Shown: one piece after another, positions 1 through 64,000 of the stretch | Position numbering within the stretch: the first letter of the stretch is position 1 | How the letters are laid out: every line of letters begins with the position of its first letter | Virus record (IMG/VR): IMGVR_UViG_3300045988_035499 | Reading direction: 5' to 3' (one strand) | DNA from: a virus | DNA: 64,000 nt | Translations under genes and position numbers: made by a program | Notes under the pieces: generated by a model | What the model saw: only the letters and a program-made list of their open reading frames with translations | What the model was told of the DNA's origin: nothing | Databases searched by the model: none

Positions 1-9111: not shown

Positions 9112-12100
9112 TTATTCACATTCTTTTTTACGTTTCTTACCCATTTCAGCGAGATAAGTCATATCTACCACATCTTCAGTAATATCCATGTTGAAAGCTT
9201 CATTTGCAATAGAAGAAGTATCTACATTAGCAAAAGGATCTTCCGTTTCTTGTGAGAATTGTTCTTGCATATCAGAGAATATATCTAACTATTCATTTAT
9301 GATGTCCATAGCTTCAGATCCATCAAATGATTCTTCTAAACTAACATTGACAAAGTCTGATACATCTGTTTCATCATACACTACATTATCTTCAGATAAC
9401 GGATCTATATTAAAGGTAGTATCTACTACTTGCGTATCAGATACATCACCTTCTATTTGCTTCTATGTTCCGTTTATTTTTACCTAAATATTATCTGAAC
9501 TAAGAGGTATAAACTGTTTAGTAAATCTACTTTCATCCTTTAATTTAGGTAATTTAACTCTAGACATTGCAGTTTCTGCTATAACACTATCGTCAGTTAA
9601 TACATTTTCATCAAACGCATTCTAATCAAAAGCTGATATATCCAAACCACCTTTTGCAAATTCATTAACTCTAAATCCATTTTCTTTAATACCTAATTTA
9701 GGTATTCTCTTATAGATTAGTTTAGCTCCTCTTTTACTCTTCTTACCTTCATCATTTACATAAGCTATTTCGCCAATTAATTGATATAATTGGATTGAAG
9801 CATTATATCCGGAACCATTATTTACAGTTATGAATTCTGCTCTTCTAGTTCTATAGTGAGGAACAGCAAAGCTATCATACATTGTAATAGCTTTTCCTCC
9901 AATATTACTTCTAGATTTAGACAATACAATATCATAATCACTACTCTTAGAACGGTCTTCCTATTGTTGTTGGAAAGGATCGTTACTATTAGGTTTAAGA
10001 TTAATGTTATACTTAGGAACTATGTTAGGGTCATCCCACATGTTTCTAGCTATAGTCAATCTAATAGAAGGGAAACTCATAGATTGAGGATCATCACCAG
10101 TTTGAGCTATAGAACTATATCCAGATACATCTCCTCCATTTTTAAATTGGTCTAATACTTCTTTAATATTAGATACATAACCATTATCAATCTTATATTG
10201 AATAGGAACTAAATGGAAGAACGCATTTACTCCTCTTTCATCATAAGAAGTATAATATGCATATTTAACCAAATCTTCTGCAAATTCTCTAACTACATCA
10301 TCAGTATCTTCAAGTAATTGAGCAAAAGCAGATATTAACTGGTTCTCCCTATCATAGTCGTTATTCATTGATGATTCAGATAGAATAATTCTGTCTACAT
10401 TCTGCCCTTCTAAGCCATCTGCTGGATATTCCTATAAATAATTTAATAACTCATTCTTTATAGTTCCATCTTGATTAATAAGATGTGGGAAAGCATCTTT
10501 GTTAAGTAACAGATATCTTTTAAGTTTGGTCAATCTAGAACACATTGTATTCTTACCTACAAACATACCTATAAATTGATCATCCGTCATTTTAAGGAAG
10601 TCAGTATTAGAAGTAGCTCTAGCTCTAATTATACTATCGATCATTCTATTTATATTCTGAACAAACTTCTTATCACCCTGGTGTTTATAGGATATTAAAT
10701 CATTACCATCTGTACCTTTAATGATATCTCCTCCTACAATATTACCCATTACTGAATTAAATATATTCTAGTAAGTCCAAGTTGCAGGGAATGTTTGACT
10801 CTTAAGAATCTTTCTAGCTATAGTAGTAGCATTATATAACTTCTTACTTAAGAATGTATTACTAAAGTAATACTTTAAAGCATCATCTACTTCCTTACCT
10901 TTTATTTCAAATACTCCAGAATTATCATATATGAACGTTTGATATGAATTCACAAAGTTTAACTATAGTGCAAGATTGTTACCAAACTTCTTAGTATCAA
11001 TCTGAGATCTATGTACTAATTCACTAAGTGTTTTAGCATCCATACTTAATTCTTTATAAGCATGTAATACAATAATCTATTGATATAAGAATGGCAAATT
11101 GTCCTATTTTCTATTCTTTAAAGCGTATATAAGACTAGATTCATCAAATACCTATGTCTTATCTATTACTTCACTCTTTATTCCAGGATATGCAGAGTAC
11201 CCAATTTCTTCAGCTAAGCCATTATATTTAGCTTTCCAATTTTGTTTACTTTCACCTTCTGGCAGAGCATCTATAGCTTCCTTAAGTAACCTACCATACA
11301 CATTGTATAATCCGGTTATTATCTAGTTTTCCTACAGATTCTCAGCACCATATACTCCTTTACTATTGATAACTCTATTGGATAACTCTTTTAATATAGG
11401 TTGAGCTAAGAAATAGAAAGTATTCTTACCTTTACCACCTCTAAGTAATAGATTAGTCATATTATAAGTAACCTAGTTAACATTTAAAGCAATGATGTAA
11501 GGGTCTTTAGCAACGTCTACGTGAGCATTAATCATAGCAGATAACCAGTCAAGGATTCTAAATCCATCTTGACCTTTAATAGCATCTAAGTCTCCTAACT
11601 AATATACATTACTATGACTATATATCATATTAAGATGCATTAACTATGTTAATACATGGTTAGTAGAGTTAAGAGCAAAAGGAGCAATACCAGCTTTACC
11701 ACTAGTATACTCTTCTTTTCTAGATTCCTAGAATGAAGGTAATAATTCATAGAAAGGATCTGCTTCTTGTTTACTAGAACTTGATATTAACGGTAATACA
11801 TCATCTTGTAGCATACCAGTAAGAGTATCAATAGACGCTCTAGTCTCAGCCATATTCTTAGTATCTGATACTACTAATTGATAATTCTGTATTATCATAT
11901 TCTGTAACGCTTCAGGACTTTGCTCGCTTACTTTATCATTAGTATATTGAACTATATTTCCATCTGTATCGTAATTCAACATGGCAATATACAATTTATC
12001 AACGTCGAAGTCAGAACCAGTCATGGCTGTAAATTCATCTGGAACTACTATAGTATCACTGAATCTATCAGGAAGTACATCTACTACTTTAAATGAGAAA

Positions 12101-15100
12101 GTAGAAGACAAACCCTGAGTAGGGATACGATAACCAATACCTTGTGGAATAGAATTAGTGCCAATTACATTGTGATCAGTCAACCATTTCTTCATAGTTC
12201 CATAAGAAGTCTGATACTCTTTTGGTACTATATGTCTAAAGAAATTAGTACTCAAAATAACATCCATACTTCCATCTTTATTCAGGAATCTAAGTTTATT
12301 ACCGCCATTAAATGCGCCATTTAACTCTGATTCTTTCATTCTAGCATCGGTTGCTTTTAAACCAAATGAAGACATCTGAATAGCAGAACCACCAGGAGTA
12401 TTAATATCTACTACTTCTTTATTTATAAATGAGATAATTCTACTTTCAATCCATTGTCTACTGCTCTGAGCTGCTAATGGGACAAGTATATTACCATCCT
12501 AATCAAGAGTAAGACCTTTAACAAACTCATCAGACATACCAGAGCTAACAGCCTAACTAACTAAATAGTCCGATAAAGCCTTATTATTCAGTTTACCTTT
12601 ATGGAAGAATCTCTTAATTATTCTCTTATAACCTATGTCAGATAACTAATTGATAGCATCCATAGTCTAAGTCTTAATCTGTTGACCTGTCTTAGTAGCA
12701 GCTTTATTAGCACCATATACTCGGTCGTCTATAAGGTTACCTAAACATATTTTAACAGCCTAAGTACCAAATGAACGGTCGATATGTTCATGTGGATCTG
12801 TATTCAACTGTAAACGTAAATTACGAATATCCTAAACAAATACAGGTAAATCTCCTTCTTTCTTAGTAAGATTAAAGGATTTTTTATTTAAACCCTCTAC
12901 ATTAAAATGTTCATTCTTAGGTCCTTCGTAAGCCTCAAATTTAGTTCTACCACCAACCTTAACAGCAGATTCAAAAGTAACCATATCAATTACTCCTAGG
13001 TCTTCATTATTCATGCGGTCGTATAAAACTTTATTGTCAGCTTTAGCTATTACTTTGAATAATGGGAACATAGCCATCTTATCAAATACGGGAACATTCA
13101 GATTTATATCACTTTCTCTATGGTCCCCAAAGTATACCATCTTTAAAGGCTTAACTACAAGAGCCAAAGTTTTCTGATATAACTCTGGTTTATTCATCCA
13201 TGATTCATCTCCTCCTTCCATTATTTGATAAGCTTCTTCGATAGCATCACTCCATTGTCCTAAAGCTTTCATAATACGCCTATACATAGCAGGACGAATA
13301 TATACAGCAGCGTCAGATTGATTGATATTACCACCTACGATATTTCCTTTATCGTCTCTTCTAAAGTCATACGGTCTAGCGCTAGCATTAGTATAACTAT
13401 CTACGAATTCTTTTTGATTCTTAGTGAGAGAATTATAGAAAGCGTCTTCTTTCTATTTAGTAGATAAAGCTTCTATTATAGCGTTGTCACTTAAACCAGG
13501 ATTCGCTTCACTATATAAGTCACGTAAAATAGAGTTTCGGAATATGCTTTTTAATTCATTATAATAATCAGAACCAAGCATATTATCGGCTAAATGCATT
13601 ACAGTTACTTTGGTATCGTTTTCAGTAGGATTGCCCCAAACAGTTCTAAGATTAGTACCAGTTGATAATACTGAAGACAAACGTTTAGTCTTATCTACGT
13701 CCTTGCCAGTTATTATATCGAAAGTCTAGTTAAAATGTCCTTCTTTAGTAACTTTATATCTCTTGGTTTTTCTACGTTTCCACTTATAATATGCAGGGTC
13801 TCCAGTAAAACATTTCTCTACTTCCATAATAGAAATAGCCTAATTAGCTACATGTGATCCAATTATAGAGAATAATATATCTTGATTTTTAAGATCAGCC
13901 TATTCAGAAGTATACAACTTATTATCTACTTGGGACTCATAATAGCCGAATATATTGTTAGGTATTAGTTTATTAACATACTATCCGTTTGAATATCCTA
14001 GTATACCTCTTCTGACAAGAGCTCGCATCTCCCTCTAAGTAGCGTGCAATAACAAATGATTTATTGCAGAGAATATAGGAGCATCAGGTTCTATGACTTC
14101 TTTATAATTAGGTTTTGGTGTACCTAGTAGCAATACCTTCAAATCCGACAAATACTTCTGAACTTCCTCTGTAGTACCATATTGTTCTAATCTAGCCAGA
14201 TCTTGGTTAATGTTTACGACATCTTCACCTAGTCTTAATTTAGTAAAATACCTGAATCTACCTCCGTTGCCAGTATGATCCATCTTACCATTCTTGATCT
14301 TTCCGTGATAATTATCTACTCTTAAAGTAGGATGTTGCGCAATATAGTCTTTTTTCTAGAAATAATCCCATACAGCATTAAACTCATCTAACCAGTAATT
14401 AGCAAATATATTAAGAGTACCTTGACTAAATCTTCTTTCTCCTATGTAAGTAGAATTTTCAGCTGTTAAATCTTCTCCAACAATAGCTGCGTAATTAGCT
14501 TCTCCTTCATCAGTATATTTACTGGTAAGAATATCTTTTACCATTTTGATACCTGATATACTATACCAAGTCTTCTTATCAGACATAGTGGGTAATATTA
14601 TTCTATCGTTAAAAGTAAGAGTAAGCTTAGCAATATAATCTTCAACAGGAGTAATACCGAAATAATCTCTACTAGATTCATCTATATCCAGTGCTAAGAA
14701 AGTGTGCAATTTAAATTTAGTATTCTTAGCATTAGCTATCAAACTATGTGCAGAGAATGGAGTACTTAATATCTATTGTTTCTTACCGTTAGCATCTTGA
14801 TTAATATTACGTATTTGATCTGTCATATAGTTATTCTCACTAATAGGATAAATCAATGCACCATCTGCTCCAACAACACTAAATTCTTGAGGAGAAGGAT
14901 GTACTTTACCATATGATATTGCCATAACAGCTATCTAACTGTTAGAATTTCTACCAAATGTAAACATTCTATCTAAAGTTCTAGAATATCCACCACTTGA
15001 TGTAGATTTTACACCTATATCTTTAGTTTCAGCTAGTTTAATTAAAGTAGCTAAAGTACCTTCATTAAATCTCTCTGTCTTACTAACTCCAGTACTCTTC

Positions 15101-18100
15101 CAGAAATTATATAGCTTATCAAATTCGGTAGCTCCGACATAGAAGTTATTAAGCATATAGTCTAATGCTAAGTTATCCATAGGAATAGATAAAGCATTGA
15201 ATACATCCAATAAAGTATCCTTTATTTCCTATATCTTAGTATCATCTACTGGTTTACCTTTCTTTATTCTATCACTTACTATTTTAAAAGTAGAACTTAA
15301 TTTACCTCTTCTATCTTTTAAGAATTTAGCAAATTCTGGTTTGATGAAAGGTCTACCGCTATCTGTTCTATCTATAGCATCAGATGCGAAGAACATGCCA
15401 GACCATCTAGCAGGAAGTCTACCTACTTTACGTAAATTATCACTATCTTCTACAACCCAATTAAATTTACTTAAGTTAGATTGTATTTCACTAGCTATTT
15501 CATCTTCAGACTTACCTCTTGTATTTACTTTAGGATGTTTAGTAGTAATAGTGTCTAATTGCACTTTAGAACTCTTTATAGTTATCTCTAACTAAGTTTT
15601 AGTATTATCAGATATAGGTGCTTCTTCCGAAGTAAGAATATCGTATAAAGATTTAAAGAAAGGAATAGTATTGCCTAAATTAGCACTTCTATCTATTATA
15701 TCCTGATACTTGTCTATATCCCATAAGTTCTCCATAATCTGATTCCATACGAAATTGAAATCTTCAGTTACAGGGAGTTGGAACATATCATCATGTACAG
15801 GGAATAACTCTTTAGTAATAACACCATTTTCTTCATTTTCAACGAATTGGTATTCATACTTAGGTATAGAGTAGAAGAATAATTTAGCTCTAAAGCTAAC
15901 GTTATCTTTCTTACTTACTTCACCCTGATTCTTATCCCAATTGTTTTCAGGCTGCTCTCCAGTCTCTACTTTTAATCTAGATTCTTCTTCGTTATCTACT
16001 TTTTCTACTTCTCTAATTCCTAATTGTTCTATCTTCTTGCGAACATATCTTGTAAATATATCTTTATTATTTACTATATCCTAAGCAATATCTACATATT
16101 CGTCAGATATCCAACCAAAGTCTATATTCTACTTTAATCTGTCAAACAATAAAGAAGTATTAAGATTATGAACATCCTCTATAGTCCTAATATTGAATAT
16201 AGATAACGCTCCACTAGTAAGAGAATTAACAGCATGATAGAATACATCTGGGTCAGTTATATGAGGTAATTTAGCTTCTTCTTCCTTTGATAAACCAGGT
16301 ATATAATAAGATAGACCTTCTGGTTTACGGCTATAGAAATCTTCTAATGCTTGCTTAGATGCTTTATAATCCTTAAACTAACCGTCATTTATACTCTTGA
16401 AAAAAGCTCTGATTATATTTCTATGAGAATTCCAGAAGTATAAGGTATTATATATCTTCTTAAAGATTCTAATAACATTGTACAATAAACCTTTACCGTT
16501 TTGATCCTTAGCATAATTACGGAATTCTTCAGCAAGAGCTTCTTCTGCCTAGTCTTTGGTAAGATTTCTAGCGCTTCTCTTAGATTTAGAATATTCTTGA
16601 TATAACTTAGTTCTCTATTGTTCACTCAATAACATTTGAGTTACATAGTGGAATGCTTCGTGATATTCTACACCTGCACCAGATTGTCTAGATAAAGATA
16701 TACGAGGTATTAATTCGTTAGATAATGCGTCCATTACTACGCTAAATAAACCATACGCCTCTTCGTTAGCTCCAAACTTAATCATTTGGTCTGTTACTAA
16801 TATTTGATCGCTATCTATACCTAACTTATCAAACAACCACTTCTTAGCAGAATCTTCATTAAACTTACCTCTACCTTTAATAGTTGATTTAAGACCACCT
16901 AAGAACTTAATTGGAGTAAGAGTAACTTCTCTTTTACCAGTCTTAGGATTGAGAACAATACCCCATTTAAGGTATTGACTTTCTTTCATACCATTATTAG
17001 GTATACTTAAACCGTATTTTTCAAGATTCTCAGGAGTAGCTCTTTCAGCAATCACAACTTTCTTACCACTAGCTGTCTTAGCTTGAGAAGGTTTACTTAC
17101 TTCTTCTATAACCTTATCTTGAGTATTAACAGTGGGTTTAGGTTTATCTTGTTGTTTCTATAATTCTTCTTTATTTATAGCAGCATCATCCGCATATATA
17201 AATGGAGCATAGAATGCATGTTCACCCAAATCTGTCTTTAATATTCCATTGTTAATAGCCCAAGTAATTACTAAAGGAGAATCAGATACTTTTTCAGCTT
17301 TACCATCCTTAAAAGTATAACCTATTTCTTTTAAAGAGAAAGTCAAATCTTTAGAGAATATAGGTATTCTACTGTTTTCATCTTTTACTAGATTAGGAGA
17401 ACTATTAGCTATAGATACTAATAAGTCTATAAATTCTTGAGGGAATTCAGACATCAGTACGTCCTTATCAGTATTCCAGTGTATATTCTATGAAATCTAG
17501 AATACTATTCTCCTCTTTTCAAAATCTGTTAAAGTAGCTAGATTAGTAAATTGTGTACTAAATCTCTTTTCAGTTCTAGGACCATCTTGAGTATATATAG
17601 TAGCATCCTCACTATGGTATCCGTTAACAAAGAATTTATTACCTTTATCGTCAGTATATATGCCTAATTGCTTTCTTACTAAGAAATTATATTTAATTCT
17701 TTCTACTCCTTCTAAACCGTTAGTAAATGTATTAGAACCACTATTAGCTAATAATGATAACAAGAAAGAATCAATTATCTTAGCATTAGAACCTCTTACT
17801 GATGTTTGCCCAGTAATAATATTAAATATTAACTCAGCAGTAGAAGGAGTAATTGGCTTTCCTTGCTCATCTACATTTTGAGTGCCGTCTGCATTGAAGG
17901 ATAATTTAACCTGCTCCGGATTATTTACTCCAGGTATTCTATGCAATTCCTCAGATAACATAATGGGTAATGTAGCAGTACCAGAAGGAGTGTTTTCAGG
18001 TTTAGGTATAAAGTATATTTTACCAGCATAACCTACACCTTGTGTTTCAGTCTTATCTCTAGTAAACATATCATCTATCGAGAAAGGATCAACACCAAAT

Positions 18101-21100
18101 GGACCAGTACCATATCCAAACTGAATATCTCCACTGGTTATTTGTTCAGACATAGCAATGGCATCTTCTGTAATACCAAAATCACTTACTTCGGTTAACT
18201 TTCTAAACTTTGGTAATCCAGCCTCATCTACTTGATTATCAAGCTGACCATTACTTATTCTTATCCCTACAGGTTTAACATGCTTTCTAGCCGTTAATGG
18301 TAATGTTTTAGTAGTAGAATATTCTGGAGCATAAGCCTTAATTATTTTAGCTCTCAATTCTCTTAACTTCTATATCTACTCATCTATTTCATCCTAAGTC
18401 ATTTCCGTATCTCTCATACGGTCATACTGACTCTAATTGATTGCTCTAACAGATGCATTATACAGTTTACCATCCTTCTCTATCATCACGTGAATAGCTA
18501 AATTATCTATAGCACTATCAAATGACATATCATGTTTAGAGGAAGTAACTACAAAGTATATATCATCAGCTGTTGATAACCATCCTGGAATAGCTAAATT
18601 AGCAGCTAATTCACTACCTGGTCTTCTATCAACCTTACCTCCATCTTTACCTATAAACTATACAGATTTACCAGCTACAGTAATAGGCATAACTTCATCT
18701 GTATTAGGTTGAAAGAAGAAAGTATTAGCTATATGTAATCTCCTGAATTTTTTTCTAGCAGATACCCAACCATTAGCTGATCTATTATAATATGAAGAAG
18801 GCCCTTGTAATCTGGAATCAAAATCATATGATTCTTCAAATGCTGATTGTTCTAATATATCTTGGTCATTTACTGGTATGCCGTTTTCGGGATTGCCATC
18901 AGGCATATATACTAGCTAATCATTCTAAGCATCATAAAAAATTTCATCAGATTTTGGAGTATCTTCTACTTCTGTAACATTTACTGGATTTTCTACTTGA
19001 GGAACAATATCTGAAGCTGCAGGAGTATCTTCTACTTTTGTTACTGTAGGCTATTCCGCAGACCCTTCCTCTTCATCCTATGTTGATTCTTCAGCAGGAG
19101 CAAATTGAGTATCATCTACTTCTTCCTACTGTTCTTGAGATTCTTCAGCAGTAGAATCATCTGTCTGCTACTCTTCTACTTCTTCAGCAATATCTGTAGG
19201 TTCTACCGATGTAACTTCTTCAGCTGGATTCTACATCTATACTTCATCTTCTATATCTTGATTAGTATTAGTAACGCCATCCATCTCCACATCAGCTTCT
19301 ACCTCATCCACACTTACTCTATCTTGTAAAGGAGAACCTTCTATAGCTTCCTCTAACATGTTTAGTTGATCTTCTAGACTACTTATCTCCTATTCAGCTA
19401 CCTATACGTCTGGTATAGTAACTTCTTCCACTTCATCCATAGGAGCAACCTCTGGAGCTTTTGTTTCCGTATTAGGAGTTCCTTGTTCTATATCTGCCAA
19501 ATTACCAGTATCTTCGGCTATCTCTTCTCTACTTACTTGCTCTTGATCTTTTTTACGCTGTAAATCTTTCTGAATAACAGACATAGCTCTTTTACGCTGT
19601 ACTACATCCTAGTCAGCAAGTTTATCGTCTTTACTCCATTCTTCATTTACAGAGTCATCATAGTCCTATATAATCTATTCAGAAGTTCTAGTCTTACCGT
19701 TGATTCTATCAGCCTACATTTGAGTAGTAAGTATTTGCTTCTACTGTTCTTCAGTAAGATTATTATAAGTAGGTTTATATAATCTAGTATCTCCTACATA
19801 CTTTCCAGTAGTATAAGCTAAAGCATGAGCAAATAAATCAGCTCTAGCTCCATCGTTAACGTACTTACTTACAGTAGCTACAGATAATTGATCTGCAAAA
19901 GGAATAGTTAAACCAAGGTCAATAACTTGTTCTCCTACTTCTTCTCCTAAGAATCGCTGTATAACTGGTTTGCGTTCCTTTATTTGAGATTCTACATACT
20001 TTATAATACCAGATATACCATCTACATTTACATCTAAATTCTTATCCTCTTTTAGTCTTTGTAAATCTTGCTTTCTAGAATTAAGTTCATCTCTAAGAGT
20101 AAGTAAGTCATTGTAATCTTGAACAGCAACCATTCTGCCCATGAATTCATTAGCATACTCTTCTTCAGATAGTACATTTCTTTCACCCAGTAATTGGTCT
20201 ACATATTCAGATAATTCCTTTTTACTTCTAGAACTAATATCAGATGCAGGTAAATCATCAACTATCTGTCTTCTTCTATCACTACGTTTTTTATCATAAC
20301 GAGCTAAGTAATCTGAATAATGCTGTTTTATTTCTTCTTTTAAGTCAGCATCCTCTCTTATTTTCTGAATAATGCTTTCTATTTCTCTAGTAGATGCTTC
20401 AGATGCTTCACTAGCATTCTTCAATCTATCTTGAATAGATACAGCATTTTTTACTACATATATAAAGTCATTACTGTTTATTCCTAGTTCATCAGTTATA
20501 CTACGTAAAGGCTTATTGTTAGATAATCTTTCTATGTTATTTACTAATCTTATGTCTTCATCAATCATTTCATTAGTAACACCTTCAGGTTTAAATTTAT
20601 CCTTAAGCGTTTCTAAGTTATTGATTATTCTAGAATAACCTTTTCTTCCATCAGAACTAGCAGCATTCATAAACTGCTCTACTTTGTTTTGTCTTTCGGC
20701 ATTACCATAACCATCGGCTATGTAACCTCTTAGGTTACTATCTGTAAGATATTGAGCAGTAGCACTATACACATCAGGTGAACTAAATACTCCAGACATA
20801 AATAATCCAGTAAATCCACCTATATCCATAGACCTACGTAAGTCAGCGTCACCATTCAAATTCTCATCTGGATGAATGCCATAGTATGCCATATGGGCTT
20901 CTCCTGCTAATTTTAAAGCATTTGCAGCCCCCCACAATAGACTATAATCTCCAGCATTATCATACTTACCAGTTCTGTAATAATTACTTACTACTCCCTG
21001 TTGACCTTCTTCAGTCTTTTCCATGAAGTAAGAAACACCTAATTTCTTACCAATATTAGTGAGATTACTTATAGCATTGTATGCTCTAGTTTTACCTCCA

Positions 21101-22911
21101 GGAGTTTTCCAAGCTTTATCTACAGCTCTAGCAATAGTACGATCTATAATACCATCAGCTGCTGCATATAAATCATCCTTGCGTAATCTATCAGTTACAG
21201 CAGTTTCTAAGTTAGATGATATACTACGATTACCTACAGCTCTTTTAGCAGCTTTCTGTAAACCAAAGTAGTTCTTCATATATGAACCACCAAACATAAA
21301 CATACCTTGAGCTAAGTCAGATAACATTAAAGCTTGATTAGTCTGTCTAACTGCATCTAGACCTTTCTGAGAATCATTTACTAACTGATTAAAATTAGCA
21401 TCAGGAGTGATTATATTCTGAGATAAAGCGTTCTCTAATACTTCATAATCTGTCATTTCAGAAGTATCAAAACCTCTAGCTTTTAATTGTTCATCAGCTG
21501 ATTGTATTACACTAGGAAAATTAATTCTCATCTAATCTGCACCTTCTAGTACTCTCTACTTGAACGAATCAAATACTTCAGCTTGAGTTTCTGAATTACG
21601 AGTGTAATTAGTAATAGCAGCTTGAGTAGCTAATTCTGCAGCACCAATCAGTAAAGGAGCAGTACCGCCAGAACCTGCTGCCATAGCAGCTTTAGATGCC
21701 CATTTAGCAGCCATACTAGTACCAAATTGTCCTAACATAGCTCCAAATTCAGAATAACTGGTACCCAATTCTGGTAAGGCATAGACCCAAGATTCTGGAT
21801 TAAATGCAGATATCTAATTACTTTCCTGTTTTTCTCTGAATTCTGGGGATATTTTACTAGGATCGTATAACCAATTGCCATGTTTCAAAGTATGTATCAT
21901 GCTTTGTATCTGTTGATTCTTATCGTCTAAACGTGATTTTGCAACCCTTTCAGCGCTATTGAGTAGTTCAAGCTACTTTGATAAATTGTTGTCCTAATTT
22001 TTACTACTCCACATGTATTCTATCTGGTCTGGAGATAACTAATGAGTTCTTCCAAATATAGCATCGTTTATACCATCATTGGCTAGTAAATGTTTAAAGT
22101 TGTTTCCAGGATTAATATCGTACATATAATCCTCTGCCAACCAGTCAAAACTATAATATTTCCACAAATCCGCAATAGAACTAAACTTATCAGTACTAAA
22201 TAGCTTGCCTGGTCTAGTTTCATAGAATATATCCTATAGATAAGGGTTAGTTCTAGCTAAGTCTTTTAAACCAGGCTAATGATATATAACATTACCATTC
22301 TGATCTAATTGATTTACTCCATTCTCTATGTTCCTAATACTGTTCTATAATTCAATTATTCTATTCTGTGCTGCTTGAATTTGTGTAGGAGTCCAATTTG
22401 TTGCAGTATTAATATTTCTCTACAGATCAACAAGTTCTTGTTTGCTTAATAGATAATTCTTAGCTAAATTAATAGAATTCAGATAATTAGCTTCTCCTTC
22501 TCTGACTTCATTCTATAATCTACTTAACTTAGATTGATCCTTTTTCTCCATAAAACTACGATATACATCTAAAGCTTTAATGTTTCCATCCTTCTCTGCT
22601 TTATTGTACAAACGATCTAATATCCTAATACTATTAGAATTAGGATCTACTTCTTCAGTAGTTTGAAGTAACTCTGGCATACGTCTGGATGTCCACCAAT
22701 TATATGTATCTTCAGCCTCGGCAGAATTATCTTTAGTTACTTCGTTATTGTAGTTTATATCGCTTTCTCTGTCTTCCAACTTTCTTTGGTAATAGTCTGA
22801 CCTAGAATCGTAAGAATACCCATAATCACCTTGTAAGGTGTATTTAGGGTATTCACTAACGAGACTACTTTCTGTATCTTTACCTAGAGTATAGTTCTAT
22901 TGTCTACTCAT
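9112..22911 (-). CDS. giant fusion protein (4599 aa) containing a crAss-type virion RNA polymerase module (DFDVD) plus a zincin motif; TAG read as sense
   Basis: All track fragments from 22513-22779 down to 9622-9924 share one frame. Every gap was scanned and holds only TAG interruptions (about 74). The motif GYRIPTQGLSS...TGSDFDVDKLY (DFDVD at 11998-12012) parallels the beta-prime RxPTLH...NADFDGD motif. HEAFH lies at 16648-16662. An acidic low-complexity stretch spans about 18907-19400, and a Gly/Ala hydrophobic segment about 21556-21768. Bounded by ATG 22911 and TAA 9112. Confidence 0.75.
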
Positions 22912-22915
22912 AATA

Positions 22916-24511
22916 TTATTTTAAATGTAATCTGTATTTTTCAGATTGAGCTTGCAGCATATCTCTAACATCTTGTCCTAATTTTCTTCTATTTGCATGC
23001 AAAGCATCATTCTCAACTGCCTCTAAACCTTGTCTTGGTACAACTGTACTTACTGGAATTCTTAAGTATGTACCTTGTTTAAGAGCTGTATTAACTGAAG
23101 TTCTAGTTTCACCATAATCGTTAGTTGATTCAGTTACTCTTACCTGATCTTCATTGAGATTCACCCAGTCTCCTTGTACTTCTGCTAAATCTTTAGCATT
23201 ATATTTACCCTTATCTATATCTGATTTAGGTATGAAGATATATTTATTGTGGAATATATTTGAACCATCTGTGGTAATATTCGGAGTACCAGCTACTAAG
23301 AAGTTTTTAAACTATCCAGATTCTAAGTCTTCTTGCAGTTTACTGCTACTTCCAATCTATCTGTCCATTAAATTCTCTGCAAGACGTTTTCTAAGTAAGA
23401 ACTCAGAGGAAGAGTTACCGACTCTCCATCCTTGAGAGGTCATTTTACCAGTTTGAGTTCCTTGTGCAGTTAATATCTCGTTTGCTTCTGCTCCTATACC
23501 ACTACTTAAAATTCCAATAACATCGTTAATAGCACTATTTAAACTATTATTAGTTTTAGCACTAAGAACAAACATGTCGTTCAATTTTTTTCTAGCATCT
23601 TGAACTGTAGGGGCATCTTTCAATGCGTTAGTAAAGGTATTATCTGCTGTTATTTCCAATTGATCTGTAAGATTGAGAAGACCTCTTTGCTATTCTTCCT
23701 AACCTGGATTTCTTCTAGCTAAAGCTACAGACAATGGATCGCGTTGAACAGAATTCCAAGTAAATTCTCTACCAGCAGTGATAATTTGTCTATTGAGTTC
23801 TTCTACTGCCGCTTCATCACTAATATCAGGGTTCTGTAATTTAATGATTTGCAGGTTTTGTGTGTAATGTGGTGAAGTAACGATACTAGACCAGTTTTGT
23901 CTCAGCTGCGCATCAGTATCTTCATCTGCCACGCCAGTGTACAACAAACCATTTTTACTACCAAGATATCTTCCCTTAAGGTTATCTACAAACGGTTTAA
24001 CCATATCTACTGTAGACTTATAAGCTAATGGTGAAACATCATTGAATATACCTACACCCGTTGTGTCATAATTAGTGAAATCTACATCATGTAGTAACGG
24101 ATTATAACCACCGCGCAACATAAGTTCTTGATTAGCTTTCTATCTAGCTAGCATTCCTTCTCTACTTTGCTTCAGTTCTGATAACGTTGAATAGTCTATA
24201 TTATTAAGCATACTCTGTAGAGTTGCTCTGTTAGCAGCGTCTTTTAAATAATCTGGGTTGTTGATCATCTAATTAATAGCCCCCTATATATCTTGTCTAT
24301 TTGTAGTTAAGTTATACCAACGTTTTGTATCAATGTCAGAAGGAGACGTAAATTCACCAAACTTCTATAACTATGCTCCAAACTACTAAGCAGCCTAGTC
24401 TACTGCTTCCTTCTAAGTTGCACCTATTCTATATAAGTTACTAAAATCTATAGGTACGTATGTATTCAGTATTGGAGCTTCTGCAGCTCTATCAAATCTA
24501 TTAGCCTACAT
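22916..24511 (-). CDS. structural/cargo protein of unknown function (531 aa)
   Basis: Fragments 22916-23164, 23357-23659 and 23699-24121 are co-framed. The frame stays open to ATG 24511, which is preceded by GGAGGTAATT. The second codon is TAG. Ends in TAA. Confidence 0.65.
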
Positions 24512-26450
24512 AATTACCTCCTTTTCTTAAATACTTGTTAAAATTAACTATATCTTGTTTAGTAAATCCTGCTTGTAAGAACGGGGCGTATAATTCCATC
24601 ATAGCATTATCTCTATTTCTCTGATTACGCATAAGCTGTCTATTTTGACCGTACTGACTTAACTGACTAAGACCAGTTCTTCTAATATTTCTAGTAGTAG
24701 CTCTATTAGCCGCATTAGTCTCATTAGCTAAATTAGTAGCTGCTACATATTGTTGACCTAAGCTATTCATAGTATTAGCGTAGTCTCCTAAGTATTGATT
24801 ATTAGTGTTACTTTCTTGACCTCTAAGACTTGCTATAGCTCTGTCTGTATTAACAGCACTCTATAATCTATAAGCAAGATTAGCACCTGTATTAGTGTTC
24901 ATCTGTCCTGCGTTATAGTTACTGATTGCTCTATTTCTAGTAATATCTTCTACTGCTGGATCAATATTAAAACGTCTATCACTCATAGTTCTAGTAATAG
25001 CGTTAGCATAAGGATTGTACATAGCGTCTACGGGTCTTTCGTTCTTAGCAAACAGATTAGACATAATGGGACTTATTGTAGCAATATCACTTAATAGTTC
25101 AGAGATATTATAATCAGTAATAGTGTCATTCTAATCACCTGCATTGCTTGTATTATTTGTTCTAGGTATATACTGTCTAGTTCTGATATCTCCGATAGTA
25201 GGCTGTAAGTCAATATTTTCATCTACAACAGGATCAAGTATATCCGTGCTTAATTCTGGAGTTGTGATATTACTCTTACTACGTCTTTTTGTACCTATTA
25301 TGTTTCTCTGTGAATAAATAGACGGATCTATAGTATCGCTCTACGCATGAGAAGGTAGGCTAGTTGATTTGAATACTTTATAACCGAATGGATTCCACAC
25401 ATCAGTAATAAAACTATCCTATACTCTACCTCTTTTAGTTCTATTGTATAATGAATCTTCAACAGGTCCACCATTAACAAAGCTCTCTATCTGTGCTATT
25501 TTAGTTTTATCTTTAATGCCTCTGTTTGCCTTTACTTGTTCCTACATAGCGAACAACTAATCGTAAATCATCTGATTATTCCTTTCATTGAGCATATTAG
25601 AATTTTCAGCAAATTTATCTTTACCTTTACTTCTTCTTTTTGTCATCATTTTCTCTCCTAATTCTGAGAAGGTTTTTTTAGTTCCAGGAACTTTTAATGT
25701 ATTACTAAGTATACGACTACCTTCTGGTATTGATACTAAATTACTATCCAAAGGTTGACCCATTTCAGGTACTTGATTAATACTACCATCTGGAGTCTGA
25801 ATCAACTCTCCATCATCTACATAAGCTAATGAAGAAGGAACCATACCACCGTCTGCAAATGTGTTAGTATTCATATCTCCATATTCTAATCCGTATCTAT
25901 TCTCTAAATCATTAGTACCTTGTACAGCCGCTCTGTTATTATAAGCATTCATTCTAATACGTCTGCGCTCTCTACGCAAACCTTTATTACCTATAGCTCC
26001 CATAATTCCAGTACCTAAAGTACCATCATTATAATCTGTAAAGCTAGACATAGATGCCTCTTCACCCTTACTACCTATAGCTCCGATACCAGCTCCTACA
26101 ATAGCTCCGATGGGTCCACCTACAGTAAAACCCATAGCTGCACCTTTACCAACGTTAGCCACAGATTGAGTAGCCGCTTCTCCACCGCTAGTAGCAGTAG
26201 ACTTCTTAAACGGATTAGATAATAAATCTATAGCATCTCCAGCCATTCCTACCACATTGTCCATATTCATACCAGCTCCCATACTCTTCGTAGGCATATT
26301 GGGTATGCTAGGTGTAGGAGCATTATTTATAGAAGACTATAATGGATTATACGCTACTCCATTATTATACGCTACTAAACCCGCCATCTCTGAATTGGTG
26401 GCAGTACCATAAGCAGCTGCAGGTATCTTTATTTTTCTTTTCTTTTTCAT
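24501..26450 (-). CDS. ejection/internal-virion-like protein with a glycine-zipper hydrophobic segment (649 aa)
   Basis: Fragments 24501-24770, 24861-25064 and 25557-26297 are co-framed and separated only by TAG. It has a basic N-terminus (MKKKRKIKIP), a GGPIGAIVGAGIGAIG segment and an FADGGMVP motif. Ends in TAA at 24501. Confidence 0.6.
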
Positions 26451-26451
26451 A

Positions 26452-29400
26452 TTAAATTAATGAATATCTATAAGTAGTTGTAATTTGTGGTATTTCAAAG
26501 GTATGTTCATTAAGACTATCTATATCATAATCACATATCATATATTTACCCCTCATCCTAGCAGGCAATGACAGTTCGTCTTCATTCTTATCTGCTCTAG
26601 GAACTGGAATTCTATAAGTATCTTCCCTGTAATCCATACCAGTAGTATAATAAGGAATAGCGTTAGTATGCTGATCTTTAGTATAGAAGTCTATGTTCTT
26701 TATTATACCGTCTGTAACATTATTTCCTGCCTCATCCTTGAAATGACCTTGAAGTCTGACATTGTCAAATACTTTAGTGTAAGGCGTATCTTTGTTAATT
26801 ACAATGGTTAACTTAGCATCCTTATCAATAGATTCTAATCCTTTTATATCCTTATTATTTATAGTATAAAAGTTCATATCCTTCATTGTTACGCACCTAT
26901 TTGACAATGGTAACGACCATTGAGGGGCAAAAGTATAGAAAGATGTAAAACGTCCAATCTACTCGTTGAATATTAAAGACTTATCTAATAACCTAAACCA
27001 TACTTCATTATACTTCTTATCAAATAATGAGGTAACGTAACCTTTCTTTCTATTAGTTAGATTACTATTCAGGTATGATTGTACTTGCTTCTCCTTAGAT
27101 ATCTGACTTACAGCTCCAGAATAACTACATATTTCATTTTTATCATAATCATACCAATAAAGTACATTGTCAGAATTTACTATACTTCTATCGTTTATAA
27201 CAGAATCTCCATTAGTGTTAGTAATATAGTCATATCTACTTAGAATACCACCAGTACCTAATACAAGTTGATTAGCATTATCATCAGTAACTAACGATCT
27301 CTCATTGACAGATGCTATACCAACTCCAGTATCTTGGAAATAGAACAGCCTATCCTTAAATACTTTAAGATTACTGATATCACCCCATTGATTATCTACA
27401 TCTAAGTAATCAGCAACCTTGAATTTACTCCAGGAATCTATTACTTCGTTGTTAGTCTTAACTTGAGAACTTAGTATTCTATTAGGTATAGTTATATTAA
27501 TTCTTTCTCCATACTCATTGATATAATAATGTTCAGCATATATAGAACTAGGCACATACTTCTTAGTAGTCTACTATGTAGAGTATACAGAGTTATATAC
27601 GTAGTAAGGTCTATCCTATGCATGATACACACCTTTCTGAGTAGGCTCTAACTGCATATGGGAATCGATGTAATTATCACTAGTATAGGTTCTATGAGCC
27701 ATGCTGCCATTAAACAAGTTCATATTTATACTGGATTCAAACGGTATATAAGCTCCCATATACCTTCTTCTGTACTGTGCATCTTCTTCATCGTTAGCCT
27801 AGAAAGTAAACATATTAGCGTAATCTAATACATTCAAGAAGGTATCTCCTCCATATACATAACATGAACCAGAGTTCTTATAAGCATTAGTAGTTATGTA
27901 TACAGAATTCTATCTAGATGCATACGTATTACCACCATATGGAGCTGTTATGCTTCTTTTAACATTAAATACTGGCAATGCATTAATAGAATGTAATTCA
28001 TTAAAGTTAGGATCTAATACTCCGCTAAATCTACTATTGTACTTATCTAAGTTCTCTGTCTATATAATTATACATGGTCCAGCTGCACCAAGTGTTACCT
28101 ATTGATTATTTGTATCAAAGTTAGACATGGCATAGTTAGTATAAGTTCTTTCTCCAACAGTAACTCTATAAGGAGTTACATCATGATAAGCATTATATGG
28201 TATATCTGACGGATATCTTGCATCTCTAATTGGGATGTTTACAGCTGTATTAGCTGTATTCTTATATTTAGGGTAGTAATACTTTGCTATACTAGCATTA
28301 TACGGAATAGGATTCCAGTCTTTATCAGTACACTGTAAATCCATTGTAAGTTCTCCGTCTTCTCTAAATACAAAGTCACTCCAATTAGATACCTATTTAA
28401 TGCTGCCATTATACTGTAATACTCTATCTGCCTGTGCAAAAGTATAGGCTAACTAACTCTCAGGTAAGCCTTTTCTATTTACTCCTGTAGGAGCAATAGG
28501 AGACATATATGTACATATAGGATCTAAGTATGTAGAATCTTTGAAATACTTTTCAAAATCTGCCTAAGCTACACATATCTCAGGGGATATTATTCGTAAA
28601 TAGTTTTCTACATAAGTAGGTTTAGGAACCTTATCTGTCTTCTAATAAAACCTAATATAGTCTTTACCTGCTACAGTATTGTTTCCATAAGTCCACGTTT
28701 TAATGTTCTCCTTATGATAAGTAAGCATATAAGCAGGACGCATCTCTATAGAACTATCTAACTCACTACCGTGACCAGCATCAGAGTCTTCCTGAATTCT
28801 ATATTCGTATAAATTGCTACCAACACATTGAGTAATAATAGATCTGTCTAGTTCTGTTCTATCACATCTTACTATTTCATAAGCTACTGTGCCTTTAGGT
28901 TTATCTTTAACTGTAAACCTGATACCTAAAGCTTGACCAATCAAAGTATTATCCTAGTATACAAATGGGGGGATCTAGTCAGCATGAGGCATCTTAATAT
29001 CACCTATCCAGTATACTGGAGACGGTATCATCTTATTGTTATAGAATACTATACCAAAACGATACACTTCATCTCTTTGATAACCTTTAAAGTAAGCGGA
29101 TATATAAGGATCAGCATAATTTGGTATTCTAGTCTGAGTACCAGATTGATTAAATGAAATTGCACCAGTAGTAGAAGTACCTACATTAGTAGCAGACACA
29201 CTATTCATAATTCTACTTCTAACATTCATAGAAGTATTATGATCTAGTTTAAGCTGCTTCTATTTCTCACTAAGTTCTATAGGTATAGTACAGAAATTAT
29301 ACTCTATGTTAGTACCGTAACCTCCTAGTACGTTATTATCATTTACCTTCTTACCGTATATGTATCTAACATCTTCTGAAGTATTAGAGTACTCCATACT

Positions 29401-30585
29401 ATTATATGGGTTTATACAGTCATGGTTATATGGTACTGTAGTTAAATCAGAATCAGTAGTTATTGTTAACTTACTTGAAGTATTTGCTGATTCTAATACT
29501 CCAACTCCATATTGATTGAATCTGTACGCTCTTGCATCGAATTCTCCTGGATCCCATGTATTATCCTGAATATTGGCTGCAAACAACCTATTGTCCATTT
29601 TAGCTAAAGTATTGGCTATAAATTGATATCCGGTTAATGCGTTAAATTCCTCTAAACTCAGTTCACTCAACACAGAGTTACCACTATCTACATAGTGTAG
29701 CTCTTTCTAATCCTCGGTAATATCTAATTCATCTACTATAATTATCTTAGCTATTTGACTATTATCATTATATCTTATACTGATAATTCTTGCTCTTTGA
29801 AAATCTTTTACAGTTATAGGAGCAGATAGGTTACACGCTTTGCCAGAAGATGTATCAGGATAAGAGCCTTCATACTTCTAACTGTCTTGATTAGTACTAC
29901 TCTAAGTTAAATGTATCATTTGACTCAAAGGAGACGTAACAGTTTCTGTACCATGCACATTGAATAATTGATAACAGTACTATACTACACCAGTAGGCAA
30001 ATTACCAAAACTTAAATCATTAACCTATAGTGGAGGTAGTTCTGCAGAAGGAGTCATATCAATAGCTTCAGGATTTATGATATTACCTTCATCATCTACT
30101 AAGTCAGAACCTTCAGAGTACTTCTGATCCATTATATTAAGTATCTTAACAGGACTCTCTCCATCAGTAAAGTATATCTTTATATTCTTTTCAGATTCAT
30201 AATTACATACGATACTTATATTAGGATGTTTTTCTATATTTTCTGATAACTTTAGATCACCTTGACATACTACTTGTATAGTAAGCATATTAGTGTCAAA
30301 ACCAGATATCCTATATACTCTATTATACCCATTAGACATCTTGGTTATTACTACACCGTATTGATCTATTGTAGCAGTACCTATCACTATCTCATCTTTA
30401 TATAAAGAATTCCAATACTTCCTTACACATTCTATATTCTATAGTACACCCGTAGTACCACCATCGTTAGTAATGACACGCACATTCTCAGCATAGCGAT
30501 ACTGCTCACTAGGGAGTAAATTGACATCTGTATCCAGATTCATACCCCCATTAAATGTATTTACTTGTGCTGTATTACTTATCAT
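26452..30585 (-). CDS. large tail (muzzle/nozzle-type) structural protein (1377 aa)
   Basis: Seven track fragments (26452-26907 through 30025-30387) share one frame, and the gaps contain only TAG. Bounded by ATG 30585 and TAA 26452. The function is inferred from size and position only. Confidence 0.6.
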
Positions 30586-31291
30586 AATTTATTTTTTTAT
30601 CTAAAAATTTCCAAATAAATCCTCCAGCAGTCTTACTTCTACCATGTAAACAGTTACTTATATTTGCTGCAGATATTCCACATTTCTTAGAGGCGTCGTA
30701 TTTAGATTGATATTCATTTATTAACACATCATCTACGGTATATTGCCCTACAGCTTTTCTAGTACGACTACAGTTTGAATATCTAATAATTTTACCTATA
30801 TTATCAGCTTTATCAAATGACCACTAATATCCTTTGTACGACTTCTTACGACCATCACATATAGCTCTTACATTGTCTGTAAACCCATTGACAAATTTAG
30901 CTGCCTGTTTAAGATTTTTAAAAGATTGTATATACTTTCCAGTTAAATCATATTGATGCACAGGCGCTCCATCTACTCTAGCTTCATTATAGAACGCATA
31001 CTGCTATATATATTTATTCTCTAAATAGTGAAGTGTATCTATATTTTCATCGCAATGTTCTAATATGATATAACTAAATTTGTCAATTCCTATCTTATTA
31101 AAGTCACATTGTAATCGTTCATTTGCGTGTTTATCATTTTTAAGATAACCTATATGAGTTCTTAAACGTCTCCTTAGATTAGTAGTAGATCCAATATACA
31201 TATGGTTATTCAAATCATTTCTTATTGCGTATACTCCGGACGTATATGGTATATGCTTATAAAAATCATCAGTTAATTTAAATGTTTCCAT
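30575..31291 (-). CDS. GIY-YIG homing endonuclease 1 (free-standing, 238 aa)
   Basis: GVYAIRND...YIGSTTNLRRRLRTH...RLQCDFNKIG...ILE is a GIY-YIG core. The C-terminus carries helix-turn-helix-like repeats (AAKFVNGFTDNVRAICDGRKKSYKGY.W, GISAANISNCLHGRSKTAGGFIWKF). It contains 2 in-frame TAG (31004, 30824). The ATG at 31291 follows the upstream stop directly. Confidence 0.8.
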
Positions 31292-31292
31292 A

Positions 31293-32225
31293 TTAATAAT
31301 TATTCTAGTTATATATTGTCTACTCTTCTCCGGTTGTACTAAAAAACAGCGAATGGTCATCAATTTCTGGATATAACTTATTCCAGTCATTCTTAATACT
31401 CTCTATGTCGTCTACTCCAGGCATCATAGCCTCAGCGTATGCTTGTTTACGATAGAAGTTATAAGAGTTACGTATATCATAGTAGTCTCCTTGACTTATT
31501 TCTCCTTTCAATTTTTTAGGATACATAAGTTTCATAGTAACATACCAGTAAATAGCTTCTTTATAAGATTCTAAATCTGGTATCATTGGCATTGAATCTT
31601 CATCAGTATATATAGCATAGTACTATATTTTAACAAAACCCATAGGAACATTAGTATTAATAAATCCAGGTTTTGTAGTATACTGTAGATCATTACTGAA
31701 CATTGTAGAATCTGCATGTCCCGTTGCACTACCAACATACTTACCATTAATAGTAGGAGTAGTGGATTGATTTATCAATGCAGCTAAAGTCTAACGTAAA
31801 CTAGTATCTTCATTCAGTTTATCTAATGCTTCTCTATCTGTAGTAAGATTAAACATATTCTTTACCAAAGGTAGCATGGCTGCATCTTTCACAAACATCT
31901 TAGGTTTACGTCTGCCACAGCATTTATCATGAGCAACACCAAAACTTGATGTAGACTTCCTCATAGGCATCCACCCGCCACAGTTCTATGTAGAGAAAGC
32001 AACCTACCCTAACTTATAAAGGTCGCAAGGCAACGCAGCTTGATGTCCTATAACTGGTAGTATTGCAGTCTTATTATCGTACTACTGAACAGCTCCTATC
32101 TTTAATACTCCCTCCATTATCCATTCACGGATATCTGTTATACGGATCTAGTCTTCTCTAAGATCCAGATCTGCTATTACTTTAGCAACTATAGTTGCTG
32201 AACTAATCATTCGATTATTTATCAT
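31293..32225 (-). CDS. Cys-containing structural protein of unknown function (310 aa)
   Basis: One frame is open from ATG 32225 (alternative ATG 32210) to TAA 31293 when TAG is read through, and includes track ORF 31320-31592. Contains CGGWMP...HDKCCGRRKP. Confidence 0.6.
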
Positions 32226-32973
32226 AATTGTATCTCCATTTAAAGCCAAAAGCAGTCTTTTTCTATCCTCTACACACTCTGTTTATAGCCGACCTATTAC
32301 TTATAGAACCGCATTCTTCGGCTGCCTAGGTCATATTTCGATACGTACATATGTAGTTATTATTTAAATCTAATTTATCTACTTTAATCCCGGACGGCTT
32401 TCTATTTTTTACTATATTAAAAATACATCTGTTATCCCTAGTATATTTCCACAGAAACCCTTCACAATTAGTTAATTTACCATTACAACAATCAGATATT
32501 CTTGTTCTAATACTGCCGTATCTGTTCATATCTATGTGTCTAGCAGCACAAGCTATACTGTCAAATGTACGTATATATTTACCTTGTAAGGAGTATTGAT
32601 CTACTTTCTATTTAACTTTATTGTATTTCAATTTCGGCAATTTAGAGTACTTGCGACTAGCATATCTGTTTCCGTTATATTCTGGTCGCATGTCTAAATA
32701 TTTCTGTTCTAACATTAATAAGGTATCATGTATAGGCTAACAAACTTCCAATATGCATATTTCAAACTTATCTTCTCCATATTTATTATAAGCTCTCTAC
32801 AAATAAATAGAGTGATGATAGTTCTTACGTAATTCACTTCTATGTTTAATAAACCTACGTTTGAAATTATTAGTACTTCCTATATATTTATGTCCATTAA
32901 TTATATTACGTATCATATATATACCGGCAAGTTCTTGTGCACTATTTATCTAATTAAACTTCAGGGTAATCAT
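32215..32973 (-). CDS. GIY-YIG homing endonuclease 2 (free-standing, 252 aa)
   Basis: The core reads GIYMIRNIINGHKYIGSTNNFKRRFIKH...SIYL(TAG)RAYNKYGEDKFEICILE. The C-terminal repeats are SIRTRISDCCNGKLTNCEGFLWKY and SAINRVCRG(TAG)KKTAFGFKWRY. It contains 6 in-frame TAG. Ends in TAA at 32215. Confidence 0.8.
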
Positions 32974-33415
32974 GCTCTCTATTAAAAATTATTTTTGCCA
33001 AAGTCCTCTTGTTGTCTCTACTTGCTACAAACTAATACTTACTTTTGTTTGTTAACAGGCAGTTTTTTTTGCTCCAAAAAAATCTGTATTTGTAATAATT
33101 ACTATGGGCGTTAAGCAGATATACAGGCTTACCAGTTTCTCTAGTAGCCTTCCAATCCCACCTAAGACTCTTACCTGTAAATTCTTTAGGCTAATGTTTT
33201 ACTATCTACAAAGTACCAAGCCTACAAGGAAGTTTTACCTCTTTACAATCTAACATGATAGAGTCTCTGATATATTTAAAGTAATCTGTAAGTATTGCTT
33301 TGAATGTCTTCAAGTCTATGTCATACTAAGTACCCTACTCTATATAGTTTTTATAGTTAATATAGAAGTCTGCCATAGTGTAGCATTTTCTGTTATATTC
33401 TAATCTCTCTTTCAT
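32954..33415 (-). CDS. hypothetical protein (153 aa)
   Basis: The ATG at 33415 shares a base with the upstream TAA (TAATG). The frame is open to TAA 32954 when TAG is read through. The product looks protein-like (…LPCRLGTLQIVKHQPKEF…YLLNAHSNYYKYRFFW…). Confidence 0.5.
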
Positions 33416-34059
33416 TACTTAGTAGCATATCTATTCTGCGTATCATCATGCGCATTATTGGTATCATCACTAGGCATTGCTAGCATTATTCTCAACTCTC
33501 TTTCCATTATCATCTATGTGATAGTTGGTATCATTGCAGCAGGTATAGGGAAGTCACTGTCTGGGTCAAAACATGCGTTTAATTCTGTAGGGTCTTCAGC
33601 TATAACATCTACACTTATGTACTCTAACTAATTAGAGTCTCCTTCTACATACACTTTGTTATTTTTCACCCAAGCAATATAGTCTTTACAAGTGGCTTTT
33701 CTATACTTCTGTAGTTTAGCCTTAGTGTGACTACCTAACTAAATAATGTTTCCAAACATATCCCTTACTGCTATAACACCAGGTCTAAAGTTAAAGTCTA
33801 TTAACTTTGGTAATTCCTTATCACCTACATATGTAAAGTGTCCTGGACTGTTCTCTTCTCTATCCAAGTGAATAGGTTCTATAGTAGTAAGATAGAGTTC
33901 ATTGACATCTCTACCTTTATCTATATCTTGCTTTATTAACATAGCTCGATATGATAATATCCATTTTTCTATTTGTGCTCTACTTAAATGCTCAGACTCT
34001 GCAATATTATTATTGCGAGCAATTAGCAGAACATTATCAACCATTTCATTTAATGTCAT
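33415..34059 (-). CDS. hypothetical structural protein (214 aa)
   Basis: Track ORF 33739-34146 continues through TAG to TAA 33415. The likely start is ATG 34059 (MTLNEMV); the track start at 34146 is a TTG. Confidence 0.55.
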
Positions 34060-34183
34060 ATTATATAATATCTTTTTTATAACGTTATAACCTATTTTAA
34101 CGCATTTTAAGCCGTTTAGAGACACTTTCTTTTTTAGGTAGTACAATCCTTAGTATAACTAATAGCCTTTCTTACAGAGGCTT

Positions 34184-34217
34184 AAAATAAAAAAGGTTGA
34201 TCTTATTGATCAACCTT
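34184..34217 (-). terminator. rho-independent terminator
   Basis: A perfect 10-bp stem (AAGGTTGATC/GATCAACCTT, 34193-34217) with a 5-nt loop is followed on the minus strand by TTTTTTATTTT. The TAA of the upstream gene lies in the loop. Confidence 0.75.
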
Positions 34218-34766
34218 ATTCATAACATCCTTCATATCCTAAGGTAGCATGTTCTTCATTGGTTCAGGAACCATCTAATTAGCTTTCCTTATGATACTCT
34301 TCAATTCTCTAACTTCTCTTTGGAGTTCCGATATCTTCGGATCTTCTTTAGGAGCTTCTGTTCCAACTCCTAGCTTATCTAACAGTGACTAACATTTAGC
34401 CATCTCTTCATCGCATTTGGCGATTGTTTCTTTTCTCTGTTTGTACGTTTCGTATTGGTTACGTATAATACCAATTATTTCCTACTTGTCTGTAGATATA
34501 GTAAGACCTATTTGACTATCTGTAATGACCGATTTATTTTCGGGTATTGTGAACTTTTTAGTTTCACCATTACATTGAATCGTTACATCTACAACCCTTT
34601 TGCGCTATTGGTTTGGCATTGGGAATTGACCAGGAGGAAGAGGTTCTTCATATACATTACCAACCTAAGTAACAGAGCCTTCATTATACTCGGTAGTCTT
34701 TTTAAAAGTGCCAACTACCTCTATTATATATACTTTATCTCCTATGTTTAATTGATTGAATAGCAT
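34203..34766 (-). CDS. hypothetical protein (187 aa)
   Basis: ATG 34766 to TAA 34203 is a single frame containing 6 TAG. The C-terminal part is coiled-coil-like. The plus-strand track ORF 34455-34751 is its antisense shadow. Confidence 0.55.
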
Positions 34767-34782
34767 AAGTATAAGATTTTAT

Positions 34783-34804
34783 AAGGGCTCAATTAAGAGC
34801 CCTT
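34783..34804 (-). terminator. stem-loop (weak terminator or attenuator)
   Basis: An 8-bp stem AAGGGCTC/GAGCCCTT with a 6-nt loop lies between stop 34813 and ATG 34766. The downstream U-tract is poor. Confidence 0.35.
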
Positions 34805-34812
34805 GATTTATA

Positions 34813-35247
34813 TTAAGCAGCCGGTGTATTTGTTGCCGGAGCTACTATATGATTAACAGTCTAGAAAGTTCCATTACTCTTATTGTAATAGATTAAGTAT
34901 CTATTACCAGTAGAAATTTCTTCTGTAACCATCTATTCACCAGAACCATTAAGTAATGCTCTAGCACCAGTTGAAGTGGTAGTAGATGTACTACTTACTT
35001 GGCTTGAAGATCTAGTAGGATCTATACTTACTAATGATCCTGCTGTAACAGTAGATGCTGGGGTATGAGATATATTAAGTAAAATCATACCTTCACATGG
35101 AAGTTGTCTCCATATTTTTGGGCATATACCATATACAACTGAATTGTTAGTAGTATCTGTAGTAACATATAAACTCTTCAAAGTAGGTATACCAAAGTTG
35201 TCTATTGTTCTTACTCTATTGCTATAAGGATTAAAAGGATAAAACAT
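34813..35247 (-). CDS. hypothetical protein (144 aa)
   Basis: ATG 35247 is preceded by AAGGAAGGAGG. Track ORF 34933-35247 continues through 2 TAG to TAA 34813. The middle is Ser/Thr-rich. Confidence 0.55.
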
Positions 35248-35266
35248 ATATTGCCTCCTTCCTTAA

Positions 35267-36181
35267 TTAGCAACCACAACCACAACCGTCGTTGTAACCG
35301 AATCCATAACCAGTGTATCCACCGTTACATCCGAAAGGGTTACATGTCAGATAAGCAGGAACCGGACACGGTCTGATCTGATTTACGATATTAGCTGTTT
35401 GAGCCTACTGAGAAGCAGCGAACTGCAATGTTTGTTTGTCATCACGCAGAGCGTCAATCTTATTCTGCATTTCTCTCATTTCAAGCTGACAGAACTTGTC
35501 ATTGATGATCTGAGTTTGTGCATCTATTTTAGAACCAAGGATATTAAACTTGGTAGCATTGTCCTGAATCAAGTTATTGAAACCACCAGTAATTGCATTC
35601 TGCAGAGTATTAGTCTGGTTACATACTGATAATTGATTTTCATAACCCATCTTAGTAATGTTGTTATTTACTCCGCTAATGGATTCTCTAACATCGCAGC
35701 AGCAGCTAGCCAACTGAGAAGCAAGAGTTGCATTACCAGAACCAATAGCGTTAATTACTTCACAACTAGCTAACTTAGTATCACAAGATACCTGACTTAC
35801 ACCAGCGTTAATTTGATTTAAAGCAGCTTGAACAGAATTAAGATCACAGTTCAAAGTGCTAGACAAAGTACTGATAGCCTCCTTGTTTCCATTAATAGCC
35901 TGCATAAGCAGATTAGTATTAGCATCAGTGTTCAGTTCAGAAGCCAAGCGACTAGCTTCATTGTTACCACGACCGAAGCCGTTGCCACCGAAACCACCCC
36001 AGCAGAAGAAGATCAAAATGATCCAAATCCACCACCAGCCACCATTACCGCCCATGCCATTGTTGTTCATCATAGCCATAAGAGCTGCGGGGTCCATACT
36101 ACCTTTATTAGCGTTCTGCATTAAAGCAGCAAGACCAGCATCGAAACCACGGTCTTGTACTATAATTCTATCTTCTAACAT
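35267..36181 (-). CDS. membrane-anchored Cys-rich protein of unknown function (304 aa)
   Basis: It has a Trp-rich hydrophobic helix GGWWWIWIILIFFCWGGFGG, about 15 Cys and a C-terminus ...GYTGYGFGYNDGCGCGC. One TAG at 35405 is read through to TAA 35267. It is visibly more G+C-rich than its flanks. Confidence 0.6.
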
Positions 36182-36210
36182 AATTGATTTAATTTAAAAT
36201 TGATTTTTGA

Positions 36211-36843
36211 TTAATATCTAACATAGCGAGTAGCTCTACTACGTCCATATTCTGTATAAGGATCATACTCTCTTTCTCTTTCTTTTTCAAAGAGTTTGTC
36301 GTATTCTTCACGTTCAACATCGTATCTGTTTCCATAAACTCTACGACCATACATACCTCCACGTCTACCACCTCTACGGTACAGACCAGCATGTTCATAT
36401 TCGTCTTCATCGTCTTCTTCGTATTTACCACGTTTGGATACTTCTTCTTCGTAGCATTCCATTTCAGCATCTCTGATCTTATCACACATAACGTAAATAT
36501 AGTAATACCACATTTTGCCTTCTTCAATGTCTTTATCATTTAACCAGGCTTTAGCGAATTCTACAAAATTCTTAGTGCTATTAGAATTAGTGATGCTTAA
36601 CATTACTTTATAGTAATCAGAATATACCATGTTGAGTGCAACAAACCAGTCATAACGATTAAACTTATGATTTAAGTTTATGCCATATTGATTTGCTAAT
36701 GCAGTAGTTTCCTCGAGAGACCAATGAGCGCCACGTGTGCCATCCTCATTTTCCATTTTACTTACAGCTTTACGAGCTTTTTCCTCATTGAAATGAGGTC
36801 CGTGTTCCATCTCGTAAGCCTTTTCACGAAATATTCTATGCAT
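36211..36843 (-). CDS. hypothetical protein with an Arg/Gly/Tyr/Glu-rich tail (210 aa)
   Basis: Uninterrupted ORF with no TAG. The C-terminus reads GLYRRGGRRGGMYGRRVYGNRYDVEREEYDKLFEKEREREYD. It is G+C-richer than its flanks. Ends in TAA. Confidence 0.6.
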   Translation of the reverse strand: MHRIFREKAYEMEHGPHFNEEKARKAVSKMENEDGTRGAHWSLEETTALANQYGINLNHKFNRYDWFVALNMVYSDYYKVMLSITNSNSTKNFVEFAKAWLNDKDIEEGKMWYYYIYVMCDKIRDAEMECYEEEVSKRGKYEEDDEDEYEHAGLYRRGGRRGGMYGRRVYGNRYDVEREEYDKLFEKEREREYDPYTEYGRSRATRYVRY

Positions 36844-36875
36844 ATTATTATTGATTAATATTTATTTGAATATAA

Positions 36876-37514
36876 TTATTTTGGTACTTCTATTATTCGA
36901 GTACCTGTTACCTTTATCAAAGGATTTGAATTTACTATCTGATATTGTTTGGTATGTATTTTCTTCCAATCAAAGTGCCAGAACCTAACCCAGCCATTTT
37001 TGTACTTAGTACGGTATTCCTTTTTTTCTTCTATGAAAATAGTTTGCTAGTTCTTTATGTCTAACTTGGCTGTTAGGATTGAGTCCTTTCTACTAACTAT
37101 GATAGTTGTTAATGGATTAAGTTTTAATTCCTCCTTAAAGTCTACTGTTTTATGCTTTATTACAGTTTTAATAGAATCTTTAACCTCTGTATTGATTACA
37201 CTTACATTTGTTAGGTTCTTGTCTTTGATCTTTAATTCTTTCTAAGTATTTTTTATCTACTGTATAAGACTATCTTTACTAGCATTTAATTCTTCTATAG
37301 TAAGCTATAATACTCTATTTTGTTTTTCCTTATTAGTAGCAATATCCTCATACGCTCTAACGTTGTTAGTTATTCTGTCTAATTCTTTGTCCTTTTTTTT
37401 GAGCTAATGGTTCTAATAAAAAACAGTCGCAATAAGTAAACTAACTAAACCTACTGCGACTGCTTTGTAATTTCCTGTGAACCAATTAACTATCTTTGCT
37501 ATTATTGGAATCAT
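36876..37514 (-). CDS. spanin-like protein (N-terminal TM plus coiled coil, 212 aa)
   Basis: ATG 37514 lies inside the holin 3' end. It has a TM segment AVAVGLVSLLIATVFY followed by a charged coiled-coil region. It contains 6 in-frame TAG. Ends in TAA at 36876. Confidence 0.45.
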
Positions 37515-37965
37515 CTGGTAAATCTTTATCTAATGATATATCTAAATATTTTTCTCCCTTTGCTTTGATCACTTTCTTGAGTATCTTCCAAATCTTCCAT
37601 TTGGGATACAACTCGCAGAATGATTCTAATAACGACCAAAATTCTACTAATGCTATCATACCTGCTACAATCTCTACAGCATGTATATTAACAGATGTTA
37701 TTATCAACTGGTCAATAATAGAAGCACTTGTTATAGCTACGCCAGCATCTCTAACCTTCCATAAAGTTTTCCATGCCTTATGAGACTCTATTTTAGGATG
37801 ACCGCATTTTTTAGATACTTTATAACCATATAAAGCATCCAACAGTATCAATGCTCCTACGGCAGTGATAGGTATCCATATAGGTACAAATATTAAAATG
37901 AGACCTGTAATTATTGAGGCCACACATTTATCTGCACTACTGAACATGTTTTTGAAAATTGACAT
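37486..37965 (-). CDS. holin (phage_holin_4-like)
   Basis: Multiple TM helices are present (ASIITGLILIFVPIWIPITAVGALILLDALYGYKVSKK...; AGMIALVEFWSLLES). There is no TAG. The start is 37965 or 37995. Ends in TAA. Confidence 0.6.
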   Translation of the reverse strand: MSIFKNMFSSADKCVASIITGLILIFVPIWIPITAVGALILLDALYGYKVSKKCGHPKIESHKAWKTLWKVRDAGVAITSASIIDQLIITSVNIHAVEIVAGMIALVEFWSLLESFCELYPKWKIWKILKKVIKAKGEKYLDISLDKDLPDDSNNSKDS

Positions 37966-38024
37966 AGTATGTTCTCCTAATTGTTGATAAGTCATAGATA
38001 GTAGAATGATAGTAAGTTGTAATC

Positions 38025-38066
38025 AAAAAGCCCTAGAGATTAAAGGGGAGTAAAATCTGCTAGGGC
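38025..38066 (-). terminator. probable terminator upstream of the holin operon
   Basis: Stem GCCCTAG/CTAGGGC extends by AGATT/AATCT (38030-38066) and is followed on the minus strand by TTTTTGATT. Confidence 0.45.
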
Positions 38067-38165
38067 CTGTTATTTTGTTGAGATTATATTTTATATAACG
38101 GTGTAGTTATAAGTATGTTGCTACGCATTCTTATTTCTGAATAAGAACTAATAGCTCTTTATACT

Positions 38166-40256
38166 TTAAGATGCTGCATTTACAGGATATGGATTAAATG
38201 TCAAACGTGTACCTATATCATTGTTTTTGTTACCAAATAAAGTATAACCAGTGTAGGAGAATAATCCAGCACCTGAAGAATTATTACTAGCACCACCAAA
38301 TGTTATCATCTTCGTATCTGTGGTAGCGTTAACAGAGCATTCGTCACAATAGTATGTATTACTTGTAGCAGATGTTTCTTTCGCAAATATATCTGCAGAG
38401 TTATTACCAATTATCTGTGAAATATAGCCATCTGTAGTTGATATACTAAACGCAGGTTTAGTCATATCCATAGTCCACTTATCAGTATCTGTACTAATAT
38501 ATATGTTATTATCAGTTCCTGCAAGTGCAATATCTATCACAGCTTTTTTAATATGACCAAATGGATTCTCTATACCTCTATATCTAGGAACATATACAGT
38601 ATAGTTACCACCATTGTTCTAGTAGCTATAAGGCTTAGCACCAGTACCATTGCCATATTCATGAGTGGTACCAGTAGGTACAAATGCATAAGCTCCATTT
38701 TTTTGAGATTTGGTTACGCCTGCACCCAATCCTCCTTGATTGAACTCATTTTCCATGAAATCTACTTCTTTCGTTGTATAAAGGTCATCTTGAGTGTTTC
38801 TATTCGCAAATTCTACAACGAATAACCAAACTAAAGTTTTATGAGCCTAATAAGTATAAACATTCCAATGATTTGATCTATTTCTGCCTCTGGCATATGC
38901 CTGCATTAAGTTTAAAGTAAGGTTAGTAGTTGGAATATTCGTACTTGATTGATTACTTGACACAGAGCGTAATAAAGTAGGAGTACTGGCAACTTCCGTT
39001 GCTTCGTATGCTGCAATATATTGTTTAGGTACTTTTTCAAATCCAGGCAGATTGTATTCACTTAATCTGATTTCTACCTCATTGTTTGGAGTAGATACTA
39101 GTAATCTGTAGTGCTCTGGTATTTCTACAAAATACTCTGGTGCATATCCTGCAGAGTCTACAGCAATTGCTGTTCCATCTTCCCACCTAGACCAATTTTC
39201 TGGATCAAGATACTTAATAACATCATCTGCGTTATTAATAGTACAGCCTCTCATCTTACTTTGAATAGGTAGTGTACTATGCATTCTTCTATTACCTGTA
39301 CGTCGTCCTTTTGGGCTAGAGTCAGTAAACCTAACTCCGTACCACAGACAACTATCAATCTAATTATATGATTCTGACAGAGCTATAAAGTCTGTAGATC
39401 CCATTAATCCTACACTATCATAGTAGGCTCTTTCAATATAAATATTTGACTAATTGTTCTGTTCATATTGTTTTGTGATATCATTATACTGATAATAGTC
39501 ATAGTCAATATAGACTCCATTATCTTCATAACGAACATCCATAGAATTATTCAAAATAGTAGTTGGAATAGAAGCTACTCTGTCAGTAACAGCTTTACCT
39601 TTATCTCCAGGATAGGCTGTAGAAGAATTTTCACCTAAAGCGATAGACGGACTAATCTCTATATAATCAGAACCAGACCAACGATATGTTAAATTGGTAT
39701 TCTATGCTACATATATCTTACCAGATTCCCCAGTAATAGGGAATGATGATAGATTAGCATACTCAAGTACATCATCTACATAGGAAGGAAGTTGACTTTC
39801 AGGTATCTTACCATTAGAATTCAAAGAAGCTATACCACCTGCTACACCTTTAGTAGCCTCAAATGCCATGTGTCTATCTTCTAAGTCATCTAAATTATCC
39901 TGTAAAGTTTTATCTGCAGCTTTTCTGTCTGCTACTTCCTAACTTAACTTACCTGGTAATTCAACTAAGTAATTAGGTATCTGACTATTAGGAACTTTAC
40001 CGTCTGAGTCAAGTGATGCAAGACCATTAGGTTGAGCTTTAGTAGACTTAAAGTTCTGTAAATCTTCATTTACGGCTTTAATCTTCTCATATTGATCTAC
40101 ATTTGTGTCTTTATTCAAAGGTATCCATTCGTCCCCTTTAAAAGACTTAACTACGTTACCACTAGGGTCGCTAGCTAAATCAATCCAGTAAGAAACTTCC
40201 TTAGGGTTAGGAGCATATTGTGATGCTACAAAATTAGGGTTTTCTTTTCTTATCAT
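38166..40256 (-). CDS. tail fibre protein (696 aa)
   Basis: Fragments 38166-38540, 38847-39284 and 39939-40256 are co-framed with only TAG between them. The N-terminal anchor-like NPKEVSYWIDL is shared with 43038-44003. It carries two GLASLDSxGK(V/I)PxSQ(L/I)P motifs and a YVDDVLEY...GKIYV...YRWSG cassette. Confidence 0.75.
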
Positions 40257-40267
40257 AAGTATAAAAA

Positions 40268-42667
40268 TTAAAATTGTTCAAAAGTCGAATTATCATCGAA
40301 GTTGTTTATTCCTTCATCATTATATATAGTTCTATCGTCATCTACTAAACTCATAGTAGAAATACTATTAACTGCGGGAGCAATAAACTCTGTACCGAAA
40401 GGAGTATAAACAACCCAAGTACCATCTGCCATTGTAGTTAATGTAACGATAGTACCTCCATGTGCTACATTCTTAGCAAGTTCTGCAAGCATTTGACTTG
40501 ACTGTTCATTAATCTTAGCAGGATCTGCATTAAATGACTCTATATTAAGATTCCATAAACTAGGTACTATAGTTGTATTAGGAAATATTTCTATTCCAGT
40601 AGTATTAGTTATTACTTTGTCTACGAATGCACGAGATCTTATTTCTACTCTACCAAGATTGCCAAACTTAATACCTTGTCCTATACCATATTTAATTCTA
40701 GTGCCCCATACTAATTGACCGTAACTATTACCTTGATTAGCGGATTCTACTATCACTCCCTTGTTATAATACGCTCTAAAAGTATTACAGTTAAAATGCG
40801 GATAGAAATAACAGTATTGACATGGACCTAAGATATTGTACCCCATCCAGTCTTGCCACATACTGTTATACCAATATTCTCCATCTGGAGCACCAATATA
40901 AGAGCTAGCTCCTTCTAGCTTAATATTTGCATCAGAACCAAATAGCAAACATTCATTACATTCTGTAAATTGCATTCCTTTATAGTAGCCAAACATTACA
41001 CAGCCTTTAATAGTATCAGCATCTATCTTACTAAGAGTACCGTTAATATAGCTGTTTTCTAATCTTCCAATATTATTCCATGACCAATTTCTACCTATGA
41101 TCAAACAACCAGACATACCGTGTTTTTGTCCAAATCTGCACTTGCCAAATTGTGCACTTTGCAGAGACGGATCATAACCTCTTAGTAATACTGTATTAGC
41201 ACATTTACCATAAGTATATATTTCATTATCGAATACAGTAGTAGATGCACTATTAATTACAGAATCTGAAAATGCCATCACAAAATTAGCTACAGTGAAC
41301 CTATCATTTAGACCTTTATAGCCATAATAATCATTACTTTTTATTCTAGTATTATATATCAAATAATCTGTAGTACTATTATATTTCATTCTTTCAGATG
41401 CATCTGTACCATTATAGTCAAATGTATATCTGTCCATATAATCTTCTGAATCTACAGTTACATTGCACTGCCCCATCTTATTAGCATAACCAGTATTAGT
41501 AGCCACAGAAATACCATTTTTAGCGTACATATCGGTCTACCAAGCTAAGTACTTGTCATTCTGATTCTTAGTAGTATTCTGATACGGCTTCAAATTATCT
41601 CTAATGTAATCCTCATGAAAAGCGGTCTTGGAAGCCATGTCAGGTATTAAAGAATTGCCTCTGTATGTACCATTGAATATAGCAGGTATGAGGTTTACTT
41701 CATTCTCTTCTCCAGAACCTATTATCTGTCGTCCATCTGACATATTGTAAGAGGTAGTCCTTGATGTCATTACTCTGTATGGACCAAACTTACCACCAGT
41801 GCCATCATTAGGAGTCATATTTGCAGTAATATCTTTAATTGCCCATCTTCTGAACTTAACATGTTTAAAGTCATAGCAAGCAGAGTTCTTGTTCATATCC
41901 TCCATATAATATACGCAACCAGTAGGATGATATGTAGTCATACCTTTAGTAAATAGTAATTCTTCAGGGTCAATAGTGTAAAGACATTTACGTATTGGCA
42001 CATACCCTGGCTTTCTAATGTAGAATACCTCTTCATCAAACTTATCTTCAGATATAGCTCTAAGTATTATACACTCTACATCCTTTGCAGGTTGATTCAT
42101 TTCAAATCCTTCATCTGTACCCATTGAAGGATGATTATAAGCACATGTATAATCTGTTATACCATAATAGCCACCTACTACTAACTTCTTTTCTTTACAT
42201 AAACTAAAAATAGCATCATACTGTCCCTTCATAACATGCTATGCTTCTATCATGCTATATAGATAATCGTATGCTGTATCTACACGTCCGTCATTATAAC
42301 TTTTATAACTATTAAGTTCGGACTGTAACCCGTTAACTAGACTACTTGTGCTAGATTCTAAAGTAGATACTGTAGTTTGAAGTGTAGATATATCAGTAGT
42401 ATTTTGGTCTACTATGGGATCATAATAATCACGTATATTTGGTTCTATCGTGTTCATAGTAGAAACAACATACTATATATCTTTAGATCTTTCATCTGCT
42501 TCAGTATTTATATCGCTTTTGAGTTCATTATATATCTCATCTACAGCAAATGATTTAATTTTAGAAGCACTAACAGCTTTATTATCCCCTTCTGATACTA
42601 TAGGAATTATTTCTTCACCAGTAAGCGTATCCTATACTGGTAATTGTGATATTTTTAAATCAGTCAT
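40268..42667 (-). CDS. tail fibre/tailspike protein (799 aa)
   Basis: Track ORFs 42239-42457, 41537-42232 and 40268-41530 share a frame and are joined by single TAG codons. The N-terminus MTDLKISQLPV is typical of fibres and spikes. The Cys/Gly/Asn-rich body may be a beta-helix (inference). Confidence 0.7.
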
Positions 42668-43035
42668 TCTAATATAATTTTATTTCCGGTTTCCAACAAT
42701 AGGTAGTGAGTATCTTCGGTTTCCAACAATAGGTAGTATCCAGTAGGAGGTGTTACTCCACCCTTAGGCAATCTCCATCTACCTAATACGGTAGATCCTA
42801 GATCTGTATACTAACTTATCTCTATAGACTTACCAGATAAGGAAGATAAATCAATTTCACGAGTATTCTTGAATATTACTTTGTTACTCTAGTTATCTAA
42901 ATCTTTAACAATAAGCATACCTGAGAATATAGCAGTCTCAACAAAATCATCCTTAGGTATTATATTATATAACTATGGAAATACATAGTATGCCTAAGGA
43001 TTAATAAATATTGGATTATACAATGATGTCTTCAT
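42664..43035 (-). CDS. small protein with a C-terminal YLLLE repeat (123 aa), fibre-associated
   Basis: ATG 43035 to TGA 42664, which overlaps the next start as ATGA. It contains 4 in-frame TAG. It ends GYYLLLETEDTHYLLLETGNKIILE. Confidence 0.55.
42687..42737 (-). repeat. 30-bp-period tandem duplication (21-nt identical core, two copies) inside a coding region
   Basis: CGGTTTCCAACAATAGGTAGT occurs at 42687-42707 and again at 42717-42737. It encodes the duplicated YLLLET motif. Confidence 0.85.
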
Positions 43036-43037
43036 AC

Positions 43038-44003
43038 TTACTCTTTCCAGAACCCAGCTGGAGCACTTACTTTATTAAATACTACATTATCAGAAGTTGC
43101 TAAACCTAATTGAGCTCTAGTCACTACATGAGGATTATCTCTTCTATTAATATGATTATTCAACGCAGACTGTAGACTAGTTATAGATGTAGATAAACTT
43201 CCTACTGTGCTCTCTAAACTACTTACTCTATTCTTTACAGCAGTCATATCTGTCTGTAATGTATTTATATCTCCTTCTATGGTAGTTATATCTCCACCTT
43301 GATTATTTATCTATTCTTGGATGTTAGTAATGCTAGAATCAATGCTGTTAAGTTCATTATTGATATTAGTTATACTACCATCGATATTGTCTATTCTATT
43401 GTCAATATTAGTAATATCAGTATTAATGTTACTGATACTATCGTCAATATTATCAATTCTAGTGTCTAAGTTATTAACAGTATTAGTAAGATTAGTTATT
43501 TTAGAATTAACACTACTAATCTGTTGGTCAATATATGTTCTTACTCCACTAATACTATTATCTATATATGTAACTAACTATCCAATTTGACTGTTTACTT
43601 CTTGCTTAAAAGTATTAAAATCACTTCTAATAGCTGTTATACTATCGTCTACATAAGTCTCAAGATTACTAATCTAATTCCTTACATACATTTCTAGTTG
43701 ATCTATCTTAGCTTGTACTTCAATCTATAAGTCATCTATTCTACTATTGACATTATTGATATTAAGCCATAGATCATTTTCTAACCTGCTTATTTCAGAT
43801 TCTACCCACTTCTTAAGCTCTGCTATTATTTGTTTAAGTAGCTCTGGATTAGGTTCTATTACTTCCCAAGTAAGAGTATCATTTCTATAATACTTAATGA
43901 TGCCTCCATATCTGTTAGCAGTAATGTCTATCCAGTAATCTACTTCTAAGGGATTAGGCTGATTCTCTGCAGCTCTAAATCTTACTACTTCTCTCTGTAA
44001 CAT
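43038..44003 (-). CDS. tail fibre protein, coiled-coil type (321 aa)
   Basis: Fragments 43038-43247 and 43725-44003 are co-framed. It has an N-terminal NPLEVDYWIDI anchor-like domain and long I/N/D-rich heptad-like repeats. It ends ...NKVSAPAGFWKE then TAA. Confidence 0.7.
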
Positions 44004-44059
44004 AATTTTTGTTATGTATATTTTATTTTATATTTCTTTAGGTAAGTGTAGTACCTATT

Positions 44060-44503
44060 TTATGCTGCAAACTCTATTACCTTATTTTTAAACCCAGGGT
44101 CGTAACAATCTATATGAACCCACGAAACGGCCTTTTCTAATCTAATCTTATAAGGCAATTTATCCTGATTATCTTTAATCAACTGTCTAATTTCCTCAGC
44201 AGACTTAGCATTACAAGTAAAGTCTACTCCATTTCCAGTAACATGAGCTGACATATAAGGTCCAGTCTTAGCTTTAACTAATGGACACATATTACATCTT
44301 AATCCTCTCTGTTTGAGCTTACTAGTATTTACTATCATTGGTAGATTAATTATTTCTGTACGTAGTACTAATAAGGTATGCAATAAAGGAGTACTTAGAA
44401 ACATCCAAGCCTGTTCTTTGAACTTATCATATACATGATTACATACTAATTCTCCAATGCGAAAATACTGCTTTAATTCTTTAATTATTTGTTCTCGTTC
44501 CAT
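44060..44503 (-). CDS. endolysin, peptidase M15 (zinc D-Ala-D-Ala carboxypeptidase-like) family
   Basis: Motifs SAHVTGNGVDF (SxHxxGxAxD type) and WVHID are present. 147 aa with no TAG. Ends in TAA. Confidence 0.7.
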   Translation of the reverse strand: MEREQIIKELKQYFRIGELVCNHVYDKFKEQAWMFLSTPLLHTLLVLRTEIINLPMIVNTSKLKQRGLRCNMCPLVKAKTGPYMSAHVTGNGVDFTCNAKSAEEIRQLIKDNQDKLPYKIRLEKAVSWVHIDCYDPGFKNKVIEFAA

Positions 44504-44672
44504 TTCTATTTACGCCTTTATTTAATTCTACTCTATCTTGTAGCATATTACCCATTAAATCTGCAGCAAGGTTAAGACTGAACTCTTTATTATCATCGTC
44601 CATTCTGTCTACCTTACTATAGAGCTTAAGGAGTAGAACGTAAATCTACTCCAAAAGTTCTCTATCTGTCAT
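44481..44672 (-). CDS. small hypothetical protein (63 aa)
   Basis: ATG 44672 to TAA 44481 with one TAG. It overlaps the endolysin start by 23 nt. Confidence 0.35.
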
Positions 44673-44692
44673 ATGTACTAAGTATTGGTTCA

Positions 44693-47167
44693 TTATGTTG
44701 CCGCATGTTGTGTTACTGTAAAACTAAATGTTTGTGGAGAGTTTTCATAAACTTCACATCCGGTTATTTCAACTGATGGTATGTATTGATCTATAGCTAC
44801 TGTAGCACTTCTAGACGTTCCTGTATTTTCTGAGAAAATGAAATATAGTCTACCATATGGATCTTCAGATTCAAATCTTGAAACAAACCAGGTAGATGAC
44901 TACCTTAACCTATATGGACATGAATATCTACCTATATATCTATCAGCACTAACATTACCAGTTCTATCTACTAATGTATAACCTTGCTCTATCATTTTAT
45001 CTGAATCTATATTAATCTCTACATACAATAAGAATAATTGTGATCCTTTAGTTTTATCACTAGACCCTTCTTTATAAACTATCAAATCTGTACCATTCCA
45101 CAAAGTATCAGAACTTGAAGTCTTTTGTAACTTATATGTACCAACTCTATAATCAGTATCTCCAACTTGCATGAAGTCTATTTTGAACACCTTATTACTA
45201 TCTACCTAAGTTGCAGTAAATGTACCGTACGTTGTAGTTAAACTAGTAGGAAGTTGCAGTACAATCATCCATTTTGTTTTATCAGCGCTGATACTACCTA
45301 TAGTACAATTGTGTTCAGAAGGATATTCTACTACATATTCTACGTTAACTCCTACCTAAGTCTCATCCACAATTACACCATTTAATGATCGTTGTTTATA
45401 ACTATACATAGTATAAGTAGTATCTAAACCGAAATCACTACGTCCAGTAGTTACTTTTGTAGGTTTATTTTTAGATGACTCTACTGGCTCGAACGTATAC
45501 GTCCATTCATTAGATACCTGTTGATTTACTGTTATGGTAGCAGTCTTACTAGACCCTGCTTGTGTCAATGTAATAATACCAGTTCTATTTGTGCTAGTAT
45601 AATTAGAACTTGCAGTAAGTTTAACATTAGAATTCTCCTTAATAGCAGTAAGCCAATCTGCAGATATGTTTGTAATGCTCCAGTCCTAAGTTGTACTATT
45701 CTTAGTGGATACTACACTTACTGTTACATTACCTCCAGATGCAGATATAGTCTTAGTAGTACTAGTAGATCCATCTACAGTGAATACATAAGCATCCGCT
45801 GCTTTACCAGACTATGTAACGTTAATAGTCAACGTATTATTACTTCCACTCTGAGTAATCACTATACTACCACTTCTACTAGAAGTAGATGTATTTTCTG
45901 AGAATCCAGTAACCAATACCATATCACTATCTATCTCTATAGAAGTAATCCAGCTAGGTTTAGTATAAGTATAACTTACTGCTTCTTGACCACTTGAAGT
46001 AATCTTATAGGATTCAACACCACCAGATATAAGGTTTACATTAGAAGAATATTTAGCAGGTATAGTACCACTCTTAGTAGTTGTTGTACCATCTGTGAAC
46101 TATAATACATATTGATCTGCAGGTTTACCGCTCTGCGTAATATTGATTCTAATAGTGCTTTCAGAATCATACTGTCTATACTCAATAAAGTCTGTTCTAG
46201 ATGCAGAACTAGTATTGGCACTAACCGTAACAGTAATATTCTGACTACCACTACCAGTCTATGTAGGAGTCATGAAACCACTAGATGTAGTCAATCTAAA
46301 TCCGTGGTCTACTCCATTTCTAGTAGAAGAAACATAATAAGTTAAAGTACCACCATCACTACCTATTGTATCATTAACGACAGTCTCTCCGGCAATATTA
46401 AATCTCCAATCAATGTACTCTTTTGCACCCTATATTACAGATATACTTACCATTTTGTTTGAGTTAGTCTGAGTAAAGGTAGCAGTAGTAGTTCTTTCAG
46501 CTCCAACATTGGCTGTAGCAGTAAATTGTCTGTTAACAGAATCCCACGTAAGCCAAGATGGAAGAGTGCTAGTTAGAGTGTATGCTATATTGGTTGTAGT
46601 ACCATTAGTAGTTACAGTTGATACAAAAGCGAATGATGTACTACTGCCTCCATCACTAGTAAATACAGCACTAGATGAAGTTCCTCCATCTACTGTAAAA
46701 GTATAAGTTTGACTAACTGCAGCTTGTGTTACTGACGCTGTAACGGTTTTACCAGACTCTGCCTATGTAAATGTAGCAGTAAATATTCTCTATGAACCAA
46801 GATTATTAGCCACATTAAATGTTCTAGTGCTACTATTCCATGTAAGCCACGAAGGCAATGTACTAGTTAATGAATACGACACATTGCTCTAAACCCCATT
46901 TACTATCTTATAAGAAGTAAAATCAACAGCAGAAGTATTACCTCCTGCAGCACCTATACTCTTACTGTTATTTGCAACAGTAAAAGTATAAGCAGATGCA
47001 GATATATCTTCTAACTTAACAGCCTCATTATCACCATAAGAACTTTCGTTAGCTATACTTATATAGCTACTTATGGTTTTAATAATCTTCTTAGGAGGGC
47101 ATTCTGTTCCAGTAGAACCATAAGACGTCTTCGTCTTTATCATTGTATATGTTGCTATTTCTGCCAT
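44693..47167 (-). CDS. BACON-domain repeat protein (824 aa)
   Basis: The frame is continuous from ATG 47167 to TAA 44693 when TAG is read through (every line scanned). It is built of tandem modules of about 90 aa. Each module has GG...S...W(L/I)T... then ...R...I...TQ signatures (e.g. TLPSWLTW, KPSWITSI, SADWLTAI). Confidence 0.65.
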
Positions 47168-47168
47168 A

Positions 47169-50100
47169 TCATTTATTCTTTAAAGTTTCAATTTCGGCTT
47201 TAAGCTTATCTATTTCATCCTTGAGTAGTTTAACACCTTCAATAGCAATTACACTAAGCATTTCGTATTCTACCTTCTTTACCTTAACATATTCAACGCC
47301 CTCCTTAGTATATACTTCAAAGCCCTCTTTGTCTTTTACTTCAGATGCTGGAGTTTCTATATCCTCAACTATTTCAGTAAACCCAAGTTCCTCTATATCT
47401 TGAGCTATAGTACCTATTTGTTCTTTATCATTCATAATGAACGATGCAGTAGGTATAGCACAGATTTGTTCTATAGTATGTTCAAGAGGTTTGACATTCG
47501 TTTTAAGTCTGATATCAGATTCTTTCCAGAAACCATTCGGAGCAAACACCTTATTAGCATATATATTTATATATGCATCAAGATTGTTATCCATAAACTT
47601 AAAGCCATTCGTATTAGCTATCAAGCACATGCCAAATCTATTAGCCCAGTGGAAACCAATACGAGGAGCATATATATCTGCTGTTTGAGTATTATCTACT
47701 AATCCTTGCTCTCTAACTTCCAAACCTCCTGTTCTATAGTAATCTGTGCTAGCATTAGCACCATATACAACTGCATGCCCTTTAACGTCGGCTGTACCAT
47801 TAAAACTTTGACCAAATATAGTTCTTGCAGTCTGTAGCTTTGTGGCAGAGGCAACGTTATCCTCTAACGTAGCAAGGATTCTCCACGCATTCCAACTATT
47901 TGCGCTTGGATTACTAGTTCTCCATCGTGGGTTATAATTTGAGCTACTTTTTCCTACATATCCACATAATTGATATGTAGAATATCCTTCAGCTGCTGAT
48001 CCTGCTCTAACTGTTATACCTGACCACCAATCAGCAGTTGGTGTACCTGTGTTATTATACCATGCGTACACTTCATAGTTTGGGAAAAAATCTGGAAGTC
48101 TTTCCGAATTACTTATACCATGATTCTGTATTCCTTTAGAAGTAATATTCCAAGTGCCGGATGCACCAGTACCAGTTTTGGTAGGAACGTAATTGGTATA
48201 GTTGTATGAATCTAATACATCATAGTCGGTTCCTGCTCTACGGTGTAATATATTGCTATCTCCACTACGAATGAAGGTTACACCAGACTACATACCCAGT
48301 ATGGAATTAACGCCTTCATAAAGCACTAAACCATTACCGTTTATTCCTAGAATACCACTACCAGTAGCTCTATCATTTAGAGTTAAATAACCTGTCATTG
48401 TATCTCCTGCTTTCTTTACGAAAGCAGTTGGATTTATTCCACCAACAGTAGTGGCATTATCTGCATTAGCAGCACTATTTACTTTTTCGTTAGTGTACCA
48501 AGGTCTGTAAGCTTGCACTACATGTTGGGCAGTACCAGTTAACGATGTTTCATAGGTTATAGTAAATTTAGTATTCCATGTAGGAGCAACATAAGAATAT
48601 CCATTATTAACATTCATAACAGATAAGCCTGTATAGTGCCCTGCTGGGACAGCTACCCATAAGTAACCATCTGTATCATAACCAAATCTTACTTCTATAC
48701 TCTTCTATACAGACGTAGTAGCTATTACTTTAGCTGTTGGATTATGCCAATGATTACTACTATAGTTATATCCGCCAACCATTATATCAGTAGCGTGATA
48801 ATCCTAGTATACTCTAATAGTAAATTGTAGCATCCAGGTTTCTTTTGAAAGTATTTTTACCTTATACCATGTACTATTACTATTAGCAGCAGTAGTTCTA
48901 TAATGAGCAAATTGTGAAAATGCATCATACGTAAACCCGCTTAACTTAAGAGAGTTATCAGCAGTACCTGCAGTTGCAGGTTTACCAATACTTACAGTCT
49001 GTGCACTACCTCCAGATGGAGTTACAGTAAAGTTACCAGATGAGCCATTAGCAAAAGTATAAGTAGTATTAGTATTTGTATCTGTCCAAGGTACATTTAC
49101 ATACATTTGTTCATTTGATAACTATACTGGATAGTTCTTCCCATTAGCTGTATAACCTATTTTAACGCCACCTCTAGTACTAGCGGATGCTAATGGCAAT
49201 GTATAAGTAGTGTCCTACGCAGGTATACCCAATGCCGTAATATCAGCTTTGGTGACTGCAATTGGATTACGTACATGACTTAAAGAGTCAGTTGCAAACT
49301 TATAGAATCCAAGAGCTTTACTAGGAGCATCTCCTATAGGATGTACATAGTTATTATAAGTAGCGCCTTTAGTTAGTGTCAAAGTATCACCTACAATACT
49401 ACCTGTAGTAACCGCATTACCTGATCCAGATACAGTAATCTTACTTACTTTACCAGAATTAATACCAGTAATATCATCCTATATTTCAGTAATAGTATTA
49501 TTGATATCTGTAATCTAATTAGGTATAGTAGTATCAAGTTTTACCTTATCTGCAGCAGCCATGACACCAGCAGCACTTGAAGATGCAGCGGGTATCGTTA
49601 CTGTTTTAGCTGTAGGAGTAGAATAGTTAATACCACTCTTAGAGGCTCCTGTGTAGTTAAATACTACATTAGATGCATTCGCTGTTGGACTAGTTACTGT
49701 ACTAACCAAATTAGCTGGTAGACTAGTTAAAGCGTCTCTATTTGCTTTACCCTTGTTTCCAGCATATGCGGTACTAGAAGTCTCTCCTAAAGCTAAACTC
49801 TTACTTATTTCAGTATAACCTGTACCAGACCATCTGTAAGTAAGATTAGTATCTAAAGTAACATATATCTTACCTGTTTCACCTGTAGTAGGGAAAGCAC
49901 TTAAAGTAGGATATTCTAATACATCGTCTACATAAGATGGTAACTGAGAAGATGGAACTAAACCGTTTGAGTCTAATGATGCTAACCCACCGGGTTGACC
50001 TTTAGTATTAATAAAAGCATTTAGATTATTAGTGATACTAGTATCACCAGCTTTTCTATCGGCTATTTCTTGCTGTAAAGCTTCTTCTAAGTCATCTGTA

Positions 50101-51308
50101 GCACCATCGAACTTATTCTCAATCCTAGTAATCTCTGATATACGTTCTTCGATTTCTTTATTGAGTTTAGCAGTTATACTAATGTCTGCATTAGTTCTAT
50201 CATGAATTTCTAAATCTATACGATCATGTAATATATTATCTTCTCGTATACGACTTTCTTCTTCCTTATTTATATTATTCTATAGAGTATCATCAGCTTT
50301 TTCTCTATCGGCTATTTCTTTATCTATCTACTGTTGAAGTAAAGTATCTGCGTCAGTTCTATCCTAGATTTCTTTGTCGATTCTCTCATCAACCCTAGTA
50401 ATCTCGTTAGTTCTGTCTACTATCTCCTTATCAATCTTAGTATCTACTCTTTCAATTTCGCTGATACGATCCGATATCTCTTTATCGACCCTACTATCTA
50501 CTCTTGTTATTTCGTCTTTACGGTCTTGAATTTCCTTATTTAGAGCTTCTCTAAGACTTTCTAATTCATTAGGAATAGTAACATCTAACTTATACTTATC
50601 TTCTTTACTCATGATACCATCTTGATCTACAGTAGCTTTGGCTAAGAACAGATCTATATAGATGTTATCTCCACTTTTTGTAGTAGTCCATTTGATACAG
50701 GGAGTATTTGTATTAGTAAGATTAATAGCCTCTGTTACTAAATCATATACAGATGTATTAGTGTTGTCCTTAATCTTAATGTTGGTTAAAGCTAAATCAC
50801 CAATATATATATACTTACCATTGTCAGTAAGTACATAATCTCCATCACCAGTAGTTTTAAGTGCTAAAGTATTGTATAAGGTTCTGTTATAGTCTAATTC
50901 TTTACTTACTGTAATACTTTCAAATTCAACAGTAGTAATATTATTAGAGCCTTCTTCCTTAACATAGTTAGGAAATTCTAACTACAATTCACCATTTACT
51001 ATAGAATGCTCTGTAGATACTAACAAACCTTTTCTGCTAGCATTAGGAGTATATATAAGTAGATTGTCTCTTATAGCGTTATATAGTCTACCGTATTCTT
51101 CTGCACTTACTTTTCCATCTGTTACTACAGGATCAAATACATATACAGACATGCCTTTGAACGATGTAATCTTTATCTTACCGTTATGTTCACCTTCCTA
51201 AAAAGGTATCATCTCATTACCAGTAAGATTTACACGTTCTTCAGCTTGACTAATTTTCAAGCCTTTAATTCTTGTTGGTATTATTTGGGTTTTCTACTAA
51301 ATCTTCAT
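47169..51308 (-). CDS. long tail fibre with a C-terminal S74 intramolecular chaperone domain (about 1379 aa)
   Basis: Five track fragments (47169-48071 through 50364-50612) are co-framed. The C-terminus GFWKE-SDIRLKTNV...IGTIAQDIEE...YEMLSVIAIEGVKLL fits the peptidase S74 auto-cleaving chaperone (about 47172-47519). It also has a charged coiled coil and a YVDDVLEY cassette. Ends in TGA at 47169. The start at 51308 is uncertain (alternatives 51365 and 51428). Confidence 0.7.
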
Positions 51309-51681
51309 ATCTCTAAGTTTCTAATAATAATACTCCACCATCTTCCCATAACCAAGGATCTTCATTCTCTTCTAATAAAGCAAGTATAAATGGATCGTCT
51401 ATAATACAAGTAGGCTTACCACAACCATAATCACATGATTGACAGTAAGGTAACAACTTCATAGGTCTATTACTGTACAACTAAGGATGTACTCTAGTAA
51501 TTAACCTAGCTAACATATCTGTATCAGTAGACTTAGTAGCCTACGATGTGCGACTATATTCTAACAAATCTGTCAGCTCATTGTACACAATCGTAGCTAC
51601 TATATCTCTGTTATTTCTGATAATACTATTCTTTATAATAGAATTAGTCTTATCGTTTATGTAATATTTTGGATCGTTCAT
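51265..51681 (-). CDS. small Cys-containing protein with a C-terminal LLLE motif (138 aa), fibre-associated
   Basis: ATG 51681 to TAA 51265 with 3 TAG. Contains CQSCDYGCGKPTC and WLWEDGGVLLLE. It precedes a fibre gene, as 42664-43035 does. Confidence 0.5.
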
Positions 51682-51682
51682 A

Positions 51683-54600
51683 TTATCCTATAGTACCATA
51701 GTTCATTAATTGATTTAAAACCCATGTATTGTGTGAAGAACCAGTATTTTTTACTCCATAACATATATATGCAGATGAATTTGTCAAATTTACAACTCCA
51801 CTAGTCCCTTCAATTGTTGTTTTTATAGAAGCGTCTCCTCTATATGTCTCTGGCATTTCTCTATGAGTTAGTCTGTCACCTGAAGTAGCCATAGTTATCC
51901 TATGACCCATATATGATCTTGTATATACTGGAGTAACAAATAGTATAGTTTTACCATATCCTTCTGGAATATCTGGCAAATTCAGATATCCATACATTCC
52001 TTGAGAGTCTAATTGTGATACATTTTGCTCAAAAGAACTTTCGAGCGTAAGATTACCGTCACTATCCCACGTTATTCCACCATTAGCTAATGAACCACTG
52101 CCATCCTTTTTTACTTGTATGGGAGTACTAACTGAAACTTGAGTACCAGTCTCCATTATATCTAAAGACATACCTGCCTCACTAATTCCAAATCTAGTAT
52201 TACCAAGATAGGTAAGAATTCCAGCTCTAGTTAACTTAACAGAATTATTACCATTTTTTACTTCAATAGATGTATCTGCACCATTAGCTGCTAAATGTAC
52301 ACCGCCAGCTCCAAAGTAAGCTTCGCCATTGGCGAAGTCTAATAAAAAGTTAGGTCTGAACTCATTAGATGTATTCATAGGATCATCTGTATTTATAAGC
52401 TGATACTAACTACTATTCTCATTACTAGCATTCTTACCTCTCTGTGAGAACATCAGATTGTTGTTGAATACAGCTCCACCAACTAAAGCATTTGGAGTAA
52501 TTAATACATTAGCAAATACAGCCTCATAATTTTCTAACTTAGCCCATGCACCAGATGTATCAGTTGCAGGAGATACATTATTCTGTTGTGTACCAATCCA
52601 TGTCATTACAGACTTAAGATAATAGAAATCACCATCACTAGTATCATATACATACGGAGCTTTTTCACCATCGTTAATATATGGAGTAGTAGTACTATAA
52701 ATACCTTGAGGATAGATAATTGGCTGTGAACCTACTGGATCTGGTACTATAATACCTCCCATAGGATTAGGTTTAGACCAAGCAGTCTCCATAGTATCAT
52801 TGATGATTCTACATTGAATAAACCATATATAGTTGTATTCATCTCCATTAACTAATTCTGGTACATCTAATGACCAACCTGTAGGATTTCTCTTCCATTT
52901 CATTGAGTCACTCCATTGTTCTCCAGTATAAGTAGTTTCAGTACCTTTGCAGTATTTTACTTCATAACCTACACCAGGAATACCAGAAGCACCAGTAGAG
53001 CCAGTCATATAATATGGATCAGCCCAATCAGTAAGTAAAGTATTATCCACACCACTAATAGTAGCAAATGTAGCCCATAAAACTGGTCCATCACTTAATA
53101 CAGGAGCAGTAGAACTCCAACCAGTTGGATACCTATCTGATTTATTTAAGCTAGGAGGAGTAGACCAACTATTGTTTCTAGCGAATCTATACTCAGTATA
53201 ATTACCATCTGCACCTTGAACAGTACCAACGTTTACCCAAGTCTCTCCATTCCATACCCACAAATAACCATCAATTACATAAGCATCTCCTATTTCATTA
53301 CCAGTCATTGGTAAATCATCGGTAGATTCTAGAGTACCTTTAATAACAATTCCTTGTCCAGTTACTTTGATAACAGCTCCCCATTCGATAACAGTTGCTG
53401 TTTCACCTTGTACTAATGCGGTAGATTTCCACCATGTTCCAGTACTCATATCAGGTACATTTACCCAACCATTACCTGGAGCATAAGGGTCACTACTAGT
53501 AGGTTTATCAGGTTTGGTAGTAGCTTGTTTAAAAGCGTCTACTTGGTAGTTAAAGTTATTACCATCTAAACCAGGTACACCTGTAATCAAATAAGGACCT
53601 TGCCATCCTCTTTCTTCCTCAGGAAGATTCTCATCTATATACAACTTATTATCGTAAGTAACTAAAGCTTGAATGCCCCATATAGCTTGTTTACCAGTAG
53701 CAGTAGGCATACCTACACCCCATATGCTACCTGGATTAATATTCAGTCTATCTGGATCTCTAGGTTTAACATCACTACCAGATGTACGAGTATACATTAC
53801 TCTAATACTCATACCGTCTTGACCGTTATCTCCATATTTGGCCCATAATGCTGGAGAACTAAAATTACCCCATTTGTGAGTATTACCATCGTACTTTCTT
53901 TGACTAACCCACTCATATTGATAAGTTTGACTTACACCACTAGGATCATCTGTCCAAGGTTCTTCTCCTGGATAAGATGACGGTATATACTCATCTACAT
54001 CTGGATTATTATCGGTGATATTATGAGGAGGAGCAGGTAGTTTAGTACGTTGGAATATATATTCTCTACCATCCCCGTCTTTACCATTTACTCCCCATTT
54101 AGACCAAATAGTAGGGCCTTGCCAGTCACTCCACAAACCACTATCTTCTATAGTACGGCTACATACCCATTCGCATTGATATGATTCACTTATACCTGAA
54201 GGTTGATCTGTCCATCCTTCTGGTACATAATCAGTCTGATTAGGATTGTTATCAGGCTTTTCAGGTTTAGTAAGGCTAGTTACAGTAAGTTTATAGATGA
54301 ATTCTATACTAGTACCATCCGCACCATCCTTACCATCTTCTCCAGTAAGTCTAACCGGAGTAGTCCAAGCCTATACTTGAGTCCCATTACTTGAAAAGGC
54401 TGCAGTAGACATCCATACATAACCGTTAGGATTAACATCTGTTCCAACCCAACCAGCTGGATATATTACTATATTGTTAACTGCATCCCAGCTACCTCCT
54501 ACAGGGGTATCAGGTCTAGTTGTAGTAGAAGTAGATTTATAGGCAATTACATTTCTGATAGTATCTCCATCTATTCCAGGAACTCCATCTATACCATCCT

Positions 54601-54907
54601 TACCATCTTTACCGTCTTTACCGTCTTTACCGCTATATCCTGGGTCACCTTTAGAGCCAGCAGGAATACCAAATGTAAAAGTAAACTCATTGTCTTCTAA
54701 TGCTACACTAGCGGTAGGTACACTTGCAGTATACGCTCTATCTACTTTAGCTTTAAACTTAGAGCTATTTATAATAACATCTCCTATCTATTCTAACGGT
54801 ATCTTATAGTTTGCATCTTTCTCAGCAATAACTGCATATTCAGCACCAGTGAACGAGTTTTTGCCTTCTAGATCTAATATCTTTACGCCATCACATTTCT
54901 GTGTCAT
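51683..54907 (-). CDS. collagen-like repeat tail fibre protein (1074 aa)
   Basis: Track ORFs 52406-54136 and 51683-52378 are co-framed. The frame is open to ATG 54907. The collagen-like stretch is GSKGDPGYSGKDGKDGKDGKDGIDGVPGIDG. Trp-rich modules ending in G(K/Q)DG recur. Ends in TAA. Confidence 0.7.
54593..54634 (-). repeat. tandem 9-bp repeat encoding a (GKD)n collagen-like tract
   Basis: The plus strand reads ACCATCCTT ACCATCTTT ACCGTCTTT ACCGTCTTT ACCGCT. Confidence 0.85.
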
Positions 54908-54922
54908 AATTCTTTAATTTTA

Positions 54923-55594
54923 AATTCTACAACAACCATTAATACAACCACTAGAGTACAGAGTAGACGTAGTAGTAATCTTATCTTTTTCTAACTTCAA
55001 ACACTTATTTCCCTCAGTACGTAAGCATTTAGAATCTTGAGTTAGAATACAATTATTACAGCAATTCCTACTACTATTACAATTATTGCTATTACCCTAG
55101 AGTGATATCTCTAACAATCTGCATACATCGATATAAAGCAACATTGCATCTTTGAAATGACCAGATTGTATAGCATACTCCAACAACTGACGCTTAAACA
55201 CTATAAGCATTAAATTCTACATAGTCTCATCATCAAGACATGTAGAACACTTTGTATGCAGCTTTCTAATCTCTGCTGTATATATAATCTCAGGATTGTA
55301 GTATACCCCATAGAAACGAATCTCTTCGTTCTCATTATAGCATTTGAATGTAATATACTTTATATTCCAGTCTAATTCTAGTATCTCTTCATTTGTTACT
55401 ACTACTTCATTATCTTCAATAGTAATCTCCTCAGTAAAGATATAATTATGTTCTGGAATATCATCTAGTATATTCTTCAAATTGCATGCTTCATCGACAT
55501 AGACCTCAACATCGTAGCCAGATAAATCTATATCTGTATCTACCTTGAAACTAAGTCTATTGCCATTTATTTGTACATTTATTAATTTGTCCAT
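54923..55594 (-). CDS. Cys-rich protein of unknown function (223 aa)
   Basis: Track ORF 55217-55633 continues through 2 TAG to TAA 54923. The C-terminal part reads NNCNSSRNCCNNCILTQDSKCLRTEGNKCLK...SGCINGCCRI. The start was set to ATG 55594 because 55633 lies inside the upstream terminator. Confidence 0.55.
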
Positions 55595-55603
55595 ATATAA
55601 ACA

Positions 55604-55644
55604 ATAAAAAAAGTGAAGAGTGGAATATTCCACACTCCACTTTT
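55604..55644 (-). terminator. rho-independent terminator after the 324-aa gene
   Basis: The minus strand reads AAGTGGAGTGTGGAATATTCCACTCTTCACTT, a stem with 2 mismatches, followed by TTTTTTTATTG. Confidence 0.7.
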
Positions 55645-55698
55645 ATAATTTGTAAAAGGAATACTGTATTTTACTAAGTGTTAATCCCTCTATGTATA

Positions 55699-56673
55699 TT
55701 AAGCTATTTCTTTGCCAGCAATAAATGACTGAATACCTTTATCTACAATAGAACCAACTAAACTAGGACAATAAACTTCTGCAGTTAACGGAGTAGTCTT
55801 GATATACTGATTATCATTGCTCAGATACAAGTTATCGTTTTCAATGATAGCGTAATCATATTCTGCATCTTCAACTACTTTACGATCCTGTTCTACGATA
55901 GGATAAGCGCCTGTAAATACATGACCTTTATAACCCATATAAGTTACTTCTGCATCACGTACTTGCTTCCAGTAACCCTTACCAGGAGTACCGTTAGTCT
56001 TAGTGATAACAGCACCTGCAACAGCTGTAGGCTGATTAGCTAACAGAGCACCTGGAATAGTTTCATACAAAGAAGCTTCCATAGAAACTACTGAGTACTG
56101 ATTCAAAGAATATACTCCTTCGTTATCATCCTTAACCATAGCAGTCAAAGTAATTACACCAGCAGCGTTGGTAGCCTGTACTCTGCGATTCTTGTGAGCA
56201 TTAATTTTCTTAACAATTGCTTCTGTCAAGTCATTTGCTACATTGGTATTAGCATATACTTCATAACTGTGAGTGAATTGACCCGGAGCTTCATACATAT
56301 CTTTGTAGACGATACGCAGAACGTAACGGTTACCTGCAACAATAGTAGCAGCACTTAAGTCAATAGTAATTTTTTCCTGAACAGGAGCAACATATTCGCC
56401 AATTACTGCAGACGGTTTAGAAGCTTTCTGAATCTCTGTAGAGAAGTCAACATTAGCTTTCTGAGCTACTGTACCATCGGGCATAGTAACATTGATTTTC
56501 GGACCTGCAACACCTACATACAAAGAAGTAGCTTCTGCAGCATCAGCAGCTGTTTTAATAATGCTCTTATTTTCGTCAAACAAAGCTACGTCACCGTTAG
56601 CCAAAGCATCTACCGTAGTATAAGAAGCAGGACATTGTTTACCGATTAATACGGTATGTACTGAAGTTATCAT
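55699..56673 (-). CDS. abundant-looking virion structural protein (324 aa), function unassigned
   Basis: Uninterrupted ORF with no TAG. It is G+C-richer than its neighbours. It has its own roughly 100-nt upstream spacer and a strong downstream terminator. Confidence 0.6.
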   Translation of the reverse strand: MITSVHTVLIGKQCPASYTTVDALANGDVALFDENKSIIKTAADAAEATSLYVGVAGPKINVTMPDGTVAQKANVDFSTEIQKASKPSAVIGEYVAPVQEKITIDLSAATIVAGNRYVLRIVYKDMYEAPGQFTHSYEVYANTNVANDLTEAIVKKINAHKNRRVQATNAAGVITLTAMVKDDNEGVYSLNQYSVVSMEASLYETIPGALLANQPTAVAGAVITKTNGTPGKGYWKQVRDAEVTYMGYKGHVFTGAYPIVEQDRKVVEDAEYDYAIIENDNLYLSNDNQYIKTTPLTAEVYCPSLVGSIVDKGIQSFIAGKEIA

Positions 56674-56774
56674 ATAATTTTATTAATTTTTAGTTATTAG
56701 ACAATTTGCGCACGTCTAACTATTCGTTCTTCTACTTTCACCTATAGTGATTTCCACGTCAAACGAACGCTTTA

Positions 56775-57443
56775 TTATTCTTTCTAAGTTTCCTTAGATT
56801 TACTACCAGCTATATTAGTTACTAACAACTGTACTGCTAGATCTACTATATCCTGGTGAGTATTTTCTGGCAAATCTGTATACTCTTTAGTAAGATCTTC
56901 AAATTTGCCTAAATCTTTTGCTTTTCTCAAGTAAGTCAACTCGTAACTATTGATACCATATTTACCATCTGTGTACAATATGATAGTATTATCTTGATAC
57001 AGTCTTAATGGTCTTGCTTGATTATAGCGCAATCTATGATCTGATAAGCTATTATTTAACTGAGAACTAATATTCTCTATAGTAGCTTCTAATACATCAG
57101 ATTCATGTACAATTAAATTATTGCACTTATTATCTTTTATAGATATGTAAACATTTTCTCCTAATGCGAATACATAGTCATCAGGGTAATCTGTTTCCCA
57201 TTTCTTACCTGATACTCTAAAGTTACCAGCATTATAAGTCTAAGTCTTTACTAGAGTTCTAATGTTATCACTTAGTTCTTGATTAGCTTGAAATATACGA
57301 AATAACTATTTAGTATATTCATCTTTAGCTTTATTCAGATAATGAAATAAAGTATCTGAAGGATACTTAATAGTTTTATCATAGCTAGGTATGATACTAT
57401 CAAGCTATCTTTCCATATTAATTTGAAATTGTCTCTCAGTCAT
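56775..57443 (-). CDS. head-tail connector-size protein (222 aa), hypothetical
   Basis: ATG 57443 to TAA 56775 in a single frame with 4 TAG. Includes track ORF 56784-57032. Confidence 0.55.
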
Positions 57444-57445
57444 AA

Positions 57446-64000: not shown

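Follow-up and report, generated by a model that had tools for sequence, protein, structure and literature searches.

The minus-strand open reading frame (ORF) at 9112–22911 of the window (the whole 64,000-nt stretch of viral DNA that we analysed) is very probably the Suoliviridae form of the crassvirus virion transcription block, in which a gp47-like cargo protein is fused to a gp50/gp66-like virion RNA polymerase (RNAP) and encoded by a late gene decoded with TAG as sense. It encodes what is the standard giant virion protein in the Suoliviridae (delta crAss-like; human-gut crAss-like phages). No phages of the human gut are more abundant than the crassviruses, whose infection is started by an injected RNA polymerase.

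The ORF runs in a single frame of 13,800 nt from an ATG at 22911 to a TAA at 9112, as had been claimed in the initial annotation. It comprises 4,599 sense codons followed by TAA, and it contains 74 in-frame TAG codons, read as Gln, and no in-frame TAA or TGA. On its 5' side, 4 nt lie between the TAA of the upstream gene and the ATG, and on its 3' side, the TAA (9112–9114) is separated by 2 nt from the ATG of the next gene at 9109. The positions previously assigned to the HEAFH and DFDVD motifs proved correct, and GYRIPTQG lies at aa 3593. The size given for the intact protein is 520 kDa. The full-length protein matched no PHROGs family, and Pfam searches with six chunks of it returned nothing above threshold. 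All features described below lie on the minus strand unless otherwise stated.

We examined 12 independently assembled Suoliviridae RefSeq genomes from five subfamilies, and all 12 contain a single annotated CDS of 4,272–5,794 aa at the corresponding position, so the earlier view of the fusion as unusual does not hold. These CDSs include cr125_1 KNV58_gp021 (4,502 aa), cr53_1 KNV47_gp57 (4,645 aa), cr118_1 KNV30_gp14 (4,946 aa), cr7_1 KNV53_gp32 (5,443 aa), and cr273_1 KNV62_gp35 (5,794 aa), which are collinear orthologs that share the neighboring genes of the window ORF as well as its HEAFH and DFDxD motifs; they are 25–60% identical, and their lengths differ by 1,500 aa. The ORF is collinear with cr125_1 gp021 (49% identity over aa 129–4599), and the neighboring genes are orthologous. 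Seven of the eight relatives checked for TAG are recoded. The exception is cr118_1, whose gp14 is encoded in the standard code (code 11) with no internal stop and carries HEAFH and DFDID, and a single BLAST alignment between it and the window protein crosses the fusion junction. Because this standard-code phage has the same architecture, the fusion is independent of recoding. The RefSeq product names of the orthologs include "nuclear pore complex protein-like," "exonuclease V," and "DNA helicase," none of which describes the protein.

By sequence, the C-terminal half of the protein (aa ~2297–4599; 9115–16023) is a clear homolog of the phi14:2 virion RNAP gp66, for which a structure has been solved and which transcribes early genes (Drobysheva et al., 2020). 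The initial annotation had assigned the DFDVD region to a crAss-type virion RNAP, and a phmmer comparison with PDB 6VR4 bore this out (E = 2.6e-33), with the catalytic motifs aligned. A Suoliviridae profile matched gp66 with E = 1.4e-67 over gp66 residues 197–1833, which include both DPBB domains, and it matched crAss001 gp50 with E = 2.5e-29. In the phmmer alignment, GYRIPTQG falls on GYRIPNQG of gp66, and the catalytic DFDVD (11998–12012; aa 3634–3638) falls on gp66 1361-DFDID-1365 with maximum posterior probability. The gp66 landmarks from the connector to the trigger loop map to aa 3360–3823 of the window protein: the connector between the two DPBB barrels (gp66 1095–1238) to aa 3360–3510 (12382–12834), the bridge helix to aa 3724–3749 (11665–11742), and the trigger loop to aa 3785–3823 (11443–11559). 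At the beginning of this half, an acidic segment (aa 2297–2338; 15898–16023) aligns in the profile comparison with the Cleft-blocking domain of gp66 (aa 196–233). The posterior probability of this alignment is moderate at its start and high at its end, and the segment is probably shared with gp66.

The N-terminal half (aa 1 to ~2230, the end being approximate; 16222–22911) is the counterpart of the crAss001 cargo protein gp47, a correspondence recognized in the C-terminal domain, which is homologous to the C terminus of gp47, and in gene position only. Outside the HEAFH domain, the N-terminal 2,000 aa showed no significant similarity to gp47, and they are conserved only within the Suoliviridae. 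We also considered phi14:2 gp67 as a homolog of this half, but the similarity was not significant. Two segments of biased composition lie within it. The acidic low-complexity region described previously is real (aa ~1121–1335; 18907–19551; D+E 30–40%, K+R 0–5%) and is weakly conserved among relatives. The segment at 21556–21768 (aa 382–452) is rich in Ala, Gly, Ser, and Thr (A 21%, G 11%), a character conserved in relatives. It had been described as Gly/Ala-rich and hydrophobic; the composition stands, but the hydrophobicity was overstated, as the segment is only mildly hydrophobic, and it is not convincing as a membrane helix because its maximum 19-residue Kyte-Doolittle mean is only 1.07.

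The core of the HEAFH domain (aa 2069–2184; 16360–16707) is homologous to aa 2142–2295 of crAss001 gp47 (E = 9.4e-15), in which HEAFH lies at aa 2157 of 2,341, and homologs of the domain were also found in 66 phage records from the Suoliviridae and Steigviridae. Within the motif (aa 2084–2088; 16648–16662), H2084, E2085, and H2088 are invariant in all 11 aligned sequences, including gp47. In a model of a homolog, HEAFH lies on a predicted helix that is preceded by a strand, and an EE-x-x-AE-x-F signature ~40 residues downstream lies on another predicted helix. In the window protein, this next conserved helix bears EEALAEEF (aa 2123–2130; 16522–16545), which contains a candidate third zinc ligand; in the domain alignment, E2124, A2127, and F2130 are invariant, and conservation is 90% or higher at E2123 and E2128. 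The zincin motif of the initial annotation is thus present, conserved, and followed by a Glu-bearing helix, but the zincin fold found no support in Pfam, the PDB, or Foldseek. Pfam searches with the window chunk and 29 homologs of the domain returned nothing above threshold and no peptidase family, the best match being to anthrax lethal factor in one of the 29 homologs (E = 0.076). A PDB profile search with the domain alignment gave chance matches only and no solved zincin. The AF2 model of homolog P0005 (mean pLDDT 59.7; core 70–87) had no Foldseek match in the PDB with E < 0.8, and a BFVD search with it returned only other crassvirus giant proteins. It is the conservation of the motif, then, that suggests a zincin. 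We looked for further copies of the domain in the N termini of gp66 and gp50, the C terminus of gp67, and the gp65/gp49 family, and found no similarity.

The surrounding genes occur in the order gp44-like gene, two mid-sized genes, giant ORF, gp65/gp49-like gene, and the polymerase is therefore located in the conserved block that follows the structural genes, beside the gp65/gp49 ortholog. The upstream anchor of this synteny (26452–30588; 1,378 aa) is an ortholog of crAss001 gp44, the muzzle protein (E = 3.5e-30), and of phi14:2 gp71 (E = 1e-37). Between it and the giant ORF (22916–26456) are genes of 651 aa and 536 aa, which are orthologous to the neighbors in cr125_1 and cr53_1 and occupy the positions of the crAss001 cargo proteins gp45 and gp46. 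No sequence link to gp45 or gp46 was detected for these two genes, and their correspondence is by position and size. The downstream gene (4196–9109; ~1,637 aa, 34 TAG) is an ortholog of phi14:2 gp65 (E = 7.8e-17) and crAss001 gp49 (E = 4.2e-13), is 55% identical to cr125_1 gp020, and has an HEMVH motif of its own (8552–8566).

By analogy with its characterized homologs, the chain would be made late in infection, packed into the capsid as cargo, and threaded down the tail either before the DNA or along with it; once inside the next host cell, it would transcribe the early genes. The fusion would most simply ensure that the two modules are packaged together and ejected together in a 1:1 ratio.

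Cleavage of the chain after synthesis is a separate matter. A cut near aa 2230–2340 is possible in our view, and a protein that works uncleaved is no less likely. It is quite plausible that the protein acts as an uncleaved giant enzyme that remains whole from packaging through ejection to transcription, as the virion RNAP of phage N4 does; N4 vRNAP has a zincin-like domain and yet is packaged unprocessed (PMC5512222). The HEAFH domain would then have its role elsewhere, in acting on host or cell-wall targets, in processing other cargo, or in structural metal binding. Peptidoglycan digestion has been raised for the Zincin-like domain of the gp65 orthologs (Drobysheva et al.). In keeping with an intact enzyme, five subfamilies have stably retained the fusion, and no reversion was observed among them. 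The HEAFH domain is also conserved at the C terminus of gp47, which is not fused and offers no junction to cut, so cutting the junction cannot be its only role. However, gp66 is auto-inhibited by its own Cleft-blocking domain, so some activation step is needed, and its authors proposed that cleavage of that domain may activate the enzyme (Drobysheva et al., 2020). The modules also work as separate proteins in other families.

A self-processing polyprotein, also suggested by Drobysheva et al. and favored in the initial annotation, is a more tentative reading. In it, the HEAFH domain would be an active zincin that cuts in cis near the junction (aa ~2230–2340); such a cut would free the RNAP and might take off the Cleft-blocking segment as well. 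Several observations are consistent with such a cut: the HExxH motif and the downstream Glu are invariant across the Suoliviridae and Steigviridae, the domain lies ~110 residues upstream of the Cleft-blocking counterpart, and crAss001 and phi14:2 encode the two halves as separate proteins. Among the polyvalent proteins that virions deliver, no domain is commoner than the zincin-like peptidase, which is predicted to process them (PMC5512222), and in one homolog the HEAFH domain is fused to ART-PolyVal. The N4 precedent, the occurrence of the domain in unfused gp47, and the lack of a zincin match in the profile and fold searches argue against self-processing, and we found no conserved cleavage-site motif. 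[quoted passage not shown] If so, one cut would both free the polymerase from its gp47-like ejection module and take away the plug that holds it inactive.

Each of these readings takes the ORF to be one gene. The decoding of the window supports this: with TAG read as sense, ORFs of at least 150 aa cover 98% of the window, up from 41%, whereas with TGA read as sense they cover only 54%. TAG is absent from the plus-strand genes at 116–3684 and abundant in the late genes, across which it is glutamine: the residue most enriched opposite TAG in alignments is Gln, at 3 times background, and the TAG positions are mostly unconserved among relatives and align with Gln. Abundance in late genes, a TAG-free block elsewhere, and alignment with Gln are together what is expected of genetic code 15. 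The TAG at aa 3360 lies in an invariant column in which six phages have TAG, and we considered whether it is conserved and possibly functional; this was rejected because the codon at that site in cr60_1 and cr52_1 is an ordinary Gln codon, which also supports the decoding of TAG as Gln.

The initial annotation had cautioned that some TAGs might still terminate, naming those at 21556–21558 and 21532–21534 (aa 452 and 460), both of which are present in frame. Beginning at the ATG immediately after the second of these is a TAG-free stretch of 596 codons (aa 461–1056; 19744–21531) that would be a stand-alone ORF under the standard code. It contains 27 CAA/CAG Gln codons and no TAG (permutation P ~0.004), whereas the homologous segment in relatives contains 6–15 TAGs, so by comparison with the Suoliviridae orthologs the stretch is specific to the lineage of the window's copy. 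ARAGORN found no tRNA, and hence no suppressor tRNA (CUA), in the 64-kb window of this ~98-kb genome; absence of a suppressor tRNA has been reported for other recoded crassviruses. Despite the TAG-free stretch and the missing tRNA, it is highly improbable that the ORF is several genes, whether through termination at a subset of TAGs or through an assembly or frameshift artefact, given that five relatives have sense codons at aa 452 and 460 with the alignment unbroken across both sites, that cr118_1 has the same fused ORF without a stop under the standard code, that the TAGs align with Gln at mostly unconserved positions, that 74 TAGs are set against no TAA or TGA in 4,599 codons, and that the architecture recurs in twelve independently assembled relatives.

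Neither the fusion nor the recoding nor the notion of a polyprotein is new, and our analysis adds little in the way of discovery. The paper cited for the polyprotein is that of Yutin et al. 2018. Both the fusion and the polyprotein idea have been published by Drobysheva et al. What the comparison provides is a concrete target for study, a family-wide covalent link between the polymerase and gp47-type cargo with an HExxH domain beside the auto-inhibitory segment, and it bears on a question raised by the gp66 structure, namely how a packaged, self-inhibited enzyme is switched on. For annotation, the ORF should be entered as a single code-15 gene whose name marks it as a virion RNAP fusion; the current RefSeq labels of its orthologs are misleading.

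Among known systems, phi14:2 gp66 (PDB 6VR4; Drobysheva et al., 2020) shares both DPBB barrels, the connector, the bridge helix, the trigger loop, and the DFDxD loop with the window polymerase, although the fourth position of the loop is Ile in gp66 and Val in the window. gp66 is a stand-alone protein of 2,180 aa, whereas the window polymerase is fused, and the N-terminal 195 residues of gp66 are not similar to the HEAFH domain located there in the window. phi14:2 gp67, unlike the N-terminal half of the window protein, has no HExxH. In crAss001, the C-terminal domain of gp47 has a HEAFH...EE-x-x-AE signature identical to that of the window, and gp50, which contains DFDVD, is a homolog of the C-terminal half, but gp47 and gp50 are separate genes on opposite strands. 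Mass spectrometry detected gp47, gp49, and gp50 in crAss001 virions (PMC10172136). The HEAFH domain has no detectable sequence or fold link to the described MPTase clades (Iyer et al., 2017). In overall design, the window protein resembles the polyvalent proteins and phage N4 vRNAP (Iyer et al., 2017), being giant, virion-delivered, and composed of an RNA polymerase and an HExxH + Glu domain, but the N4 polymerase is T7-like, whereas that of the window is of the two-barrel type.

The giant ORF (13,800 nt; minus strand, 9112–22911) runs from an ATG to a TAA through 4,599 sense codons, 74 of which are TAG, and contains no in-frame TAA or TGA; these counts bear out the initial annotation's proposal of a single ORF with TAG as sense. 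ORFs of ≥150 aa covered 41% of the window in the standard code and 98% when TAG was treated as sense; treating TGA as sense gave 54%. In-frame TAGs occur in nearly all of the minus-strand genes (4196–63758) and in none of the three plus-strand genes (116–3684), a two-domain pattern known from recoded phages. A tRNA search across the 64-kb window found no tRNA of any type. When the window protein was aligned to five orthologs from Suoliviridae, the residue most enriched opposite TAG was Gln (10.3% versus a background of 3.4%). At aa 3360 (12832–12834), TAG occupies an invariant column immediately ahead of the conserved LRLQLNTDPHEH motif. Six Suoliviridae phages have TAG in this column, whereas cr60_1 and cr52_1 encode Gln there with an ordinary codon, which is good evidence that TAG specifies Gln and is not a conserved stop. 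These comparisons show that TAG encodes glutamine and that the giant frame is one gene.

A split of the frame by true stops at the TAGs of aa 452 and 460 can be discarded, because relatives have sense codons at these positions and the alignment is uninterrupted across both. What we take to be the decisive control for a one-gene frame is provided by KNV30_gp14, the ortholog from cr118_1 (Suoliviridae, Besingivirus). This 4,946 aa protein is read in the standard code with no internal stops of any kind, has HEAFH at aa 1734 and DFDID at aa 3209, and gives a single BLAST alignment with the window protein from aa 2067 to 4258, which spans the junction between its two halves.

The distribution of TAG within the gene is uneven. 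TAG accounts for 31% of Gln-type sites over the entire giant ORF, but none of the 596 codons of aa 461–1056 (19744–21531) is TAG, and 27 of them are ordinary Gln codons. A gap of this length arose in 0.4% of trials under random placement, and the homologous segment in relatives contains 6–15 TAGs. The TAG-free stretch could have arisen by chance or been acquired by recombination from a phage without recoding. The heaviest recoding among the orthologs examined was in cr7_1 (148 TAGs, 49% of Gln-type sites).

The C-terminal half of the protein is a crAss-type virion RNA polymerase (RNAP), in line with the original interpretation of the DFDVD region. When aa 2574–4472 were used as a phmmer query against solved structures, the sole match was gp66, the virion RNAP of Cellulophaga phage phi14:2 (PDB 6VR4; E=2.6e-33), with GYRIPTQG aligned on GYRIPNQG and TGSDFDVDKLY on TGSDFDIDKMY. 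The comparison suggested at the outset, with gp66 and with gp50 (the RNAP of Bacteroides phage crAss001), gave matches to both: a profile built from six Suoliviridae proteins detected gp66 residues 197–1833 with E=1.4e-67 and gp50 with E=2.5e-29. Transfer of the published gp66 domain limits by profile alignment placed the Connector (gp66 1095–1238) at window aa 3360–3510, the catalytic loop (DFDID, 1361–1365) at aa 3634–3638, the bridge helix (1529–1559) at aa 3724–3749, and the trigger loop (1598–1636) at aa 3785–3823. The Cleft-blocking domain (196–233), which plugs the RNA-DNA cavity in the gp66 crystal structure (Drobysheva et al., 2020), aligned with an acidic segment at aa 2297–2338, along which the posterior probability rose from moderate to high.

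The counterpart of the N-terminal half is the crAss001 cargo protein gp47, a separate 2,341-aa protein that has been found in virions by mass spectrometry (PMC10172136). gp47 has an identical HEAFH at aa 2157, and window aa 2069–2184 (the HEAFH domain) matched its residues 2142–2295 with E=9.4e-15. The His, Glu, and His of HExxH do not vary in an 11-sequence alignment, nor do one Glu, the Ala, and the Phe of EE-x-x-AE-x-F, which lies ~40 residues downstream. Outside the HEAFH domain, conservation of the N-terminal half is limited to Suoliviridae, and neither gp47 nor phi14:2 gp67 is significantly similar to this part, for which equivalence to gp47 is assigned because the gene order matches. 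In transcription order, a 1,378-aa ORF is similar to the crAss001 gp44 muzzle protein (E=3.5e-30) and to phi14:2 gp71 (E=1e-37); 651-aa and 536-aa ORFs, which have no detectable similarity to gp45 and gp46, correspond to them by position; the giant ORF is fourth, its gp47-like half followed by the gp50/gp66-like RNAP half; and a separate 1,637-aa ORF (4196–9109, minus strand) is similar to phi14:2 gp65 (E=7.8e-17) and crAss001 gp49 (E=4.2e-13). The giant ORF is tightly packed between its neighbors, with spacers of 4 nt upstream and 2 nt downstream.

The motif coordinates in the initial annotation were all correct, and its acidic segment exists (D+E 30–40% at aa ~1121–1335). Its "hydrophobic" stretch (aa 382–452) is indeed Ala/Gly-rich, and also Ser/Thr-rich, but only mildly hydrophobic (maximum Kyte-Doolittle mean, 1.07). 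The C-terminal tail (aa ~4501–4599; 9115–9410) is strongly acidic (D+E 32% and no K/R in a 60-residue window from aa 4501) and terminates in KKRKKECE.

A zincin identity for the HEAFH domain is plausible, to the degree that the motif by itself indicates. Pfam gave no hits above threshold for the window HEAFH chunk or 29 homologs, and a profile search of PDB sequences with the domain returned nothing relevant. An AlphaFold2 model of a homolog of the domain (mean pLDDT 59.7; core 70–87) has a topology compatible with a zincin core, in which a helix and strands precede the HExxH helix and an insert helix leads on to a helix bearing the Glu. Foldseek searches with the model found no solved structure with E < 0.8, and their only matches in a viral library were to the corresponding segment of giant proteins from other crassviruses. 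A point in favor of the zincin reading comes from homolog P0017, a gp47-like C-terminal fragment: its HEAFH domain is followed by an ART-PolyVal ADP-ribosyltransferase domain (E=3.9e-13), which places the family among the virion-delivered "polyvalent proteins," whose commonest domain is a zincin-like peptidase (PMC5512222). Three other homologs have weak PD-(D/E)XK nuclease matches upstream and, together with the ART-PolyVal domain, these make gp47-type proteins look like modular "polyvalent" effectors.

Drobysheva et al. ascribe a Zincin-like domain to the gp65-type protein, the ortholog of which is the separate 1,637-aa gene and not the giant ORF. Its HEMVH (8552–8566) aligns with HEIMH of phi14:2 gp65, and the HEAFH-domain profile did not detect the gp65 family; the locus therefore contains two unrelated HExxH motifs. 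A strict HExxH is absent from crAss001 gp49 and cr118_1 gp15, and the HEMVH-type motif is therefore not universally kept.

The analysis establishes the fused architecture, the recoding, and the homology to a characterized virion RNAP and a virion cargo protein. By analogy with these homologs, the giant chain would be expressed late, packed as capsid cargo, and ejected into the host, and would transcribe early genes. Whether it is also cut, as expected of a self-processing polyprotein (a reading also put forward by Drobysheva et al.), is a question on which we lean somewhat toward an intact chain. In favor of cleavage, the modules exist as separate proteins in other families, the Cleft-blocking counterpart follows shortly after the HEAFH domain, and the auto-inhibition of gp66 calls for some means of activating it. 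Against cleavage, unfused gp47 ends in the same domain without any junction to cut, the N4 virion RNAP has a zincin-like domain and is packaged intact (PMC5512222), and we found no cleavage-site signature.

The phage is a distinct lineage: its nearest annotated relative is cr125_1 (49% protein identity), and the sole near-identical DNA match falls at the end of MT835588.1, a GenBank contig without annotation (95.6% over 2.2 kb). RefSeq names orthologous giant CDSs (e.g., at loci L001, 6489–19997, and L011, 8382–23222) "nuclear pore complex protein-like protein," "exonuclease V," "DNA helicase," "DprA-like," or "virion structural protein," none of which reflects their RNAP content. The fusion, initially thought to be novel, is present as one annotated CDS at this position in every Suoliviridae genome examined, from five subfamilies: cr114_1 (4,272 aa), cr6_1 (4,400 aa), cr10_1 (4,460 aa), cr52_1 (4,464 aa), cr4_1 (4,491 aa), cr60_1 (4,494 aa), cr125_1 (4,502 aa), cr53_1 (4,645 aa), cr118_1 (4,946 aa), and the much longer Oafivirinae orthologs cr7_1 (5,443 aa) and cr273_1 (5,794 aa); cr50_1 has the same three modules within one feature. 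Giant multidomain proteins in the transcription block have been described, as has TAG-to-Gln recoding in the delta group (Yutin et al., 2021), and the fused gene and its recoding are of this known kind.

Follow-up and report, generated by a model that had tools for sequence, protein, structure and literature searches.

The closest described counterparts of the two genes reported here are the free-standing seg (GIY-YIG) and mob (HNH) genes of bacteriophage T4 (segC, segF, segG, and mobE), which lie between conserved genes without an intron. The seg/mob genes occupy intergenic sites and overlap upstream ORFs (segC by 20 bp, segF by 11 bp), their cleavage sites are distant from the insertion site, and their homing co-converts the flanks (PMC2988022). 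I-TevI, the GIY-YIG enzyme encoded in the td intron of T4 (1MK0, 1LN0), binds its insertion site and cuts upstream of it. Among crAss-like phages, gp22 of cr4_1 (YP_010112552.1, NC_055893; Suoliviridae, Loutivirinae, Buorbuivirus) is annotated as a "homing endonuclease" and lies between a "tail tubular protein" (R1) and a "virion structural protein" (MUZ). Agate phages carry an intron-borne endonuclease with in-frame recoded stops, in which TGA is read as Trp in an early gene, and an existing proposal holds that recoded stops postpone the production of homing endonucleases to late infection (Borges et al., bioRxiv 10.1101/2021.08.26.457843).

The window, that is, the whole 64-kb stretch of DNA that was analysed, is part of an approximately 100-kb genome of a crAss-like phage whose relatives belong to the Suoliviridae, Loutivirinae, and whose late genes read TAG as Gln. 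The crAss-like phages are the most abundant group of human-gut phages. Two genes of the window, HEG1 and HEG2, are very probably free-standing homing endonuclease genes (HEGs) of the I-TevI/Seg type that are distantly related to each other. Each occupies a separate site within the tail module of this TAG-to-Gln recoded phage.

Similar to the T4 seg/mob genes, they lie between conserved genes without an intron, overlap their neighbours in a manner suggesting translational coupling (as do segC, segF, and mobE with its UAAUGA), have flanks that appear co-converted by comparison, and are variably present among close relatives. The T4 enzymes cut in a neighbouring gene away from the insertion site, and a corresponding cut is proposed here. 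The two genes differ from the T4 genes in having as host a crAss-like phage of Bacteroidota-type composition, in carrying recoded TAG (Gln) codons, and in their 3' ends, which run into the downstream gene and borrow its stop.

Both proteins resemble I-TevI in an N-terminal GIY-YIG catalytic domain, in which the GIY Tyr, YIG Tyr, Arg27, His31, and Glu75 are kept (alignment to 1MK0/1LN0), followed by a modular C-terminal DNA-binding region with NUMOD/HTH modules. A YN motif (FYNEA, EYNGN) in both may correspond to the catalytic Asn90 of I-TevI, the alignment register at this position being uncertain. The alignment with I-TevI covers the catalytic domain only (E=1e-7 to 1e-12), the zinc-finger linker of I-TevI was not detected in either protein, and, unlike the intron-encoded I-TevI, both genes are free-standing. 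Binding at the insertion site with a cut upstream, as in I-TevI, fits the upstream-only diverged flanks of HEG1 and HEG2. The cr4_1 gp22 gene shares the site and clade of HEG1; however, it is only 43% identical and its own stop lies 2 nt before the MUZ ATG, so that overlap with the downstream gene, although common, does not extend to every HEG. Unlike the Agate endonuclease, HEG1 and HEG2 use TAG as Gln and lie free-standing in a late structural operon. Annotated HEGs at the R1/MUZ site of relatives and overlap-coupled free-standing HEGs in T4 were already known, and the arrangement belongs to a well-documented kind of mobile element, of which it is an ordinary case that leaves current concepts unchanged.

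Gene order, domains, and recoding

All genes of the locus lie on the minus strand and are read through TAG, in the order R2-g153-HEG2-R1-HEG1-MUZ with R2 first:

33415-34059, minus strand: tail ring protein 2 (R2), 214 aa; Pfam CrAss_Ring_2, E=3.8e-78
32954-33415, minus strand: g153, a conserved 153-aa gene (phrog_12177) upstream of HEG2; its final 20 nt overlap the HEG2 start
32215-32973, minus strand: HEG2, GIY-YIG homing endonuclease gene, 252 aa, 6 in-frame TAG
32692-32925, minus strand: GIY-YIG domain of HEG2 (aa 17-94), then NUMOD modules
31293-32225, minus strand: tail ring protein 1 (R1), 310 aa, 8 TAG; complete, between HEG2 and HEG1
30575-31291, minus strand: HEG1, GIY-YIG homing endonuclease gene, 238 aa, 2 in-frame TAG (31004-31006 and 30824-30826)
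30992-31237, minus strand: GIY-YIG domain of HEG1 (aa 19-100), then two NUMOD1 and an I-HmuI NUMOD-like module
26452-30585, minus strand: muzzle protein (MUZ), 1377 aa, 21 TAG; complete, downstream of HEG1

R1 matched Pfam CrAss_Ring_1 (E=4.7e-115) with residues 3-308 against model positions 2-271 of 272, and MUZ matched crAss_MUZ (E=6.6e-302) with residues 6-1236 against model positions 2-1223 of 1224, in addition to crAss_MUZ_C. The g153 gene was found in 80/80 related loci.

The GIY-YIG core, the repeated DNA-binding modules, and the 2 and 6 in-frame TAG codons reported in an earlier note on this DNA were all recovered. The Pfam GIY-YIG model (PF01541; cut-off 22.6 bits) scored 48.5 bits for HEG1 and 47.8 bits for HEG2. 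In HEG1, NUMOD1 (two stretches) and I-HmuI_NUMOD-like both exceeded the Pfam cut-offs, while in HEG2 NUMOD1 reached 28.1 bits (cut-off 22.8) and I-HmuI_NUMOD-like 26.0 bits, slightly below its cut-off of 27 bits. Thus, a modular C-terminal DNA-binding region (NUMOD/HTH) is predicted for both proteins. Modules of the form G(G/Y)(F/Y)xW(K/R/S)(F/Y) recur in both, and the top PHROG matches of both were homing endonucleases. The dN/dS values against orthologues were 0.19-0.28 for HEG1 and 0.10-0.12 for HEG2.

At the TAG positions of R2, g153, R1, and MUZ in the window, the codons of orthologues were CAA (599), TAG (546), and CAG (233), with the next commonest at 132. TAG made up 0.22 of the Gln codons of HEG1, 0.60 of those of HEG2, and 0.31 of those in other late genes, and a TAG of the HEGs within ...YLqRA... 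aligned with the Q of I-TevI and of the orthologues. The earlier proposal that both genes are adapted to the phage code could therefore be upheld, TAG being used as Gln at about the rate of the neighbours. Members of the HEG family contained no TAG in non-recoded crAss-like phages and 1-9 TAG in recoded ones. HEG sequences thus track the code of the host phage, which fits the proposals that recoding delays HEG expression. ARAGORN found no tRNA, and hence no suppressor tRNA(CUA), within the 64-kb window; for this reason, the argument for late timing from the TAG codons rests on the literature about related phages.

Insertion at former ATGA overlaps

Alignment with insertion-free relatives, as suggested in the earlier note, defined the empty sites in three genomes (L001-L003) that carry neither HEG and whose flanking proteins are 95-99% identical to those of the window. 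In these genomes, g153/R1 and R1/MUZ overlap by ATGA without a scar. The empty R1/MUZ site reads ...TAGAACAG^ATGATAAGTAATACA and the empty g153/R1 site reads ...CCAGAAGT^ATGATAAATAATCGA. The inserts and their right junctions are as follows:

30586-31302, minus strand: insert at the R1/MUZ site, 717 nt, replacing CAG; absent from HEG-less relatives (alignment with L001-L003)
32226-32957, minus strand: insert at the g153/R1 site, 732 nt; absent from HEG-less relatives
30574-30589, minus strand: HEG1 right junction, AATT + ATGATAAGTAAT, with the MUZ start codon and the HEG1 stop TAA (30575-30577); 11-nt overlap
32214-32229, minus strand: HEG2 right junction, AATT + ATGATAAATAAT, with the R1 start codon and the HEG2 stop TAA (32215-32217); 11-nt overlap

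The comparison showed that each cassette sits exactly at a former ATGA stop/start overlap, HEG2 at g153/R1 and HEG1 at R1/MUZ, and that it brings a new stop for the upstream gene and leaves the native downstream ATG intact. The R1/MUZ insert, the boundary of which is ambiguous by 1-3 nt, changes the R1 tail from ...NqNR-stop to ...NqNNY-stop and places the new R1 TAA 1 nt before the HEG1 ATG. The HEG2 ORF (759 nt) is longer than its insert (732 nt), starting with an ATG 16 nt within the coding sequence of g153 and ending 11 nt into R1. A selfish gene could in this manner be inserted in a tightly coupled operon without breaking it, by replacing the ATGA overlap, re-terminating the upstream gene, and ending inside the downstream gene.

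The 16-mer AATTATGATAA(G/A)TAAT had exactly two occurrences in the window, at minus-strand positions 30574-30589 and 32214-32229, and the ATG within it begins MISNT... of MUZ and MINNR... of R1. The shared junction, the identical 11-nt overlaps holding the downstream ATG, and the NYDK-TAA ending of both proteins agreed with the earlier description. Each ORF crosses the ATG of the next gene and stops at a TAA that is out of frame in codons 3-4 of that gene. The last codons (Y-D-K) and the TAA stop of each HEG come from the gene downstream of it, and not the reverse. The suggestion that the HEG 3' end donates the downstream start had to be abandoned, as ATGATAAATAAT (R1) and ATGATAAGTAAT (MUZ) are already present in HEG-less relatives, where the two genes use the same start and not a different ATG. 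ATGATAARTAAT is present in the empty sites, and both R1 and MUZ match Pfam from model position 2.

The shared 16-mer is composed of the similar native starts of R1 and MUZ (12 nt) and a common AATT start context. The 12 nt are native to R1 and MUZ because ATGATAA(A/G)TAAT is already found in near-identical relatives without the HEGs, and AATT is the sole part of the 16-mer belonging to the inserts. AATT was also the commonest context directly before start codons, found in 10 of the 42 genes of the window. The R1 and MUZ starts matched at 8/9 nt after the ATG and at 15/16 over positions -4 to +12.

Site occupancy and diverged flanks among relatives

HEG1 and HEG2 shared 32-33% identity and occurred in separate clades of an NJ tree, each mostly confined to one site. 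A 96% copy of HEG1 was found at the same site in L090-L092, in addition to a 51% relative, and orthologues of HEG2 were found at its site with 72-73% identity in L055/56/63/64 and 60% in L081. The duplication suggested in the earlier note is thus not a recent one, each gene being closer to relatives that occupy its site in other genomes than to its neighbour, and recent duplication of one HEG was rejected on the low identity and the separate clades. No further copies of the family were found elsewhere in the window. A single-sequence search of IMG/VR with HEG1 gave no match, and its close copies were found only by using a large protein database.

Presence/absence polymorphism at fixed sites could be observed among close relatives, with four occupancy states: neither HEG (L001-L003), HEG1 only (L090-L092), a different HEG at the other site together with a HEG1 carrying an in-frame 264-nt deletion that removes half of the catalytic domain (L093/L094), and both HEGs (the window). 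Together with the diverged tracts described below, these near-identical genomes, with alleles that are empty, filled, doubly filled, or in decay, may offer a clean illustration of the homing cycle in nature. Three junctions of the tail module were occupied by at least five HEG lineages, one of them HNH. Relatives of the HEG family directly precede R1 or MUZ starts in many crAss-like phages; the earlier statement of homing to start-codon-proximal sites holds in this descriptive sense only. The HEGs explain local mosaicism of the R2-R1-MUZ tail module and should be masked when this module serves for typing or phylogeny of crAss-like phages.

Two diverged tracts could be delimited by comparison with the HEG-less genomes:

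32954-33115, minus strand: putative co-conversion tract at the 3' end of g153, directly upstream of HEG2
31293-31355, minus strand: 3' end of R1, directly upstream of HEG1; changes mostly synonymous

Compared to L002, g153 matched at 296/300 nt before the tract, and at 73/100 and then 43/62 nt within it. The last 62 nt were closer to loci carrying HEG2 orthologues (52-53/62) than to L002, while the 301-400 nt part was 68-82% identical to everything compared, its donor being absent from the sample. R1 matched L002 at 790/800 nt earlier in the gene and at 35/55 over the last 55 aligned nt, whereas its full 63-nt tract was identical (63/63) to the HEG1-bearing loci L090 and L093. Per 100 nt, the bins adjoining HEG2 and HEG1 on the upstream side had 28 and 21 mismatches to L002, respectively, and those adjoining them on the downstream side had 0, the background being 0-5. 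These tracts of approximately 55-160 nt, present on the upstream side only, look like co-conversion. Divergence confined to the upstream side may also be due to changes needed for the HEG start and expression signals, or to unrelated recombination; L001 and L002 differ in where the divergence begins.

The region approximately 20-25 nt upstream of the empty sites was also viewed by eye for an I-TevI-like CNNNG motif, a look that is not reliable and was not used as evidence. CAAAG was seen at "site A", where the window has TAGAG, and nothing comparable was seen at "site B".

Putative homing and alternative readings

The mechanism proposed here is inferred as a whole from comparative sequence. 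The cassettes probably came from diverged donor phages through double-strand-break repair (homing). The endonucleases would cut HEG-less genomes within the 3' end of the upstream gene, approximately 30-160 nt before the insertion point. Such an upstream-side cut would leave donor-like, mostly synonymous divergence on the upstream flanks only. Owing to the in-frame TAG codons, the endonucleases would be made only late in infection, after the onset of TAG suppression.

It is possible, although unlikely, that the start 12-mer ATGATAA(A/G)TAAT is itself the DNA-binding site of the HEG family, much as the binding domain of I-TevI occupies the insertion site while its nuclease cuts upstream, and that the likeness of the R1 and MUZ starts allowed colonisation of both sites and switching between them. 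The R1/MUZ start pair was the most similar of 861 gene-start pairs in the window, two HEG clades occurred at the "wrong" site in the NJ tree as would be expected from switches, and the upstream-only divergence fits a cut upstream of a junction-bound site. Within the L055-L064 clade, 6/6 HEG-bearing loci had the R1 start ATGATAA[AG]TAAT and 4/5 HEG-less loci had ATGATGAATTCA; however, these loci represent only about five independent lineages, and L057 lacks the HEG yet has the R1 start ATGATAAATAAT. Moreover, the 51% relative of HEG1 precedes a MUZ starting ATGACAAAC, ATGATATATAAA and ATGATTACAAAA are among the R1 starts preceded by family members, an architecturally unrelated HNH HEG has the same junction style before R2 with a different sequence, and Met-Ile-Asn/Ser-Asn starts are easily reached by chance in an AT-rich genome. 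In its full form, a similarly doubtful proposal, the family would bind the first codons of essential tail genes, cut upstream in the preceding gene, and have no stop of its own, the cassette and the first 11 nt of its target being inherited together. If true, paralogues could hop between the two sites because R1 and MUZ start almost identically, and ATGATGAATTCA and other variant starts would act as resistance alleles.

Lower still is the probability that both genes are no longer mobile and are vertically inherited, possibly as domesticated DNA-binding/nuclease genes of the tail operon, with the absences representing deletions. The purifying selection (dN/dS 0.1-0.3) would also fit a function that benefits the host, the sites remain occupied across very divergent crAss-like phages, deletions within HEG1 are known (L093/L094), and Barth et al. 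(PMC10448857) warned that bioinformatics alone cannot show active homing. However, the ATGA overlaps of HEG-less relatives are perfect and scarless, and the dense synonymous divergence of the HEG-bearing upstream flanks in genomes otherwise 98-99% identical is unexplained by simple deletion. The four occupancy states in near-identical backgrounds, and the replacement of HEG lineages by one another at the same junction, also argue for mobile elements.

Residence in group I introns, or the splitting of one ancestral gene with the flanking ORFs as exons, has a negligible probability and was refuted at the level allowed by the tools used: although introns are the classical location of genes for GIY-YIG + NUMOD enzymes and the phrase "intron endonuclease domain" appears in RefSeq notes on relatives, Rfam detected no group I intron or other family in the whole window at the gathering threshold and, at E<=10, only chance snoRNA/lncRNA matches in 30000-33600, the 717-732 nt inserts are entirely ORF and leave no room for a ribozyme core, and R1, MUZ, and R2 are distinct full-length Pfam families found as separate adjacent genes in 80/80 related loci. 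Neither a ribozyme core flanking an ORF nor an interrupted host gene was seen, and the flanking genes are complete and contiguous in HEG-less relatives, in agreement with the free-standing nature already claimed from the sequence. A single gene split by HEG insertion was rejected on the same 80/80 separation of R1 and MUZ.

Under the homing of free-standing cassettes favoured here, the tight overlaps would keep g153 > HEG2 > R1 > HEG1 > MUZ translationally coupled in one late transcript. No terminator-like sites were found between R2 and MUZ. A sigma-70 promoter scan, with a tool lacking Bacteroidota or phage-RNAP promoters, gave 29 sites against 25.9 expected, which is at chance level. One strong hairpin was located just upstream of R2, and the gap upstream of R2 holds an HNH homing endonuclease gene in other genomes (L004 and others).

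Gene layout and recoding of the late region

When TAG read-through was allowed, an unbroken series of long ORFs covered the minus strand of the window, among them ORFs of 4599, 1637, 1419 and 1377 amino acids (aa) with tens of in-frame TAG codons. The 4599-aa ORF (9112–22911, minus strand, 74 TAG) and the 1637-aa ORF (4196–9109, minus strand, 34 TAG) presumably encode big virion or cargo proteins of the kind usual in crAss-like phages. A short gene block on the plus strand (128–4142) was nearly TAG-free (0–2 TAG per gene) compared to the TAG-rich minus-strand late genes, as would fit a difference in code usage between early and late genes. No tRNA genes were found anywhere in the 64-kb window. 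The nearest named genomes, cr115_1, cr53_1 and cr4_1 among them, were those of crAss-like phages from the human gut (cr4_1 is classified as Crassvirales, Suoliviridae, Loutivirinae). Two GIY-YIG homing endonuclease genes (HEG1 and HEG2) lie in the following 5'–3' order on the minus strand:

33415–34059, minus strand: R2, tail ring protein 2 (Pfam CrAss_Ring_2, E=3.8e-78)
32954–33415, minus strand: g153, conserved 153-aa gene (phrog_12177)
32215–32973, minus strand: HEG2, GIY-YIG and NUMOD, between g153 and R1 (site A)
31293–32225, minus strand: R1, tail ring protein 1 (CrAss_Ring_1, E=4.7e-115)
30575–31291, minus strand: HEG1, GIY-YIG and NUMOD, between R1 and MUZ (site B)
26452–30585, minus strand: MUZ, muzzle protein (crAss_MUZ, E=6.6e-302, and crAss_MUZ_C)

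At the window TAG positions of R2, g153, R1 and MUZ, the commonest orthologue codons were CAA (599), TAG (546) and CAG (233); TAG was therefore read as Gln, in agreement with published proteomics of crAss-like phages (PMC9523058).

The earlier note had described a GIY-YIG core with DNA-binding modules, two in-frame TAG in HEG1 (238 aa) and six in HEG2 (252 aa), and an NYDK-TAA end in both, all of which could be confirmed. GIY-YIG scored well over the Pfam threshold in both proteins and was followed by NUMOD1 and an I-HmuI NUMOD-like module, the latter just below the 27-bit cut-off in HEG2 (26.0 bits). Alignment to the I-TevI catalytic domain revealed conservation of the catalytic Tyr, Tyr, Arg27, His31 and Glu75 in both. 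The dN/dS values against orthologues (0.08–0.28) indicate selection for a functional protein. HEG1 and HEG2 shared just 32–33% identity; they are old paralogues, and a duplication of the kind suggested by the earlier note was not recent.

Native gene starts and borrowed stop codons

The motif AATTATGATAA(G/A)TAAT occurred exactly twice in the window (30574–30589 and 32214–32229), and each copy contained the start codon of the following gene (MISNT... and MINNR..., respectively), giving the 11-nt overlaps described in the earlier note. The starts of R1 and MUZ were the most similar of 861 gene-start pairs in the window; the repeat is thus not mere AT-rich noise. The commonest context ahead of ATG in the window was AATT (10/42 genes).

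A scan of IMG/VR with R1 yielded 80 related loci, which were re-annotated allowing TAG read-through. In three of these (L001–L003), R2, g153, R1 and MUZ were 95–100% identical to the window, both HEGs were absent, and ATGA overlaps occurred at g153/R1 and R1/MUZ. The sequences at the empty sites were ...CCAGAAGT^ATGATAAATAATCGA and ...TAGAACAG^ATGATAAGTAATACA, respectively. Since R1 and MUZ already begin with ATGATAA(A/G)TAAT there, this sequence is native to the two genes, and the proposal that the HEG 3' end donates the downstream start does not hold. The Pfam matches of both proteins also start at model position 2.

The HEG ORFs have no stop of their own in the inserted DNA; they cross the host ATG and end at an out-of-frame TAA of host codons 3–4, where T-ATG-ATA-A(A/G)T-AA is read in the HEG frame as TAT GAT AAR TAA. 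Because the stop is borrowed from the host, unrelated HEG lineages at sites A and B also end in (Y/N)DK* (L043 ...EGQYDK*, L083 ...KYSYDK*, L085 ...RYSNDK*, L093 ...KYYNDK*), while HEGs in the other frame (L061, L081) terminate at ATGA instead. On the left side of site B, the R1 end ...NqNR* (q, Gln encoded by TAG) became ...NqNNY*-TAA, with the HEG1 ATG 1 nt further. At site A, g153 now ends with TAA instead of the TGA of ATGA, and HEG2 has its ATG 16 nt within the g153 coding region. Empty alleles lacked 717 nt at site B, where they have CAG instead. At site A they lacked 732 nt, so the HEG2 ORF (759 nt) exceeds its own insert.

A third 11-nt overlap between two late genes was observed at 24501–24511. 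In the downstream gene (22916–24511, minus strand), the second codon is TAG (ATGTAGGCT), and an AAGGAGG-like motif precedes the start, which is unusual among window start contexts.

Site occupancy and diverged upstream flanks

No group I intron or other Rfam family scored above threshold in the whole window, and nothing credible appeared around the HEGs at E<=10. As the inserts also leave no room for a ribozyme, a group I intron harbouring the HEGs was rejected, and the genes are free-standing, as first proposed. All four occupancy states could be found in closely related genomes.

Table. Occupancy of sites A and B in closely related genomes
Neither HEG: L001-3
HEG1 only, 96% identical: L090-92
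Different 285-aa HEG at site A and deleted HEG1: L093/94
Both HEGs: window

The HEG1 allele of L093 (3001–3453) and L094 (2012–2464) was nearly identical to that of the window but had lost 264 nt, in frame, between two AATG repeats. Missing from it are residues 53–140, half of the GIY-YIG domain including the Glu75 equivalent, and this allele looks like a decaying HEG.

In more distant phages, HEG2 orthologues (72–73% and 60% identity) occupied the g153/R1 site and HEG1 relatives (51% and 43%) the R1/MUZ site, one of the latter being RefSeq cr4_1 gp22, annotated "homing endonuclease". HEG1 and HEG2 are typical free-standing GIY-YIG homing endonuclease genes; RefSeq crAss-like genomes already have annotated members of their lineages at this locus, to which the window adds new alleles. 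Neither the recoded TAG codons nor the borrowed stop amounts to new biology, neat as these details are. In many crAss-like phages (R1 identity down to 46%), a profile-based scan placed HEG-family relatives directly ahead of R1 or MUZ, where they usually overlap the downstream start by 4–26 nt. In a neighbour-joining tree constructed without support values, all members of the HEG1 clade were at site B, and all those of the HEG2 clade and of two clades next to it at site A. Two further clades did not share the site of their nearest relatives, which implies that HEGs occasionally switch sites.

A role of the shared 12-mer ATGATAA(A/G)TAAT in target recognition appears unlikely: HEG1 relatives also precede ATGACAAAC, family members lie ahead of other R1 starts too, and an unrelated HNH enzyme forms the same style of junction before R2, although no other start pair in the window matches as well as R1/MUZ, and the tree implies switches between these sites. 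In the L055–L064 clade, HEG-bearing loci carried the 12-mer and most HEG-less loci ATGATGAATTCA, but these represent few independent lineages, and HEG-less L057 starts with ATGATAAATAAT. When L079 was included, the 12-mer was present at the R1 start in 6/6 HEG-bearing loci and ATGATGAATTCA in 4/5 HEG-less loci, a correlation that could stem from target or resistance alleles or from linkage alone.

The HNH-type HEG (192 aa) lay upstream of R2 in L004, L011, L018, L029, L050, L052 and L068 (about 3334–3913), other Loutivirinae-like genomes, and was absent from the window. It likewise ends 11 nt within R2 (GATAATGACGCTTAA).

Comparison with L002 and L003 revealed a background of 0–5 mismatches per 100 nt, rising to 25–28 in the 100-nt bin directly upstream of HEG2 (33000–33099) and 21 in that upstream of HEG1 (31300–31399). 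The bins directly downstream (32100–32199 and 30500–30585) had 0 mismatches.

Table. Identity of the window to HEG-less and HEG-bearing loci
Tract; HEG-less L002; HEG-bearing loci
g153 nt 1–300; 296/300; 231–232/300 (L055, L063)
g153 nt 301–400; 73/100; 70–75/100 (L055, L063)
g153 last 62 nt; 43/62; 52–53/62 (L055, L063)
R1 nt 1–800; 790/800; 788–794/800 (L090, L093)
R1 nt 871–end; 35/55; 63/63 (L090, L093)
MUZ first 300 nt; 296/300; 295–299/300 (L090, L093)

The diverged tracts mostly keep the protein (R1 tail DHSLFFSTTGEEqTIYNq vs DHDLFFSTTGDEQIIYNq). Such upstream-only divergence would be expected if a break occurred upstream of the insertion point and repair copied the cassette with its upstream flank from a diverged donor; cleavage would then lie upstream of the insertion point. 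Computational search gave no location for the cleavage site. Free-standing HEGs of T4 have cleavage sites in the neighbouring gene, and their homing co-converts intervening markers (PMC2988022); the overlap architecture and co-conversion signature of T4 seg/mob are mirrored by HEG1 and HEG2.

Different HEG clades occupied R1/MUZ in L043 (5930–6658) and L046 (5930–6580) with a near-identical left junction (...AATAG[AG]CCATAATG), suggesting that one HEG may have replaced the other; the L046 MUZ 5' end is also seemingly rewritten.

Predicted expression under TAG suppression

No terminator-like sites were found between R2 and MUZ, and adjacent genes in this run either overlap or lie 1 nt apart; it is therefore most likely that the HEGs share a transcript with the tail genes and are coupled to them in translation. 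Insertion would have kept the coupling formerly given by the ATGA overlaps. A strong terminator-like hairpin (34193–34217, minus strand), consisting of a 10-bp stem with a T-run behind it, was found where the gene preceding R2 ends, and possibly indicates where transcription of the R2-g153-HEG2-R1-HEG1-MUZ unit begins.

In the standard code, HEG2 would end after 7 residues and HEG1 after residue 95, ahead of the conserved YN and all DNA-binding modules. Because these stops truncate both, active enzyme should appear only under TAG suppression. Recoded stops delaying HEG production were earlier proposed for an Agate phage intron HEG (bioRxiv 10.1101/2021.08.26.457843). The TAG share of Gln codons was 0.22 in HEG1 and 0.60 in HEG2, bracketing that of other late genes (0.31), and family members had no TAG in non-recoded crAss-like phages and 1–9 in recoded ones; HEG sequences thus follow the code of the phage that carries them. 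The observations of the earlier note stood, as did its reading of the genes as free-standing and adapted to the phage code, while start donation and a duplication of recent date found no support.

In one locus only (L061), MUZ occurred as two overlapping ORFs (5972–6487 and 6484–10173), pointing to either a frameshift or a misassembly.

Follow-up and report, generated by a model that had tools for sequence, protein, structure and literature searches.

A four-gene cassette next to the lysis genes of a crAss-like phage belongs to an order-conserved, repeatedly deleted module of Bacteroidales phages

The stretch of DNA analysed here, a 64-kb window (64,000 nucleotides), belongs to a crAss-like phage (Suoliviridae) in which TAG is read as Gln in late genes. 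CrAss-like phages are among the most abundant human gut viruses; to our knowledge, their lysis of, or coexistence with, their Bacteroidales hosts is poorly understood. A preliminary description of the window had singled out a two-gene island. We found that the unit is a cassette of four genes, E-A-B-C, running from 36843 down to 34203 on the minus strand between the holin and spanin-like genes and the tail ring genes. According to sequence homology, this cassette is a copy, with altered gene order, of a module, A-B-C-(D)-E-F, that keeps its order in dozens of Bacteroidales phages and prophages. The cassette is dispensable and has been deleted independently and often in natural populations. The families of E (DUF7841) and A (PHROG 16490) were already known; the four-gene cassette and the module are defined here. 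The locus contains the following features.

38030..38066, minus strand: hairpin and T-run upstream of the holin gene, read in the sequence as CCCTAGCAGATT...AATCTCTAGGG and then TTTTT
37486..37995, minus strand: holin gene, 169 aa (Pfam Phage_holin_4_1, E = 1.9e-5, above the gathering score)
36876..37514, minus strand: spanin-like or LysB-like gene, 212 aa, N-terminal membrane helix and coiled coil
36211..36843, minus strand: gene E, 210 aa, the first gene singled out; DUF7841 domain and acidic/RGG/Tyr-rich tail
35267..36181, minus strand: gene A, 304 aa, the second gene singled out and the G+C peak of the window; PHROG 16490
34813..35247, minus strand: gene B, 144 aa, third in the cassette; Ser/Thr-rich, no family match
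34203..34766, minus strand: gene C, 187 aa, fourth in the cassette; N-terminal domain and C-terminal coiled coil
34193..34217, minus strand: intrinsic-terminator-like hairpin from a terminator scan; overlaps the gene C stop codon and bounds the block at its lower end
33415..34059, minus strand: gene of CrAss tail ring protein 2 (PF25702 CrAss_Ring_2, E = 3.8e-78)

Both ORFs proposed earlier, of 210 and 304 aa, were recovered on the minus strand with the same ends, the 304-aa one on condition that TAG at 35405-35407 is a sense codon. When TAG was read through, the minus-strand ORF content rose from 11,868 aa under the standard code to 20,399 aa, and ORFs of 4599 and 1637 aa appeared. TAG recoding in the window is solid. 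The standard-code reading, under which gene A would end at 258 aa, was rejected, as the late region as a whole needs TAG read-through.

35405..35407, minus strand: in-frame TAG, codon 259 of gene A, read as Gln

This codon aligns with a Gln in the conserved motif SQQAQTA of homologues from Clostridium phages that use the standard code.

The cassette starts 32 bp after the spanin-like gene, within a late block bounded by terminators, and no promoter of its own was evident in the window. Of the two bracketing terminators proposed previously, the one at 34217-34193 was called by the scan (10 pairs, then TTTTATTTTA), while the hairpin at 38066-38030 is visible in the sequence but was not called; the latter is possibly the terminator of the preceding fibre gene and the upper boundary of the block. 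The Phage_holin_4_1 match upstream confirmed that E and A lie within a holin-containing late block, and the orthologue of this gene in cr115_1 is annotated as a holin. The 212-aa spanin-like protein had weak matches only, to DUF6549 (E = 6.6e-6), PHROG 89 Rz-like spanin (E = 2.7e-5) and TIGR03495 LysB (E = 3.7e-4). In relatives, a reverse transcriptase is encoded near the holin gene. Targeting of the cassette by a diversity-generating element (DGR) was rejected: the repeat pair of the relatives targets the upstream fibre gene instead, and the window has no reverse transcriptase or repeat pair.

The preliminary description could place neither E nor A in a known family, which is incorrect, as each belongs to one. 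E matched Pfam DUF7841 (PF25223) with 141 bits and E = 2.3e-41, the gathering threshold being 25.2 bits, and model positions 2-113 of 114 aligned to aa 3-115 (about 36499-36837), which places it in that family. A matched phrog_16490 with 138 bits and E = 7.1e-40, profile positions 9-281 of 286 aligning to aa 28-304, and the homologue of A in vir335 carries the phrog_16490 annotation in GenBank. The statement that both genes are of unknown function holds, since DUF7841 (PHROG 38431) and PHROG 16490 are both annotated so. DUF7841 is not mentioned in the literature that we searched. An NCBIfam search gave nothing for either gene, and a PDB search gave nothing relevant for E.

Beyond the DUF7841 domain, E has a tail (aa ~135-210) that is acidic, RGG- and Tyr-rich and ends in the conserved pattern EYxPYxEYGR..RYVRY of the alignment. 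Its composition, Arg/Gly/Tyr and then Glu/Arg/Tyr, is exactly as first described. The tail of this clade (~75 residues) resembles in composition the separate D proteins, whose gene lies just upstream of DUF7841 elsewhere. The AlphaFold2 model of E, built from a shallow alignment, was too poor for use (pLDDT 49). Orthologues of E in RefSeq bear the label 'RNA polymerase sigma factor/ubiquitin-like protein'. This identity found no support, as Pfam at E <= 1 gave DUF7841 and a sub-threshold PFK-gamma match only.

Gene A belongs to a large family with 5568 database matches (1421 clusters at 50% identity). Its features agree with the preliminary description in every detail: the segment GGWWWIWIILIFFCWGG, 15 Cys including CCC, and the end GYTGYGFGYNDGCGCGC. 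Two parts of the protein are of particular concern here.

35984..36040, minus strand: Gly-flanked, Trp-rich hydrophobic segment of A, aa 48-66 (sequence and family alignment)
35375..35767, minus strand: long predicted helix of A, aa 139-269 (AlphaFold2 model)

The segment at aa 48-66 is the sole hydrophobic segment of A and is presumed to be a membrane anchor. A 13-residue hydrophobic core with almost uncharged flanks was found in 53/53 aligned family members. Because of these flanks, the positive-inside rule is uninformative for the topology of A. Nearly all Cys residues (14/15 in the window copy) follow the core, and the CCC motif (aa 160-162), which lies within the long helix, is nearly invariant, C160-C162 being conserved to at least 90%. 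The C-terminal motif RPCPVPAYxTCNP is kept as far as Clostridium phages. In the AlphaFold2 model pLDDT was about 76-98 across aa 150-270 and >90 from about aa 180; it was 67 overall, and a helix at 50-61 was predicted at low confidence. Topology hints come from the vir335 homologue, which has about 90 acidic residues ahead of the hydrophobic segment, and from natural in-frame E::A fusions (P0046, P0098, P0110).

The hydrophobic segment of A is Gly- and aromatic-rich and is followed by Asn/Gln-rich, heptad-like helices, as in influenza HA2 and coronavirus S2. The A family profile aligned weakly to exactly the fusion-peptide and heptad-repeat parts of these proteins (E = 0.004-0.09), and RefSeq labels A orthologues 'outer capsid protein/viral fiber' or 'spike protein/glycoprotein'. 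The matches of A to such proteins had E-values of 0.004-0.8 only, and there was no fold match. In the PDB sequence search, the matches were confined to short helical stretches, with a best E of 0.83 for the single sequence and of 0.0036 for the family profile; Foldseek with the A model against PDB and BFVD gave nothing below E = 1, with one PDB match at E = 9.5. All PDB searches with single sequences and family profiles of A, E and C yielded marginal coiled-coil or compositional matches only, to spike, HA2, TALE repeats and GCN4 chimeras. A class I fusion glycoprotein identity for A found no support, as no significant sequence or fold match to solved fusion proteins was found. The HA2 and S2 matches are not significant and could be compositional, and the likeness itself is probably of that kind; nothing was found that speaks for a common ancestor. 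Neither RefSeq label, 'spike protein/glycoprotein' nor 'RNA polymerase sigma factor/ubiquitin-like protein', could be reproduced here, and both call for caution.

The pair E and A had been described as G+C-richer than its flanks. Windowed GC and GC3 upheld this for A but not for E. The GC of gene A was 0.413-0.414 against a window mean of 0.331, a value reached by 0.06% of windows of the same length, and the richest 915-bp G+C window in the 64 kb overlaps gene A. Its GC3 was 0.368 vs 0.227 (binomial P = 2e-8). Gene E was no outlier (GC 0.365-0.367, matched by 14% of windows; GC3 0.276, P = 0.055). The comparison with the capsid gene, made earlier by eye, holds for A, with a GC3 of 0.37 vs 0.35 in the capsid gene, CAG preference (13/20, P = 0.002) and few TAG (1/21 Gln codons in the window vs a background of 0.32, P = 0.003). 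The avoidance of TAG claimed for both genes was thus seen for A in the window and, pooled over about 75 orthologous segments, for both genes (E 1/134, A 65/1343 Gln codons); the window alone is uninformative for E because E has a single Gln codon. In the same pooled segments the TAG share was 0.31 in the holin, 0.62 in the spanin-like gene, 0.43 in the 187-aa gene C and 0.51 in Ring_2; in the cassette, B and C use TAG. Since E and A avoid TAG and the holin and spanin-like genes use it heavily, E and A are translatable whatever the state of TAG suppression.

The G+C excess might be read as the mark of a recently acquired foreign pair of no special role, or as a chance fluctuation. The A family is indeed spread over very different phages and A often adjoins homing endonuclease genes. 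However, the shift is highly significant for A, E is compositionally ordinary, and the excess recurs in about 76 related segments and in A orthologues of other AT-rich phages (+10 points of GC in L150, +5 in cr271_1, with CAG strongly preferred). This recurrence indicates that the excess is a property of the gene and does not mark a recent foreign origin. The excess, a matter of composition and codon choice, points to selection on the gene, and the foreign or chance reading, which we consider very improbable, is largely refuted.

The wider module was defined by homologues of A, B, C and E as same-strand neighbours, an arrangement found in the window. B is homologous to the gene after A elsewhere (phmmer E = 5e-10 with L088 5698-6240, 2e-9 with L151 3564-4067), and C to the third module gene (E = 3e-7 to 6e-6). 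The homologues of C, through which the window copy was placed, match phrog_28898, annotated 'unknown function'. In all-against-all phmmer comparisons, A, B, C and E of the window matched consecutive genes in cr271_1, three other crAss-like contigs, Bacteroides phage C3_41T2LP and L151. When one genome per species was scanned, A lay upstream of E in 32 of the 48 loci, mostly as A-(B)-C-(D)-E-F, and 6 loci had the E-A order of the window. No separate D gene and no homologue of F or G was found in the window at E <= 1. F is a small HExxH protein, and its C3_41T2LP copy is annotated 'PolyVal metallopeptidase superfamily'. The module was seen in crAss-like phages, in a non-crAss phage of 74 kb and in integrated elements or likely prophages. 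Recombination genes, and not lysis genes, precede it in C3_41T2LP and L151. In phages of Clostridium perfringens, which has no outer membrane, A is found by itself, in early regions.

The module proteins might decorate the virion or form fibres without being essential, like T4 Hoc, Soc and fibritin or the phi29 head fibre; they would then be abundant, late and dispensable. The capsid-like codon usage of A, the long coiled coils in A and C and the 'outer capsid protein/viral fiber' label are in line with this, as is a match of the C3_41T2LP homologue of C to PHROG 473 'virion structural protein' (E = 1.4e-8), but the latter spans about 60 residues of generic coiled coil. A strongly hydrophobic, membrane-type segment in all A members also argues against decoration, and so does a module common to crAss-like phages, a 74-kb non-crAss phage and integrated elements, which sits in the recombination block of C3_41T2LP. 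Homology of A and E to known structural proteins was searched by sequence, by profile and, for A, by fold, and none was found, including to solved virion proteins. We regard decoration as improbable. A core structural role for the cassette is likewise unlikely, because A is frequently deleted, the module occurs in different phage architectures and structural homology is lacking. Of the roles first suggested, the accessory or envelope- and lysis-related ones fit the evidence, and an abundant core virion role is improbable.

Natural deletions were identified in related IMG/VR genomes anchored on flanking genes, with the Ring_2 gene serving as a conserved flank. Gene A was missing in 11/48 of these genomes, with ten different junctions among them; across the many independent deletions, the junctions showed 0-9 bp of microhomology. 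Every large natural deletion removes A, which is their common denominator, and E was truncated or lost in 10/11 of them. An apparent retention of DUF7841 in all cases was rejected as an artefact of searching with DUF7841, since flank anchoring revealed the damage to E. Among the best 120 DUF7841 protein clusters, 65 were deletion fusions. One clean deletion, of 1761 bp relative to cr115_1, was seen in NCBI contig BRDB01004198.1 (L006); it runs from the very end of E through the whole of A and B into C, of which the 5' half is missing.

34466..36220, minus strand: stretch of the window equivalent to the deletion in BRDB01004198.1 (blastn)

Some deleted lineages circulate widely (P0313 with 136 member sequences, P0324 on 18 contigs). 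A literature search on structural variants of crAss phages found only work on bacterial variants.

Such a pattern of independent deletions with differing junctions, all removing A, and of widespread deleted lineages could reflect an arms race, in which the module is a phage-borne defence or counter-defence, or in which A is sensed by host immunity and escape occurs by deletion. The HExxH protein F of the canonical module would suit this. However, the deletions may simply be due to relaxed selection or to a deletion rate that is high at this locus. In PADLOC no module protein had a match below E = 0.003, those present being short coiled-coil matches, and no nuclease, NTPase or typical effector or sensor domain was found in the module proteins. 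We consider an arms race rather unlikely.

The position of the module is often just downstream of holin and endolysin genes, a link that was seen in several independent settings. The order in the window is holin, spanin-like, E, A, and in Bacteroides fragilis phage BF503P4 it is DUF7841, Phage_holin_4_1, a 175-aa gene and Peptidase_M15_3. In a Paraprevotella xylaniphila genome, A is preceded at a distance of 1.1 kb by a Phage_lysozyme gene (E = 4e-41), and in Bacteroides sp. ET71 at 1.4 kb by a Phage_holin_4_1 gene; at four loci, holin-like ORFs are located 2.5-3.8 kb upstream of A. The end of a late operon beside lysis genes is the classic site of unrelated accessory genes ('morons'), so adjacency is weak evidence of a lysis role. 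Like moron regions, the cassette lies between conserved core genes, is dispensable, is present or absent among close relatives and, as a module, is sometimes preceded by its own small regulator gene; unlike moron hotspots, it holds the same ordered genes across many unrelated phages and not variable cargo.

We tentatively favour, with confidence well short of even, an accessory function at the envelope or in lysis that centres on A as a membrane-anchored helical rod resembling a spanin or fusion protein. A would be a single-pass inner-membrane protein with a short cytoplasmic N-terminal tail, anchored by its Gly/Trp-rich hydrophobic helix. A Cys-rich helical rod of about 130 residues would cross the periplasm, and the Pro/Cys/aromatic C-terminal tip would reach the wall or outer membrane. 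E, the DUF7841 protein with the acidic/RGG/Tyr tail, would be cytoplasmic and would act with B and C on A from inside. The E-A-B-C set may thereby tune the failure of the envelope at the end of infection, in lysis timing or the last membrane step, beside the adjacent holin and spanin-like protein, being helpful and non-essential; lysis-timing genes of other phages are likewise dispensable. The data show family membership, architecture, the conserved order of the genes, their frequent location beside lysis genes, the codon bias and the dispensability; the topology of A, the E-A interaction and the lysis role are what we infer.

A resembles the i-spanins lambda Rz and P2 LysB in its presumed N-terminal anchor, its predicted helical rod of periplasm length and its Cys residues and in the location of its gene in or beside the holin cassette of a phage of Gram-negative hosts, and its Pro/Cys-rich C-terminal tip recalls the Pro-rich partner Rz1. 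Unlike Rz and LysB, A has no sequence similarity to them and no lipoprotein partner gene, and a separate spanin-like gene lies upstream. The A family occurs also in Clostridium phages, A is dispensable in nature, and, unlike spanins, it is accompanied by four or five genes for soluble partners. On the coding strand in 33900-38200, no ORF was found to carry a lipobox-type signal (o-spanin). Matches to spanin models of PHROG, Pfam and NCBIfam went to the upstream 212-aa protein and none to A. A does not fit a unimolecular spanin of the T1 gp11 type, since its N-terminus bears no lipobox and it has no hydrophobic segment other than that at aa 48-66. No homology of A to any characterised lysis protein was found.

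T4 lysis inhibition involves holin T, with a large periplasmic domain, RI and RIII. As proposed here, A would share with these a one-pass build, in which a short N-tail is cytoplasmic and a large domain periplasmic, and the two sets would share a small cytoplasmic partner and genes that are conserved yet readily lost, with survival of the phage. One hydrophobic segment and a large second domain give A a build reminiscent of holin T, but the two are not homologous, the window already has a Phage_holin_4_1 gene upstream, and the external part of A is a long helical rod and not globular; the likeness is one of logic only. Several observations count against the envelope or lysis accessory. These are the location of the module after recombination genes in C3_41T2LP and L151, the occurrence of A in phages of hosts without an outer membrane, and a codon bias like that of the major capsid protein, which suggests an abundance unusual in a lysis regulator. 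In addition, the charge of the flanks of A yields no clear topology signal, and in family member P0185 CGCGC-type clusters flank the hydrophobic segment on both sides.

Some of these facts would suit superinfection exclusion or an altered surface of the infected or lysogenic cell, in which the external rod of A blocks phage entry or DNA delivery and the other module proteins support or regulate it. Exclusion proteins such as lactococcal Sie2009, T4 Imm and Sp usually combine an N-terminal anchor with an external domain, the build presumed for A. The module lies at the ends of likely prophages beside host genes (in L165 presumably asnA- and ung-like, as read from ORFs), a small HTH gene is often directly upstream, its genome position varies, it is dispensable and polymorphic, A also occurs in phages of Gram-positive hosts, and the TAG-free E and A could be made early. 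However, six conserved genes are many compared with known exclusion systems, the window cassette without evident promoter sits within a terminator-bounded late block, B and C do use TAG, and no similarity to known exclusion or defence proteins was found. Exclusion is a possibility to which we give about one chance in four.

It is also possible, although we consider it doubtful, that A-B-C-(D)-E-F is an undescribed, self-contained machine of Bacteroidales phages, comprising a fusion-protein-like envelope-spanning rod, cytoplasmic partners and an HExxH protein, which is no holin, endolysin or Rz-type spanin and is under balancing selection in the human gut. If so, the module would be useful in some hosts and costly or immune-sensed in others, which would lead to the repeated deletion of A in crAss-like populations. 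Two orphan ORFs have become a defined, ordered module in virulent phages, crAss-like phages and integrated Bacteroidales elements, usually beside lysis genes, with one gene of capsid-like codon usage, and repeatedly deleted in nature. Bacteroides phage C3_41T2LP, whose host is B. uniformis MB20-41, is a cultured carrier for genetics, and the metagenomic deletion variants are a natural set of knock-outs. The module thus poses a concrete question for crAss-like phages and their Bacteroidales hosts, whether it serves lysis timing, exclusion or immune sensing.

The closest GenBank records to the region were those of the crAss-like phages cr115_1 and cr53_1 (Crassvirales, Suoliviridae), with ∼79% nucleotide identity. 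When TAG was treated as a sense codon, the minus-strand ORF content rose from 11,868 to 20,399 amino acids and ORFs of 4599 and 1637 amino acids appeared. TAG is read as Gln across the minus-strand late genes (4196-63731), where it makes up ∼32% of Gln codons, and is rare in the plus-strand genes of the left end (128-4142). No tRNA gene, suppressor or other, was found in the 64-kb window. The genes of 210 and 304 codons, here named E and A, lie where the preliminary description had placed them, and all the protein features that it listed were found in their sequences. The 304-aa length of A requires that the TAG at 35405-35407 be read as Gln; this codon aligns with a Gln of the conserved SQQAQTA in homologues from standard-code Clostridium phages. 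The block is arranged as follows:

37486-37995, minus strand, holin gene (Phage_holin_4_1)
36876-37514, minus strand, spanin-like gene
36211-36843, minus strand, gene E (210 aa)
35267-36181, minus strand, gene A (304 aa)
34813-35247, minus strand, gene B (144 aa)
34203-34766, minus strand, gene C (187 aa)
34217-34193, terminator
33415-34059, minus strand, crAss tail ring protein 2 gene (Ring_2; PF25702, E-value = 4e-78), the next gene past the block

Of the two terminators said to bracket this block, that at 34217-34193 was detected by the scan; the other, at 38066-38030, is a hairpin visible in the sequence that the scan did not call. A G+C-rich hairpin with a 9-bp stem (34782-34805), in the 46-bp gap between B and C, lacks an evident coding-strand T-run; it may serve as an attenuator or processing site. 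In another frame, an unsupported 116-aa ORF (36189-36539, minus strand) that overlaps E and reads through the E-A gap (36182-36210) is probably spurious.

E and A had been described as a pair much richer in G+C than its flanks and nearly free of TAG. The G+C claim holds for A and not for E, whose GC (0.365-0.367) and GC3 (0.276) are unremarkable. The GC of A (0.413-0.414) was reached by just 0.06% of windows of the same length, the richest 915-bp window of the 64 kb overlaps A, and its GC3 was 0.368 against a late-gene mean of 0.227 (P = 2e-8). TAG scarcity was confirmed for A, where 1 of 21 Gln codons is TAG against a background of 0.32 (P = 0.003) and CAG is favoured (13/20, P = 0.002); the zero count of E says nothing, since E has a single Gln codon. 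When ∼75-87 distinct orthologous segments of relatives were pooled, the TAG share was 1/134 in E and 65/1343 in A, compared with 0.31 in the holin gene, 0.62 in the spanin-like gene, 0.43 in C and 0.51 in Ring_2. Both genes thus genuinely avoid TAG across the clade. In other AT-rich phages, A orthologues are also enriched in G+C and CAG relative to their neighbours (contig L150, GC 0.41 vs 0.31 for the locus, 22 CAG and 11 CAA; contig L152, 27 CAG and 4 CAA). This argues against a recent foreign origin, and foreign DNA or chance as the source of the composition is essentially excluded. The pattern argues for selection on A itself, acting through protein composition and through codons of the kind preferred in highly expressed genes, the capsid gene among them. 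With their codon usage, E and A can be translated efficiently without relying on TAG suppression, and this is probably a requirement.

E is a member of Pfam DUF7841 (E-value = 2e-41) with a tail in which acidic and RGG-type basic runs precede a conserved EYxPYxEYGR..RYVRY end. A belongs to PHROG 16490 (E-value = 7e-40), a large family with 5568 matches in the database clustered at 90%, which form 1421 clusters when grouped at 50% identity. Both families, which the preliminary description had missed, are of unknown function, and no mention of DUF7841 was found in the searched literature. None of the RefSeq labels of E and A orthologues ('RNA polymerase sigma factor/ubiquitin-like protein'; 'spike protein/glycoprotein' or 'outer capsid protein/viral fiber') was reproduced at a significant level. 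The A family profile gave marginal matches (E-value = 0.004-0.09) to the segment of influenza HA2 and coronavirus S2 that comprises fusion peptide and heptad repeats; these matches account for the spike label and do not establish homology.

All 53 aligned members of the A family share one plan. A short N-terminal region with a (V/L)DPxxL..NN motif is followed by a 13-residue, very hydrophobic and often Trp-rich core with Gly-rich, almost uncharged flanks, then by a helical region containing LLMQAI.GN and a nearly invariant CCC, a variable stretch, and a C-terminus with RPCPVPAY.TCNP and a Gly/Tyr/Cys tail or with a Pro-rich, aromatic-ended tail. The AlphaFold2 model built from this alignment was all-helical, with one helix spanning residues 139-269 (pLDDT ∼76-98 over residues 150-270; weak elsewhere, mean 67), and it had no Foldseek match in PDB or BFVD. 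A is predicted to be a membrane-type protein that combines a long helical rod with a Pro/Cys/aromatic tip, an architecture like that of spanins and fusion proteins. Its partner proteins, judged by eye, are soluble and without signal peptides. No topology signal was found in the charge of the flanks of A; a predicted N-in, C-out orientation is favoured because the homologue in record vir335 has an acidic N-terminal region of ∼90 residues. In P0185, a 351-aa member of the family, CGCGC-type Cys clusters flank the hydrophobic segment on both sides, which fits poorly with a simple membrane-spanning protein whose two ends are in separate compartments.

E and A are not orphans, and the idea of a two-gene island sharing a G+C shift and lacking any family fails. 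The actual unit is a module, which was traced by Pfam scans and all-against-all phmmer of neighbour genes. A and DUF7841 recur near each other in records of distant phages. The four genes of the window between the spanin-like gene and Ring_2 match consecutive genes in crAss-like Intestiviridae (cr271_1, contigs L149, L150 and L152); they do so too in contig L151 and in Bacteroides phage C3_41T2LP, a cultured phage outside the crAss-like group. The canonical module has six genes, at times seven.

Genes of the canonical module
A: first
B: second; like the 144-aa protein of the window
C: third; like the 187-aa protein of the window; homologues match phrog_28898; trimer-like C-terminal coiled coil
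D: fourth; 60-105 aa, hardly more than an acidic/RGG/Tyr tail
E: fifth; DUF7841
F: sixth, often present; ∼140 aa, HExxH motif, C-terminal Cys cluster
G: in Intestiviridae, just before Ring_2; small multi-pass membrane protein

The scan, with one genome per species, found 48 loci. A was upstream of E in 32 of them, mostly as A-(B)-C-(D)-E-F, and six had the E-A order of the window; the remainder were cut by contig ends. In the window clade the order is E-A-B-C and a D-like tail stands on the C-terminus of E itself, so the module looks permuted, with D apparently fused to E, as composition and position suggest. Two isolates, Paraprevotella xylaniphila YIT 11841 and Bacteroides sp. ET71, are among the carriers; their contigs of 111 kb and 258 kb indicate integrated elements or likely prophages. 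A occurs without other module genes in the early regions of Clostridium perfringens phages, where the neighbouring gene reads as an endonuclease of HNH type, and also in a virus assigned to Methanomassiliicoccales. Immediately upstream of A, a small helix-turn-helix gene (DnaA_C-like or HTH_17) that may be the module's own regulator was seen in genome-integrated, C3_41T2LP and Intestiviridae contexts (L169, 4530-4820; L165, 4216-4512; L088, 3603-3899; L150, 2429-2725); the window's version lacks it. Several ∼100-kb contigs with the gene order of the window phage (L153-L157, L170 and more) are filed in GTDB bins named Clostridiales, Bacilli, Mollicutes and others, and are most likely phage contigs mis-binned into bacterial MAGs.

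The module is often found near lysis genes. E without A lies immediately ahead of the holin gene in B. fragilis phage BF503P4 (order DUF7841, holin, 175-aa gene, Peptidase_M15_3). In P. xylaniphila a Phage_lysozyme gene (E-value = 4e-41) ends 1.1 kb before A, with a lipoprotein-type ORF and a small DnaA_C-like HTH gene, both read by eye, in between; in Bacteroides sp. ET71, A is preceded at 1.4 kb by a Phage_holin_4_1 gene. In C3_41T2LP and L151 the module comes after recombination genes, not lysis genes. No o-spanin-type lipoprotein ORF accompanies the window's cassette. A TAG-free 147-aa gene (44060-44503, minus strand; 1 CAA, 5 CAG), ∼6 kb from the holin gene, looks like an M15-type peptidase and is a candidate endolysin. 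Capsid-like codon usage and coiled coils would suit a non-essential virion decoration, but the conserved hydrophobic segment is hard to square with that role, as is the presence of the module in unrelated phage types and within a recombination gene block; we consider it improbable.

The cassette E-A-B-C is dispensable and is a hotspot for deletions. Of the 120 protein clusters that matched E best, 65 were chimeras, in which E runs in frame into B or into the C-terminal portion of either C or A. Their junctions were nearly all different, their sources were Logan, ENA and NCBI assemblies, and their contigs measured 96-99 kb vs 101-102 kb for intact genomes. In the one case checked as DNA, NCBI contig BRDB01004198.1 (L006), a clean 1761-bp deletion relative to cr115_1 corresponds to window 34466-36220. 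Because a search with E favours genomes that retain E, the survey was redone with the flanking genes as anchors. Of 48 close IMG/VR relatives, 34 were intact, 11 lacked A, two lacked only B and one had a short deletion in C. The large deletions removed A in 11/11, truncated or removed E in 10/11, removed B in 8/11 and truncated or removed C in 4/11; in one genome all that is left is the final 92 residues of C, in another residues 1-133 of E. Junctions had 0-9 bp of microhomology, and ten were distinct, with two contigs sharing one. Deleted lineages can be widespread (P0313, 136 member sequences; P0324, 18 contigs), and in more distant crAss-like phages the spanin-like gene lies 27-556 bp from Ring_2 with the cassette entirely absent. 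The repeated loss of A also hints at a part in an arms race, with the module as a trigger of host immunity or as defence or counter-defence cargo, but PADLOC gave no match and this seems unlikely.

Natural in-frame DUF7841::A fusions, also deletion products, were seen in metagenome contigs of relatives (P0046, P0098, P0110, P0164), with fusion points ahead of the N-terminal motif of A or past its hydrophobic segment. Elsewhere in the 14-kb neighbourhood, length differences come from presence/absence elements of ∼1154-1170, 566, 727 and 709 bp (L046, ∼4469-5617, 9839, 10950 and 11862) with the same fixed junctions in many related genomes, in contrast to the heterogeneous deletions within the cassette; they are probably mobile elements such as the reverse transcriptase (RT) gene, homing endonuclease genes or introns. 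An RT gene lies just upstream of the holin gene in close relatives (cr115_1, L001 7714-8736; L006), which also carry a pair of 91-nt repeats with 74% identity (L006, 3240-3330 and 3478-3568). Where the two repeats differ, the downstream copy, which is intergenic, is rich in adenine, as in a diversity-generating retroelement; its putative target is the C-terminus of the 858-aa fibre gene. Neither RT gene nor repeat was found in the window. Among the ring and tail tubular genes of the window, a 252-aa ORF (32215-32973, minus strand) carries a GIY...YIG motif, and its cr4_1 counterpart is annotated as a GIY-YIG homing endonuclease.

The best fit, held tentatively, is that the module would be an accessory acting on the host envelope late in infection, where it would tune the timing of lysis or the last membrane step. 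This reading is favoured by the ordered module that phages of different build share, the frequent proximity to lysis genes, the architecture of A, its soluble partners, the codon usage and the non-essentiality. T4 lysis-inhibition genes are dispensable, and the dispensability of the cassette recalls theirs. Superinfection exclusion or another conversion-type surface function, a less probable choice, would fit the same facts but not the number of module genes. We know of no earlier description of the module, of its permuted form in the window clade or of its habitual place by lysis genes, and none was found in the searched literature; the same goes, above all, for the way in which natural deletions repeatedly remove A, the G+C-rich gene. 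Under the best explanation the module would be a lysis or envelope accessory; should it prove to be an envelope machine in its own right, maintained by balancing selection, it would amount to more.
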